Shown here: positions 1 through 64,000 of the stretch, one piece after another | Position numbering within the stretch: the stretch's first letter is position 1 | Layout: every line of letters starts with the position of its first letter | Source of the DNA: Zootoca vivipara | Lineage: Eukaryota | Direction: 5' to 3' | NCBI RefSeq assembly: GCF_963506605.1 | Contig: NC_083285.1 | Coordinates: 70,990,001 to 71,054,000, forward strand | Length of the DNA stretch: 64,000 nucleotides | The notes under the pieces: model-generated | What the model was told of the DNA's origin: nothing | Databases searched by the model: none | What the model saw: only the letters and a program-made list of their open reading frames with translations | Translations under genes and position numbers: made by a program

Positions 1-11
1 AGCTTTGCTTC

Positions 12-2160
12 TCACAGTGAGGGAACCTCCAGAAGGCCCTCAGTGCTGGACCTCAGTGTCCGGGCAGAACGATGGGGGTGGAGACGCTCCTTCAGGTATA
101 CTGGACCAAGGCCGTTTAGGGCTTTAAAGGTCAAAACCAACACTTTGTATTGTGCTCGGAAACGTACTGGTAGCCAATTGAGTTCTCTCAAGACCGGTGT
201 TATATGGTCTCGGCGGCCACTCCCAGTCACCAGTCTGGCTGCCGCATTCTGGATTAGTTGCAGTTTCCAGGCCATCTTCAAAGGTAGCACCATGTAGAAC
301 GCATTGCAGTAGTCCAAGTGGGAGATAACTAGAGCATGCACCACTCTGGCAAGACACTTTGCGGGCAGGAAGGGTCTCATCCTGCGTACCACATGGAGCT
401 GATAAACAGCTGCCTTTGACACAGAATTTACCTGCACCTCCATGGACAGCTGTGAGTCCAAAATGTCCCCCAGGCTGCACACCTGGTCCTGCAGGGGTAT
501 AGTTACCCCATTCAGGACCAGGGAGTCCTCCACACCTGCCCACCCCCTGTCCCCCACAAACAGTACTTCTGTCTTGTCCGGATTCAACCTCAATCTGTTA
601 GCCACCATCCATCCTCCAACCATCTCCAGGCACTCACACAGGACCTTCACTGCCTTCACTGGTTCTGATTTAAAAGAGAGGTAGAGCTGGGTATCATCCA
701 CATACTGATGGACACCCAGCCCAAACCCCCTGATGATCTCTCCCAGCGGCTGCATGTAGACGTTAAAAAGCATGGGGGAGAGGACAGAACCCTGAGGCAC
801 CCCACAAGTGAGAGCGCAGGGGTCTGAACACTCATCCCCCACCACCACTTTCTGGACACGGCCCAAGAGGAAGGAGCGGAACCACTGTATGACAGTGCCC
901 CCGGCTCCCAATCCCTTTAGATGGTCCAGAAGGATGTAACGGTTGATGTTGTCAAAGGCCGCTGAGAGATCCAGCAGAACTAGGAAACAACTCTCACCTT
1001 TGTCCCTAGCCCGCCGGAGATCAGGTCCGCTTCTTCCAGGCGTGCCTGGAGTTGTTCAGCAACCACTCGCTCAATCACCTTGCTCAATAATGGAAGATTT
1101 GAGCAATAGTTGGCCATATTGGCCACATCTAAAGATGGTTTTTTAAGAAGCGGTTTGATAACCGCCTCTTTCAGTGGGTCTGGGAAGGCTCCCTCACAGA
1201 GAGAAGCATTCACCAACCCGCAAAGCCCATTGCCCAGCCCTTCCCGGCTAGCTTTTATAAGCCAGGATGGGCAGGAATCAAGGAGACAGGTGGTTGGTTT
1301 CACTCGTTCAAACATCCTGTCCACATCACCTTGCCCAAAAATGGAAGATTTGAGTCTGGGCAATAGTTGGCCATATTGGCCACATCTAAAGATGGTTTTT
1401 TTAAGAAGCGGTTTAATGACCACCTCTTCCAGCGAGTCTGGGAAGACTCCCTCACAGAGGGAAGCATTCACCACCCTGCAGAGCCTATCGCCCAGCCCTT
1501 CCCGACTTGCTTTTATTAGCCAGGATGGGCAAGGATCAAGGAGACAGGTGGTTGGTTTGACTCATCCAAGCAGCTTGTCCACATCCTCGGGGGTAATGGA
1601 TTGAAATTGATTCCATGCAACTCGACCAGACAGAGCTCCAGCACTCTCCTGCCCTGGCCTTCCTCCCACGGTGGTGTCTACCTCCTTCCAAATCTGAGTG
1701 ACTTTATCTGCAAAAAACTTTGCAAAATCGTTGTAAGAGATCTTGGGGTCTTTACAAGGCCCCGATGGTAAAGGGGGTTCCGTTAAATTGCAAACCACCT
1801 GAAAGAGTCTCCTGCTACTATTTTCTGCAGATGCAATAGAGGCGGTGAAGAACGTCTTCTTCGCCATTGCCGTTGCCACATGGTAGGCTCGATGTTGGGC
1901 TGTAACCCGTGTCTGGTCCGATTCAGAGTGGGTTTTCCGCCACCGGCGCTCTAGCTGTCTCAGTGATTGTTTCATCACCCTCAGGTCCAGGGAAAACAAC
2001 GGGGCTGTACGACCTCCATGCATTTGGAGAAGGCGCTTCGGAGCCAGACAGTCAATAGCCCTGGTTAACTCCATATTCCACCAGGGAATCAGCTGAAAGG
2101 CCATCAGCATGGGATAAAGCATCTCCTACCACTCTCTGGAAACCTTTTGGATTCATTAAG
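12..2160 (-). mobile_element. L2-clade LINE ORF2 remnant (reverse transcriptase), frameshifted, with an internal ~250-bp tandem duplication
   Basis: ORF 12..911 has GVPQGSVLSPMLFNVY, YVDDTQLY, LNPDKTEVL, LDYCNA, QNAAARL, HITPVLRELNWLP. Upstream ORFs 980..1474 and 1562..2122 continue ORF2. Segments ~1075-1325 and ~1326-1585 are duplicates. Confidence 0.92.
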
Positions 2161-2291
2161 TGGCGGGGGCGGACCATCTGAATTGGTCCCAGAAGGCACA
2201 CTGCAAACTCTCTTGTGTTCCTCTCCATCGTAGGACCAGCAGCTTTTTAGCTAGAGATGCTTTCAGCCAACAGAGGATAAAGGGACTATTC

Positions 2292-2381
2292 CATAGCTGC
2301 CAAGTTTTCCCTTTTCTCGCGAGGAAGCCTATTCAGCATGAGGGAAAATCCCTTTAAAAAAGGGATAACTTGGCAGCTATG
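2292..2381. mobile_element. 90-bp hAT-type MITE
   Basis: TIR CATAGCTGCCAAGTT...AACTTGGCAGCTATG; perfect 8-bp TSD GACTATTC (2284-2291 / 2382-2389). Confidence 0.92.
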
Positions 2382-2743
2382 GACTATTCCCATATGGGAT
2401 AGATTCCACATGTATATACTCTGTAACCCCTTGCAACACAGACCCTTTTTCTGATTGTACAAGCCGGGGAGGTGGGTTGTGGCCCCCGAAAGTAGTACCA
2501 AATCCCCTCCATATTCTGGAGCTGAAGTCAAGCATCACACAACCCTAAAACCCCAAACCTCCCTCTTTTGAGAAATCAGCTGTTAAATGCATGCTTCCCT
2601 GAAATACCATTATTTTATGAATGAACTCTGCATTTCCTCTGAATGGGCAACAACTGACCAATCGGGATCCTTAGATTTTGCCAGCCAGGCAATCAGATGT
2701 TGTTAAACCGCGACCTCTGGTGTCTGGAGTGTGCATTCGGGAG

Positions 2744-3209
2744 CATACCTGCCAAGTCCGGGTCATAAATATCCAGGATCGGCAGCGCGCGCATGACGCA
2801 ACTTCCGGTGGCGCTTCGCCCTTCTATGGGCACCAGAAAATGGCGGCACCAGCGCCGGAAGTCGCTTCCGTGCATGACCGGAAATACGTAAAGCGACTGC
2901 CGGCGCCGGCGCCACCATTTTCTGATGCCCATAGAAGGGCAAAGTGCCACCGGAAGTCGCGTCACGCAACTTCCGGTCATGCGCGGAAGCGACTTCCGGC
3001 GCCGGCGCCGCCATTTTCTGGTGCCCATAGAAGGGCAAGCGGCACCAGAAAAATGGCTGGGTAACAATTGCATTCTCCTCCACAGTCATAGCTGCCAAGT
3101 ATCCCGATTTAAGGGAAAATACCGGGATTTTCCGCTAAACGGGAGACCGCCGGGAAACGGTAAGAAAAAAGGGGTTTTCCTGGCGGATACGGGATACTTG
3201 GCAGCTATG
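2744..3209. mobile_element. Composite hAT-type non-autonomous element (same TIR family) with internal direct/inverted GC-rich repeats
   Basis: CATACCTGCCAAGT at 2744, a second CATAGCTGCCAAGT at 3087, ACTTGGCAGCTATG ending 3209. Flanks TTCGGGAG / ATGGGGAG match 6/8. Confidence 0.65.
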
Positions 3210-3728
3210 ATGGGGAGGGCATCCCTGCAATGCTTAGGCAGGGAAGGCATCTCAGCCTTTGGCAGGTTGATTGAGCGCCTCATGCTGGGCAGACAATGGA
3301 AGGAGCTTCATAAAATGTCTCCATTCTGCTTTCGGTTGCCTAGAAGTGGTACAATGTATCTTTTGAACTTGGCTGAAGGGGCAAACGTACAACACCTTCA
3401 GAAATTCATATAAAACCAATGCCTCAATCAATTGGTTCCATTCCAATGGCATTTTCCTCCCACTGAGAAGACGGATCTTTGGCACAGCCCTTCTCCATAA
3501 TCCTACCTGCGTATGGTCAAGTACACCTCACCCCTTCCCAGGAGGAAGAAGAGTAAGGAATAGGAGGTGTTGCAGGGCAACAATGAACCAGGCAGAAATC
3601 CATTGGTGGAGGGAATTGGAACCAGGTTCCCTCAAAGCGCAAACTCAGGAAAGTCCGAAGGCAAGAGAGAAGTGTAAATGGTTTTATTCTTCTTTGGGAA
3701 GCGGGTACTTAGGTGGTGATTGACAGGA

Positions 3729-5710
3729 AATAGAATCATAGAATCATAGAGTTGGAAGAGACCACAAGGGCCATCCAGTCAAACCCCCTGCCAAGCAGGA
3801 AACACCATCAAAGCATTCTTGACATATGCCTGTCAAGCTTCTGCTTAAAGACCTCCAAAGAAGGAGACTCCACCACACTCCTTGGTAGCAAATTCCACTG
3901 CCGAACAGCTCTTACTGTCAGGAAGTTCTTCCTAATGTTGAGGTGGAATCTTCTTTCTTGTAGTTTGAATCCATTGCTCCGTGTCCGCTTCTCTGGAGCA
4001 GCAGAAAACCACCTTTCACCCTCCTCTATATGACATCCTTTCATATATTTGAACTTGGCTATCATATCACCCCTTAACCTTCTCTTCTCCAGGCTAAACA
4101 TACCCAGCTCCCTAAGCCGTTCCTCATAAGGCACGGGTGTCAAACACAAGGCCCGGGGGCCTAATCCGGCCCGCCAGACCTCATCATGTGGCCCGCGTAG
4201 CCACCGCCGACAGTAGCCGCTGACAGTAGTTCTGGAGCCTGCGATTGGCCGAGGGTCAAAACCGGGGGCGGGGCTGCAGGCAGAGGCCGGGGCTCTGGAG
4301 CCGCGCTGACGGCCTTGGCCAGGGAATTTCAATTTCGAATGAGGCTGAGGGAGGCGGTGGCACAGCGGCCAGACGGGGAAGTGAGATGCAGGAGGAGGAG
4401 GAGGAAGCCTGCCGAGGAGGTAGGAAAGCCCTACAGGCGCCGCCGGCAAAGTTGGTGCCGGGACGGAGCAGCGCTGGATTTTTTTTTGGCGGGCTTTGCT
4501 GTTGTCTCCGAGAGCGAGTGAGGCAGCACTGGGGAGCCGCCGCCCGCCGCTTCCCTTCCTCTCCTCGGCTGCATCCGGGAGGTGGGTGAGCGAGCGGGCA
4601 AAAGGGACGCGGAGTGAGCCTGAGGGGGAAGTAGGCGAAGCGCAACAGCCGCTCTCTTGATGGAGCCGGGTTTCTCTTCCCTCTTCCCCCGTTTTCTCCT
4701 CATAGACACTCGGGAGGGTGCCTGGCTTTTGCTCTGCCCCCCACCCCCAAGCCGCCCTTTGGCTTTTCAGTTCCGGCGGAGCTGCTCCCCGGGGGGCGGC
4801 CGGGAGGGAGGAGGCGGCGACAGCACGGGTTCCTGCTCTTCCCGCTCTGCCGCCGCCTCCTCTCAGCCCCTCGTGATGTAGGGCTCCAGATGGAGTCGTC
4901 TCGCGGTTTGAGTAGGTGGGAGGGGAATTTTTTTTTTGGGGGGGGAGGTTTTCAAGCCTCCTCTGCCTGCAGTCCCGGTAGGGAGAGGCAGCGGCGAAGA
5001 TGACAACAGCGTGGGTGGGGGGAAGAGCAGCTCTGAGGCGAAGATGCACGTCCGCTGGGGCTGCCGCCGCCTTCCTCCTCGGGAAATCCGCTGCCCTCCC
5101 TCAGCGTGAGGGGAAGGGACTCTGGCGCTGAGGAGGGAGGATGCAAAAGCAAAGCAGGGAGTTGGCGCTGCACCGCATGTTCCTGCCCCTCTCCAAAGCA
5201 TGGGGTGGGTTGCAGCGTGTGGCATCCTGCCTAGCGGGGTTTGGGTGTGCACAGGGCGGGAGAGGGAAGCCCTCTTTCCATCTGCAGGTTTTTAATCCCA
5301 GCAGTGGCTTTCTCCTTCCTGCCGAACGTTTAGTTGAGCCCCCCCCTCCGGAAGCCATCGATCCCCACCTTTTGTTCAAATTTCCCTCGTTTACATCCCC
5401 TCCCACACACGCGCCACGACGCAGGAATGTGATCCGCGTGGGGGCGGGAATGAGCTTACATTATTACAAAAAACAGTAATAATTGAATGCAGTGACAATA
5501 ATTTATGATAATAAAGAGTGGACACATAGTCCTACAGACACAACCGGCCCTTTGAGGGTGACCAGACTGCTGATGCGGCCCCCGATGAATTTGAGTTTGA
5601 CACCCCTGTCATAAGGCATTGTTTCCAGGCCTTTGACCATTTTGGTTGCCCTCTTCTGGACACGTTCCAGCTTGTCAGTATCCTTCTTGAACTGTGATGC
5701 CCAGAACTGG
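3729..5710 (-). mobile_element. CR1 LINE 3' fragment split by a hAT insertion
   Basis: (ATAGAATC)n tail at ~3729-3749. CR1 ORF2 C-terminus [23 protein letters not shown]...[11 protein letters not shown] at 3808-4131, resuming at 5617 (LERVQKRATKMVKGLETMPY). Confidence 0.92.
4132..5608. mobile_element. 1477-bp non-autonomous hAT (Charlie-like) element with CpG-island-like interior
   Basis: TIRs CACGGGTGTCAAAC / GTTTGACACCCCTG; perfect 8-bp TSD TCATAAGG (4124-4131 / 5609-5616); no transposase ORF. Confidence 0.9.
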
Positions 5711-7987
5711 GGTGACTGACGGGTGGGTGAGGGACTCATGTTACCCCATGACCACCACTCCCTCTTTATGGCATTTTTGTCATGTATTGATTATGCTGTT
5801 GGAAAATGTATTATGGGAAAGGGGGAAGAGGTATTGAAAGTCCACACAACCCCATTCCTACTCTTTGTGTGTTTGAACCTTGTTGCAACAAATAAATATC
5901 ATGTTTACTGACTGCTGTTTTGCATCTTTAATGTGGCTGGAGACTCCTCCTTTTGCTGACCCTGGAGGGATCCGCGGGGAGTGGCGCCCTGACCAGCTGG
6001 GAAGTGGAGTAAATCCGCACCTCAGGACATTTTCCTTCTCAACGCTTTTCCACCCGAGTCTCACCCTCTTACCAAAAAGCCTGACACCAGGCAATGGGAC
6101 AGGATTGTGACTCCTTCCCTCAGCAAACAAAATACCACACACACACCCCAAGATACTGAGGTGCCCTGAGGGCTGTGCGGGATCCCCCAATCCTTGAAAT
6201 GAAAAGGGGAGAGGCTCATGAGAGCTTGAGGGAGCAGGCGGGGAGGGGGCCGCACAGGCTCCAGAAGCTCCTTCTTGCTGATTCCTGGAGTTAGGAGTGA
6301 TCTATATTCTAGAGTTAGGAGTGAGCAGGGAGGGGGCAAAGTTTGCTGATGGCAGCAAAATGTCCAGGCTTGTTCAAACAAAGAGAGATTTGCAAGGAGA
6401 TCCAAAAGAGCTCTCCAAAGGGAGTGAATGGGCAGAAAAGAGTTTGTTGTCAATGAGATTAAAGTGATGCGTCCCCCCGCTTACTATCATGTATAGGTTC
6501 ATGGGGTCTGAACTGGATTTCTCTATGTCCTCTAGGAGACCAGGGGAGAGGGGAAGCTGGTCGCAGCAGGAGGGGGGAGTCTCTCTGGATTCTTCAGCAG
6601 CCAGCCTCCTCTCCAGGCCTCCTCTCCTGGCCCCCCTCCTCTCCTACCTCTGAGTGTGAACTTCCCTCTGCCCCAGCCTCTTCCTGCTCACCAAACCCCG
6701 TTTTCTCCTCAGCTTCCAACCCCCCCCCCCAAGTCTGCTCCCTTTTCCCCCTCTTTCTGCTCATCATCATTCCACCACCAGTCCCCGGGCTCCGAGTCTT
6801 CTTCCCTTGTGGGCCCCCCAGCTGGTGCCCCCCCCTGAACCCAGCCACCAGCAGCAGCCACGGCAGTAAGATCAGTATGATAGTAATACGCACTGTGGTC
6901 CTATCCTATGGTAGGAAAATTCCCGAGTAGCATGACTGAATAAAATCTTCTGGGACTATGGAAAAATACTATCTTCCTCAAACCCCAGAATAAGCAGTAG
7001 CTGTGGGGTTGCAATAGAGCAATTCCCACGCTGAGGTCAAAAACACACACAGAGGCAGCAGGACGTCTTCAGTAAGAGTTTACTGAGCTTTCAAAGCATA
7101 CCATTCTCACTGGGTCCCCAGTCAGGCACAAAACCTAGCTCCTGAGAGCAAATCCAGTTTCAGCACTAAAAAAATACACCCCACAAGATATCTAAGTCAG
7201 GCACACACACCGGCAGAAGGGAGCAAGGGAGGAAAGAGGCTGGAACGACACAGGGCAATGGAGGTGTGTGTTTCGCTTCCTGTCGTCTGGGAGGGAAGTC
7301 AGCAACTGGGCATCTGCAGGGGCTTCACGAAGCAAAGTTTTCTGCCGGCTGCTTCCAGGCACATCCCAGAAACACACGCTGTGATTCGTGGTTTATTGCC
7401 ATATCAATTGTTTTTCAAAGGTTATCGTGATGTGGTCTAGAAGAGATATCAATATATTGCCCAGCCCTAATCCTTACCACCAGCAATCCAGATCCACCCT
7501 CGCTCCTTCTCTATGAAAAGGTCCTTTAAATCTTAAGTTATAATCACATTGTTTGACATTGCCTTCAAAATTTCATCGCTATACAATGTTACAAATAAAC
7601 ACCAGAACTTCACATAGAAAATCATGTGTTTAAGACTGATTTCCTGCTGAGAAAAAGAAAAGAGTGGACTCTGAGAGGAACACGTTCCGCACTCCATACA
7701 TCTAAATGGGTCCTCCCCTGTGAGACTCCCTAGATGTTCCTTAAAGCATTCCATTATAACTAAATAACTTTCTGCAATCTTTCCTTTTAAATTGCTTATC
7801 CTCTTTGAGTTTGTTGTTGGTTTGTACGGTTTCAAGTCTAAAAGTTCTTCCTGTCCATCAGTCTGTTGATGTGGGACTTCCACTCTGACTGAAGCCATAC
7901 AATTAAACGCTTTCTCCCCCTCTGTGTCCGCGGATGTCTTCCTCAACCATTTTAACTCTGACTGAAGCTTTTCCCACACTCCATACA

Positions 7988-9973
7988 TTAAAATGATCTC
8001 TCCCCTGTGTGAGTCAGTTGATGTCTTCTGAGGTGTCCACTCTGACTGAAGCTCTTTCCGCACTCCATACATTCATAGGGTTTTTCACTGGAGTGAGTCT
8101 GCTGGTGTAATTTAAGGTCTCCGTTCTGACTGAAGTTATTTCCGCACTCCAAGCATTTAAATGGTTTCTCCTCTATATGAGTCCATTGATGTTTTCTAAG
8201 GTATCCATTATCACTAAAGCTCTTTCCGCACTCAATACATTTAAATGGTTTCTCCCCTGTGTGCGTCCGTTGATGTTTTCTAAGGCTTGTATTATGACTG
8301 AAGCTCTTTCCGCACTCCATACATTTAAATGGTTTCTCCCCTGTGTGAGTCCGTTGGTGTATATTGAAGTGTCCACTCTGAGTGAAGCTCTTTCCGCACT
8401 CCATACATTGAAATGGTTTCTCCTCTTTGTGACTCTGTTGATGGATTCTAAGAGTTGCACTGAAACGGAAGCTCTTTCCGCACTCCATACATTTAAATGG
8501 CTTCTCCCCTGTGTGAATCCGCTGGTGAATTTTAAGGTTCACATTCTGACTGAAGTGCTTTCCGCACTCAATGCATTTAAATGGTTTCTCCCCTGTGTGA
8601 GTCTGTTGATGTATATTGAGTTGTCCACTCTGACTGAAGCTTTTCCCACACTCCATACATTTAAACGGTTTCTCCCCTGTGTGAGTCCGTTGATGTTGTC
8701 TAAGGTTTGCATTATCACGAAAGCTCCTTCCGCACTCCATACATATAAATGGTTTCTCCCCCGTATGAGTCCGTTGATGTATATTGAAGTGTCCACTCTG
8801 TCTGAAGCTTTTTCCGCACTCCATACATTTAAATGGTTTCTCCCCTGTGTGAGTCTGTTGATGGCTTCTAAGGGTTGCATTGAAACAGAAGCTCTTTCCG
8901 CATTCCATACATTTAAATGGTTTCTCCTCTGTATGAGTATATTGATGACTGATAAGATTTGCATTGCAAGTGAAGCTCTTTCCACACTCCATACATTTAT
9001 ATGGTTTCTCCTCTCTGTGAGTCCATTGATGTATTCTAAGGGTTGAATTGAAACTGAAGCTCTTTCCGCATTCCATACATTTATATGGTTTCTCTCCGGT
9101 GTGAGTCCGTTGATGTCTTCTAAGGGTTCCACTCCGACTGAAGCTCTTTCCACACTCCATACATTTATATTTTTTCTTCCCTGTGTGAGTCTGTTGATGT
9201 GCTGTAAGACTCGCTTTGAAACTGAAGCTCTTTCCACACTCCATACATTTAAATGGTTTCTCCTCTGGGTGAGTCCCTTGATGTTTTTTAAGGTATCCAT
9301 TATCACTAAAGCTCTTTCCGCATTCCATGCATTTAAATGGTTTTTCCCCTGTGTGAGTCCGTTGGTGTTTTCTAAGGCTTCCATTACAACTAAAGCTCTT
9401 TCCGCACTCCATACACTTACATGGTTTTTCCCCTGAATGAGTCCGTTGATGTTTTCTAAGGTTTCCATTATCACGAAAGCTCTTTCCGCACTCCATACAT
9501 TTATATGGTTTTTCACCCGTGTGAGTCAGGTGATGTGAACTTAAGTGTCCACTCTGACTGAAGCTCTTTCCACACTCCATGCATTTAAATGGTTTCTCCC
9601 CTGTGTGAGTCCGTTGATGTATTCTGAGGTATCCATTATCACTAAAGCTCTTTCCGCATTCCATACATTTATATGGTTTCTCCCCTGTGTGAGTCCGCTG
9701 ATGTCCTCTAAGGTGTCCACTCTGACTGAAGCTCTTTCCGCACTCCCTGCATTTAAAAGGTTTCTCCCCTGTGTGAATCCGTTGGTGTATATTGAGGGAT
9801 CCGCTCTGACTGAAGTTCTTCCCACAGTCCCTGCATTGGAATCCTTCCTTGCCCATGTGAGTCTGCTGATGTGTTCTAAGTTTTCCACTATCAGTGAAAC
9901 TATTTCCACTCTCCATACCTTTAAATGGTTTCTCCTCTGTTTGAGTTCCTTGATATGAACTATGCGTTCTCAT
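7988..9973 (-). CDS. C2H2 zinc-finger protein, 22 tandem fingers, no KRAB/SCAN seen (661 aa from the first in-frame ATG)
   Basis: Uninterrupted CxxCGKSF...HxxxH arrays with TGEKP linkers. Splice acceptor (pyrimidine tract + cag) puts the exon start at 10077. Decayed fingers lie before the ATG and after the stop (~7680-7990). Confidence 0.88.
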
Positions 9974-10264
9974 TCAGTGAAGCATATTCCACATTTCACA
10001 CATTTTAATTTCTATTCCTAATGAAACAAAAGGTGTCTTTCTCCATCACATTCTTCAGAGTGGGAGGAAAGGAAATCCTGTTCGGGTTTTAAGGAAGAGA
10101 ACAGAGAAATAGAGATCACATCAACCGCCATTAGCACCTTCTGTTATTTCAACATCTCCTACATTCCCCCACCTCCTACCCATGCCCTGAAATTTTTAGG
10201 AAATGCAAATGCAATGATATCAAATGATAGTAATGCAGCAGCAACCTTTCCTAATCCTCAGTCA

Positions 10265-10881
10265 TCCTATATAATAATGTCCAAGTTGTCCCTGCGTCCA
10301 AGCTGTCCCGTGTGTCCCTGGGTCACTGCGCATGTGCCCCAGGGATACAGGGATTGGACAGCAGAGACTGCGCGCGTGCACTCTTCCCCCCCCTCTGCCT
10401 CCTCCAACCGCCGCTCCCGCCGGACGCTGCCTCACTGCAGGGCACGTCAGGGAAGCGAGGGTGGAGGCCGGCGAAGGCCTCCTCACAACCCTCCCTGGCC
10501 GTGAGGAGCGGCGGTTGGAGGAGGCAGGGGGGGGGAGAGTGCGCGCGTCTTTCCTGTCAGCGGCTGGGGGAGAGGAACGGAGGAGGAGAACGCAGTGCTT
10601 TCTCCTCCGTTCCTGTCCCCCTGCCGCCGACAGCAAGGACAGGTCCCAGGGTTCAGAGAAGCGCTGCGCAAGCGCTTCTCCGAACCCTGGGATGTCTTCT
10701 TCCTGTCGGCGGCTGCGGGAGAGGAACGGAGGAGAACGCAGCGCTTTCTCCTCCTCCGTTCCTGTCCCCCTGCCGCCGACAGCAAGGACAGGTCCCAGGG
10801 TTCGGAGAAGCGCTGCACAAGCGCTTCTCCGAACCCCAGGATGTTCTAGCGCCCGTTATTAAACGGGCTGAAATATACTAG
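10265..10881 (+). mobile_element. 617-bp non-autonomous Helitron
   Basis: 5' TCCTATATAATAA, 3' CTAG, inserted between A(10264) and T(10882) with no TSD. Subterminal hairpin GCCCGTT-ATTA-AACGGGC (10851-10868) ends 9 nt before CTAG. Confidence 0.9.
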
Positions 10882-12399
10882 TCGTTAATAAAGCAGCATG
10901 ATCTGGGAATACAGCCTTTGCAAATCCATTGTTTCCTCACAGGAAAGGCAGCTGCTCTCTGTCTCTTTCTCTGGCTCCTCGTTCCTTTGGACATTTCCCA
11001 CCCTCTGCATCATAATCCTCCATCCACCCCCACCCCCCGTTTCCACCTCTAGATCTTCATGAATCACCTGCACAGTCCCATTGGCCTCAGGAGGCCCATG
11101 TGGACCATTCTGAGACACCCAGGGCTATGTCTTTCCCAGCGACTGTGGTCTGGGTCAGTCAGAGAACTAGTGACAAGGCTTGGGGCTTGGGGCCAGCTGA
11201 ATGGGTGCTCAGGGAAGCTCCTGTTCTTGGAGATGGACCTCCGTCTACATGTCTCACATTGCATGGAGAGAGTAGGAGGAGCAGAAGGAGAAGCAGTTGG
11301 AGCATGGGAATCCCAGACAGAAACACCCACCTCCATTGTTCTTTATATTAATGATGTGCTGCCTGATCTCATGCCCCTCTTCTGACGCAGGACTATCCTA
11401 AACTGGCACTGAAAAAGCTAGATATTAAAGGCAAATGGATAACTGTACATAGTGGAAACTTTAACATTGAATATGCAATATTCATTGTGTTATTTCTGGA
11501 GCCATGAATTTATTCCTGATCCGTCCTAAATATTGTAATTATAGGATGTCTTGGGGTGTTAGAGGAGCGGTAGTACCTTTGGTGGGGGACATGTCATGCA
11601 CTAATTTATCCACCATTGGTCTGCACTCAGCTCTCACCTGTGGCTTCCAGAAGCTGTCAGTGTGTAACAGGAGCCACAATCCCAGGAATGGCTTCAACCG
11701 GCCGGCTAAACCAGGTGAGGATAGCTGCTGGGTCTCAAATCCTGGGTGGGTTGGGGAATTCTGCTGCAGGTGAAGGCAGGCCCTGGTGGATGGAGAGGAT
11801 GAGAACAACAGTGAATCCCACAGTTAAGAAGGTAGATTCTGTCCTTGCTGCAGAAGAAAGTGAAGGGCAGATGGGGCACATTGAGAAGGAAAACTCTCGT
11901 CCGAAACCTCTGCTGCCTCGGGGGTTATCTTCAGGAGAAGAAAAGGCTATGGAGGAAAAGCTACACAAATCCAGGGCGGAGTCTCTAAGAGGGTTGGATG
12001 TGCCCTACACACCTTCTTCATTCAACTCCTGCAGCTAATCTGGTGCCAAACCTACTGCTCTGCTTTCCTTGGCACCATATCAGCCAGGCTGAGAAGGAGG
12101 TCTTGTTCTCTAGGCAGCCCAGGAGCCCCAAACACACTGCCCACGATTCCATTGTTGCTAACACAGCAGTTTCAGGCAGAGAAATGAGCTCAGACCTGTG
12201 TATCAAAGTCTCTCCGATGTGGAACAAGGGAAACAGAAGCGCTATTTACATCATACGTCAATGTAAAAGTATTCAAAATATTTGTCTTTTGAAGAAAAGA
12301 CCACCAAGTATCCAATGGCACCTTCAAAGCTAATGAAAGTATTGTGCCTGGAGCTTTTGTGGGCTGGAGGAGCAGGAAAGCTCCTGCCACCATGATGCT

Positions 12400-13360
12400 T
12401 CCAACGGGGATTCAGACCTCATCATGGGACTGAAACTGCCGTGGTTGAGCTGCTTGATCATCTCCGATGGGCTAGAGGCTGAGGGGGAAGCTGTTTCCTG
12501 GTTCTGCTGGATCTCTCAGCGGCTTTGCAGACCTTTGACCATGGTATCCTTCTGGACCCCCTAGGGGAGCTGGGGGCCCGGTTATGCAGTGGTTCCCCTC
12601 CTTCCTCCTGGGCCATGTCCAGAAAGTGGTGTTGGGGGATGAGTGTTCAGACCCCTGCGCCCGCACTTGTGGGGTGTGTCAGGGCTCCCCCCTCTCCCCC
12701 CTGCTTTTTAATATCTATATGAAGCAACTTGGAGAGATCATCAGGGGGGTTGGCTGGGTGTTCATCAGTATGTGGGTGATACCTAGCTCTATCTCTCTTT
12801 TAAATCAGAGCCAGTGACGGCGGTGAAGGTCCTGTGTGAGTGCCTGGAGGCGGTTGGAGGATGGATGGCGGCTAACAGATTGAGGTTGAACCCTGACAAG
12901 ACAGAAGTACTGTTTGGGGGGGGGGACAGGAGGCGAGCAGGACTCCCTGGTCCTGAATGGGGTAACTATGCCCCTGAAGGACCAGGTGTGCAGCCTGGGG
13001 GTCATTTTGGACTCACAGCTGTCCATGGAGGCACAGGTCTTTTCTGTGTCCAGAGCAGCTGTCTATCAGCTCTATCTGGTACGCAGGCTGAGACCTTACT
13101 AGCCTGCAGACTGTCTCACCAGAGTGGTGCATCCTCTGGTTATCTCCTGTTTGGTCTATTGCCCACCTGCTCTACATGGAGCTCCCTTTGAAGGTGACTA
13201 TGAAACTCCAACGAATCCAGAATGGGGCAGCTTGACTAGTTACTGGGAGAGTTACTGGGAGCAGCCACTGAGACCACATAACACTATTCCTAAAGGATCT
13301 TCCCTGACTCACAGTGCATTTCCGAGAACAATTCAAACTGCTGGTGCTGACCTTTAAAGC
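12400..13360 (+). mobile_element. L2 LINE RT fragment, degenerate
   Basis: Same motifs as the 12..911 copy (QGSPLSPLLFNIYM, NRLRLNPDKTEVL) spread over several frames. Confidence 0.88.
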
Positions 13361-13363
13361 ATC

Positions 13364-13959
13364 TGTGGGATGTGAAAGACAAGAGCAGTCAAGTACAACA
13401 TCCCTAGAGTGGACATAAAAGGGGATGTCTGGAGCAGCCAGTCAGAACTTCCTGTTTCTCCTAGGCTGGGACAGACTTCCTCTGCATGTGGCTAGAGGTG
13501 GGCGTGACCTCACCTGCCCAGGTGACAGAAGAGCAGGACTGGTCAGCCATCTCTCTCTCTGCTTAGCTTAAGATGCTCTCTTGGCTTCCAGCTTCCGACC
13601 AAGAGAGGACAAAGGCGCTATCTCCTTATGGGAGAGTTTCCAGGTGTATATTACATTTGTAAGTTGTCTGCCTTCTGGGATCCATTTGTGAACAGAATGT
13701 GTGAGTAAATCCTTTTAATATTTTTATAGAAGACTGTGTCGTGTCTATCTTTTTATGAAATAAATTACCAAGGGGAAATTAGCAAGGAAACTTATTTTAG
13801 AGGCTTTCGCGAGTCTGAGCAAATGCATCCGCTGTGGAAGTTTAAAAAGGGAAATGTTACTCAGCTAAATTGTACAACTTGTTAACACAAGTTGGAAAGG
13901 ATATACTGTACTGGTAATCAAACAATATATCCTCTCCTGCATCCCCAAACATTCCCACA
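13364..13959 (+). mobile_element. Solo LTR (TGTGGG...CCCACA family)
   Basis: Terminal TGTGGG/CCCACA; clear similarity (reverse complement) to the copies at 26942 and 58528; TSD not preserved. Confidence 0.75.
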
Positions 13960-14282
13960 TTGTCATGGTTGCATTTTTCAGGCATAGAAAAGTACAGATC
14001 TAATGTATGGTGATAATTCCTAACCTATTGGTTCAAGAAGGTTCTGATAGTTTTACTCTGTATGATTCAATGGTGGTGTTTTCTCTAGATCATGGGCAGG
14101 CAAACTAGGCCCCGGGGGTATAAATACTGATGATGATCTTGTGGTTGTTGTTTTTTAGTTAATTTGGAGTTCGTACTGCTATATCAGCTCATGAAATGTT
14201 ATGGGTTGCTGTAAAATATAATCCCACCCATGACTTCTCATTCACATACAGTCTATAAATTTGGGAAGGTCACACGCCTCAC

Positions 14283-14442
14283 CTGTGCTAATACTGGCAA
14301 TCTTTGGCCCGCATAGGCACACCCTGTGTGTAGAGCCTCCAGCCACAGGCACTGTCTATCATGAAAATGGGTCCTTCGACTGGGACAGTTGCTTTCGATG
14401 CTGATGGGTGGTATCTCAGCTTGTCAGTCACTCTGACATTGC
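14283..14442 (-). other. Probable 5'UTR exon of the 22-finger ZNF gene
   Basis: Acceptor ttcctcttattctttgtag and donor CAG|gtgagg on the minus strand; no KRAB-like translation recognised. Confidence 0.5.
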
Positions 14443-15149
14443 CTACAAAGAATAAGAGGAACAGAAATGCTTTTGAGGTGCAACTTCCATATCAATCCTG
14501 AGAGTCTTTCCACGGACTCTGCATCCCTGTTTCTGATGACAGGTGTACATTATCCTCATCCTGAATGAACCAGGCAGTGGGAAAGACACTTAAAGATGGA
14601 AGCCTGAGAGAGAGGGAAAGATTTATGGCTGCTTCCTGGGTGGGATTGTGGAAACAAAGAGCCGCTTTCCTCCCCTCTTCCTCTCGGGATTTCCTCTCCT
14701 CTCCAGGGGGGCCAATGGTTGGACTGGGCAGAACCGCTGAGTCTGGACAGGGGAGGGGCTTATGGGGTGGGAAGAAGACAGAGCTTGCAGGAAGGAAGAG
14801 GTGGGGAAACTGGACCCCCCCCCTTCCAGGGATCCCTCTCTGGTCCCCTTGAAGGGGTGGCCCATTCCTGGGCGGCAGAGAGAGGCCAAAGCTGTCCCAC
14901 CGGAGAATCCACGATGGAGACGTCCCCCTATAGAATGGTCTTCCTATCTCCCCCCCTCCCGCCAATGCTGCCCTTCCCTGCCCCCTTCCTCTCTCCCAGA
15001 GTCTCCCCTGCGCCCCCATCTCTCCATCCGGAGGGACCGCCCCAAGTCAAGCAGGGGGGGGACAGGGGGGGTCTCTATCCCTCGTGCCCCTTCATCCTTT
15101 CGTGGCCCACCTCTCTCTGCAAGGAAACCCCCCTTCGCAGCACCGTGCA

Positions 15150-15450
15150 GGGATCCAGACCCTCCCGGTGGGGCCCAGGGAAGGTGCTTTGGGGAGCTGG
15201 CGGGGATCTCTGGGTCCTTTTTTCTACCCCCCCCCCGCAGCCCCCTTACCTCTTTGCCCTCGCTCGCGATCCTCTTTCCCACAAGGGGGGGGGGTTTCCC
15301 TGCCGCCCCTCCTCCCCTTTGTAAATGCGCGCGCCCCTAGAGCAACGGTGCAGAGTAGCGATCCGGCGTAGGAGCTCCACTTCCGGGAGAAGCAGGCAGG
15401 TTGGGAGGGGGCTCTCCCCCTCATTCCGGAAACAGCGAGGAAGAGGAGGA
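15150..15450 (-). promoter_or_regulatory. CpG-rich promoter / first exon of the 22-finger ZNF gene
   Basis: CpG cluster with ETS-type CTTCCGG/TTCCGGAA motifs; minus-strand donor AG|gtaagg with exon end at 15250. Confidence 0.55.
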
Positions 15451-15661
15451 GGAAGAGGGGCAACGTATGGTGGGGGGATTTGGGGTAGTGGGGGTGGCAT
15501 GAGAGAAGGATGGGCTGGGAGGGGAGGGGAAGGTTTGAAGGGGGGGCAGGACAGGAAGGTTTCCCCCCTCCCCTCTTCCTTCTGTGGATCAGGAGAGCGG
15601 GGGAGGGGCTGATCCCGGCAATCCAGCAGCAAAGTGGGGTGTGTCCCCCCCACAATGTTTC

Positions 15662-16207
15662 TAGGGTTGCCAGGCTGAATAGAGGCCAGGACTTCTGTGC
15701 CTTTAATTGCCCTGCTCTCTTTTGAGTCTGGAAACCTTAGAGAGAAACCAGCAGACCCTGTGTTTAATTTCCAAGCAAAGGGTCTGCAATTGATGCAATT
15801 GATGCTTTTGAATTATGGTGCTGGAGGAGACTCTTGAGAGTCCCATGGACTGCAAGAAGATCAAACCTATCCATTCTGAAGGAAATCAGCCCTGAGTGCC
15901 CACTGGAAGGACAGATCCTGAAGCTGAGGCTCCAATACTTTGGCTACCTCTTGAGAAGAGAAGACTCCCTGGAAAAGACCCTGATGTTGGGAAAGATGGA
16001 GGGCAGAAAGAGAAGAGGACGACAGAGGACGAGATGGTTGGACAGTGTTCTCGAAGCTACGAACATGAGTTTGACCGAAATGCGGGAGGCAGTGCAAGAC
16101 AGGAGTGCCTGGCGTGCTCTGGTCCATGGGGTCACGAAGAGTCGGACACGACTAAACGACTAAACAACAACAACAAGTCCTGTCCTCTATTCAGTCTGGC
16201 AAGCCTA
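15662..16207. mobile_element. hAT-type MITE containing a BovB fragment
   Basis: TIR TAGGGTTGCCAG / CTGGCAAGCCTA; flanks AATGTTTC / AATGTTTA (7/8 TSD). Confidence 0.75.
15795..16176 (+). mobile_element. BovB (RTE) LINE 3' fragment
   Basis: [21 protein letters not shown]...[18 protein letters not shown] followed by a (CAA)n tail. Confidence 0.93.
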
Positions 16208-17149
16208 AATGTTTACATTGCAAAATATTTCCCTCCCCCACCCCACGCCATGAGATTAGATCCATCTGTGTTGTGGGTGTTGGTACTGTTCAAACCAGGG
16301 AGGGGGGCAGTTAGAGGAAGCCCCCCCCCTAAAAAAATCCCAAGTTCCCCACACAGCGTCTAACTAAGGCCAGGACAATGACTATTGACACAGGCTGATC
16401 CCGGCAATCCAGCTGCAAAGTTGAGTCCCCCCCCCCCACAGTGTTTACAGGGAACCAGGCAGAGAGCCTTCTCGGTAGTTGGGCCTGCCCTGTGGAACGC
16501 CCTCCCATCAGAGGTCAGAGAGAGAAACAACTACCTGACATTTAGAAAACATCTGAAGGCAGCTCTGTTTAGGGAAGTTTTTAATGTGTGACATTTTAAT
16601 GAAATTTAATCTTTGTAGAAGCTGCCCAGAGTGGCTGGGGAAACCCAGCCGGATGGGCGGGGTACAAATAATGAATTCCAAAATCTCTGTCATGGAACAT
16701 GGAATGGAAATTGTAATATAGGACAACTCTGAATCCTTGGTTTAAAGCAATGTATGCTGGGAGAGGCAACAGGGCAGTCTGGGTCTTTAACAGCCCTGGC
16801 CCTGTCTCTCTCTGCTTCCCAATTAGCTGTCTGCAAAGGAATGTGTTAATTGCCCTTTGGCAGGAAGAAGCCCGGGTGATACCTATTACCTTGTGGTATG
16901 TAAGGGGGAGGGGAATGAAAGGCCAAATTAAATAATCCCTTCCACCTGAGGTCGACTCGCCCTCTACGAAATTAAGAAGGAATGCGGGAAATATCTTTAC
17001 CACCTGCCAATATACAATTAGAGAATAAAGTTAAGACAGCTGAAAATGGATGGGCTACATCTAAGGCCATTGGTAAAAGTTAATTGATCTGGTGTTCTCA
17101 TTGGTGGGATCGTGTAACCCCACCTGGTACCTTTCGGGGATAAAGATGT

Positions 17150-18190
17150 GGTTACAGGTAGGTAGCCGTGTTGGTCTGGATCGAAGTAAAATAAAAAAAA
17201 TTCCTTCAGTAGCACCTTAAAGACCAACTAAGTTTTTATTTTGGTATGAGCTTTCGTGTGCATGCACACTTCTTCAGATACAGTGAAATGGAAGTTTCCA
17301 GGCACTTATGTAGAGAAGGGGTGGGGAGGGGTGGGGATGGGGAGGGGGGATCACTCAGAAGGGTGGTGGAAATGGGTGATTGACTGACTGATAGCTGTTG
17401 ATGACCGCAAACGACTGCAAATGGTTTTGCATGAAAAAGCAAGGGTTGAGATGGCTGAAGATCGCTTATCATGTATAATGAGATAAGAATCCGATATCTC
17501 TGTTCAAACCAGGTCCCTCCATGGTTTTGAGCTTGGTGATAAGTTGCAATTCAGCAACTTCTCTTTCCAGTCTATTTCTGAAATTCTTTTGTAGTAAGAC
17601 AGCTACTTTGAGATCTTGTATAGAATGTCCTGGGAGATTGAAGTGTTCTCCTACTGGTTTTTCTGTCTTCTGGTTCCTGATGTCAGATTTATGTCCATTT
17701 ATCCTTTGGCGTAGGGTTTGGCCTGTTTGTCCAATATAGAGAGCTGAAGGGCACTGTTGGCATTTGATGGCATACACAATGTTAGAAGATGAGCAATTAA
17801 ATAGTCCTGAGATGGTATGTTGGATGTTGTTGGGGCCAGTAATGGTGTTGTCTGGGTGTATGTGGCAGCAAAGTTGGCATCTGGGTTTATTGCAGGCTCT
17901 GGTACCAGTGTCCATGTTAAGTCTGGTGGTTGTATTATTGTGGGTGAGGAGTTGTTTAAGATTGGGTGGCTGTCTGTAGGCAATGAAAGGTCTTCCTCCC
18001 AGAGCTTGAGAAAGGGAGCTGTCATTGTCCAGGAGAGGCTGTAGATCTCTGATGATGCGTTGTACTGTTTTAGCTTGGGAGCTGTATGTGATGACTAGTG
18101 GTGTTCTGTTATTTTCTTTTTTGGGTCTGTCTTGCAGCAGGTTCTCTCTAGGTATCTGTCTGGCTCTATTGATCTGTTGTTTAACTTCGT
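17150..18190 (-). mobile_element. Penelope-like element 3' part: GIY-YIG endonuclease plus pLTR with hammerhead ribozyme
   Basis: ORF 17469..17915 has NIVYAIKCQQCPSALYIGQTGQTLRQRINGH...HFNLPGH...GLN; HHR motif at 17244-17281. Confidence 0.93.
17244..17281 (-). ncRNA. Minimal type-I hammerhead ribozyme (Penelope pLTR)
   Basis: Minus strand reads GTAT-CTGAAGA-A-GTGTGCATGCACAC-GAAA-GC-TC-ATAC. Confidence 0.8.
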
Positions 18191-18409
18191 GTTAGGGCAA
18201 AATTCTGGGTGCGAGGTTGCTCAGCTGCCCAGCTCGTCAGGCAAGGGCCTGCGGTCGCTGCGGAGTGTAAAGGAAGGCGTCCAGCCACAATCCGGAGCAA
18301 AGTTTTATTACTGCGCAACAGGTTCAATGCAAGACTGAGATGAGCACACAACCCCAGAGTCGGTCACGACTGGACCTAATGGTCAGGGGTCCCTTTACCT
18401 TTATATGAT

Positions 18410-19035
18410 GAATGGAAAAAGATGTTAAAATGTATGTTTGGGAAAAAAACCCCATAAATTTTATTATTAAGTTTAATTCCGGAAAGTGTGCCGAACGATA
18501 GAAGAAATATCATTTTATATGCGTGTGGAGCGGCCAGAATGTTGGTAGCCCAGAACTGGAAAGGAGATAAAGTTCCATCTATACAGGAATGGTATATTCA
18601 ACTGGTGGAATATATGAATTTAGCAAGGTTGACGGTGATAATTAGGAGAGTCCCCAAACAAAAAATTAAAAGAGAGTGGAGTTATGTGGAGGATTGTTTT
18701 TATAAAGAAGGTATAAGTTCGAAGTGGGTGATTTGTTTGGATTAAAATGCACAAGTTGATAAAGGAAAATAAGATATGGTATAGGATATTCAGCTGATAA
18801 GGGAGAAGCCTGGTAGAAATTTCACATGAGAAGGGAACCGATATTAAAATGTTTGGAAGTTAAATTTTAATCTGTATTTTTTTTCTTTTTTCGTTCTTTT
18901 TTTGGCTTTCTTTTTCTCTTTCCGTATATAATTGGTGTAATTTGTGCTGATTTGATTATGTTGTGTTATATTGTGTTGTGCTGTTGTGTTGATTTGTGAA
19001 TTTTTAATAAGAAATAAAGATGATTTTTTCAAAAG
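18410..19035 (+). mobile_element. L1 3' fragment (preceded by a Sauria SINE tail at ~18338-18403)
   Basis: ORF2 C-terminus YACGAARMLVAQNWK...W; T-rich 3'UTR ending in AATAAA. Confidence 0.75.
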
Positions 19036-19104
19036 AAGATGGGGCAGAAATGGGTCTGGCCTGGCCACTGGCACCCATGGGCGTAGCTGTTGAGCCTTTT
19101 TTTT

Positions 19105-19552
19105 TCATAGAATCATAGATTCTGGGAGATCAATGAGACCAGGAGAAAGCAGAAACTGCAACATTTTTGGCAGGGCGCATAAGCTTTCTGAAATGTATAA
19201 ATACACGACATATATCTGTTGGAGATGTGAGGAAGCAGGTGGTAGAATCATCGAGTTGGAAGAGACCACAAGGGCCATCCAGTCCAACCCCCTGCCAAGC
19301 AGGAAACACCATCAAAGCAAGCATTCCTGACATATACCTGTCAAGCCTCTGCTTAAAGACCTCCAAAGAAGGAGATTCCACCACACTCCTTGGCAGCAAA
19401 TTCCACTGTTGAACAGCTCGTACTGTCAGGAAGTTCTTCCTAATGTTTAGGTGGAATCTTCTTTCTTGTAGTTTGAATACATTGCTCCGTGTCCGCTTCT
19501 CCCTTTCTCCCTCCTCTAAAGCATTCTGGACATATGCCTGTCAAGCCTCTGC
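19105..19552 (-). mobile_element. CR1 LINE 3' fragment(s)
   Basis: ATAGAATC tail units; near-identical to 3750-4000. Confidence 0.85.
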
Positions 19553-19679
19553 TTGCCTTCCTCTGCCTCTGGGGGGATCACTTATTGTAGAGCATTTTCC
19601 CTGCTCCGGTTTCTAGGCCAGGGAGGGGGAAGCTCAGCCCCCAGACAGGAGGGTCCCCAAAATAAAGCACCTCTGGAGT

Positions 19680-20330
19680 CTGGACGCTTTGCGCGCGACG
19701 CACGTGGCTCCTCCTGGGCTCCTGCTCTCCAGAGAGAGAGAGAAGAGGGAGCTGGGTGCGCTCGGCTTGCCAAGGGTTAAACATAAACGAGCTGGATTCC
19801 TAGAGAGGACAGGAAAGAAAGACTGGGGAGGGCAGGTCCTCCGGAGCAAAAGCCCCTCCCCAGACTTTCCCGGCAAAAAACGGGGTTGCTTTTGTCTCTC
19901 CCTGCAAATGCTGCCCCGGTGGCGCAGGCNNNNNNNNNNNNNNNNNNNNNNNNNNNNNNNNNNNNNNNNNNNNNNNNNNNNNNNNNNNNNNNNNNNNNNN
20001 NNNNNNNNNNNNNNNNNNNNNNNNNNNNNNNNNNNNNNNNNNNNNNNNNNNNNNNNNNNNNNNNNCGGGGGGGGGGTCCCAGGGCTGCAGGGGAGCGTGC
20101 ATGTGGGGGGGGGACGGGACCCCCAAGTCAAGGAGCGGAGGGTCCTGCCAGGGGGGCAGCTCTGCGCTTTCTTTGGCTGGCATGGAGGCGCTGCTGGCCC
20201 CTTTGGGGAGGGTCTTTGGGTCAAAGGGGGGGGGGGGCGGCGCGGGAAAGGCATGGGAATCAACCCCGGTCAGATGGAGGGATCGGTCACGTTTGTGAAC
20301 GGAGGCTGCAGCCGCACGGAAAGATCCCGA
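19680..20330 (+). promoter_or_regulatory. GC/CpG-rich region spanning the assembly gap; candidate promoter of the SCAN-KRAB-ZNF gene
   Basis: CpG cluster (TGCGCGCGACGCACGTG) and G-runs on both sides of the N block; nearest extended CpG-rich region upstream of the SCAN exon. Confidence 0.4.
19930..20065. other. Assembly gap (136 N)
   Basis: Run of n. Confidence 1.
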
Positions 20331-20469
20331 CATGAAACGAAACCCTGTGCAAGAAAGAAAGAAAGAAAGAAAGAAAGAGTGGTGGATGTTGACAGATGGA
20401 GGGTATCCTCAAGGAAAGTCCTTCCGTCGTGCAACGTGCGCTGAAACCTCTGCAACCGAGATGGCTTTG

Positions 20470-22443
20470 TTTTGTTTTGTTTTTAAACATTTTATTCATT
20501 TTATCACAATAACATACAACAAACAAATAAAACATTACACAACAATACAATGGGGGAAAATACCACATAGGGAAAAAATGGGAAAGAAATTACAAAAAAT
20601 ACAAAAAATTCACACTTCTAAATCTCATATCTTTAACTTTTTAAGTCCCCCTATCTGAGCTTCATTACATATCAACTTTAGCCATTTTTAAATCATAATT
20701 TCAACCACATTGTTTTTCTTATCCTTACATAATTTTCTCTGCTTCAGTGTATCTGAAGAAGTGTGCATGCACACGAAAGCTCATACCAAAATCAAAACTT
20801 AGTTGGTCTTTAAGGTGCTGCTGGAAGAAAAAAAAAATATTTTGTTTCAACTACGTCAGACCAACCTACCTGTAACTATAATTTTCTCTCATTATTTACT
20901 TAATTTCATTACTATGTAAATTCTTAAATACTAACCACTAGTTTTACACCTGCAGCGTATAACAACTTCCAAATATTTTCCAAATTATCAAATATTGCAA
21001 TATTTTTTAAAATAAATTTTAAATTTCTTCCAATCTTCTTCCACCGACTCTTCTCCCTGGTCACGTAGTCTCCCCGTCAGTTCGGCTAGTTCCTTAAAGT
21101 CCATCATCTTCATTTGCCAATCTTCCACTGTTGGTAATTTGTGTGTCTTCCAATTCTTGGCTACCGATATTATTGCTGCTGTTGTGGCGTACAGAAAAAA
21201 GTAACATCTTTTTTTGGGATTTCCTCCCCTACTATACCAAGTAAAAAGGCTTCTGGTTTCTTAATAAATGTGTTTTTCAACACCTTTTTCAATTCATTAT
21301 AAATCTTTCCCCAGAAGTCTCTTACTTTGGGGCATTTCCACCACCTATGGTAAAAGGTTCCTTCCACATCTTTACATTTCTAGCATTTATTATCATGTGT
21401 ATGATAAATTTTAGCTAACTTAACCCGTGTTAAATACCATCTATACATCATTTTCATCATATTCTCTCTCAAAATATTAGATGCTGTAAACTTGATACCC
21501 TTTTCCCACATCTTCTCCCAATCCTCCAACATAATATTGTGCCCCACATCTTTAGCCCAATCAGTCATTACAGATTTCACCTGTTCATCTTTCGTATGCC
21601 ACTCCAGTAATAAATTGTACATCTTAGAAAGATTTTTTTAGTTTTTGGCTCTAACAATTCCATTTCCAGTTTGGATTTCTCTGATTGAAAACTTATATTT
21701 TTCTTATCCATTTTAAGCACTTCATTTATCTGATAATATTGAAACCAATCATCCACATTATCTTTCAACTGTTCATAAGATCTTAACTTAAATTGATCTC
21801 CTGCTTCCATCAATATATCTTTATACTTCAGCCCCTTGGTTTCCATATTCAACCTTTTATGAGTCTTAGCTTCCAATGGTGGAATCCAGCTGGGTGTTAT
21901 CCTTTATAACAAATCCTTATATCTAATCCAAACATTATATAATGATTTTTTAATTATCTGATTTTAAAAACCTTTATGGACCTTAATCTTGTGTTACTGA
22001 AGATATGCTTGCCAACCAAATACATTGTCAAAGCCTTCCAGATCTAACACATCAGTATTTTCCAACAAAAACCAATCTTTCAACCAGCAAAAGGCTGCAG
22101 CTTCAAAATATATCTTTAAATCTGGCAGGGAGAATCCCCCTCTCTCCTTCAAGTCCGTTAATAACTTAAACTTAATTCTGGGTTTCCCCCCCTGCCAGAT
22201 AAATTTAGACAAGACCTTTTGCCGTTCCTTAAAACAATTCATCTTGTCAATAATAGGAAGTGCTTGAAATAAAAATAACATTTTTGGCAATACATTCATC
22301 TTCGCAGCTGAAATTCGGCCCAACATAGATAACTTTAGATTCATCCAGATAATCCAAATCTCTCTTAATTTCATTCAATAACTTATCATAATTATCTTTA
22401 TACAAATTTAAATTTTTTGCAGTCATATTCACACCCAGATACT
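20470..22443 (-). mobile_element. L1 LINE ORF2 3' half, degenerate
   Basis: KYLGVNMT, GRISAAKMNVLPKMLFLFQ, GGFSLPDLKIYFEAA, YRWYLT, CPKVRDFW; A-rich tail toward 20470. Confidence 0.9.
20741..20877 (+). mobile_element. 137-bp Penelope pLTR mini-insertion with intact hammerhead ribozyme (20749-20786)
   Basis: 12-bp TSD ATAATTTTCTCT (20729-20740 / 20878-20889); CTGAAGA...GAAA-GC-TC core. Confidence 0.85.
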
Positions 22444-22929
22444 TCACCGAGATGGCTTTGAAAGAGGACGAGGCCAGTTGGTGGAGGAGGAGAGGGCGAT
22501 GCGGGGCTCTTCTGCTCTGTCTCCGCCGTCGGAGGCTGCAAGGCTTTGGAGTCCCAGTTGCGGGGAGACCTTTGCTGATGAAGCCAGGAAAAGTCTTTGC
22601 TGCCTTGCCTTCTGCTGTTTGGCCTCTTTTACCATGCGAACTTGACCAGATAGGACATACCTGATCTCTTTAAGGTCTGGCCACGCGTTCAGAAACCGTT
22701 TATTCCGTTTCGTAACCCAAGATTTCTGCCTGTGTTTTCTTGCTGCTGTATGGAGAAATGCATGAATCTGAACTTGGAAAGTTTGTAAGTAAAAACCACC
22801 TTCATTTACCAAAGTATGTGGTCTGTTCTATGCCAGAGCCCAGAGGGGTAGAAAGGGGAAGCTCTGGTAGCAAAATGATGTTGAAAAATGTCTCATAGCC
22901 CATATCCTGGTGCTTCATTCCTTTGCATG

Positions 22930-24410
22930 TTTTGTATTTTTTTTCAGATTTATTTAATTTTTGATATAGAAATTTACACTCACACCACGACATGTTATAT
23001 AACGAAACACAGGATTCCCATGAAATCCCCTGCGCTTCCCTCCTCCCCTTTGTAGGCCTTATTGTTAAACTTTTCCTACTGTATCTTTTGCAATAATTCA
23101 GAATTTTTGTATCTCTATTATATCCATAGGTCTCGTTACATTACAAGTGTTATTGCAATCACACTGTTTACAATGGTTTTTTAAGATAAGTTATAATTTC
23201 CCCCCTTTCCTTATTAAAATTTGGGTCTTCTTGATTTCTTATTTTTCCGGTCATTTTTGCCATTTCATCATAGTCCACCAACTTTTCTGCCATTCTTCTC
23301 TGGAAGGGCCTTTGGCTTCTTTCCATCTCTGGGCAAATAGCATCCGCACCGCTGTCGTCACATCCATAAACAATAGTTTCTGTTCCCTTGGAATTTTAGC
23401 ACCTATAATTCCTAAAATAAAAACTTCTGGCTTTTAAAATAAAAGTTATTTTAAACATTTCCCAGAATGCTTTTGTTACCTTGCCTGTCCACCACATATG
23501 ATAAAAAGGGCCTTCTTTTTCCTTACACTTCCAACAGATATTTGTAGCTGTCTTAAACATCTTTGCTATCTTACTGGGAGTTAGATACCAATGGTACACC
23601 ATTATCATATATTTTTCTTTCAACATACAACATGCTGTAAATTTCAGATCATCTTTACATAACGTCTCCCATGATGAAATCTGTACATTGTACCCAAAAT
23701 CTTTCGCCCATTGTTTCATTACAGATTTAACTTCTTCAGCTTTTGTATACCATTCTAAAATTAGTTTGGACATTTTAGAAAGTAATTTTTAAATTATTCT
23801 CTAACAATTCTTTTTCAAACCTTGAGATTTCATTACTAAATCCATTCTTTTTATCCATCTTAAATATACCATCTAGTTGGTGATATTGTAACCAATCAGT
23901 TAATAAATTTCTTATTAAAAAAATTCCTTCCGGCAGCACCTTAAAGACCAACTAAGTTTTTTATTTTGGTATGAGCTTTCGTGTGCATGCACACGAAAGC
24001 TCATACCAAAATAAAAAACTTAGTTGGTCTTGAAGGTGCTGCTGGAAGGAATTTTTTTATTTTGTTTCGACTACGTCAGACCAACACGGCTACCTACCTG
24101 TAACTAAATTTCTTATGTCCTCAAAATTTTGCAATTTCAATTGTGGTTCTACTTCCGTTAACAGCTCTTTATATGTTGCCCAATCGTTTCTCGTATTTAA
24201 TTTTTTCAAGGATATCGCTTCTAGTGGGGAAAGCCACCAGGGTGTTTTCTGTTCTAATAAATTTATATATTTTTATATTTCAAGATGATTCAAGAAACCT
24301 TTATGTTCTTCTGCCTTCTCATACCATAAATATGCGTGCCAACTAAACCTGTTATCATGACCCTCCAGGTCTAGAATATCCATATTTGTTAATGTTATCC
24401 AATGCTTTGT
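22930..24410 (-). mobile_element. L1 LINE ORF2 3' fragment
   Basis: ORF 23396..23773 has YHWYLTPSKIAKM...CWKCKEKEGPFYHMWW. Confidence 0.88.
23916..24104. mobile_element. Penelope pLTR mini-insertion as a head-to-head palindrome
   Basis: 12-bp TSD TAAATTTCTTAT (23904-23915 / 24105-24116); ~70-bp near-perfect inverted arms centred at 23987/23988. Confidence 0.88.
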
Positions 24411-24689
24411 AAGTTTTTAGACTGCTGCACCTCTCTCTTACCAGAGACTGTGCTCACTCTGTTTGCCTCTAGGGAGCCACCAAATTCTTTTTAATTAAGC
24501 AAATAATATTAAATAAATACTGACAGTCTTCTCACGTCAGAGGTATAACACAAAAATAGCACAATAAATTTGCAGGTATATCTTCTCCTCTTTCCTCCTA
24601 GCAGTCAGTTTTATATCAGAATAATGTGCTTGCTTTGTAGAATTTGCTAACACGTCTAATTCGAACAGACAGAACTTGGCAGAAGATCA

Positions 24690-27600
24690 ATGGGTTCCTT
24701 CATCTCCCTTGGAGTCTTCCTGAGAGCACAGATAGATGAGGAAGACTCAGCTGGCCCTGAAGGAGGAAGAGGCCATGCCGTCAGAACTGGGAGCAGTGGG
24801 GGATTCTGGGAAAACGCTGTGCAGAAGATCCTGGGTGAGGGGGACACTCTCCGCTCAGATGTGCAGAGCCAGCAGTTCCGGCAGTTCTGCTGCCAGGAGG
24901 CCAAAGGACCTCGAGAAGTTTGCAGCCGACTCTACAACCTTTGCCGGCAATGGCTGAAGCCAGAAAGGCACACGAAAGCTGAGATGCTGGACCTGGTGAT
25001 CTTGGAGCAGTTCCTGGCTGCCCTTCCACCGGAGATGGAGAGCTGGGTGAGGGAATGTGGAGCCGAGACCAGTTCCCAGGCGGTGGCCCTGGCCGAAGGT
25101 TTCCTCCTGAGTCAGGCAGAGGAGAGAAAGCAGGTGAGAGAGACTTTCCTCTGGCTCAGAACATGAGGGAGAGTCTCCCTAAATTTTCTACTAATGGCCC
25201 ATTCCTTTTTGGAAAGCACCCAAGGAATGAGATTGAATAACCCTCAGGTTTTCGCCTCTGCCATTGCTAATCTTTCTCCCCATTTTCTGTTTTGAATCCT
25301 TGTTGCTATTTCAGAGACAGGATCTGTTTGCAGAAATGGGTCTGGATTCCTTTAGGACTGAAAGGACTCTGTTGGACACCAGAGAGAAGCCGCTGGGTAA
25401 GGAGGAATAAGATTTTTCTCTGTTTGGTTACATTCTGTGGATTTCGAAACTGACACAAGGATTATTTTTATCTTTTGGGGGAATATGGTCCAAGAGCCCC
25501 CAAGGAGGGAAGATATATTTTTAACACAACTAAAATATGTTGTTATTGTTTAGTTGTTTAGTCGTGTCCGACTCTTCGTGACCCCATAGACCAGAGCACG
25601 CCAGGCACTCCTGTCTTCCACTGCCTCCCGCAGTTTGGTCAAACTCATGTTCGTAGCTTCGAGAACACTGTCCAACCATCTCGTCCTCTGACGTCCCCTT
25701 CTCCTAGTGCCCTCAATCTTTCCCAACATCAGGGTCTTTTCCAGGGAGTCTTCTCTTCTCATGAGGTGGCCAAAGTATTGGAGCCTCAGCTTCACGATCT
25801 GTCCTTCCAGTGAGCACTCAGGGCTGATTTCCTTCAGAATGGATAGGTTTGATCTTCTTGCAGTCCATGGGACTCTCAAGAGTCTCCTCCAGCACCATAA
25901 TTCAAAAGCATCAATTCTTCGGCGATCAGCCTTCTTTATGGTCCAGCTCTCACTTCCATACATCACTACTGGGAAAACCATAGCTTTAACTATACGGACC
26001 TTTGTCGGCGAGGTGATGTCTCTGCTTTTTAAGATGCTGTCTAGGTTTGTCATTGCTTTTCTCCCAAGAAGCAGGCGTCCTTTAATTTCGTGACTGCTGT
26101 CACCATCTGCAGTGATCAAGGAGCCCAAGAAAGTAAAATCTCTCACTGCCTCCATTTCTTCCCCTTCTATTTGCCAGGAGGTGATGGGACCAGTGGCCAT
26201 GATCTTGGTTTTTTTGATGTTGAGCTTCAGACCATATTTTGCGCTCTCCTCTTCACCCTCATTAAAAGGTTCTGTAATTCCTCCTCACTTTCTGCCATCA
26301 AGGTTGTGTCATCTGCATATCTGAGCTTGTTGATATTTCTTCCGGCAATCTTAATTCCGGCTTGGGATTCATCTAGTCCAGCCTTTCGCATGATGAATTC
26401 TGCATATAAGTTAAATAAGCAGGGAGACAAATATACAACCTTGTCGTACTCCTTTCCCAATTTAACTAAAATATGAAATGGGTGCAAATGTCATAATCCA
26501 TTCAGCAGGCAAGACTTTTTCAAAGGCCCATTTGTAGATATGTAGTGTTTCACCTCTGAGAAAAGCATCTACTCCTGGCTTCCCACTTACCTCTGTCTCT
26601 TGCAGGTGACAGGATTATGTCAGCAAGATCTCCTCTTCCATCTATTCATGGTGGTGAAGGAGAAGCAACGGCTGCGGAACCAGATGGGGTAGGGGAAAAG
26701 AGCATTGGGGGGAAGGAGGCAGAGGGGAGGGGCAGCCAGGGTCCCTCCAGACCCAAGGAACAAAGGCTGAAAATACTATTTTAGAAGACTTACTGTGTGC
26801 TGAGAATAAGGAACAGCCATCTCACCTTAACTCGCCTTCTGAATGTTGCTAATATGATTCACCAGTCGTTTGCAGTTTTATTTCTAGATTTACTGAATGC
26901 TAAGACAGGCGTCTGAGCAGTTTACACACCATACAAAAGTGTGTGGGAATGTTCAGGGTGGCAGGAGAGTATATATTGTTTATTCATATCCTTCCTAACT
27001 TGCGCTAGCAAGCAGAGTGCATTCCCTCTTTACACAGCAGAAAATTAGTTGCAAACCCGTGTGAGTTTCTTAAGACAATACGCAATTTAATCTGGCTTGT
27101 CCAGATTGAAATGTGTTCTAATATTTTCCTGGTAAGACCCCTTGAATCCCTCCTAAAAGAATAAAGACACCACAGTCTTATTCATAAGCAATAAAAAGAA
27201 AGTTTACTGACAATCAGGCAGAGCACAGTGTGATCCCTGAAGGCAGGCTTAAGGCTGAAAGTTGCAAATGTATAAAAACAGGTTTACCTCGTAAGGGAGA
27301 TGACCTGGGGGACTGCTTGGCTGGCAGCCAGCAGGTCAGTCCAGGAAGTTTGCAGGATGAAAGGAAGATGAAAAAGAGAGAGAGTGGCTGCATGACTTGG
27401 CCTTTTACCAGGTCTGGAAAAGTCACACTCACCCACTAGTCACATGCAAAAGGAAGGATGCTCCAGGCCAGGAGGAACAGGAAGTTCAACTGACTGGACC
27501 AAACATCCCCAACATCCCCTTGCATGTCCACTCTAGGAAAACAAGGAATGTTGTACTTGACTGCTCCCGGTGGATTACATCCCACAAAGTGGCCAGGATT

Positions 27601-30530
27601 CAGCTAACCAGCCCCAAGAGTTACGGAATGGGGCTTTCTCCCCAATCTCCTCCCCCTTCCTGTGCCCCCATGTTTCTCTTAAAGTTGACTTCAGGGTATC
27701 AGGTTCTTCCAAAACAGCACACAGGGAAAGGAGAGCAGGAATCCTTCCGTCTGGTAAGCGGGAATGCTGGCGCAGACAGAGTGATTTCAGGAACACATTG
27801 TGGAGTCCTCCCATTTATGTCCAGCATTAAAATGCACAATAAAAGAATTCCATTAAGATGTTTAAAGAAACACTCACAATTAAAATGTGCAGCAAAACGA
27901 TCCCATTAAAACAACACAGCAGAAAGCAACAGAGCAATGTATAGTAGATCATCTTCATTCTGACTGAGAGGAGGGCCTTTCTCTTTCTCTCTTAGGGTCC
28001 CGTGTGCTTTGAAGATGTCACTGTTCATTTCACAGACGAGGAGTGGGCGTTGCTGGATCTTGACCAGAGAGCTCTGCATAAGGAAGTCATGGAGGAGAAT
28101 CGTGGGATCGTGGCCTCTCTCAGTAAGGCTCCTTTGTGGATGATAATCTCTGTTTGGAAATTCCACACATATCTCTCTGTGATAAGCTTCCCTGATTTTG
28201 ATGGAACTCAACAGGGCCACTTGCAGCATCTGGGGTGCAATGCTAACACCTCCACAACTCACCTTCCATGGGGGGCTATTGCTTATTTTGTCTGTTAATA
28301 TCGTTCCTCCTGTTGTTTCCTGTTATTTCCTTTTAGACACTTATCAGGCTGGTCTGAACTGCTTTTTTTCTTTTCTTTTTAAAAATATATTTATTAAAGA
28401 TTTTCCACACATGCAAAAATACAAAACACAATAAACGTATACAAAAAATACATAATACAAAAAACCCAAAAACACACAAAAAGAAAAAATTGCAAAAACT
28501 AAAACTTCTTATTTATAAACCTTATTTCTAATCTAGTGACTTCCTCTCCCTCCTCCTGCTGCGCTTCGTTACATTTCATATTTAGTAAATTCTAAATCTA
28601 GTACAAATTCTAAATTATCATCCATATTACCATATTATAATTATTATTTCTTATCTTTTAAACACTCAGTCTATATCTTTCATCTTAATTCTAATATCCC
28701 AATCTTCTAAAACTACTTATTTTCAAACCCTTATATAGTCTACAACATCCTTATGTCTCCCTCACTACCATTAAATCAATCTATTACATGCTTATTTTTC
28801 AAATAATTTCTAAATTTCTTCCAATCTTCTTCCGCTGCTTCTTCGCTCTGGTCCCGAAGTCTCCCCGTCAACTCAGACAGTTCCATAAATTCTATCAATT
28901 TCTTCTGCCATTCATCCACAGTTGGTAATTCTTCATTCTTCCAATTCTTTGCCAATAGGATTCTTGCAGCTGTTGTGGCATACAAAAAGAAAACAACATA
29001 TTTCTTGGGGATGTCATCCCCTGTTATCCCAAGTAGAAAGGCCTCTGGTTTCTTAACAAAGGTGCTTTTCAGCACTTTTTTCAATTCATTATAAATCCTT
29101 TCCCAGAAGTCTCTCACTTGGGGACATGAACTCCTTTTTTCTTCTTTGCTTCTGTCTGTTTTTGATTGACTAAAGAGATGACAGCTATTGGAGGTGGAGC
29201 AGATTCCATGATTGGGCTAATCAATACCTATCCCAGGAGAGAGACAGGCTATTTGAATCTCAGGTTCTCATAGGTATTTCTGTTAATGCTAGTAATCAAA
29301 GGCTGTGAACCCTGGAATAAGATTTCCCATCTAAGTCCCTGTATCACAAGTGTTAATGAGTATTGCTCCATAATTGGGAACTCCCATTTCTTCCTGAGAC
29401 TCTAATCCATCTTTTTCTTCATTTCAGGTGGTGATGAATGGGAAATTAAGAAGGGAGACCATGACATAATTCACACACTGGAGAAGCCGTATCAATATTT
29501 GGAGCATGGAGAGAGCTTCAGCCAGAGCTCCCGTTCCTCTTCCCATCAAAGAAATCCCATTGGGAACAAACCTTATCAGTGCTTGGAATGTGGAAAGAGC
29601 TTCAGTCGGAGGGAAAGTCTCACTTCCCATCAGAGACTTCATACGGGAGAAAAACCTTATCACTGCTTGGAATGTGGAAAGAGATTCATTCGGAAGAGAA
29701 GTCTCAGTTCTCATCAAACCATTCATACAGGAAAGAAACCCTATCAGTGCTTGGAATGTGGGAAGTGTTTTAATATACACACAAACGTCCGTCGACATCA
29801 GATAATTCACAGTGGGGAGAAACCGTATCAGTGCTTGGAATGTGGAAAGAGCTTTAATAAGAGCTCCAATCTCACTTCCCATCAAAGTATTCATACAGGA
29901 GAGAAACCTTACAAGTGCTTGGAATGCGGAAAGAGCTTTGGTCGGAACTCCCATCTCACTTCCCATCAAAGAATTCATAGAGAGGAGAAACCCTATCAGT
30001 GCTTGGAATGTGGAAAGAGCTTCCCTTGGAAGGAAAGTCTCACGTACCATCAAAGAATTCATACAGGGGAGAAACCCTACCAGTGTATGGAATGTGGGAA
30101 GACCTTTACTACAAGTGCAAACATCCGTCGACATCAAAGTATTCACAGTGGAGAGAAACCATTTCAGTGCCAAGAGTGTGGAAAGGGCTTTAGTAGGAAG
30201 GAAAGTCTCGCTTCCCATCAAAGCATTCATTCAGGGCAGAAACCCTACCAGTGCTTGGAATGCGGAAAGAGCTTCAGTCGGAACTCCCATCTCACTTCCC
30301 ATCAAAGCATTCATACAGGGGAGAAACCATATCAGTGCCTGGAATGTGGAAACAGCTTCAGCAGGAGAGGCAATCTCGCTACCCATCAAAAAATTCACAG
30401 CAGGGAGAATAATAGAATTATAGAATTGCTGAGTTCAAAGGGACCCCATGAGTCATCTAGTCCAACCCCTTGCAATGCAGGAATCTCAGCTAAAGCATCC
30501 CTGACAGACGACCAGACGACCTCTGCTTAA
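24690..30530 (+). CDS. SCAN-KRAB-C2H2 zinc-finger protein (ZKSCAN-type), 10 intact fingers, 612 aa
   Basis: Exons 24690-25133 (SCAN: [37 protein letters not shown]), 25315-25396, 26606-26688, 27996-28122 (KRAB-A: [19 protein letters not shown]), 29428-30530 (fingers). All introns GT-AG, phases 0,1,0,1 consistent, total 1839 nt. Confidence 0.9.
25540..26462 (-). mobile_element. BovB (RTE) LINE 3' fragment in ZNF intron 2
   Basis: [17 protein letters not shown] and ORF 25550..26200 ([42 protein letters not shown]). Confidence 0.95.
26942..27586 (-). mobile_element. Solo LTR, 645 bp
   Basis: TGTGGG...CCCACA termini; 5-bp TSD AAGTG (26937-26941 / 27587-27591). Confidence 0.88.
28365..29127 (-). 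mobile_element. L1 3' fragment in ZNF intron 4
   Basis: ORF 28776..29117 ([16 protein letters not shown]...[15 protein letters not shown]) plus 3'UTR. Confidence 0.88.
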
Positions 30531-30600
30531 GAACCTCCAAGGAAGGAGAGTCCACCACCTCCTGAGGGAGTCTGTTCCTCTGTCAAAGAGCTCTTGCCTA
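30408..30600 (-). mobile_element. CR1-derived 3' fragment overlapping the ZNF C-terminus and stop
   Basis: Degenerate ATAGAAT tail followed by ...TCTAGTCCAACCCC...CTCTGCTTAAGAACCTCCAAGGAAGGAGAGTCCACCAC, homologous to 3750-3900. Confidence 0.75.
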
Positions 30601-31348
30601 GTGCAGAATTTCAGTCCATGTGTTGAGTGGTACTCTGAGGTCCAAGCACAGTAGCGGGTGGATGGTAGCAGGTCAACGCTTTATTGAACAGGGGCTACCC
30701 GGCTTAAGGCAGGCAGTAGCTGACCAGTGAGGCACTGAAATCTATCCCACCAACAAAGGCAACCTGTAGCTCTCGTATCTTATGCCAGTCAGGTTGAGCT
30801 TTTTTTGTTACCAATGGTAACAGGTTTTCAGGTGGAAGATACCAATGAAGCACTTTCTGATATTACACAGTACAGAAGTGTTCTAGGCAAACTAAACTTC
30901 ATTGCCAGATGTTCAAGACCCGATATTGCAGTCAGCACTAATCTACTTAGCAGACACCCTTACAATCCTACAGTTAAGGATTGGAAAGCACTGAAGCGCA
31001 TAGCACGTTACCTGAAAGGTACTATGCACTACAGACTAAGATACATTGATCAAAAGTCTGGAGGTCTTGAAATATTTGCAGATGCAGGTTTTGGAAGTGA
31101 CACCACAGATGGTAAACGCACATCTGGAGTTTGCTACATGTACAACCAGAGTCTGTTTGACTGGTCGTGCAAGAAGCAAACAGTGAGCCTAAGTTATTGT
31201 GAAGCTGAACTCAATGCTCTGTCATATTCACTTATGGATTGCGAATGGTTGTTGCAATTGTGTAAAGACATGAGAATTCATGTAGAGTGTCCTATACAGG
31301 TTTATCAGGACAACAAAGCATGTTTGGCTTTGCTAACTTCTGAAGAGA

Positions 31349-31568
31349 AGAAGAAGAAGAGTTTGGATTTGATATCCCGCTTTATCACTACCCGAAGGAG
31401 TCTCAAAGCGGCTAACAATCTCCTTTCCCCTCCTCCCCCACAACAGACACCCTGTGAGGTGGGTGGGGCTGAGAGACTTCAGAGAAGTGTGACTAGCCCA
31501 AGGTCACCCAGCAGCTGCATGTGCAGGAGCGGAGTCTACCGCTCTTAACCACTACACCACACTGGCTC
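31349..31568 (-). mobile_element. tRNA-derived squamate SINE
   Basis: Minus strand starts GAGCCAGTGTGGTGTAGTGGTTAAGAG (A-box); (TTC)n tail; imperfect TSD CTTCTGA(A)GAG. Confidence 0.8.
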
Positions 31569-31739
31569 TTCTGAGAGTTGTAAGCAAAGAACAAAGCACT
31601 TGCAGTTAAAATTACGACACACAAGGACTTCCAGTCTACCGCCAGTGCTGATCGGTGAGGAATCCGCAAGCTCCGAGGTTCCTGGCGCTGTGAGGGTGGG
31701 GTGGGGGAGCCGCAAGAGCAATGCGGCCCCCCAGAAGAA

Positions 31740-34700
31740 CCCCAAATCATTACCTGGCATGTAGAACACTTGACCTGGTCCCTTCCTAATACACTCTCTT
31801 GCATGACGTAACCTCATCTGCAAGAACCTGGACCTTTGCTTGCAACCCTCTGAAGCTAGCAAATCCAAACAGGAAATGTTGTCCTGATACACCTGTACTG
31901 GACAAGTCACCTTGACTTTGACATCCTGAAACAGTTGCATCAACCACTCGCAATCTGTGAGCGAGAATGAGAGAGTGTTGAGTTCCGCTGCATAGGAACT
32001 CAGACTCACTATTGTTTGCTCCTTGCACATCCAGCCAACCAGACAGTGGTTGTACAAGTAGCAAACGCCAGAAGAGCTTGTGCCACCTGTGGCATCACCT
32101 CCGAAACTTGCATCTGCAAAAATCTCAAGACCTCCAGTCTTTTGACCTGTCAACTTCAGCCTGTAGTGTATAGTGCTTCGAAGATAGCAACCTATGCGCT
32201 GCAGATCTTGCCAATCCTTAACAGTAGGATTGTTTGCATGCCTGCCAAGCAAATCACAGCTTGCAGCAATGTCAGGTCTTGAACATTTTGCAATGAAGCA
32301 TAGCTTGCCTAGAACACATCTATACAAAGTGGTGTCAGAAAATGCTTCTGCGTTATCATCTCCCTGATAACCTGGCACCATAGGTGTGTCTACAGGATTT
32401 CCATCATCCAAATCCATCCTGTTCAACACCTCTGTAATTTCCTGGGTCTGGTGCACCAGAAAACTACCTTCTTTGTCTTTCTCAACTTCCAGAGAAAGAT
32501 GGTTGGAAACTTCACCAAGATCCACCATGGTGTAGTGTTCCTGCAACTTAGCAAGTGTACGCTGGTACAAATCCCTGTGTTTCCAGAAGATAAGCATTTC
32601 AGCATCATAACAAAAGCAATACAGTTTGTGCTCCCCCTCTTCCTTGACAAACACACATGAATCAGCAATAATTTGGTGAAAACCTAGAGAAAGCAACATC
32701 TCTGTTAGTGTTGTATCCCAACACCTGGCACTCTTCTTGAGACCAAACAGGGATTTCTTCAACTTGCAGACCATCCCTTGTGGTACGTGCATTCCTGCAG
32801 GTGGAAGTAAAAACAGATCCTCCTGCAAAATCCCAGTCAAAACATTTGCATCATTAGCATCCAATACAATATGTGATACATGCATTTTCTCCTCCGAAGC
32901 AATCTTGAGCAAAAGCTTTAAGCATTCATACTTCACATCGGGTGCAATAGTCTCAATGTTGTTTTCACCTTGAACCTGTGAAAAACCTGTTGCGACCAGT
33001 TTGGCTGTGTGCCTCACTACCTTGCCATGTTGGTCAGTTTCGGCCTTAAAGACCCACCTGCTGTTTACCAGCTTCATTCCTGGGACCATTTTGACCAGTT
33101 CCCAGGTCGGATTCCTATCTAAGGAATCAATCTCTGTTTTCATGGCAGTTAGCCATGGTTGAGCATCTTTTGAGGTCATTTCCTGAACCTCCTTGAAGCT
33201 TGCAGGTTCAAAAACCTTTTCTGAGCTACTAAGAACAGCATCAGCAGTTTTAGCAAACTCATCAGCAAATCTCTCAGGCTGTTTGCCTGTTGTGGCCCCT
33301 TCAGATTTGCAAACACTCATTTCCTCTTTCTCTGGAGAAAAATGACCAATGGTGAGCAGTGGTTCTCCCAATTCAGTGTCGGACTCAACTGCAGGTCTGA
33401 GTGAGGTTTCAACACCTTCGTAGCCTGCTGTATCACCAGCCACAGCAGTACCACTACCTCCCACTGAATTAGAACCACCCTGATCATCATCACCTGGATG
33501 AATTACATCCTCACTTGGGTGAATCACATCATTTGCATGAACCAGGAAAATTCCCCCACCTTCCTCCCACTTGGGATTGGTAGCACCACCTAGGTGAACC
33601 AGGGAAATTTCCTCCTTTACCACCCCCTTGGGATTGACATCACCATCTGGGTGAACCATGGAAATACCTTCCTTTTGCATCTTCTCTGGATTGGCACTGT
33701 GCAACAAGGGTGTAAGTCCCTGCTGCATTGATTTTCAAGAATTCCCAGCTCCCTCACACAAACCACCCTCCCAAGAACTGTTGGGACGTGAGAGATCCTT
33801 TTGAATTCGCTTCTCATCCAGGAAAGCATCTAGCTCCTGAGAAGTGAATTCACCTTTACTGGGACAGGAGCATTTCACTCCAATGGGATCGGCACTATCA
33901 TCACTCCTGATGTACCCCCCCCCCCTCACACTCCGAGGGATTCAGTTGACCATCTTGGTCATTTGCAACTTCATCCACTGAAAGTGTCATTTGATCAGCT
34001 AGATCAATATGAATCACTTCACAGGGTGTGGAAGTCTGTCTGCTAGAAAGCTTCCCATCATCATAGCTGCCAAGTTATCCCCTTTTTTAAGGGATTTTCC
34101 CTTATGCTGAATAGGCTTCCTCGCGAGAAAAGGGAAAACTTGGCAGCTATGCCCATCATCAGCAATTACATCATTGCAATCAGCAAAAGAATCACAGGGT
34201 TGAACCTTTAAACCCTCTCCATGCTCCTCCTTGGACACCTCCTGCAAACCCAGGTGACCATTGGTGTGATCAAAACCACCTGTAAGAAGAAGCTGATTAG
34301 TGTTAGCATCACAGGCAACTTCAGGCATATCAACCACATTTTCATCAACATAATCAAAAGTAAACACATATTGATTATCAACTCTTGGAGCATTCAGAAA
34401 TTCCTCATCGCCTTTCTTGATGAGACAGCTTCCATTTTCGAAAGAAACTCCATACCCTTCTTCAGACATCTGTGAAATGGAAAGCAAATTAATTTGTGCA
34501 TCTTGCACATACAAAACATCACATAGTGTCAAGTTCAGTCCTCCTATGTGAACATCTCCAGCTCCCTGCACATTTAAAAGTCCTTCACTAGACTTCACGA
34601 AACCATTCTGTGAAGAAAAGCAAGTAAACAAACGTCTGTCACTGCAAACGTGCTTCTGAATTGTGGAACTGACAAAAAACTTGCATTGAACTTTTCGTGC

Positions 34701-36086
34701 CAGCAAAGTCCCGTTTTGCTGCTGTGTGGGCTTCTGCTCCTGGCCGCCCCCCTTCTCCTTGCCTTGTGACACTGTTGTGGGCTGCAATTCTCCCCCCTTC
34801 GGCTGGGTCTTGTCAACAAGCTTCACTTTTGTGGGCATCTCCTTGCCCCTCCTTCGCGACAAAGCTGCACCTGCAGGCTTGTGTTTACATCTCAGCTTCT
34901 GGAAAGACTTTGAAGACTGACCTTGGTTCCCACGGGACTGCACGGCTGTGTGGGATGATGACGCCATCTCCCCCTGAGATCTGCAACTGGCGCCCTCAGC
35001 CATTTCCATTGAAGCATTCTGTGCAGCCACTTGTTCCAGGTCTGACGCGACAGCCAGCTCCTGCTGCAATTCCTAAGTGGCGCCCTCAGCTCTTGCATTC
35101 ACTGGAGACTGCACCCCCACCAGGTCTGACATCACAGCCAGCTCTTCCTGTGGTTTGCAACCGGGTGCCCCAGCACTCCAGCAATCATTTGGGGAATCGC
35201 CATCACAGCTTCCTCCCCCTCCAAGAGCTAGCTTCAATGTTTCCCACATCTTGCAAGCCGAATTGCATGCACCGACGTAAATCAATTGTCCCGGACACAA
35301 ACTTAGGATAATCATTCCTCTAGTGAAAGAATCATCTTCCCTCCAGCTGGTAAGGTCTGGGGAATTAGCCCTCCCCCTCTTTGCGGCAATTGTGTACCAC
35401 ACTCCTGCATCCTGCAGCCTCTTCTGTATACACTTTGCCCATTTCTGATAATTTTCTCCTTGAAGGAAAATTATCTGTTCAGAGCTGTGCAAAAACTCCA
35501 TTTTCCCTGGGAAACTGGGAAAATGCTGCAGCTCTTCTCACTGTCCACTGTCCTCACAGTCATTAATCACTGTGAAAGTATTACTGCCCGCCATAAAACT
35601 TCAGGCTGCGCAGATCAAAGTCTCTTGCCGCGGCAAGTAAAAAGCCTTTCGCTTTTCCACATACCTCCTCTCCTCTTTGTCCGACGTTATCCAGCATCCT
35701 GTAGCTGCATTCTGAACACGCTGCTGCCTTTCTGCTGCCTGGGTCAGAACACCAGCCAGTTCTGCAACCTTCTAGGCAATTAGCCATTCCATTACTGGGC
35801 CCATAACCCTTTGTTGGCAAAACCGCAGAAGACCTGGGCCACCAAGCCCAGGGCAAGCCTCTGCTGGGTGTCTTCTCTCCTGCGGTAGCCAGCTGTAACA
35901 CGATCCAGGCTCCTTGGAGTCTGGACACATTATCTTCAGAGTTCATCTCCAGCGTTAGCGTGGTTTGGCAGCAGCAAGCAGCATCAGAGAAAAGTCAGAG
36001 AAGTTCTTGCATATATACAAGCGTTTATTCTAAAGCATCTCGGAAGCAAGACCAAACGTGTCTGTCTCCATCAATAAATCCTAACA
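31740..36086 (-). mobile_element. Ty1/Copia element B: 5' LTR, PBS, degenerate gag-pol, 3' end missing
   Basis: LTR 35812-36086 (TGTTAGG...CCAACA, contains AATAAA); Copia-type PBS GGTTATGGGCCCAG 35795-35808; gag N-terminus (ENYQKW...MWETLK); RT (TWELV, SRWVFK, AKLVATGFSQ, KLKKSLFGLKKSARCW); RNase H (IFADASFGG, YQDNISC). Confidence 0.9.
34062..34151. mobile_element. 90-bp hAT-type MITE inserted in the Copia B ORF
   Basis: Reverse complement of 2292-2381 with few differences; 8-bp TSD CCCATCAT (34054-34061 / 34152-34159). Confidence 0.93.
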
Positions 36087-38899
36087 GTGGATAGGTGGCG
36101 AAAGAGTGGGAATAGGGTGAGGAGCAACAATGGGTAATTTTCTGATTGATTAAGATGATCCGAAACTGGAACTTTTTATGGAGCTGGTTGATACATCTGG
36201 GAGATCCGGAGTCCAGGGGAAGGGGGATAGAATTAGATAAATGTGGTTAAAGGTTATTATGATAGAAGAAATAGTATTTGAATGTATGGGGGAAAATTTG
36301 GGGTATAAATTGTGAGGCTAAAGGAAGAATTAGAGATGGATGGGAAAATAAATTTAGATTTGGATTAATTAATGAATTAATGGTGAGGATAGTTGATGTT
36401 TTTTCTTTCTTTGTGTAGATTAGAATTGGTTGTGAAATAATGGAAAAAATGTGTTAGAATGATTTAAGATGATAAAGTAAAATTGCTTTATTTAGATTGA
36501 ATAAATGGACCCAGTGTGGGGGGACTCAAGGAAGTCCACAATGTCAAGTTAATGTAATGAATTGATATGTTTTTTCTTTTTCTTTTTTGATTATGTTTTA
36601 TTTTTGCTTTTTGTTTTTGTTTTTATGTTGAAATGTTTGAAAATCAATAAATATTATTTGAAAAATAAAAAAATATAAAAATAAAATTACGACATGCAAG
36701 GGAATCTGTTCAGAACGGACTCGTAACAGTGTCCTATATGCCAGGAGCTGAGATGCCTGCTGATTTGTTGTCCAAGATCGTTCCCAGGGAACGACACTGT
36801 ACCTATGTACAGAAACTGGGACTGTACTAACACACTGCCCAGTGATATATATATATATATATATAGAAAGGGGGAGGAGGTTAGGTTTCTATTCCTCTCA
36901 CTCACGGGAGCGGATGTTTGCTGTATTCTGTTTCCATTTGTTTGTTTTTCTTCGGACTTCTCTCAGCGAGAGGAGACATGTTTTCTTTCGTTCTGCCTTA
37001 CGCTTAATAAAGTAGTTTTTAGTACACAACCTCAGCCTGGATCCGTCTGCGTTTTATCTCTGCTGGACTCTGAATATGCACTCAGTGTCTCCAAGACATG
37101 GGTCATAATAAATCGTCGGGAAAGGGCTGTCGGAACTCCCTAGAGCTGCACGCTGGACGCTGACGGGAGAGATGGGCTGGATTCGTTCCTGCATTATGCC
37201 TGGGGATCGTTCTTGCCCCCGGCTGACCCAACAAATTCAACCATTCCATATGGAAATAGATGTTTACTATAATCTTGTTTTTATTGCATCAGCTCAATGA
37301 TTAATACCCTTTGTGGGAAGAAACGCTGATTGTACCGGAAAAGTGTCCAGGGGTTGACTCATGAGTTGACATTGCTTCTATCAAATACATGAGTGATTGC
37401 AAAGAAAAAGAAAATGAGATTTCTCAGTTTGCTTGTTTAGACTCCTTGTTGTGGAGCGGCTGCCCTTGGTGATATATTCTTGTACAACTTCGCATTTTGC
37501 AAGATTCCTAGCAGGTGCGCCAGAAAGTGGCGCCAGAATCAGGGCCGCCGTTGCCCAGCCCTGCTCGGGGGGGGGGAGAGCAAGCAAGGAGGTGTCTTCC
37601 CAGCTGAGTCAGCTGCTTTTCCCACAGAACATCCGGTCCTGGGTGAAGGACAAGTCTGAGGTTGAGGTGGTCGACCTGGTCCTGAAGCTCCAGGAGAAGC
37701 TGGTAAGCAGGATGCTCCCAAGTGAGTTGTGCCTGATGGGTGGAAGGTGCTCAGATCAGGGCTCTCTTCTCGAGGGAGCAGAGCGGAGCCTGGCTGGCTG
37801 GCTGGCCCCTCCAGACTGTGGCCAGGCCTGTTTCAGCCTTGGGAATCCCCTAAGGAAATCTCAGCCCCAGGTGAGAGCAGAGGAGCCCCAGGTGAGAGCA
37901 GAGGGCAGACGGGGGACCAAAGTGAGACAAACTGCCCCAGGAACACGGTGTGTCCCCCCCACCAGAGTTACTGCCCCTCCCCAACTCCCCCCCCCAATGC
38001 TTTATGGCATTTATTAATTAGCACTCATAAATCCTGTTTTATGAATGGGAAAACTGTAGATATTTAAATAAAATAGTTTATTAATGAATAGAACTCAAGC
38101 CAAAGGTCACAGAATCATACACAGAGTGATTCAAAGCGGTTCTGAGTAACAGTGTCTGAGCGCTTCATGGCTGCAGCCGTAATCCCAGAGTCCTGGGACA
38201 GAACACAAACTCTCAATGGGCAATAATACAATGGGCTGACAATGGAGGGAAGGATCCTTATCAGCCCAGGAAGAAACCCTTGAGCAGGAGACTAAGTGAC
38301 TGGATTGGGGTGAAGGTTATTTGTGACGCCAAAGGGATGTGCTCATGTTTGCCCAAAGGATGACAGATGAGCAGAGGAGAGGGGAGACTTGCCACCCACA
38401 GATCTCTTGGAGACAAGGCAAGGACCTGTGATGCGTTGCAACATTTGGACAGTGCTTTTTGGGAGTGGATCTCTGGGCAAAAGGCAAACTTTGTTGGAGG
38501 CTGCTTCTTCTTTTGCTGTTCCAGAAGTAGGACGCTCGCTGTGACAAAAATAAAGATTGGGCCTCCTAGTCGCCTTGCTTTTCATATACCTGGTTGCATT
38601 TTCTGGCTTTGCTCTGACCGTCACGTGGCCCCCAGGGGATCGTGAGACCCCAGAGCAAGGGGGGGGGGGTCCCGCGACAACAATCTCCTGATTTTCCCAC
38701 GACACTTGCAAGCCCCTGTAGCATGTAGAGCGCACGGCTCATACACGTCATACACGTGATCCTGCTGGCTGCTGGGCTAATCCGGTCACTGACAGAAGTC
38801 CTGAGCAAAATACCCTTACAAAAAAACCAGAGGTGGAGGGACTTGTAATGCAGTTTTGCAGCACTCTGTTCTTGGGAGACCCCGCCTTCCCCTCTTTCG

Positions 38900-41800
38900 T
38901 CAGCCCTCCCTGCAAATGGCCAGGGAGTCCTCGTAAAAGGCTTTCTGGTCCAGGTGGCCCAGGAGGGGCATCTGCTCCCCGGTCACCTCCCGGCGGAAGT
39001 TCTGCCGGAGCCATCCGTAGACCAGGCTGTGCAAGAAGCCTTGCAGGGAGATGGTCAGGGCCTGCAGAAAGGGAGAAGAGGGGGCATTACGCTTACGGGG
39101 GGGGGACGCGAAATCCAGCCGCTTCAGCATCTCAAGGGGAGACGGGTGTGCTCTGGCAGAGCAAGGGGAGGCTGGGGAGGGAAAAAACTCCACAGGGCCC
39201 CAAGATCCAGAGAGTTGAGACCCCACTTGCAATCCTGCAATCGCTCAAAGTGTCCAAGGCCTCCTCTGGTGGATTGCTCAGCTTCAGCAGATTGAAGAGG
39301 TGGGTACAGCTGCTTGCATGTCTGTGGCTGACCACCGCATGGCTCGGTTTGGCTAGATCAGTGGTTTTCAACCAGTGTGCCGTGGCACCCTGGGGCGCCT
39401 TGAATGATGGGCAGGGGTGCTGCGGGCAGCACTGGCCTCTCTCCTTCTCCCCTTCCCTCCCTCCTCTGATGCCCTCTCACGTCTCTGCCTGCCAAAGTCT
39501 TGCACAGTTGTTTGTTGCAGCAGCCCTGGCTATAAGCTCCGCAGGCGAAGGGTGCCTCTAGGGCTGGCCAGGGGCTGCATCCCAGGCCCCTATGGGGTAG
39601 TGTGAGGAGACACCTCTTATTGGGGCAGGAGGGGGCAGCTCAGAGACCAGGGGCGGCAGCTTCGACTGCCCAGAGGGGGGGGGGGAGGCTGAGGGAACAT
39701 GCCACAAGGGAGGCTGTTTGAAAAAGGTGAGGGGCTGCCAGCTCTGCAGGAAAGGGGCGACATAACTGGGAGCCCCTCCCTTCGCCAGCACTGAAGTCCA
39801 GGAGCCGGTGCAAGACCAGTGCATTTGCTTCAGGCCCTCCAAGACACGCCCCCCCCCCGGTCACTCACCATAGCCACGTAGAGAGGGAAGAGGGAGGTCG
39901 GCTGGAGGCTGGTGAAGGAGAGCAGGCACAGGGAGAAGGCTGAGGGGGAAGGAGAGCAGGAGGAGAGCCCCCATCACTTTTCCTGGCCAAGGTCACCAGG
40001 CTGCCGCCTGAGGGATCAGAGCCTCTCCCCACCCCCGGCAGCCCAAAGAATAATAATAATAATAGTAATAATTTATTATTCATACCCCGCCCATCTGGCT
40101 GGGTTTCCCCAGCCACTCTGGGTGGCTTCCAACCAAATGTTTAAAACCAGTACAGCATCAAACATTAAAAACTTCCCTAAACAGGGCCGCCTTCAGTTGT
40201 CTTCTAAAAGTAAAATAATTGCTTATTGCGTCTGTATCTGATTTGGGGATCCACCCCAAGGGTGGGGATTGGTTGTTAGACAATGGGTCTTGATTCTTCT
40301 CGACTCATTCAATAAACCTGGAGGTAAGTGATGAGGCTTAACTTGGGGGGGGGGGGTTCTTCATCCTTTGGTCTGCCTTTTTTCTCTCCAAGATGCCTTG
40401 AGTCTGGATTTCCACGTCTTCAGACCCAAGCATTGCAACGTAGGAGGCAAGGGACCCCAAAGCAGTCCCTGGGCAGACCTACCTCGCAGGGGAGGCAGAA
40501 GCTAGAGGAGGAGGCAAGGTTCCTAGGCCACTCACCTGGCATCCAGCAGACCAGGAAGACCAGCTGGAAGAAGCAGGCGCTGCGGGTGGTGCGGGTTCTG
40601 CCGGCACAGCCGTCACTCTCCGGAGCTGGCAGGTTCAGAGGGGGGCCACCTCTCTGCCTGCGGCGGCACCAGCACTTCACCCTGCAGTAGAGGACCTGGC
40701 CAGGGGCAGCGGGAGGCAGCCATTAGGTGCTAGGAAAGGGGCAGGACTCAGACCATTGGAATGCCCATTCGCCCGGCCAATGACAGCAGGTCATTTGGTC
40801 AGCCAGTGAATGGCCCTCAGACCGGGCTCCTTTTTTAGCCGAGTAAAATACTTTTGACGTATTTGCTGCCTGCATTGAAATGTAAGTAAACCATTTTTGT
40901 TTTTACTAAAATGTGCAGCTTATTCCTAGCAAAAGGGACAAAGAGGGGAAAGGTCAGCAGACCACAACGGGGGGGGGCTATTGGGTTGTTGTTTTTATCT
41001 TCATTGTGTATTTTGTGATTTTATATCTTGATTTTATTCTGTGAACCGCCCTGAGACTCCTGGGTAAAGGGCTGTATATAAATTCAATACATAATAAAAT
41101 AATAAATAATAAAATAAACAGGCCACAGTGGATGCCCACACTAAGACGGACGGACAGACGGACACATACTTACTGTGCAGCAGAAAACAACCAGAGAGAT
41201 GAAGACGAGGAAGAAGATCTTGCCTTCTTTGCCAGAGTCCTTCCTGCCTGTGTACTAGGAGGAGGGGGGGAAGCTCCTCAGTAAGGAGCTCCTCAACACT
41301 GGCACGGTGGGGTCCAAGGGTCAGCTCCCCATGGTAACAGGCCCCGTGGCCCTTCTGCAGGTGTTCAGGGAAGAACCTCTGAAGCCCACGGGGGCACTTT
41401 GCCGACCCCCATTGGGGCTCACCTGCCCAGGCAGACAGGAGGGTCTCCCAAAATCACATCACCCTCTATTTTGGGGGGCAGCGAGTTCCTGCTCTCCTGT
41501 GACAGGAGAGATGCTGGTAGGAGGGATGCTGGGAAGAGGCTGGAAATGGAAGAGGAACAAACCTCCCCCAGTTCAACCAGAGTTTCAGGGATCTTGGGGT
41601 TAGATTGGATGATCCTTGGGATCCCTTGAGACTAGCGCCATGCCAATATCTGGGCAATATCACCACCTGAGCAGGAGGTGAAGGAGGCAGAGTTTGGGGC
41701 GGCCGTCTGGTCCTCCAGGGGAGCTGAGGGGGCAGCTGGTTTTACAACACCACAAACCTGCTGTTGCTGTGGGGCCCTTCGCCCAGAACTAAGGCACCTT

Positions 41801-44800
41801 GTGCCCCTAAAGGATGGGGATGGGGTCCAAGAAAGGGCCACCCCAGAGCAACAGGGAGAGGAAGCAGCTGATGGAGGAAGCACTGGGGGGGGGGCGCAGT
41901 ACCTTGTAGCAGGTGTCTTGCGAGTGATGGATGAGGACCAGGCAGCTGGAAGGAAAGTGGGAGGGTTTGGCTAGCTGGACACAAAAGACCACCCTCCGTT
42001 TCAAAATCCTACACCAGCCCAAGGGAGAGGAAGAGGGGGAGGTTCTACCTGGAGCAGTAGAGGCCGTAGGACCCTTGTGAGCGGTTGCCAGCCTGTAACG
42101 CCACCGGGGGGATGGTCCAGGGTGCCACATCTCTCAGGGACGAGCCTCGCATCACCAGCAGGACCACAAAGACCAGGAAAGGGAGCAGCCTTGATTGCGT
42201 TGGGGGCAGGGAGAAGACACTGGGTGGAAGCAGATGGCTCAGAGCCACTGGGGCTGAGAGGCGGCTTCCCCTTGTGTGGCCTCCAAGGGCCAAGAGGCCC
42301 CCCCCCATACATCAGGGAGGAAAGTGTGGCAGGACAGTTGCACCTACCAGGCCAAGAGACGGGGCAGATTTGTTTGGAGTCTCTCGTTGAACCTGCCGCT
42401 CTCCTCCTTGGAGGGAAACAGAGACGGCAGGTGAGAGGCAAACACCCATCGGAAATCGCCCGTGTGACGTCCTCCTTTCCCCTGCTTGTGTCTCCCCCAG
42501 GTGCCCCCCAGCCGCTTGCGCCTCCCCCAACTGGGCTGGGGCCTCTGCCAGAGCCTTTCCCAGCCAGAGCACCTTGGGCACCCATGGGGGGAGTCCTGAG
42601 AAGCCCCCCTCTATGGAGCCAGGCCCTAGAAGGAACAGCCCAAGTCCTTGCAGACCCCCCCCCCTCTCCAAGGCTGGTCAGCACCCCACGGGTACAGCCT
42701 TGCCCAGGCTGGTGCCCCCCAGGCAAGTTGGACTACAACTCCCATCAGCGCCAGCCGGCAGGGTGCCTGTGGCTCAAAAAACCTGGAGGGCCCCAGCTGA
42801 AGTCCAGGAACTCTCATTGTCAATGGGTAGAAGAAGCCTCACAGTTGGTGAGGAGACCCTCCGCCCCCTTAGCTGTGATTGAGGCATTGCAAGGGGCTGG
42901 GCTAGGTGACTCTTGGGGTCCCTTCTAAGCTCTCAGAGGCCAGGCAGGGACCCTGAGCTCTTCCTACCTCCAGCAGGGCAGAGGAAGGGGCCTCCCTCCA
43001 GCCCCCCAGAGTTCGCTTCACTTCGTAGGCATAGACGACGACCACCAGCAGAGAAATGGCGTAGAACATCTGGGGAGAGGGAGGCAAAGCAAGGGCAGGT
43101 GAGCGCCGAGAGGTGCCTGGCAGGGGACAGAGGGGGCCAAGCTAGCTCTGGCACAAGGCAGGGGGTGCCCTGACCTGGGCAGGGCTGCTTGAGCTGGTTC
43201 CAGAGCCAGGAGGCTGCCCCCTCCATCTGTCCATCTGCGCAGGAACTGGCAGGACTCACTTGGGTCAAGCTCTTGGCAAGGGGGGCAGCCATGAGACCCC
43301 AGGAAGGGGTGGCAGAGCACCTGCCTTGCAAGCAGAAGGTCCTGGGTTCAAATCCTGGGGAGCCATGGCTGCCAGTCAGGGCAGGTAATTCTGAGTTGGC
43401 TCAGTGCAAGGCAGCTGGCTGCATTCCATGCCACCCACGTGCCCCTGCCAGCTCTGCCATGGAGGCCGGGCAGAACGACGGCTGCCTTACCAGACCCAGC
43501 ATCAGCAGGTAGGGACAGGCTTGGTAGGCCGAGACGAAGAGACGCTGCGGAAGGAGCTGGATGGCAGCTGCGGAGAGGAGGGCCGAGGCACCCAGGAGAT
43601 CCGCCAGGGAGAGGAGGAAGAGCGGGCAGAGCTGGGGGGAGAGCGAGGGGTCAGGGTTAGCACCCCAAACCAGCAACCAGCAGGACCCCTCTGCCCCCTG
43701 GCACCCAGAGCGCACCCTCTGGATAATCAAGGGGGCTCAAAGGCCAGGGAGGCCAGGGAGCCCCCGCTTCTCTTCTCAGAACACAATGCACCCCGTTCTC
43801 AGAGCTCAGCCTCTGCACAATCCAGACATCTGGGGAAAAGCTCGACAACTTCTCTGTCCGGATTTTCACTTTTTGAAATACGGCAACCCTAACCCTTCAA
43901 AGGCTCCCCCCCCCCCGAGTTGAGCAGGATGGAGAGCTGGGGGGGGGGACGACTCCCAGATTGCTCTGAGCCAACCCTCTTGGAGGCTGTTCTCAAGTGC
44001 TCCCAGGGGGCTCCTGTAGAAGGATGCCCGGGGGTGGGGGGGCGGAGCATGGGGGGGGGCTGCTTGCTTTCAAACCCAAGGATTGTCAGAAACCCCACCC
44101 TGGCAGACCTGCTCCTGACAGCATCGCCTTCGGAGGAGGGAGGCAGCCACAATGGAACCGCTGCCCAGGAGGCTGCAAGACAAAGGTGGCCAGCAGTCAG
44201 CTTAGGAGAGGGGGACCCCCACCACACCCCACACCCCCCAGCTCCCCCTGCCATGGGCTTCCCATCGCCTGGCCTGTCACGTCCTGGGGAGGGAGGCCGT
44301 CTGCTCCCCCTTTCCTCCAAATTTGGATTTGGAGAGGAGCTGCTTGGAGTCCTATGCTCTGCCCTCAACTGCAGCTGTCAGATGCGCCCGACACCCTCGG
44401 GTGCCTCCAGGGAAGGCGGGTGAGGGTGGGTGCCAAGGCAAGCAGAGACTCTGCAGGCGAGTAGCCGGGACCCACCCAGGCAAAGGGCACAGCCTGGGGG
44501 TGGGTGGGGTAGGTGCCCTTGCTCACCCCCTGCCATCAAAGCCCCCACCCCCCGAAAGCTGCCTGGATTCCCTGCAACCCACAGAGTGTGGGACTGGAGA
44601 TCCCGCCAGGAGGAGGGCAACAGGGTCAGGCTGCTCCCCTTGTTCTTGGAGGGCGGAGAAAGAAGAGGACTTGCTGGAGGGAAGGTGGGAGGGAAAGGTG
44701 GTCTTTGGCCACTCACCTGAGAGCCAGGGCAACCAGGTAGACCCACGCCAAGGCCAAGACCTAGAGGTTGCAGGCAAGAGGTCTTGGTTAGGAGGTGCCC

Positions 44801-45440
44801 CCACACAAGCCCACCAGTCAAGGTGTGTCTAGAGTAGACGGCTGAGAGTCTCCCCCCCTTTCCAGTTTGCTGTTCCCTGTAAGTCACCAGATATCCCTGA
44901 TGAGGGCCCCAGGGTGGGGTGGGGGTCCCACCAGGATGGGGGCCAAGCCCTGAGGCCACCTCAGCCCCACAGCATCCGGTCTCTCGCCTCTGCCTGTTTC
45001 CACGTGCCAAGAGATGCCAAGCCAGAGGAAGACACAAATGGGGTGGGGGTGGTGCCCCCCCCCACAGCTCCTGCCCGCTCTTGCCCTGGGAAACTGCTTA
45101 GGTCAGGCCAAGAGCAGAAACACAGGAAGTCCCTGCGGCTAACAGATTTCATTTCCCCCAGCAGGGAGACACCAGAGTGGCTAAACCAGGTATGCTTCCC
45201 CCCCCCGATCCCCCACTGGACACCTCTGGGCCCACCTGCTGGAGGACCCACCTTGCCCCCCCCAGGCTATGGGGCTGCCTTTCCCAGCTGGAGCCAGGCA
45301 GGCTAAGGCACGTCAGGCGGATTCCTCCCAAGCCAAGGGTGGGCGGAGGAGCAGGAGAATTGCCCGGGGTGGGTGGGGGTTGAATGGGGGGGTACCTTTT
45401 CGTCTGGAAGGGCAGTTCCACTCCTGCCTCGCTCGGCCAT
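38900..45440 (-). CDS. Orphan 7-transmembrane receptor-like protein, TMEM116/GPR157/cAR-like, 370 aa, 12 coding exons
   Basis: Exons 45440-45396, 44760-44717, 44172-44109, 43631-43491, 43069-42968, 42406-42348, 42189-42049, 41945-41903, 41254-41174, 40695-40536, 39939-39869, 39061-38900. All 11 introns GT-AG and phase-consistent, 1113 nt with no internal stop, Kozak CCACCATGG. Motifs LSLLGSGSIV, PLFLLSLADLL, FLVCWMPA, LQGFLHSLVYGW. Confidence 0.88.
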
Positions 45441-47922
45441 GGTGGGGCTACAGCTGGAGGGGCCACAGAGCATCGCCTGCCCTCCCTCCCTCTGGGCTCC
45501 TCCCCGCCAGCCGCTCAGCTGACTTTGTTTGCACAAGGTGTTTTCCTTGGGCTCAGGAGGAGGAGGGAGCCAAGCAGGAGATGCGCCACTTCATGCCCAA
45601 GTAGAGGAGGAGGAGGAGGAGGAGGAGTCTGGCACTCTTCCTGCACCCCAAAAGCAGCAGCAGAGTTAAGGCTGCGCCAGCCACCCCTCTTCCTGCCAGG
45701 GCAGAGCTGCAGTGCCCCCCTGGGGCCACAAAAAAACCCACCTTCACCTTCCTGTGGGGAGAAAGAACAGCTGGCAGCTCTCCCCCCCCCCCCCGCTAGC
45801 AGCAGCCCTGCCTCCGTTTCCCCTTGAGAGCAATCAAGGCACAGAATGCTTCAGACCAAACCTGAAGCAGTGGAGGGTTTTGGGAAGGGCAAAGGTTGCC
45901 CAGAGACTGAAAGCCTTACCTGGCACGTCCTGCCAAGCCCCCCAACCGCCTCCCTGCCCTGCTGTGTAGGGCTGCTGGACAGGTCTTCCGGGGAGCAGGC
46001 CCCGTGCAACAAATTGCCGGCCCACCCACAGAATAAAGACTTTTTCGCGTGCCAGAAGTGGGCCCGCCAGCCTGCCAAGGAAGAGGGGTCCTGCTTAGCC
46101 CCCTGCCCAGACACCCCTGCTCGCTGTCTCCAAGCGGGGAGCAGGCCAGCAATCCCTGGGCTCCCCCCTCTCCTCAGGCCAAACTGCCTTTTCCTGCTGC
46201 AGCTCTGTGGGCACCCGGCGGCAACCTCCCCAGGTCCGATCCTGCGCAGGGGAACACCTCGTGACATCACGGCAGGCCAGCCAATGGTCAGGGTGGGTCC
46301 TCAGATTCCCCAGAGGAGGCGAATCCCAAAGGATTGCAGGACGTCAGCCAGGGGCCTGCAGAGGGGTGAAGGATGAGGATCTCTTGGGCTCCAGCCCAAC
46401 CCCACAGTTGACCCATGGAAAGAGGCCCCTTTAGCCATGCTCATGTGTGTATGGGGGCAGCTACCCGTCACAGCTCTTGCTGCGGGTTTGAGGAGCATGA
46501 GGCAGCGGCTACTCAGGGGGCAGGAGGGAGGCCTTGCCTTTCTGGAAGCCAGATAACGCTGCTGAGCTTCTGGGCATCTAGTAGCAGGGAGTTCCACAGG
46601 TGCCCTGAGCGCTGCAGAAAAACCTTGGCCTGAAGCCAGGGAGAGGCATCATGCAACTGGGAGGTTACAGGGGATTGCAGAATCACAGAGGCAGAAAGGA
46701 CCCCCCCCCGAGTCATGTAGCCCAACCCCTGCAGTGCGGGAATCACAGCTGTTTTGCAAAAGTGCAATAGGGACAAAGCGCATTTCAAAACTGCCCTCAA
46801 GTGGCTGGTGTGTGTTTTCGAGCCCCTTTCTTTCACCTCCCTCGCAAATCCAAGAGCTGGCAATGTTTCCTTTCCGTTTCTTCCCTGCTTGACAAAGCCA
46901 GGCCACCAGCGTCAGGCGGCAGAGCGCAGCCCCCCACCCTGGACCCACAGAGCAGCAGGCCTGGCTATGGGGTGGCACCCGCAACGAGGCCTTCCCAATC
47001 CCAGGGATGGGCGTTCAGCCAGAGTATGGCCACTGGAGCTTGTCCCCTGCAAGATGCTCAAAGATTCATAGAACTTTAGAAAGGTACCCGTGCGGTCATC
47101 TAGCCCAACCCCCTGCAATGCAGGAATGCCAGCTTCCACTGCCTAAACCCTGGAGGGTTCTGCATGAGATTCAGATCCCGGGACATTGCCCAACTCTCTG
47201 CCCCCCCTGGCCCAGGACCTCAGGCAGGGAGGAGCTCTTCCCAGCCCCTGACACACACACACACACCCCGGCCCTCTCTAGTTGGGGATGTGGAGCGCTG
47301 AGCCCTCATCAGGCAAATCCGCGGGGTGCTCTGCCCCCCCACCCTCCTGCAATGGGGGCCAGCCTGGTCAGCATTGTCGATGCCACACGCCCCTTCCCCC
47401 CAAGGATGTGGAGTGGCTGGCAAGTCCCGGCCTCCTCTCCCTGAGTTCACCCAGCTCCCAAGGAGATGAAGCCCCTTTGCCCTGGAGAGGGGCCCTCTTC
47501 CTCTGCCCCCCTCAGCTCCACCCCTGGGTGCCACACCGTGCCGCATCATGCCCCCAAACACCAAGAGGCATTTGCCCACAGCACAGTCTCTGGTTGCTGG
47601 TCCTTTTTATTTGCAGATCACAAACCAAGTTGAAGCTTTAGAGGCAGGAAGAAGGAAACCCCAAAGGCAGCCTTCAACAATTCCCCCATTTGGCAAAAGA
47701 AGACACCCCCCCAAAAAAACCCCATTTGATTAAAAATCCCCATCTCCCAGATCGTGGTCCCTTTTAAGAAATGGCTCTTGGGCGGATCCTGGCAGCAGAA
47801 AGGCGCCAAGAGCCCACAGGTGCGGGAAGAGGAACTGCCAGCCCCGCTCCCTCCTCCTCCTCCTCCTTGGCACAGGGGCACCCTCTGGGCAAAGCAGCCA
47901 GCCCCACTGCAGCCCAGGGGGC

Positions 47923-50900
47923 TCACCTCTTCCCCGAGGGCCACCAGCTGCCTGCACCCCCCGCGTGGCTGAGCACGGCCTGCTTCTCCTCCGGGCTGAA
48001 ATGCAAGATAGTCAAGATGGCCGTCAGCGTCTGCTGCCGCCCCAGCAAGTCCGTCAGTGTCAGGAAGCGGTAGAAAATGTTCTTGAGGTACTCCAGGTTG
48101 GCGCCTTCCCTACCCTGGTCGCGAGCGCTCTTCTGCAGGCGGCCCTGCAGGCCGGAGACCTCCTCCCGGTGCCGCTCGGCCTCCTCCAGGAGCCTCTCCT
48201 GCAGCTGCCGTACAGCCGCCTCCAGGCTGCGCTTCTGCTTCTTCAGGGCCGAGGCCTCCACCTCCTTCCTGGCCAACTGCTCCGTGTACAGCAGGAAGGC
48301 CGGCTCCTTGGGCGCGGCCAGGTGCAAAGCCTGCGTGAGGGTCTCCAGGGAGACGTCGCCGCCCTCGTCCCCCTTCGGGTCCCCGCTCCGGGGCCCTCCC
48401 GCTTGGGCCAGGCCCTGCTTGGGCCCCTGGAGCCCGTAGTAAGGCAGCACCAGGGCCCTCAACTGCTCCAGCTCCTGGTCCTTCTCGGCCAGGACGGCCA
48501 GCGCCCGGTCGCGCTGCTTGTGCATCTCCTCCTCCAGGCGCAGGACCTTCTCCTGGAAGCCCAGCTGGCTCCTCTCCAGCTCCTGCCGGTGCTGCTGCTG
48601 CAGGCGGGCCGCCTCCTGGCGCCAGGCCTCTGCCTCCTGCTGACGCTGCCGGGCGCCCTCCTCGCAGGAGAGCCGCACGGAGACGTGCTTCTCCTTCAGC
48701 TCGGCCAGCTGCTCCTGCGCCGCCTCCAGCTCCTTGGCCAAGCTCCCGTCCTTGGCCGACTTGTTCTTGAGGACCACCTGGGCCCTCTGCTTGTACCTCT
48801 CAAACTCCTCCTTCAGCTGCTTCAGCTCCTGCTGGTAGTAGGCCGCCGTGGCCTTCTCGCCGTCCCCCGTCTCCGTGCCGCCCTTGGGAGGCTCCAGCCT
48901 GCAGAAGGCTTCGATCTCCCGGGCGGACGCCGGGCTGTCCTTGGTGGCCTCCTGCAGCATCTCCTTCAGCTTCTCCATGCGGTCCTTCAGGACGTTGACG
49001 TCCAGGCTGCTCCCCTCAAAGGCCACGACGTCCAGAGGGGAGCGGCCAGAGGCAGCCATGGCCAGGGTCTTGTTCTCCAGGTCCAGCTGGGCGATGCGGT
49101 CCTTCAGCTTCTGGATGGCCAGCTGGTCCTTCTGTTTGGCTTTCTCGTAGGTGCCCAGGAGCTCAGAGACCTCCGAGATCTGGGCCTCCAAGCCGGCCAC
49201 CCGCTGCTCCTCCAACTGGATCCGATCCTCCGCTTGAGCCGTCTGCGGGGGGAGGAGAAACAGAAGGACATGAGAAGAGGCTGCTGGACGAGGCCAGTGG
49301 GAATCCACCCAGCCTGGTTTTATTTTAAAACCTGCCACTTCTCCAAAGCTTTTGATTTCTTCTCATGCTTTCGGAACACTCTACCCAAGGCTGCTCCAAT
49401 GTCAACACCGGACCATCAGCAAACACCATGATTTTATGGACTCTACGTCCCACCTCAATCTCTTTAAGTTCCCTGTTTCTCCTTATATTCTGAAGCACAA
49501 TTTCTAATGCCATAACAAACAACAATGGAGATAAGGGACAACCTCGTCTTGTTCCTTTTTCTATTTGGCATTTGTCCGAAAGAATATTATTTATTAAAAT
49601 ATCTGAGGATTGATCAGTATAGATCTCTTCAATTCCAGCCAGGAAAGAATGACCTATTTCCATTTTCTCAAATACCTTAATCAAGAATGACCAAGAAATA
49701 CTATCAAAGGCTTTCTCCGCCTGCCTGAGAGAATCTCCAGTCTGGCCAGGAAGTGGGGAAGGAGCATCGCTTGGCTCTGCCAGGGAGTCACGCCACCAGC
49801 CTGGGCCAACCTGCTGCCCTCACAGAGGACGGGAGCTACTATCCAAAATATCTAGAGGCCACCAGGCTGACGAAGGCTGCTCCTCCCCTCCAAAGTCTCC
49901 ACGCTGGCATGGCGTCCACAGGCCTCAGCAAACACCTCCATGGAGGGGGTGCAGTCCGGCCAGTAAGACTGACCCCCACCCTGTGGTGAGCTGGAGAAAT
50001 AAAGGGACCATGTAGGTAAAGGAATGTGCCTGCTTTGGGGCTCCGCTCAGGAGGGAATCACAGACTTCTAGAACTGGAAGGGACCCCCAAGTCATGTAAT
50101 CCAAACCTCTGTAGTGCAAGAATCACAGTGCAAGAATCCCTGGCAGATGGGCCTCCAAGCTCTCCAAGGAAGCCAAATCCAGCCCCTTCCGCTCCCCGCC
50201 CTGTGCTCACCTTCCGCATCTCCTGCATCAGCTGCGCCTGGAAGTGGCTCCTCAAGCTGGCCGCCTCGGCCTGCAGCTCCTGCACCTGCGGGTCCGGCTG
50301 GGAGCTCTCCTCCCGCAGGGCCCTTAGCTCCCGCCTCAGCTCCTCCACCTCGCAGCCCAGCTGCCGGGCCTGGTGCTCAGCCGCCTCCGCCCGGTCTGCC
50401 ATGCCCGCCTTCCCGGCCAGGGCCTCGCGGGCTTCCTCCAGGCCCAGCTCCGCCTCCTGGCGCAGGGCACGCTCACTCTGGAGCAGGCGCTGCAGCTCCC
50501 GCAGCATGACGGCATGGTCGCCCTGCTCCTGCGCCCGGTCGTGCTGCTGCGCAATGAGGCGCGCCTTGACCTCGGCCAGCTGCTCCTGCGCCTCCTTGAC
50601 CTCGGCCTCCAGCCGGCTCCTCTCCTCCTCGGCTCTGCGGTTGGCGCTCTCCATTTCCTGCTTGGCCTTCTTCTTGTCGGCCTGGTAGGAGGCCTCCATC
50701 CGAGACTTCTCCTGCGTGACGGTGGCCAGGGCGCTGGTCAGCGTGGCCAGCTGAGTCTTCAGCTGCAGGACCCTCCTGTCCGACTCGCCAGCGCCCCCCG
50801 CAACCAGCTCCCCGCTGCCGGAGCTCACGCCACTGCTCTCGGAGCTGCTGGTCTCCTCCAGCTTCGAGGGAGAGGCTGCAGTCCCCACTGGCGCCGCCCC

Positions 50901-51254
50901 GTCTTCTGTGCCCACCAGGTCCCCCCTCACGCTGGCCAGGCTGGCAGCCGTCCCATGACTGTCCTCGCTGTGGACCGAGCTCTGGTCCTCGCTCAGGTCC
51001 GGGCTGGAGGAGCCGGCCACCCCCGGGGGCTGGGCCACCTCGCTGCCCAGGCCGGCATCCACCTCGTGGGAGACCGACAGGACCTTCAAGCTGGCCTCCA
51101 GCGCCTCCTTCTCCTTGAGAAGGCTCTTGTAGGCTCTCACCACGTCCTTCAGGCGCCCCTGGTACTGCAACAGTTGCTTCTTCTGCACCTCGATGGTCTC
51201 CTGCAGGTCCTTCTTGCTGGGGCCGCCCCCAAAGTTCATGCCAAACTTCTCCAT
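47923..51254 (-). CDS. GCC1: GRIP and coiled-coil domain-containing protein 1 (golgin GCC88), 787 aa
   Basis: Exons 51254-50211 (MEKFGMNFGGGPSKKDL...) and 49242-47923 (C-terminal GRIP: ANLEYLKNIFYRFL...ILTILHFSPEEK...SWWPSGKR); phase-0 GT-AG intron; minus-strand AATAAA at 47606-47611. Confidence 0.97.
49345..49720 (-). mobile_element. L1 RT fragment in the GCC1 intron
   Basis: KGTRRGCPLSPLLF...FADG. Confidence 0.85.
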
Positions 51255-52568
51255 GGCCCCGGGGGCTGGGCTGGCTCTGAGAGCTGCAAGGGAACACCAG
51301 GGCGTGAGAAGAGCCATGCAGCTGGTTCAGGCTGACCACCCGCCTCGTCCAGGATCCTGTCCCCACAGAGGCCCACCAGGTGCCCCGACGGGAGGCTAGC
51401 AGGCAGGGTTCATAACAAGAGCAAAAGAGCCTTCCTGTACCAAGTCAGACCTTCAGTACACTTTGGAACTCCCTGCCTATTGAGCTCAAGCAGACAAGGC
51501 TGCCCAAGGTGCTTAGAAAGTTGATGTGAATTTTAACCTGGTTCAGTATTTTAACTTTTTCTACCACAGAGCTGTAGAGTTGGAAGGGACCCCCAAGGGT
51601 CATCCAGTCCAACCCCATGAGATGCAGGAATCTCAGTTAAAACATGCATGACATTTGGTCGTCAAATTTTCCTGTCTTCTCTTTCGGTGAAACCCTGGTG
51701 TGTGTTTGTGTTTGTGTGTGTGTTTCCTACACTCAAGTGGTGCATAACTTTGGGAAAATAAACAAGCACAATTAGGCCATCTAGCTCAATACTGCCCACA
51801 CTGATGGATGGTCGTGTCTCTCCAGGATTTCAGGGCAGGTTCTGTCCCAGGTTTTCCTGGATATTCTGCCGGGGGTCGAAGCCGGGACTTCCTGCATGCC
51901 AGGCAGGTGCTCTCCCACATTCTGGAGGAACAGTTCCGAGGCAGGAGCAGGCAAGGAAGGGCTGCTGGACCTCATGGGGACCCTGAGGACCCCAAACGCA
52001 GCACAAATGCCAGCCAAACAATGACAGTTTGGGAAGCCATTCCAGCGCCACCAGGGCACTTAAAAGAGAAAACCCTCCCTCCCTTTTTTGGGGGGGACCT
52101 TGCACACACATGCAACTGCCTGGTCTCTCGGCGTCTGACCTGAACACCAGAGGCTTTTGCTACAGGGCTCTCCCCCAACTCGGAGAGGGGGGCATAAGGT
52201 GCTTTCTGCAGCAGCACCCACGCTTTGGACGGGGAGAGAATCTGTAAGCCCTACCCTGCCTCCTATTGCCGCCACTCCCCCTCCATGCAGTGCCAGATTT
52301 ACGTATAAGCTAAACAAGCTATAGTTTAGGGCCCCACTCTCTTGCCCCCCCCAATTAAAGGAACAAAACTGGATGTACATTTCCAAAATATAAGATTAAA
52401 ACATAAAAAATAAAACCTACATCCAGCAAGTGTTTTGTGTTGTGTAGGCTCCTGTGATGTAAGTCAAGGGCCCCGCCTGCTAGCCTGCTCCCTAAAATAT
52501 CACTGGTTTGCTCATTTCTACATATAGGGTGCCTACATTCTGCTCTTTATAATTATTTGCATCATATA

Positions 52569-52927
52569 CAGGTGAAACTCTGAAAATTAGAATATCGTTG
52601 AAAAGTTCATTTATTTCAGTAATGGTACTTAAAAGGTGAAACCAATATATGAGATAGATGCATGACATGCAAAGCAAGATATGTCAAGCCTTTATTTGTT
52701 GTAATTGTAATTATTTGTCGTTAGGCAGGTCAATTATAAGTGCAATGTAATTAATGAAATGTAATAGCGATGTTTATTTTTGTATTATTGTAACTGTTTG
52801 TTTTGTTACTGTGGAATTTCCAAAAGAAAGCATTTGTCAAAATTAAAAGAAAAAGAAAAAATAATACGTTGCATTACTGAAATAAATGCACTTTTCGACG
52901 ATATTCTAATTTTCCGAGTTTCACCTA
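52569..52927. mobile_element. Tc1/mariner-type MITE
   Basis: TA|CAGGTGAAACTC-GAAAATTAGAATATCGT ... ACGATATTCTAATTTTCCGAGTTTCACCT-|TA. Confidence 0.85.
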
Positions 52928-53319
52928 TAATTACAGCTCTTATTATTCCACGTTATAGCAAGTTCTAGAGACTAGATTATGAGACTTTGTAAACTGTGTT
53001 ACTAAAGGAACTTTTGTTATTGCTCAATGCCAATGGATTTGCATTATTCAGTTTCTTATGAATAAAAAGTCATTTAAAGTTAGAGCTTGATAATTATTTC
53101 ACTATTAATATCCTTCATCCTAATTGCATTTGGTAAAATACATATTTTGTTATATGCAAATGGCTTTAGATACATATTAGATCCATAAATTACCACATAG
53201 CATATATTCAACACAAAAAACAGTGACCATTTGTTGTTGACAAAGGACAACTGGACTTCCAAAGGGCCCCATTACCTTCAGGAGCTGAGGGCCTCATCCA
53301 ACCTCAATCCGGCCCTGCT

Positions 53320-53990
53320 CCTATTGCCCCTCGCCCCCCGCCCCCCACGTTACAGGGTCAGGTGCCAATGGGGATGGGGGGGGGTCGAGCCGGGGGGGGG
53401 CGCTTGGAAAAGGACCCGGTTGGGTGCCCCAGATGGGGCGGGGGGCGGGGGGCAGGAGAGGCCCCTCTCGGAGGACCCGGGACGCGGAGGGGGCGGCCTG
53501 GCACGGGCTGGCAGCAGCAGGAGGAGGAGGCGCCGCTGCCGGCCGGGGGTCTCGCGGGGGGTCCGAGGGGGCGTCGCCCCGGAGGGCCAAGGGGGCGGGG
53601 CTTCGGAGGGGGCGGGGCTCACCTCTCCGGCCGCCGCGCGGCCCCGGCCAAAAGCCCCTCGCCCAGCAGCAGGCAGCAGCCGGCACTGCGCCTGCGCGGG
53701 CCGCTCCGCTTCTCCCGACGCCGCCCGTCCGCGCATGCCCGGGAGGACGCGCCGCGCCTGCGCAGCGAGAGCGCCGCCATAGACTTGTTCACGTCGGGTA
53801 GACTCACGCTGGCACTAGCAGCTTCCGGGGTCCCTGTGTCGCCTCCGCTCCCCAGGCTGCGTCTGCGTCTTGAGAGCCGGGGAGGGTTGGTTTGGATTGC
53901 CTCGCAGGAGCCCGGGAGGAGAGGGGGTGGGGTGGGGACCCGGGGGCCATCGGCACTCCTCCCCCATGCATTTGGGGGCGGGGGGCACTT
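53320..53990. promoter_or_regulatory. CpG-island promoter and non-coding first exon of GCC1
   Basis: Very high CpG; GC boxes GGGGCGGGG; NRF1-like TGCGCCTGCGC / GCGCATGC; minus-strand donor GAG|gtgagc with exon end at 53623 and matching acceptor at 51284-51285. Confidence 0.82.
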
Positions 53991-54064
53991 AGCACGTTAT
54001 AGTTTCGTTGTTTCTTAAATTTCTCTTCTTAAAGGATAATAATAATACTAATAATAATAATAAT

Positions 54065-54203
54065 CTGTTTCAGTTATCTGACGAAGTGTGCATGCACACG
54101 AAAGCTCATACCAAAATAAAAACTTAGTTGGTCTTTAAGGTGCTACTGAAGGAAATTTTTTTATTTTGTTTCGACTCAGACCAACACGGCAACCTGCCTG
54201 TAA
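54065..54203 (+). mobile_element. Penelope pLTR mini-insertion with hammerhead motif (54075-54111) in a (TAA)n tract
   Basis: TAT-CTGACGA-A-GTGTGCATGCACAC-GAAA-GC-TC-ATA; the remainder matches the other pLTR copies. Confidence 0.82.
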
Positions 54204-55392
54204 TAATAATTGTAATTGTAATATTAATAAAATTATTAATAATTCATACCCCAGCTACTCTGGGCTGCTAGCAAAGCCCCCCCCCCCTGCGGGGCCCCTG
54301 CACATGGATGCTCCCGGGATGCGCGTCTCGAGACACGTGTTCGCCTCCGAAGACGGAGCAGCGCCGCCTTGTGGCTCCGCGAGTTCCAAGGGGCCAATTC
54401 CTGGCCAGACAGCGCCCCCTGCAGGCGCTCCTTGGGCAGAGGCGTCCTGCCGAAGCGCTCAGCCCAGCTCGGAAGATGTCCATCACTCCTCCGGGAAGGA
54501 AGGAAGGAAGGAAATAAAAAGTCAATTATATAAAATACCTTTTAGGGTTTTGAATCAGTAGTCAAATAGTGGACCTTATTCTGATTGCCCCAGCTAAAAA
54601 ACCTTGCCGCCTTTGCTGTCCCCTGCTCCTCTTTATCTGCCAAGAGAAAGGACACTGGCGCAGTGGCTGGGCGACCCGGAATGGACAATAAAAGAGGGTG
54701 ATCATCTCATTCCTCAAATCTTGGCACGTAGCCGGAAATTTTTCTGGTGAGCCCCAAACTATTGATTACTACCCCAGCAGACTGGTCAAAAGAGAGCAGG
54801 TATCTGTGTGTGAATGAAACAGGCCTGTGACAATGGATTCTGGAGCCAAAGTGTGAAGCTTTTCAAAAGGATGTTTCAGTCAGCACAAGAAGAGCAATTG
54901 TCAGGTATTGTCAGGCATCCTGATTGGCTGCCCAGATGACAAGACCCCCCCCAATGGCATTGTCAACATCCTTCTTAAATTATTGCACCCAGAACTGGAC
55001 ACAGTATTCCAGCTGTGGTCTGACCAAGGCAGAAGAGAGTGGGACTATGACTTCCCTTGACCTGGACACTCGACTTCTGTGGATACAGCCTAGAATAGCA
55101 TTAGCCTTTTTAGCCGCTGCATCACACTGTAGGCTCGTGTTCAGCCTGTGGTCCACCAAGACCCCTTGATCCTTTCTGAGGTCATAAAGGTCAGACTTGC
55201 CATGGAGCTTCTTCCCTTGGAATCCTGGGCCAGCGTCTCCCGCAGGAAGAAGAACTTCCTCTCCCCCCCCCCCCGGCGCCCTCAGAAGCCTCTCCCATGG
55301 CACAGCCGGCCAGTCGGTGGGCAGCGCAAGGTCCAACGCAGGGGCCTGCCTGTTGCTGATGCCCTCGGTAGCTCCGCCCCTCCTGCGCAGCC

Positions 55393-58300
55393 ATGCAGAT
55401 TGGGCTGGTAAACTGGACAGGCGGGTATCTGACTGGGGAATGCTACGGCGACGGCGTCAGCGTCTTGGGAAACACACTGGGGAAGAAACAGGTATTCTCC
55501 CGGAAACCTCAAATGATGCCTAATTTTCTCTTATTAGAGTTCTGTTCCAGAATGAGTGCTATCAGCCAGTGTCAGATTTGGTGCTAATTTCCACTGAATT
55601 GCAATGGCCAGGCATGTCCAAAGTTCTTTTTGGGGGCCCAATCCAGCCCGCCAGTCGGTTTAGTCTGGTCCCTGTGGCAGTTTATTTCCAGGGAGTAAAA
55701 TCCTAAAAAAAACCCTCAACAACTCCAATCCCAAAAACAAGCTCCAGTACTTCACCCCCCAAGAAAGCTCAACAACTTCAATCCTAAAAAAAAGGTCAAC
55801 CACTTTGGTCGGCCCTCACACATGTTCACTTCATCAAATCTGGCCCTCATTGAAAATAGTTTGGACACCCCTGCTAATGGCTATCTATGCTGGCTATCAT
55901 GCATGACCGCTTCTTCTGACTATCTTTCTTATCTATATTAATACCATCAAAAAGCAGTGCTTAGTTTCCTTTTTAGTTGCTATTTTATAGTAATTATTTA
56001 ATAATAATTTATTATTTATACCCTACCCATCTGGCTCGGTTTCCCCAGCCACTCTGGGCAGCTCCCAACAGAATTAAAAACACAGCAGAACATCAAACAT
56101 TAAAAGCTTCCCTAAACAGGGCTGCCTTCAGATGTTTTCTAAATTTTGTTAATGTTGTAATATTGTTCTATAGATGATGAGTGCTGTAGCACTTCTGACT
56201 TTTGTTGTATCTGTGCTGTTTAGCTTATTTTTTTAGTTGCTTTGTTAGTAGCATTTCATCGATTGTTTTGCCGATGATTTGTTAATTATTCTGCATGATT
56301 TGTGTCATATGTGTGATTTATTGCTTGTACAGTAAGCCACTTTGTGATTCGTGCAAATGGTGCAGAAATATGATCCATCTAATCAGTCCAGAGAAATACT
56401 CAGGGACATTCCTTTGGGATCCCTGTTGACTTGCCCCTCTCGCCCCCTGTAGACCTGGGAGCTGCAGGTGACCACGAGGCCAGGGAAGTTGACGGTGGCC
56501 GTCCTGAAGGGCCAGCAAGGGCGGTGCCTCCTGGTGGACGCAGATGGCACCGTCCGGTGTGGTCACCCGACCTCAGGGCGGCAGAGCCAGTTTCTGCTGG
56601 AGGTGCACTCCAGCGGGGCCTGGAGCCTCCAGCATCTGGAGAGCAAGAAGTTCCTGGAGTCGGACGGGGAGGACGTCTTCTGCACCTGCAAAGACCTGAC
56701 AGGGCGCAACATGTGGATGCCTCACCTGGCCATGCATGCCCACGTGGTCCTCTTCAACCCCAGCAGCCGGCTGTACGCGCGGGCCGACCCCGAGCTGAAC
56801 CGCGTCTGGGTGGACACGCCGGTGCCTTACTGCGAGGAGTGTGGCTTCGTTCTGAGGCTCCGGTGTGGCGTCTGCCACCTGGAGACCTCCAACCACAAGT
56901 TCGTCTCCCGGCTGGAGAAGCTGGCCAAGAAGCCCTCGGACGAGACGGCCTTCCACCTGAACCTGAGGCCCGGCTGCCTGGCCTTCCTGACCGACAGGGA
57001 GGGGCGCATCCTGTACCCGCAGGGCAGCCGGGGGCTCCTGTGCCTCGGAGACTGCCCCGAAGACAACGAGGAGTGGTTTGTCATCAAGAGGTGCCCGCAG
57101 TGGGTCAGCCTGAGAACCAGGGCCAAGAAATACCTGGGCATCCTCTGTGGCAAGTAAACCCCGGGGGGAGCAGCAGGGGCCAGGCCAGGGGCCCAGGGCC
57201 CCTTTGACTCATGTCCGGGGTGATTCAGTTCAGATTCGGGGGGTGGGGCTTGATGACCCCTGGAGGTCCCTTCCACAGTTCTCTGGTTCCATCTAGCTCA
57301 CTATTGTCAACCCTGGCTGGCAGCCGTGGCTCTCCAGGGTTTCAGTCAGGGTCCGTCCCTGGCCTTCCGGGAGATGCTGCCCGTAGGGATTGAGCCTGGG
57401 AGCTTCTGCATGCAAGGGGGTGCTCCCCCTCTGGGCTCTGGCCCTTCGCTAAGAAGCTGCGTGGACCCTCTGCCTACAGAGGGGGCTGGGGGATGTTTAT
57501 TTATTTATAAATACATACCCCGCTCATCTTACTGGGTTTCCCCAGCCACTCTGGGAGGCTTCCAACAAAATATTAAAAACGCAATAAAACATCAAACATT
57601 AAAAAACTTCCCTAAACAGGGCTGGCTTCAGATGTCTTCTAAACATCAGATAATTCTTTATCTCCTTGACCTCTGGTGGAAGGGCGTACCACAGGGCAGG
57701 CGCCACCACCGAGAAGGCCCTCTGCCTGGTTCCCTATAACTTGGCTTCTCGCAGGGAGGGAACCGCCCTTGGAGCTGGACCTCAGTGTCCAGGCAGAACG
57801 ATGGGGTTGGAGACGCTCCTTCAGGTTTCAGGGCTGAGGTTGTTTAGGGCTTTAAAGGTCAACACCAACACTTTGAATTGTGCTTGGAAATGTCCTGGGA
57901 GTCAATGTAGGTCTTTCAGGACCGGTGTTATGTGGTCCCAGTGGCCACTTGGCCATTTTCATCTGGGAGTCCCAGATCCCCCACCTCCCACTTGTTGCTT
58001 CAGAACATGTTCAATCCTAAAGACAATTCCAGCTATTTACCACCTGACTTAATGATTGTAGCTCTTGATTTCTCCTACCACGGTCATATTTAAATCCTGT
58101 TATTTATGAAATTGTTAGGAAGAAGGGCAGTGGTTTTCTGCTCAAAGAGATGCCTTCGGTGGGAGAGAACGGTTTTGGGAAACAAACGCCAACAGCACGG
58201 AACTCTTTTTGGCAAGAGGCAGTTCTAATTAAAAGGAATTGGTGAGCTTCAATTCATGGGGTGAACATGATCCAGGTGTTTCTGCCATTTGTCACCCCCT

Positions 58301-61300
58301 CTTTGGAAATGGCTCCCGCTCCCCTGGCAGAAAAAAAGGGTTGTAGCCTAGTGGGTAGAGCACTTGCCCTGCATGGAGAAGGTCCCCGGTTCCATCTCCA
58401 GCAGCATCTCTGGGTCTGGCTGGGAATGAGCCTTGCCTGAAATCTCTGGGAATGTTGTTTTAGGGGTGGGTATATGGATATATTGATTTAATAGTATCCT
58501 TCCTCACTCATGCTTGTGAGTCAGCAGTGTGGGAACGTTCAGGGAGGCAGGAGAGGATATATTGTTTATTAATATCCTTCCTAACTTGCGCTAGCAAGTT
58601 CTGTAACTTAGCAGAGTTTTGCATTCCCCTTTTAAACACACAGTGGTTAAGCTTCTCAATGTAAGATTCCTGGTAAGTTCCCTTATATCCCTCTTTAAAA
58701 GAATAGACACGACACAATCTTGTTTAAAGTATATAAAACAAGTTTACTCACACATTCACTTCAAATTCACTGAAGGCAGACTTAGTTACAAATATGTACA
58801 TGTGGATCTACCCCATATGGGGGGGTTAATCCCAGTGACCGCACACTGGCAGTCACTGCAGCTCACACAACAAAAGGAAGATGGAGAAAGAGAGGGGGGT
58901 GCTGCGTGCCCTGTGCTTTTGTTACCTGCACAGGTAAGGTCACGCCCACCTCTAGCCACATGCTAAAGGAAGTTTGTCCCAGCCCAGGAGGAAACAGGAA
59001 TTTCCAACTGGCTGGAGCAAACATCCCCTTGCATGTCCACTCTAGGAAAACAAGGAATGTTGTATTTGACTGCCATGTATGTATCACATCCCACAAGCAG
59101 CAGAGCAACATTCCCCAATATATAGCAGGAAGCTAGTTGGTAGATTAATTTGAATCTCTTTATACAATCCAATCTGGCTTTCTTCAGATTGGAGTATGTT
59201 CCTGGTAAGGCCCCTTTCATCCCTCCTAAAAAGAATAAAGACACAATAAGCTTCTTTTAAAAGTATAGTAGCAAGAAGTTTATTCACATTCAGCTCACAG
59301 TTGGATCCCTGAAGGCAGGCTTTCGCTTAGAGTTACAGAAGAGGGTTTGAGCTCATCCCATAGGGGAAACTCTTCATCCCATATGCTGCTGGCTGAGAGC
59401 CAGCAGTGCAGTCCAAGAGAAGAAAATGGAAGGAGGGAGATGGCTGCGTGACTGGGCCTACTGTGGGGTCTGCCAGGGTCACGCCCATCTACCTGGCCAC
59501 ACGCAGGGGGAGGATGCTCCAGACCAGGTGGAACAGGAAGTTCAACTGGCTGGATCAACATCCCCCTGCATGTCCACTCTAGGCAAACAAGGAATGTTGT
59601 ACTTGACTGCTCCAATGGATTACATCCCGCAAAATCTTGGAGAGACGCTGCTGCCAGTCAGTGTTCTGAGCTAGATGAAGCCGACTCAGTGCAAGGCAGG
59701 CAGCAGCTCCCCGTGCTGCCCCTGCTGAGCTTCTCCTCTCTCCCCTCAGACTCTGAGGTCTACGCAGGCTCCAAAAAGCCGACCCCCATGTCCACGTTCC
59801 TCTTTCATGTCAGTCCCGATGCCCAAACCGTGCAGCTGAAAGACATCAACCACAAGTACCTGGCGCAGGTAAGTTAGGGGCTCCTCCCTCCAAAAAAGGG
59901 TCCCTGTGAGGGCCAGGAGGTGGGGTGCCCAGTCCCACAGTGGAGGGGCCATGTTGGTCTTGTCCCAAAGAGCATTACCACCTGCTATATCGGGGGGGGG
60001 GCTTTCATTCCCATGGGGCAGAGTAGCTGGTTTTATCCCCCCCCCACTGCTGACCTGGGTCTTCTCTCCCCAGAGGGAGTTCCAGAGTGTGATGGCTGAC
60101 GGCTGCAGCAAAGAACCCGAGACCCAGTTCAGCATCTTGTGGCATTATGGGAAAATCTTCCTGAGGGCGCTCAACGGCCGCTACCTGGGCACCCTCCCTG
60201 TCGGGCTGGTGGTTGCCAGAGCCATGCATCCTGGTGAGGAGGAGGGGGAGGGGGAAGAGAGGATGAGCCACTCCCTGGAACAAGGAGGGTCTCTGGCTGG
60301 GGGAGGTGGGACAGGAAGGAAGCATCTCTCCTGGGATCCCAAGGAAACCCCCTGACCTTATGTGATGTCTCACCTGCCCCTGCTGGAGGGTGAGGAGTCT
60401 GGCCTGGGGACACAAACCCTGTAGAAATGTGAACAGATGCTAGGAGAGGATATATTTATTAGAAATTATCCTTCCTCACATTTTTGTCATCCCTTTGCAG
60501 CTTAAAAGGGAAGTGTTTAAACAATGATTATAAGCTATTTGCCAATATACTGGCCAACCAAATGAAAGGAGTTTTGGTAGAAAGAATTCATCATGATCAG
60601 GCTGTTTTCCTACCAGGATACCAGATGAAGGATAATATAAGAAATATAATTGATGTGCTAGAATATCTGGAGGTCAGAAATGATAAATAAGCTGCTTTAA
60701 TATTTATACTTGCTGAAAAGGCTTTTGATAATATTTCATGGGCCTTTATGAAGAAGATAATAGAAAAGATGGATTTGGGGGATGCAAAATCCCCCCTTAA
60801 AACAATCATCACACTAACACTCTTGAAAATAGCACTTACTGTACTCAGAATACTTGTTGGAGAGTAACAGATACAGCAGAGTAACAGAAGATTAATAGAG
60901 ACAGGCAGGCTTGAAATGGCGATTCAGTGGTAAAGACATACCGAGGTCTAGCTTAAAATGGTGCCTGAGCGTTGGAGCTCCGACTTAGCAAATGTTACCC
61001 TTTTGCTGGCAGATCATAAAGAGATGGGGAAAGGGTGTGCCCAGGCAGGTAAGAGAATATATTGCTATGCCCTCCTCTGCCTGCCAGGGCACAGTGTAGG
61101 GAGCATCTCTCGCAGAGTTTCTTTCTAGCAAACAAACAGGAAAGCTCTGTGAGCTTCAACTCCTATCTTGCAAAACTTGAATTGTTGGTTTGGACTGCAC
61201 TTCAAATATCCCACGCATCCCTCCCCTTCTGGCTCTTTTGGAAAAGGGGTCCTCCTCCACCCCCAGACCTCAAAGGAACGAGAGCAGCCCCCATCCTCGC

Positions 61301-62580
61301 CCAGGCTGGCTGCAAAGAGAGGCCAGGACCAAAGGTCTGCCGATGCCTCAGGGATCTCAATCTCCTTGCCAGCTCCCAGCTGACCTCCTGCCCCGCTTGC
61401 ATTGCAGGGCCCCACGAGGAGTTTGGCCTGCGCCTGGCTAACCGCTCCTTCCTGCTGCTGCGTGGCTGCTACGGCTATGTGGGGAGCTCCTCCTGCCACG
61501 AGGCCTTGCAGTGCAACCTCCTGGAGCCTGACTGCATCGAGCTGCTGCCCTGCAAGGAGGGCATCTACCACTTCCAGAGTAGGTGAAGGGGGGGAGGGGG
61601 GACATGCCAGGGGGTCAGGCCCAGGGCCCATCTGCTCCAGCATCCTATTGCTCCAAAGGGAGACCCACAAACAGGATTTGAGCACAAGGGCAGCTCTCCC
61701 CTCCTGCTGTTTCCAGAAACTGGTATTACGAAGCATTGCTGCCTCCGACCGTAGTGGCAGAGCAGAGCCATCCTGGCTACTAGCCACTGAGGGATCCGGG
61801 TGACGCTGTGGTCTAAACCACTGAGACTCTTGAGCTTGCCGATAAGAAGGTTGGCGGTTTGAATCCCCGTGACAGGGTGAGCTCCCGTTGCTCTGTCTCA
61901 GCTCCTGCCAGCCTAGCAGTTCGAAAGCACACTAGTGCAAGTAGATAAATAGGTACCACTGTGACGGGAAGGTAAACGGCATTTCCGTGTGCTCTGGTTT
62001 CTGTCACGGTGTTCCGTTGTGCCAGAAGCAGTTTAGTCCTGCTGGCCACATGGCCCAGAAAGCTGTCTGTGGACAAACGCTGGCTCCCTCAGCCTGAAAG
62101 TGAGATGAGCACCACAACCCCATCGTCGCCTTTGACTGGATTTAACCGTCCAGGGGTCCTTTACCTTTACTAGCCATTGATAACCCTCTCCCCTGTGAGT
62201 TCCTCTAATTCTGTTCTTGAGCCATCCCAGTTGGGGGCCATTGTTGCCTCCCGTGGCAGGGAGTTCCACAGTCTGCACTGCGCGAAAAAGCCATTTCTTT
62301 CACCTGTCTTGAATCTCCCAACGTCTGTTGTTGTTGGATGCCCACCACTTTCCCGCCGTCATTTCGCTTTCCAGGCCGCGGCAAGAGCTTTTGGTGCCTG
62401 ACTTCGGAAGGGACCTTCAGCCCCTGGGGGAAGTTTGCCTTGAATTTCTGCGTCGAGATCCGAGGGAACAACCTCCTGGCCGTGCTGGGCCCCAACGGGT
62501 ACTTCCTGCGTGCGGACAGGGAGGGCTGCCTCGTGGCCGACAGCGAGGAGGTGACCTACGAGTGCCTCTGGGAGTTCTAG
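55393..62580 (+). CDS. FSCN3: Fascin-3 (testis fascin), 483 aa
   Basis: Exons 55393-55491, 56453-57149, 59750-59868, 60074-60233, 61408-61578, 62375-62580 (1452 nt, in frame). Motifs [53 protein letters not shown]-terminal ECLWEF. Adjacent to GCC1 as in mammals. An extra upstream coding exon cannot be excluded (cag at 55388-55390). Confidence 0.93.
55609..55873. mobile_element. hAT (Charlie-like) MITE in FSCN3 intron 1
   Basis: CAGGCATGTCCAAA / TTTGGACACCCCTG; flanks GCAATGGC / CTAATGGC (6/8). Confidence 0.7.
57495..57950 (-). mobile_element. L2 3' fragment
   Basis: Homologous to 40-230 plus the shared L2 3'UTR (GGGTTTCCCCAGCCACTCTGGG), also seen at ~16620, ~40100 and ~56040. Confidence 0.8.
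58445..59631 (-). mobile_element. Solo LTR (outer) containing a second solo LTR of the same family (58528-59095)
   Basis: Outer TSD AAATC (58440-58444 / 59632-59636); inner TSD AGCAG (58523-58527 / 59096-59100); inner termini TGTGGG/CCCACA. Confidence 0.87.
60500..60785 (+). mobile_element. L1 RT fragment
   Basis: [17 protein letters not shown]...[17 protein letters not shown]...AEKAFD. Confidence 0.82.
61791..62170 (+). mobile_element. Sauria SINE
   Basis: GGGTGACGCTGTGGTCTAAACCACTGAG head, GGTTTGAATCC B-box, (ACCTTT)n tail. Confidence 0.9.
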
Positions 62581-63630
62581 GTCTCAGGCAGGTGAGAAGA
62601 AGGGGGGCAGTCACCTTGGCAGGGTTGGGAGTGGAAGAGGCAAGGAGCCCGGCAGAGATGGGAGGGCAGAGAGATATGGGCCCCTCCCCACGCCCGAGAG
62701 ACGTCCAACGCTCCTTGCTCACTCAGCCACCAGCACAGACCCCAGACCCCGCTGTGGCACCTGGAGGGGTGTGTGACGTTTTTGGCTTGCAGATCCCCAG
62801 ATGCAGTTCGGACTCCCCTGGAGGTCTCTCTGCCACCAAAGGCTCCAGGACCACCCACTGCGTGTCAACAGAGACAGAAGCAGAGCCAGGGGGTGGGGTG
62901 GGGGGTGACACCCAGGGCAGAACGCACCCCCTGCACCACCCCTTCCTCCGCCAGTGAACAGAGATCCGAGATCCGAACTGGTTCCTGATTTGCTACTGGG
63001 CCATGTTCAAGGTGTTACTTTTAGTCTTGTTAACAAAAGTGGGGGTGCCTGCTCCCCTCTCTGCCAAGCAGTGGCAAAAGCCCTTGGGGTCCCAGGCACC
63101 CACCTGGGGTCTGTGCTCATCTAGAGGAATAGAAGATGCAGCGGAGACTGTCGTGGCTTTAAGATATATGGTTTATTCACCTGTTTACACCTTCAGTCTG
63201 CATGGAGGGAGTCCAGAACTTACAGCTTGTTCCCCAAAGCAGAGCAGAGTTTATGGGGCTCTCTCAGCTCCTCTTCCTGCTTCTTCTCAGCAACCCTTCC
63301 TGCCTGACCCCCTTTTGCTGTCACCTCCGGCACAGTTACCCCGACAGCCTTTCAAACCCCTGTCTCTGTTCACCCCTCAGGGCAAGGGGGGCACGCAGCT
63401 CTCCTGTAATCTTAATGTCCCTCACTTGCTCCTTAGTGTTCCTTGATGGCCAGGAACACAGGAATCCCCCCTCAGCTTGTGCTTTGATCCTAGCATTTAT
63501 TCATTTTCAGGCTGCAGGCTTTTCACATTGTGAACGGGACTCCGGAACGGATCCCGTTTGCGGCCGGAGGTTCCACTGTATACACAATGTGTTATCAGTG
63601 TCATTTGTATTAGTATTTTGCTAGGCTATA

Positions 63631-63890
63631 CAGTGGTACCTCGGTTTTCGAACGTAATCTGTTCTGGAAGACTGTTCATCTTCCAAAACATTTGAAAACC
63701 GAGGCGCAAAGGGAGAGTGTCAATTTCAATGGTGAAGACTGGAAAACATGCAGCGGAAGCCGTTCGACTTCCAAGGCGCGTTCGTAAATGGAAGCAATTA
63801 TTGATAGGGACAGGAGAAACTTTCGGGTTTTCGGCATTCAAAAGCTGAAACGTTTGGCTTCAGAGATGCTCAAAAACTGAGGTTCCACTG
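63631..63890. mobile_element. Tigger/pogo-type MITE
   Basis: TA|CAGTGGTACCTCGGTTTT ... AAAACTGAGGTTCCACTG|TA. Confidence 0.87.
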
Positions 63891-64000
63891 TACAATAAAG
63901 CTCAGAAAAACTTGGGACCAGTTTCCCTGTGAGGTGGCCTGGCTCCACTTGACCCCATTGATTGGGGAGAATAAGAATAAGAATTTATTATTTATACCCT

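What the first reader, a model, noticed from the sequence alone, without database searches (positions are those of the whole stretch)
31607..36694. L1-ended, poly(A)-tailed 5-kb insert whose body is an antisense Copia element, inserted into another Copia
Seen: Copia A RNase H (…KHLQLKLRH|ARESVQNG…) is split by 5062 bp flanked by a perfect 13-bp TSD at TT/AAAA. The insert has a ~115-bp CpG-rich leader, then 4.3 kb of reverse-oriented Copia B (LTR, PBS, gag-pol), then an L1-type 3'UTR and A-tail. Copia B stops within ~20 codons of the position homologous to the break in Copia A. Established: long TSD, A-tail and TT/AAAA are L1 TPRT hallmarks, not integrase ones. Inference: either a chimeric non-autonomous element that moves LTR-retrotransposon cargo with L1 machinery (and would make antisense Copia RNA), or a one-off Copia insertion into an L1 followed by a deletion.
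Basis: partly seen in the sequence, partly recalled or inferred. Interest (0 to 1): 0.7.

Follow-up and report, generated by a model that had tools for sequence, protein, structure and literature searches.

The report
Nested jumping genes plus one deletion
This odd-looking 5-kb insert is a single-copy pile-up: a common 2-kb LINE-1-type parasite sits inside one LTR retrotransposon, a second LTR retrotransposon likely jumped into it backwards, and a deletion likely removed about 1.8 kb afterwards, so it is probably ordinary genome debris and not a new hybrid mobile element.

Summary
The anatomy is real: 13-bp TSD, TT/AAAA site, A-tail, 4.3 kb of reversed Copia B. The chimeric-element reading is not supported. 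Leader and tail are the two ends of one ~2.0-kb non-autonomous L1-type family, normally ~1.33 kb apart, and 0 of 30 sampled copies hold Copia. Copia B is an LTR family with 5-bp TSDs, and its LTR terminus abuts the host precisely, an integrase mark. Both junctions occur once in the 1.44-Gb assembly. The left junction has 2-4 nt of microhomology and no splice signals; ~1.83 kb is missing. Contigs from three other samples show no such junction; two carry the outer insertion junction, and in one a 98%-identical leader runs on into intact family body. Best reading: TPRT insertion, then Copia integration, then deletion. The 'homologous break' is probably coincidence. Private divergence does not separate the two inner layers, and no data confirm the deletion junction independently. 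The scan noted similar 2-kb HAL1-like retroposons elsewhere in this genome. Side lead: Copia B spread although its RT lacks YxDD.

The parts
29406..30530 (+). C2H2 zinc-finger array exon upstream of the nest (context)
   Evidence: 374-aa frame, zf-C2H2 x10
30810..31343 (+). Copia A remnant: end of RT and start of RNase H; 5' part of the element absent
   Evidence: relatives at 88-92% match from 30810 and continue upstream with other sequence
31344..31569 (-). SINE-like high-copy insert in Copia A (tRNA-type head is my reading from recall), 5-7 bp duplication
   Evidence: absent from Copia A relatives; very high contig depth; flanks
31570..31619 (+). Copia A RNase H continued; 31607-31619 is the left TSD copy
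31620..31624 (+). about 5 extra bases between TSD and element 5' end
   Evidence: family copies begin at the equivalent of 31625-31626
31625..31747 (+). 5' end (leader) of the 2-kb non-autonomous L1-type element
   Evidence: 84-89% to 39 other scored places; family starts GACTTCCGGT like lizard clade-1 L1
31744..31747 (.). deletion junction with 2-4 nt microhomology; about 1.33 kb of host body and 506 bp of Copia B (RNase H end, PPT, 3' LTR) missing
   Evidence: unique in the assembly
31744..35811 (-). Copia B internal region: gag, protease, decayed integrase region, RT, RNase H; broken by stops, small deletions and a MITE
   Evidence: Pfam; 89-94% colinear with full-length copy L133; no integrase hit, no YxDD
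34062..34151 (.). 90-bp MITE with 15-bp terminal inverted repeats and 8-bp TSD (hAT-like, label from recall) inside Copia B
   Evidence: sequence; no other scored Copia B copy carries it
35795..35808 (-). primer-binding-site-like motif just inside the LTR (likeness to the copia tRNA-iMet site is recalled)
   Evidence: sequence
35812..36086 (-). Copia B 5' LTR, both termini intact (TG...CA), about 120 bp deleted internally
   Evidence: terminal 11 nt exact in 27 of 29 LTR loci; lengths
36087..36091 (+). presumed surviving copy of Copia B's 5-bp target duplication, inside the host body
   Evidence: host family is continuous here; the partner copy would lie in the deleted part (inferred)
36087..36681 (+). 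3' part of the 2-kb element: purine-rich stretch, T-rich tract, AATAAA, A-tail
   Evidence: 83-92% to family copies; last ~110 nt 69-74% like 3' ends of autonomous L1 loci
36682..36694 (+). right TSD copy
36695..37233 (+). Copia A RNase H end, PPT and 3' LTR (about 36880-37233)

Best explanation
The insert is one copy of a 2-kb non-autonomous L1-type element lying in a Copia A remnant, and it likely gained Copia B later by ordinary integrase insertion and likely lost about 1.8 kb by a microhomology-joined deletion. Shown: the two L1-type ends belong to one family; Copia B ends at an exact LTR terminus; both junctions are single-copy; what is missing is one contiguous stretch (host body plus Copia B's 3' end). 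Inferred: step 1, L1 enzymes reverse-transcribed the 2-kb RNA at TT/AAAA and made the 13-bp TSD; step 2, Copia B cDNA, probably made with enzymes of an autonomous Copia, integrated antisense about 1.45 kb into the element; step 3, a break was repaired by joining at 2-4 shared bases. A MITE and small deletions accumulated too. The closeness of the two RNase H breaks is likely coincidence.
For: Family: 20 of 30 loci from a search with the family's body held both ends, 17 of these 20 with a gap of 1150-1400 bp (median 1326), 10 of 20 with a TSD of 8 bp or more, 0 of 30 with Copia B. None of the 58 leader or tail loci holds Copia B beyond the MITE, and none of 29 Copia B loci holds leader or tail. 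LTR: terminal 11 nt exact in 27 of 29 loci; 14 of 20 solo LTRs have a perfect 5-bp TSD and the other 6 differ at one base; L133 is 4983 bp with a 5-bp TSD. Junction patterns with up to 3 mismatches: 1 match each, controls 0. No GT...AG at the deletion on either strand. Other samples: contigs cross Copia A|leader in X1 (47 and 34 letters on the two sides) and X2 (48 and 26, under the tool's 31-letter bar); depth leaves no room for a leader|Copia B contig in X1, X2 or X5; in X5 a contig 106/108 identical to the leader runs on into family body, while the best paralog fetched is 91%. Copia A has 1.7-2.0% private substitutions against about 0.9-1.0% for the inner layers.
Against: Private substitutions do not separate the host element (6/691) from Copia B (40/4107); a unit insertion would give the same. 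The second copy of the 5-bp TSD cannot be seen. X5 has no contig across Copia A|leader, so its 98% contig is tied to this locus only by identity and by sharing its start and one variant with the X1 and X2 contigs. Contigs show presence, not absence. No read set confirmed the deletion junction. DNA searches scored only 40 of 145-1361 candidates each.
Confidence: 0.8

Rival explanations
1. Same nesting, but the deletion was guided by fold-back of the inverted Copia A and Copia B RT/RNase H arms in single-stranded DNA, which would explain why B ends near the position homologous to A's break.
For: Arms 30810-31343 and 31849-32385 are 75.6% complementary over 540 bp; predicted RNA duplex -580 kcal/mol against about -194 for 8 shuffles. 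The deletion lies wholly between the arms. In yeast ssDNA, 75% inverted repeats and long spacers still drive rearrangements (PMC10164571, section 19 read).
Against: The same paper reports a ~1000-fold drop at 75% identity in normal DNA, and its products are dicentrics. The break is 59 bp past the homologous point, not at it. Copia A's coding remnant is only ~0.75 kb of RT end and RNase H, and a deletion that takes B's 3' LTR tends to end nearby: chance of falling within 60 bp is 3% if uniform over B, 12-24% if within 0.5-1 kb of the LTR. Longest helix 21 bp.
Confidence: 0.08
2. The deletion junction is an assembly error; the animal carries the undeleted nest.
For: No contig bridging the junction in X1, X2, X5; no listed run holds more than 43% of the stretch's words.
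Against: 1.44 Gb in 48 contigs suggests a long-read assembly (inference). The junction is clean, with microhomology. The low word share fits other individuals that lack this Copia B copy: at many listed positions in Copia B all contig depth carries the other letter (only 40 of 178 rows shown).
Confidence: 0.06
3. A chimeric RNA (leader + antisense Copia B + tail) arose elsewhere and was inserted here as a unit by L1 enzymes, SVA-like; the source is lost or unassembled.
For: The whole 5062 bp lies within one TSD; both L1-type ends are kept; no AATAAA or ATTAAA on the + strand between 30401 and 36072; equal private divergence of the inner layers.
Against: No second copy of either junction or of the MITE-bearing Copia B; no splice signals; the same insertion site in X1 and X2 shows no chimeric junction.
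Confidence: 0.04
4. The Copia B segment was copied in at the DNA level (ectopic conversion or templated repair) from another family copy that already held Copia B, one end resolved by homology in the tail and the other by microhomology.
For: Copia B here has several lesions for only about 1% private substitution.
Against: No donor with the LTR|tail junction or the MITE in the assembly.
Confidence: 0.02

Closest known systems
Nested TE insertions trimmed by deletion (maize 'Multi TE SV' and 'Incomplete TE SV' classes; PMC10773942, passages read)
   Same: Sequential insertion of one TE into another, and a deletion that removes one edge of an element with neighbouring TE sequence
   Different: Here in a probable lizard, and the middle layer is a TPRT element, so the outer TSD mimics a unit insertion
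HAL1 and bipartite non-autonomous LINEs (PMC5753468 and PMC5786205, passages read; Bao and Jurka 2010 not held)
   Same: About 2 kb, L1-type 5' motif, T-rich 3' tract, AATAAA, long TSDs, no ORF2, one decayed frame in the body
   Different: ORF1p homology of the body was not detected; many copies end in G-runs
SVA/LAVA composite retrotransposons (PMC3287187, passages read)
   Same: LTR-element sequence between TPRT marks (TSD, A-tail, endonuclease site)
   Different: SVA has thousands of copies with their own TSDs; this composite has one copy and an integrase-type inner end
Ty1/Copia LTR retrotransposons
   Same: TG...CA LTRs, 5-bp TSD, gag-protease-RT(RVT_2)-RNase H order
   Different: Copia B family has no integrase Pfam hit and lacks YxDD in 12 of 12 distinct close sequences, so it is probably non-autonomous

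Membership tests
L1-mediated (TPRT) insertion | 4-20 bp TSD, TTTT/AA-type site, poly(A) tail (as listed in PMC3287187) | tested here: met
   13-bp TSD, TT/AAAA, AATAAA plus A-tail
SVA-like composite mobilised by L1 | several copies of the same composite with different TSDs | tested here: not met
   1 match per junction in 1.44 Gb, up to 3 mismatches; 0 of 30 family loci hold Copia B
SVA-like composite mobilised by L1 | sign of an RNA intermediate at the inner junction (splice signals) | tested here: not met
   no GT...AG on either strand; microhomology instead
SVA-like composite mobilised by L1 | composite transcript exists | tested here: inconclusive
   0 reads laid from about 6% of one RNA run; the tool calls this no test
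HAL1 / bipartite L1 derivative (host element) | L1-type ends | tested here: met
   5' GACTTCCGGT matches the lizard clade-1 consensus in PMC5381506 and GACTTCCGG lies upstream of ORF1 in autonomous locus L274; last ~110 nt 69-74% to 3' ends of 10 of 29 ORF2 loci, a low-complexity match
HAL1 / bipartite L1 derivative (host element) | no ORF2, multi-copy with own TSDs | tested here: met
   copies about 2.0 kb; 10 of 20 with TSD of 8 bp or more; no tblastx match of copy L059 to 8 L1 ORF2 loci
HAL1 / bipartite L1 derivative (host element) | encodes ORF1p | tested here: inconclusive
   hhalign probability 0.06% against 4 ORF1s of this genome; no Pfam or database hit; but Pfam also gave no L1 family for 2 of 2 true ORF1s, so power is low
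Ty1/Copia LTR retrotransposon (Copia B) | LTRs with TG...CA and 5-bp TSD; Copia-type gag and RVT_2 | tested here: met
Ty1/Copia LTR retrotransposon (Copia B) | own integrase and catalytic RT motif (autonomy; YxDD motif recalled) | tested here: not met
   no integrase hit in a sister copy's 1312-aa frame; YxDD in 0 of 12 close and 6 of 8 distant sequences
Integrase insertion of Copia B at this site | both copies of the 5-bp TSD | not testable with these tools
   the 3' LTR side lies in the missing stretch; needs an undeleted allele

The most novel reading that the evidence does not exclude
The composite keeps both L1-type ends and has no + strand poly(A) signal before 36073, so it is transcribed as one 5-kb antisense-Copia RNA that L1 enzymes can move: an SVA-like element caught at birth. 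Read-through from the upstream zinc-finger gene would also fold Copia A onto Copia B and feed small RNAs against Copia.
Probability: 0.05. Interest if true: 0.6.

Novelty: new member of a known kind. Interest (0 to 1): 0.14.

Why it matters
As a locus it matters little: it is a dead nest. It shows how an outer TPRT signature can make a nested insertion plus deletion look like a hybrid mobile element, and that copy number of the inner junctions and the form of the LTR end settle the question. Had the chimera been real, it would show L1 enzymes spreading LTR-element cargo in a reptile. Two side leads look better than the finding: a Copia family that spread recently while lacking RT and integrase motifs yet keeping a 1312-codon frame, and G-run tails on the 2-kb family.

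Tried and rejected
Splicing as the cause of the deletion: rejected, no GT...AG. Autonomous partner of the 2-kb family: not found; Pfam Transposase_22 rang nowhere, controls included, so that search says nothing; 8 L1 ORF2 loci gave no body match. Homologue search of the body frame: 0 of 279 candidates at E<=0.01, lengths 124-398 only. Dating by private substitutions: orders Copia A as older but not the two inner layers. First lay over 7.8 kb was swamped by repeats; only 15 of 115 joints were shown, none an empty-site joint. RNA: no RNA holder listed; 0 reads from 6% of X21, no test. ARAGORN found no tRNA in 30000-38000. 30590-30810 matched none of my fetched loci and stays unassigned. One search read the wrong columns for the RT motif; its counts are void and one search replaces them. 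Literature: the listings (titles and abstract starts only) showed no lizard L1-Copia chimera; this does not show absence from print. No supplements were read. Look-ups of earlier findings by sequence, nearness and words returned nothing.
Full report
Observation. A 13-bp duplication at 31607 and 36682 is the only exact match of 8 nt or more in the two 100-bp boxes searched (chance about 2e-4). It encloses 5062 bp and splits a Copia RNase H that is continuous in 7 of 7 relatives printed. Inside lie a 120-bp GC-rich leader, 4343 bp of reversed Copia B with gag, protease and RVT_2 hits, and a 595-bp tail with AATAAA and an A-rich end. The window is G000:C10:70990001-71054000 in a 1.44-Gb, 48-contig assembly. 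That the host is a lizard is inferred from the L1 motif below and from earlier scan notes.

The L1-type ends are one element. Searches with the two junction regions returned places matching the leader alone, the tail alone or Copia B alone; only the window matched across (40 scored of 287 and of 623 candidates). Leader and tail co-occur in the same loci. Of 30 loci fetched with the family's body, 20 held both ends within the stretch, 17 of these with a gap of 1150-1400 bp (median 1326), 10 with a TSD of 8 bp or more, and none of the 30 held Copia B. The family is about 2.0 kb, begins GACTTCCGGT as lizard clade-1 L1 does (PMC5381506, passages read), and its last ~110 nt resemble the T-rich 3' ends of 10 of 29 L1 ORF2 loci at 69-74%. 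It has no ORF2. Its decayed body frame showed no link to ORF1p, but Pfam also missed two true ORF1s, so HAL1 membership is open. It works like a HAL1 or bipartite L1 derivative (PMC5753468, PMC5786205, passages read). The TSD, TT/AAAA site and A-tail are thus explained by this host alone.

Copia B came by integrase. BLAST matches of the LTR stopped 13 bp short of the tail, which first looked like a ragged end. It is an internal deletion of about 120 bp: the last 11 nt are the family's LTR terminus, exact in 27 of 29 loci. Of 24 LTRs measured, 4 were ends of longer elements; of the 20 solo LTRs 14 have perfect 5-bp TSDs and 6 differ at one base, and full-length L133 (4983 bp) has one too. In the window this terminus meets host sequence that is continuous in family copies. 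A precise outer LTR end is what integrase leaves (established knowledge of LTR elements).

The left junction is a deletion. Against L133, 506 bp of Copia B are missing (396 bp LTR plus 110 bp); against the host family about 1.33 kb. These are adjacent in the nested model, so one event of about 1.83 kb explains both. The two sides share 2-4 bases and there is no GT...AG on either strand, which fits end joining at microhomology (inferred).

Copy number. Patterns across each junction, with up to 3 mismatches, matched once in the whole assembly, controls 0. A 90-bp MITE with an 8-bp TSD inside Copia B was in no other scored copy (40 of 1361 candidates).

Other animals. No listed run held more than 43% of the words. 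I laid 4 of 23 runs on the whole region (swamped by repeats), then 3 contig sets and 1 RNA run on 31572-31812. Contigs cross Copia A|leader in X1 and, below the tool's 31-letter bar, in X2; not in X5. Depth arithmetic leaves no contig across leader|Copia B in any of the three. All three have a contig with 2 differences in 108-110 leader bases, while the best of 63 paralog hits is 91%; in X5 it runs on for 27 letters into family body. I read these as undeleted alleles of this site, which puts the TPRT step before the deletion. Limits: contigs show presence only, 63 pieces were not shown, and the same data leave misassembly of the junction open.

Evidence that does not help my reading. Private substitutions are 1.7-2.0% for Copia A but about 0.9% for the host ends and 1.0% for Copia B, so they do not order the inner layers. 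The second 5-bp TSD copy is lost. There is no + strand AATAAA or ATTAAA from 30401 to 36072, so a read-through antisense RNA is possible; the RNA lay was no test.

The homologous break. B runs 59 bp past the point homologous to A's break. Copia A is only a 3' remnant from 30810, so any insert in its coding part falls in or near RNase H, and a deletion taking B's 3' LTR tends to end there too (3-24% by simple models). The arms are 75.6% complementary over 540 bp. At that level inverted repeats are nearly inert in normal yeast DNA but active in long ssDNA (PMC10164571, abstract and sections 3 and 19 read), so fold-back help stays a minor rival.

Comparison. This is nesting trimmed by deletion, a common class in genome comparisons (PMC10773942, passages read). 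It resembles SVA in having LTR-element sequence inside TPRT marks (PMC3287187, passages read) but fails the multi-copy test. Earlier scan notes describe 2-kb HAL1-like retroposons on other DNA of this genome; I did not test whether they are this family, and a sequence look-up found no look-alike.

Side result. A sister copy with identical LTRs keeps a 1312-aa frame but has no integrase hit; YxDD is absent in 12 of 12 distinct close sequences and present in 6 of 8 distant ones (replacing the faulty). Copia B is therefore likely a non-autonomous family moved in trans.

Verdict. Observation confirmed; chimeric element not supported; ordinary nest plus deletion at 0.8. Interest 0.14.

Noticed in passing
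window 31744-36086; L133, L139 and other Copia B loci: The Copia B family looks non-autonomous yet recent: a sister copy has identical LTRs and a 1312-aa open frame, but no integrase Pfam hit, and YxDD is absent in 12 of 12 distinct close sequences (present in 6 of 8 distant ones). Why the long frame is kept is unexplained.
   Followed up: partly
3' ends of the 2-kb family, L032-L060 and L242-L271: 10 of 32 pattern-matched ends (about 4 of the 32 look like off-target matches) carry a run of 6 or more G where an A-tail is expected, often directly before the TSD; 16 of 32 have A-runs. Cause unknown: templated, slippage or A-to-G change.
   Followed up: partly
window 31625-31747 and 36087-36681; L059, L061, L062, L066: Abundant ~2.0-kb L1-type non-autonomous family (at least 155 matches to its body frame) with a decayed acidic frame of no detected homology; internal deletions and nested inserts are frequent among copies.
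   Followed up: partly
window 30810-31343 with 31849-32385: 540-bp, 75.6% inverted pair downstream of a zinc-finger exon, with no + strand poly(A) signal until 36073; a read-through 3' UTR could fold back.
   Followed up: partly
window 34062-34151 and 2292-2381: 90-bp MITE with 15-bp inverted ends and 8-bp TSD; a 97% copy lies at 2292-2381 and the family is very high-copy.
   Followed up: partly
window 30590-30810: About 220 bp between a SINE and the truncated start of Copia A matched none of my loci; it may be a reversed LTR-like fragment (unverified).
   Followed up: partly
window 15797-16175 and 25538-25916; 121-1021 and 12460-13360: Further inverted pairs: 379 bp at 96%, and about 900 bp at 74-91%.
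   Followed up: no
window 7877-10024, 21200-24400, 28779-29000: A long C2H2 array on the minus strand and several L1 ORF2 fragments; the genome holds many L1s with 1244-1258 aa ORF2.
   Followed up: no
L129-L132 (G000:C13, 39.57-39.79 Mb): Four near-identical truncated Copia B copies with the same flank, suggesting a segmental or tandem duplication.
   Followed up: no

What the first reader, a model, noticed from the sequence alone, without database searches (positions are those of the whole stretch)
38900..45440. Hidden intact 12-exon orphan 7TM receptor gene (TMEM116/cAR-like) immediately downstream of GCC1
Seen: 12 small exons splice by GT-AG into one 370-aa ORF: MAERGRSGTALPDEKVLALAWVYLVALALSLLGSGSIVAASLLRRRCCQEQLCPLFLLSLADLLGASALLSAAAIQLLPQRLFVSAYQACPYLLMLGLMFYAISLLVVVVYAYEVKRTLGGWREAPSSALLEEESGRFNERLQTNLPRLLAWLLPFLVFVVLLVMRGSSLRDVAPWTIPPVALQAGNRSQGSYGLYCSSCLVLIHHSQDTCYKYTGRKDSGKEGKIFFLVFISLVVFCCTVLYCRVKCWCRRRQRGGPPLNLPAPESDGCAGRTRTTRSACFFQLVFLVCWMPAFSLCLLSFTSLQPTSLFPLYVAMALTISLQGFLHSLVYGWLRQNFRREVTGEQMPLLGHLDQKAFYEDSLAICREG. 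It has seven hydrophobic segments, TM2 LxxxD, Cys at the top of TM3 and in ECL2, an NRS sequon in ECL2, TM6 CWxP, TM7 QGFxxSLVYG, and no DRY. Established: this motif set marks the Dictyostelium cAR / plant GCR1 / GPR157 / GPR143 / TMEM116 group, and I know of no such gene beside human GCC1. Inference: an uncharacterised TMEM116 paralog retained in reptiles and probably lost in mammals. I recall similar uncharacterised teleost models (possibly zebrafish si:dkey-30c15.2) but cannot verify this.
Basis: partly seen in the sequence, partly recalled or inferred. Interest (0 to 1): 0.85.

Follow-up and report, generated by a model that had tools for sequence, protein, structure and literature searches.

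The report
Already-annotated TMEM116-like orphan receptor gene
This is a real, expressed 12-exon gene for an orphan seven-helix receptor related to TMEM116; it is already predicted in the public annotation of the common lizard and occurs in most bony vertebrates, though no mammalian copy turned up.

Summary
Twelve minus-strand exons (45440 to 38900) have AG/GT borders and consistent phases and add up to a 1110-nt reading frame. Spliced contigs or RNA-seq reads of the same species support all 11 introns.

The gene is not hidden. Every exon translation is an exact, ordered piece of the RefSeq protein 'uncharacterized protein LOC118090886 isoform X2 [Zootoca vivipara]' (381 aa). That model differs only by starting 11 codons upstream.

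Orthologues are annotated as 'TMEM116-like', 'si:dkey-30c15.2' or 'uncharacterized'. They occur in lizards, snakes, turtles, birds, salamanders, caecilians, lungfish, coelacanth, bichir, gar, paddlefish and teleosts, and their tree follows the species tree. No mammal appeared among about 200 named hits.

The predicted fold is a GPCR: seven helices plus helix 8, Z about 20 to class A receptors. CWxP and the TM3-ECL2 cysteines are conserved and there is no DRY. Pfam gives only sub-threshold 7tm_1 and no cAMP-receptor match.

Seven of eight listed exonic variants are synonymous, so the frame is under constraint.

One question stays open: is this a separate paralogue of mammalian TMEM116 (favoured, because it sits beside GCC1 and not ERP29), or a diverged orthologue? 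I could not fetch a mammalian TMEM116 sequence.

Verdict: an ordinary annotated gene, modestly interesting as an unstudied orphan receptor with no mammalian copy found.

The parts
45396..45440 (-). RefSeq isoform X2 starts at an in-frame ATG at 45473 (context caggcgATGc), which adds 11 residues.
   Evidence: The E1-E2 joint 44760|45396 is seen in an X2 contig that runs beyond 45479.
44717..44760 (-). Exon 2 (44 nt), start of TM1
   Evidence: Joints 44760|45396 and 44172|44717 in X2. Turtle GCC1-7TM chimeric models join at this exon's acceptor.
44109..44172 (-). Exon 3 (64 nt), rest of TM1 and ICL1
   Evidence: Joints in X2 and X1.
43491..43631 (-). Exon 4 (141 nt), TM2 (LSLAD), ECL1 and the top of TM3 with its conserved Cys
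   Evidence: Joints 43631|44109 and 43069|43491 in X1.
42968..43069 (-). Exon 5 (102 nt), TM3 ending in YAYE (no DRY), and ICL2
   Evidence: Joint 42406|42968 in 4 raw RNA-seq reads of X12.
42348..42406 (-). Exon 6 (59 nt), ICL2 and the start of TM4
   Evidence: Joint 42189|42348 in X1 and in 2 reads of X12.
42049..42189 (-). Exon 7 (141 nt), TM4 and ECL2 with the N-R-S sequon
41903..41945 (-). Exon 8 (43 nt), the ECL2 CSSC / LIH segment
   Evidence: Joints 41945|42049 and 41254|41903 in X1.
41174..41254 (-). Exon 9 (81 nt), TM5
   Evidence: Joint 40695|41174 in X1 and X2.
40536..40695 (-). Exon 10 (160 nt): end of TM5, variable ICL3, and TM6 with CWMP. An in-frame 9-nt deletion allele lies at 40581-40589.
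39869..39939 (-). Exon 11 (71 nt): end of TM6, ECL3, start of TM7
   Evidence: Joint 39939|40536 in X1, X2 and X11.
38900..39061 (-). Exon 12, coding part (159 nt plus the stop): TM7 (SLQGFLHSLVYGW), helix 8 (RQNFRRE) and the conserved tail (PLL...KAFYEDSL)
   Evidence: The loose end at 39868 equals window 39031-39060.
38010..38899 (-). 3' UTR of roughly 0.8-0.9 kb, with minus-strand AATAAA signals at 38082-38077 and 38015-38010
   Evidence: The 1524-nt X1 contig has 1107 nt before exon 10, which is about 870 nt beyond the stop codon. Poly(A) signals.
47923..51317 (-). Context: the upstream neighbour GCC1. It has two long coding ORFs, 50058-51317 and 47923-49338, the second with a C-terminal GRIP domain. 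A minus-strand AATAAA lies at about 47606.

Best explanation
The interval holds an intact, transcribed, correctly spliced protein-coding gene. It is the gene that RefSeq already lists as LOC118090886 of the common lizard Zootoca vivipara.

It encodes a protein of 370 aa, or 381 aa from the upstream ATG, with a GPCR fold: seven transmembrane helices plus an amphipathic helix 8. It belongs to an orthologous group annotated as 'TMEM116-like', 'si:dkey-30c15.2' or 'uncharacterized'. That group has been inherited vertically since the ancestor of bony vertebrates, and in sauropsids it lies just downstream of GCC1.

Shown here: gene structure, splicing, constraint on the reading frame, fold, family and taxonomic range.

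Inferred: it works as a membrane receptor. The disulfide-braced extracellular face (TM3 Cys to ECL2 Cys, glycosylated ECL2) would sense an unknown ligand. The signal would pass through the conserved TM6 CWxP hinge and the TM7 SLVYGW / helix 8 NFR(R/Q)E region to an intracellular partner, most likely a heterotrimeric G protein. The conserved C-terminal PLL...AFY(D/E)xSL tail would serve sorting or partner binding.

Most likely it is a separate, ancient paralogue of the ERP29-linked TMEM116 of mammals, and was lost or is unrecognisable in mammals.
For: Structure: 12 exons, all AG/GT, phases consistent.

Identity with RefSeq P0077 over every exon. The Lacerta agilis orthologue is 370 aa and 331 of 366 residues are identical.

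Transcription and splicing: joints at all introns, from three studies of the same species label. Introns 5, 6 and 10 are also seen in raw RNA-seq reads.

Constraint:
- 7 of 8 listed exonic variants are synonymous, against a neutral synonymous fraction of 0.257 (P = 4.6e-4).
- The one indel is in frame.
- 24 columns are invariant and 31 more nearly invariant across 21 species, from teleosts to lizards.

Fold: AF2 pTM 0.73 with TM cores at pLDDT 83-96. Foldseek gives E about 1e-5 to class A and B1 GPCRs. VIA-align gives Z 19-21 over residues 17-359. A profile search of PDB hits class A GPCRs at E about 1e-6.

Family and range. The tree is congruent with the species tree, needing 7 label changes, the minimum possible.

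GCC1 linkage: a GRIP-domain ORF lies upstream on the same strand. The turtle 'GCC1 isoform X4' model is GCC1 exon 1 spliced to this gene's exon 2 onward, and a rattlesnake model is likewise named GCC1.

Non-syntenic with human TMEM116, which lies MAPKAPK5-TMEM116-ERP29-NAA25 on 12q (PMC12898128).
Against: - No ligand, G-protein coupling or localisation has been tested for any member.
- The DRY and NPxxY motifs of class A are absent.
- No member reaches Pfam's 7tm_1 threshold. Only the lungfish member (P0008, 22.3 bits against a cutoff of 21) reaches that of GPR_Gpa2_C.
- Read support in the two true RNA-seq runs is thin: 4, 2 and 1 junction reads, from about 6% of each run. The two richest runs are only guessed to be RNA.
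- Paralogy with TMEM116 is not demonstrated, because no mammalian or ERP29-linked TMEM116 sequence could be fetched for a tree. NCBI names some members plainly 'transmembrane protein 116' (teleosts, Microcaecilia).
- About four further exonic differences in run X1 were not itemised. If all were nonsynonymous, P rises to 0.017.
Confidence: 0.85

Rival explanations
1. It is simply the orthologue of mammalian TMEM116. There would be one gene per genome. The mammalian copy would have moved from the GCC1 neighbourhood to the ERP29 neighbourhood, or the reverse, and evolved fast. In that case nothing was lost in mammals.
For: - NCBI and UniProt name many members 'transmembrane protein 116' without '-like' (teleosts, Microcaecilia, Gopherus evgoodei).
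- The bichir annotation calls its member 'TM116 protein'.
- The Atlas's nearest clusters are named TMEM116.
- A 2026 preprint counts only two vertebrate genes in this lineage, GPR157 and TMEM116.
Against: - The position differs: GCC1 and a fascin-domain gene here, against MAPKAPK5/ERP29/NAA25 in human.
- An exhaustive HMMER search with exon 12 recovered teleost members at 47-55% identity. No mammalian protein appeared among the hits that could be named.
- The single-sequence search found amphibian members at 43-48% identity but no mammal.
- Most tetrapod members carry the '-like' suffix, which NCBI tends to give when another gene holds the orthologue name. That last point is my own knowledge, not tested here.
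Confidence: 0.3
2. It has the GPCR fold but is not a G-protein-coupled signalling receptor. It could be an intracellular or organellar 7TM protein with a sensing or scaffolding role, as for the GPCR-like domain of LYCHOS/GPR155 or for GPR143.
For: - DRY and NPxxY are missing.
- The LYCHOS/GPR155 GPCR-like domain scores nearly as well as true GPCRs (Z 19.4-19.9).
- The Atlas places GPR143-like clusters at 0.94.
- A review lists human TMEM116 at both the plasma membrane and the ER.
Against: - The CWxP hinge, the TM3-ECL2 cysteine pair, the ECL2 sequon and a helix 8 resembling that of class A receptors are all conserved.
- The best structural matches are G-protein-bound class A receptors.
- GPR157, a relative by motifs, is reported to signal through Gq (eLife paper).
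Confidence: 0.3
3. It is a decaying or non-coding locus: a transcribed pseudogene whose open frame persists by chance.
For: - RNA-seq coverage is low.
- There is no CpG-island promoter.
- Unspliced contigs and a non-productive alternative acceptor at 40868 are present.
Against: - The frame stays open across 12 exons with all splice sites canonical.
- The same 370-aa structure is kept in Lacerta agilis.
- Variants are 7:1 synonymous and the indel is in frame.
- Motifs are conserved out to teleosts.
Confidence: 0.03

Closest known systems
RefSeq LOC118090886 (Zootoca vivipara), LOC117053662 (Lacerta agilis), LOC114605315 (Podarcis muralis): 'uncharacterized protein'
   Same: It is the same gene. 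All 12 exon translations are letter-for-letter in LOC118090886 isoform X2. The L. agilis model is also 370 aa.
   Different: RefSeq isoform X2 starts 11 codons upstream, at ATG 45473. Other isoforms use alternative 3' exons. Nothing is known of function.
Vertebrate 'TMEM116-like' / zebrafish-type 'si:dkey-30c15.2' group
   Same: The window's gene belongs to this orthologous group. Profile E-values run from 1e-113 to 1e-175. C, CWxP, QG..S..Y.W, NF and the AFY..S tail are invariant. The tree follows the species tree.
   Different: Lacertid proteins have a shorter ICL3 and a variable ECL2. Squamate branches are long.
Mammalian TMEM116 (human 12q24.13, between MAPKAPK5 and ERP29)
   Same: It is the nearest named relative according to annotators and Atlas clusters. 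From my memory of the human sequence, ECL2 to TM7 and the tail look alike. That is a lead, not a test.
   Different: The chromosomal neighbourhood differs. It was not recovered by the exhaustive exon-12 search at E<=1e-3, although teleost members were. I could not align it here.
GPR157 / plant GCR1 / Dictyostelium cAR (class E-like receptors)
   Same: The published GPR157 motifs are largely matched. For TM2, 'LLxxLSLxD' compares with 'PLFLLSLAD' here. For TM7, 'QGxxNxIxF' compares with 'QGFLHSLVY' here and 'QGFLNSIVY' in teleosts. Atlas similarity is 0.94. The fold search returns both class A and class B1 receptors.
   Different: No Pfam Dicty_CAR or 7tm_2 match in 0 of 21 members. The ECL2 'WCW' motif is replaced by 'CSSC(I/L)'.
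Class A (rhodopsin-family) GPCRs, e.g. GPR3/GPR6, TAAR13, kappa-opioid and melatonin receptors
   Same: These are the best structural matches (Z 20-21, 250-280 residues aligned) and the best PDB sequence-profile matches (E about 1e-6). CWxP in TM6 and a helix 8 'NFRRE' are shared, as in the MT2 receptor.
   Different: There is no DRY (YAYE instead) and no NPxxY (SLVYGW instead). Pfam 7tm_1 stays below its threshold: 17.7 bits for this protein and 29.2 at best in the family, against a cutoff of 30.5.

Membership tests
TMEM116-like / si:dkey-30c15.2 orthologous group | Full-length, high-scoring similarity to the group's members | tested here: met
   P0077 scores E = 1.9e-152 against the family profile. 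The lacertid query finds bird, turtle, snake and amphibian members at E 1e-60 to 1e-119.
TMEM116-like / si:dkey-30c15.2 orthologous group | The group's invariant residues: TM3 Cys, ECL2 Cys, CWxP, L.QG...S..Y.W.R..F, and the G....L / AF...S tail | tested here: met
   All 24 invariant columns of alignment A1 are, by definition, held by the window's protein, which is its first row.
TMEM116-like / si:dkey-30c15.2 orthologous group | Placement in the gene tree at the species' expected position | tested here: met
   Zootoca pairs with Lacerta (100/100) inside squamates, inside sauropsids. The eight taxon labels need 7 changes, the minimum possible.
TMEM116-like / si:dkey-30c15.2 orthologous group | Linkage to GCC1 on the same strand (sauropsids) | tested here: met
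   Window: a GRIP-domain ORF ends at 47923 and the 7TM gene starts at 45473/45440. The turtle and rattlesnake GCC1-named models contain the 7TM protein. Not examined in fishes or amphibians.
TMEM116 proper (mammalian gene) | Position between MAPKAPK5 and ERP29/NAA25 | tested here: not met
   The window's neighbours are GCC1 and a fascin-domain gene. The human gene order comes from PMC12898128.
TMEM116 proper (mammalian gene) | Groups with mammalian TMEM116 in a tree, to the exclusion of other genes of the same genome | not testable with these tools
cAMP-receptor / GPR157 group (Pfam Dicty_CAR PF05462, 7tm_2) | Match to the family HMM | tested here: not met
   0 of 21 members match at E<=0.1.
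cAMP-receptor / GPR157 group (Pfam Dicty_CAR PF05462, 7tm_2) | Published GPR157 motifs: TM2 LLxxLSLxD, ECL2 WCW(I/V/L), TM7 QGxxNxIxF | tested here: inconclusive
   TM2 and TM7 are largely matched and ECL2 is not. Atlas feature similarity is 0.94, which is a lead only.
Rhodopsin-family class A GPCR (Pfam 7tm_1 PF00001) | HMM score at or above the gathering threshold (30.5 bits) | tested here: not met
   17.7 bits for this protein. 15 of 21 members match weakly and the best scores 29.2 bits.
Rhodopsin-family class A GPCR (Pfam 7tm_1 PF00001) | E/DRY at the end of TM3 and NPxxY in TM7 | tested here: not met
   YAYE and SLVYGW stand at those positions.
GPCR fold (7TM plus helix 8) | Seven-helix bundle superposable on solved GPCRs over most of its length | tested here: met
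   AF2 pTM 0.73. VIA-align Z 19-21, rmsd about 4 A over 250-280 residues. Foldseek probability 1.00.

The most novel reading that the evidence does not exclude
The GCC1-linked gene would represent a third, so far unrecognised vertebrate lineage of the GPR157/TMEM116 (GCR1-like) receptor group. It would be an ancient paralogue kept under purifying selection from ray-finned fishes to birds and lizards but lost in mammals. That would explain why it has escaped study. It would offer an orphan receptor, with a strongly conserved C-terminal tail motif, that can be tackled in zebrafish, chicken-relative or lizard models.
Probability: 0.55. Interest if true: 0.45.

Novelty: already known. Interest (0 to 1): 0.3.

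Why it matters
As a gene model it adds nothing, because RefSeq already holds it.

What remains of interest is evolutionary and pharmacological. This is a well-conserved orphan 7TM receptor, present in nearly every bony-vertebrate class that turned up. It has no mammalian counterpart in sight and no paper on its function. One full-text search found only a 2013 newt transcriptome table that mentions a 'TMEM116-like' hit.

If it is a distinct paralogue, current counts of this receptor lineage in vertebrates ('GPR157 and TMEM116 only') are one short. A receptor lost in mammals could then be studied in zebrafish.

Tried and rejected
- Exon-by-exon Pfam search of eight exon peptides gave nothing meaningful.
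- Exon 12 against PDB sequences gave only a weak helix-8 match to the MT2 receptor.
- Exon 12 in the protein Atlas scored below 0.9, so it is not usable.
- The look-up of encoding contigs for the L. agilis orthologue, which I wanted for CDS-based dN/dS and synteny, was closed. No dN/dS between species was possible.
- I tried to fish out mammalian TMEM116 with a short C-terminal profile, so that the length filter would exclude full-length family members. It returned only fragments of the same family.
- Scan notes by the words TMEM116, ERP29 and NAA25 gave none. Notes near the place concern only Copia elements.
- Paper searches for chicken or duck synteny of TMEM116 found nothing decisive. The DF-1 chicken paper lists a 'TMEM116' probe but not which gene it is.
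- A non-canonical joint 42384|42967 (CG..TA) in one X1 contig is treated as an assembly or alignment artefact. Raw reads give the canonical 42406|42968.
- The joined 370-aa protein was deliberately neither assembled nor searched.
Full report
**What is in the sequence.**
Reading the minus strand of 38800-45600 in three frames and checking borders by coordinates gives twelve exons:
- E1 45440-45396
- E2 44760-44717
- E3 44172-44109
- E4 43631-43491
- E5 43069-42968
- E6 42406-42348
- E7 42189-42049
- E8 41945-41903
- E9 41254-41174
- E10 40695-40536
- E11 39939-39869
- E12 39061-38900

Each acceptor ends in AG after a pyrimidine-rich tract, and each donor begins with GT. The phases (0, 2, 0, 0, 0, 2, 2, 0, 0, 1, 0) carry over without a stop. 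The total is 1113 nt including the stop codon.

Exons were handled one by one by reference.

**It is already annotated.**
An exhaustive HMMER search with the last exon (53 aa) against 1.84 billion representative proteins gave 55 hits. The best is a 370-aa protein, XP_033017515 'uncharacterized protein LOC117053662 [Lacerta agilis]'.

Searching with that protein found 'uncharacterized protein LOC118090886 isoform X2 [Zootoca vivipara]' (P0077, 381 aa). All twelve whole-codon exon translations from the window are exact substrings of P0077. They are in order and contiguous, leaving single-residue gaps only where a codon is split.

So the window is Zootoca vivipara or something indistinguishable from it, and RefSeq holds exactly this exon structure. 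The only difference is the start. RefSeq uses an in-frame ATG at 45473 (context caggcgATGc). From here on P0077 served as the referenced whole protein.

**Transcription and splicing.**
Runs of the same species label were found, and four were laid on 39480-45479. The limit of 6000 letters excluded exon 12.

Joints with CT..AC ends on the + strand match introns 1 to 10 to the base, once the stated cut offsets are applied:
- 44760|45396
- 44172|44717
- 43631|44109
- 43069|43491
- 42406|42968
- 42189|42348
- 41945|42049
- 41254|41903
- 40695|41174
- 39939|40536

They come from contigs of two runs from different studies (X1, X2). For introns 5, 6 and 10 they also come from raw reads of runs on record as RNA-seq (X11, X12).

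Intron 11 appears as a loose end at 39868 in both X1 and X2. Its 30 letters equal window 39031-39060, which is the start of exon 12.

One X1 contig of 1524 nt runs from exon 7 through exon 12 and about 870 nt beyond. That agrees with AATAAA signals at 38082-38077 and 38015-38010.

Caveats:
- X1 and X2 are only guessed to be RNA, although intron-less contigs argue for cDNA.
- Raw-read support is thin: 4, 2 and 1 reads in about 6% of each run.
- Unspliced contigs are present.
- An alternative acceptor at 40868 runs into a stop after 25 codons.

**Constraint.**
Eight exonic single-base differences between the window and these runs are itemised. Seven are synonymous and one changes Ser to Asn in the third intracellular loop.

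With a synonymous-site fraction of 0.257 for this frame, seven or more of eight has P = 4.6e-4. If the roughly four differences that the tool did not itemise were all nonsynonymous, P would be 0.017. Transition bias is ignored in these figures.

X1 also carries a 9-nt, in-frame deletion at 40581-40589 in the same loop. L. agilis has a 3-residue gap in that region.

Between Zootoca and Lacerta, 331 of 366 compared residues are identical. The differences are concentrated in the N-terminus, ECL2, ICL3 and ECL3.

**Family and range.**
They are:
- lacertid, agamid and amphisbaenian lizards
- many snakes, turtles and birds
- salamanders and caecilians
- lungfish and coelacanth
- bichir, gar, paddlefish and sturgeon
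- very many teleosts

They are called 'uncharacterized protein', 'transmembrane protein 116-like', 'transmembrane protein 116' or 'si:dkey-30c15.2'.

No mammal is among roughly 200 named hits. Frogs, crocodilians, galliform birds and cartilaginous fishes were also not seen, but the lists are capped, so absence is not shown.

A maximum-likelihood tree of 37 members reproduces the species tree. Paddlefish plus teleosts fall on one side. Lungfish, amphibians, turtles, squamates and birds fall on the other, and the taxon labels need the minimum number of changes. The gene has therefore been inherited vertically since the bony-vertebrate ancestor. 'Retained in reptiles' understates its range.

**Neighbourhood.**
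Upstream on the same strand lie two long ORFs of GCC1. ORF 47926-49338 carries a GRIP domain (E = 8.6e-16). ORF 50061-51317 is 67% identical to the first 350 residues of leatherback-turtle GCC1. An AATAAA lies about 315 nt after the GCC1 stop. A fascin-domain ORF follows at 56468.

The turtle protein named 'GCC1 isoform X4' is GCC1's first coding exon spliced onto this 7TM protein. The join sits at the exon 1/exon 2 boundary, around P0077 residue 25, with 57% identity over 358 residues. A rattlesnake model is similar. GCC1 linkage is therefore old in sauropsids.

Human TMEM116, by contrast, lies MAPKAPK5-TMEM116-ERP29-NAA25 on 12q (PMC12898128).

**Fold and motifs.**
AlphaFold2 on P0077 with a 21-species alignment gives pTM 0.73. 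It shows seven long helices with cores at pLDDT 83-96, a short helix 8, and disordered ECL2, ICL3 and tail.
- Foldseek against PDB returns only GPCRs, both class A and class B1, at E about 1e-5.
- VIA-align against 48,161 representative chains gives Z 19-21 to class A receptors (GPR6, GPR3, GALR1, P2Y4) over residues 17-359. The GPCR-like domain of LYCHOS/GPR155 reaches Z 19.4-19.9.
- A sequence profile of the family hits class A receptors in PDB at E about 1e-6.

Invariant or nearly invariant residues, in P0077 numbering:
- L71 and D73 in TM2
- C101 at the top of TM3
- Y122-A123 in the YAYE that replaces DRY
- C208 and C211 in ECL2
- C301-W302-x-P304 in TM6
- S333-L334-Q335-G336, S340, Y343 and W345 in TM7
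- R347, N349, F350 and R351 in helix 8
- G356, L361, A369-F370 and S374 in the tail

**Which known family.**
Pfam gives only sub-threshold 7tm_1 (15 of 21 members, best 29.2 bits against a cutoff of 30.5). GPR_Gpa2_C is matched in 6 of 21 members, and among the ten whose scores were shown only the lungfish member passes its cutoff (22.3 bits against 21). There is no match to Dicty_CAR, Ocular_alb or 7tm_2.

The protein Atlas puts TMEM116-named clusters first (0.97). GPR143-like, GPR157 and cAMP-receptor-like clusters follow at 0.94.

The GPR157 signature motifs published in eLife 2025 are largely matched in TM2 and TM7 and not matched in ECL2.

So 'TMEM116-like 7TM receptor with a GPCR fold' is supported. 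'cAR-like' is plausible at superfamily level but failed the one formal test available.

**Paralogue or orthologue of TMEM116.**
This could not be settled. I could not obtain a mammalian or ERP29-linked TMEM116 sequence. The three word-index searches and the single exhaustive search returned only members of this group.

For paralogy:
- The chromosomal neighbourhood is different.
- Any mammalian protein failed to reach E<=1e-3 with exon 12, while teleost members at 47-55% identity did.
- The L. agilis query recovered amphibian members (43-48% identity) but no mammal.
- Most tetrapod members carry the '-like' suffix.

Against paralogy:
- Many teleost members and one caecilian member are named plain 'TMEM116'.
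- A 2026 preprint counts only GPR157 and TMEM116 in vertebrates.

I put paralogy at about 0.55-0.6.

**Likely mechanism (inferred).**
The protein has a glycosylated, disulfide-braced extracellular face, a conserved CWxP hinge, a TM7 Tyr at the position of the NPxxY tyrosine, and a class-A-like helix 8. These point to a conformationally switching receptor that signals to an intracellular partner, probably a G protein. The ligand is unknown. The conserved tail probably serves trafficking or partner binding. None of this has been tested in any species.

**Verdict.**
The gene is ordinary in the sense of being already annotated, so novelty as a 'hidden gene' is nil. A modest residual interest lies in an unstudied, conserved orphan receptor that mammals seem to lack.

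Noticed in passing
window 40581-40589 (exon 10, ICL3): Run X1 carries an in-frame 9-nt deletion (3 codons) relative to the window, in the same loop where Lacerta agilis has a 3-residue gap. It also has five synonymous differences in this one exon. X1 may come from a divergent lineage of the species.
   Followed up: partly
window 45471-45473 and 45438-45440: There are two in-frame ATGs 33 nt apart. RefSeq isoform X2 uses the upstream one, giving 381 aa. The downstream one has the stronger Kozak context and is the start of the Lacerta and Podarcis models. An X2 contig extends beyond 45479, so both lie within the transcript.
   Followed up: partly
window 40696-40868: An alternative 3' splice site (joint 40869|41174 in X2) lengthens exon 10 by 173 nt and reaches a stop after 25 codons. 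It is a non-productive isoform, reminiscent of the truncated Podarcis isoform X3.
   Followed up: partly
window 40080-40279 (intron 10): This is a short interspersed repeat with very high depth in every RNA run (tens of thousands in X1) and many loose ends. It is a transcribed, high-copy element and not part of the gene's message.
   Followed up: no
P0010, P0009 (turtle and rattlesnake proteins): Public models named 'GCC1 isoform' are chimeras of GCC1's first coding exon with exons 2-12 of the 7TM gene. They are either read-through transcripts or annotation artefacts. They mislabel a receptor as a golgin.
   Followed up: partly
window 42384|42967: One X1 contig shows a non-canonical joint (CG..TA, skipping 582) where raw reads show the canonical 42406|42968. 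It is probably an assembly or alignment artefact.
   Followed up: no
window 7988-9973 (-), 24690-25166 (+), 29499-30530 (+): C2H2 zinc-finger arrays and a SCAN-domain exon lie on the far side of the receptor gene. In between are retroelement ORFs: an RT-like ORF at 12-911 and Copia-type pol at 31545-33728. An assembly gap or masked run lies at 19930-20065 and was left untouched.
   Followed up: partly
window 56468-57157 (+): An ORF with a fascin domain (E = 7e-9) lies beyond GCC1. From memory, the human order is GCC1-ARF5-FSCN3. I did not look for ARF5 exons in 51.5-56.4 kb.
   Followed up: no
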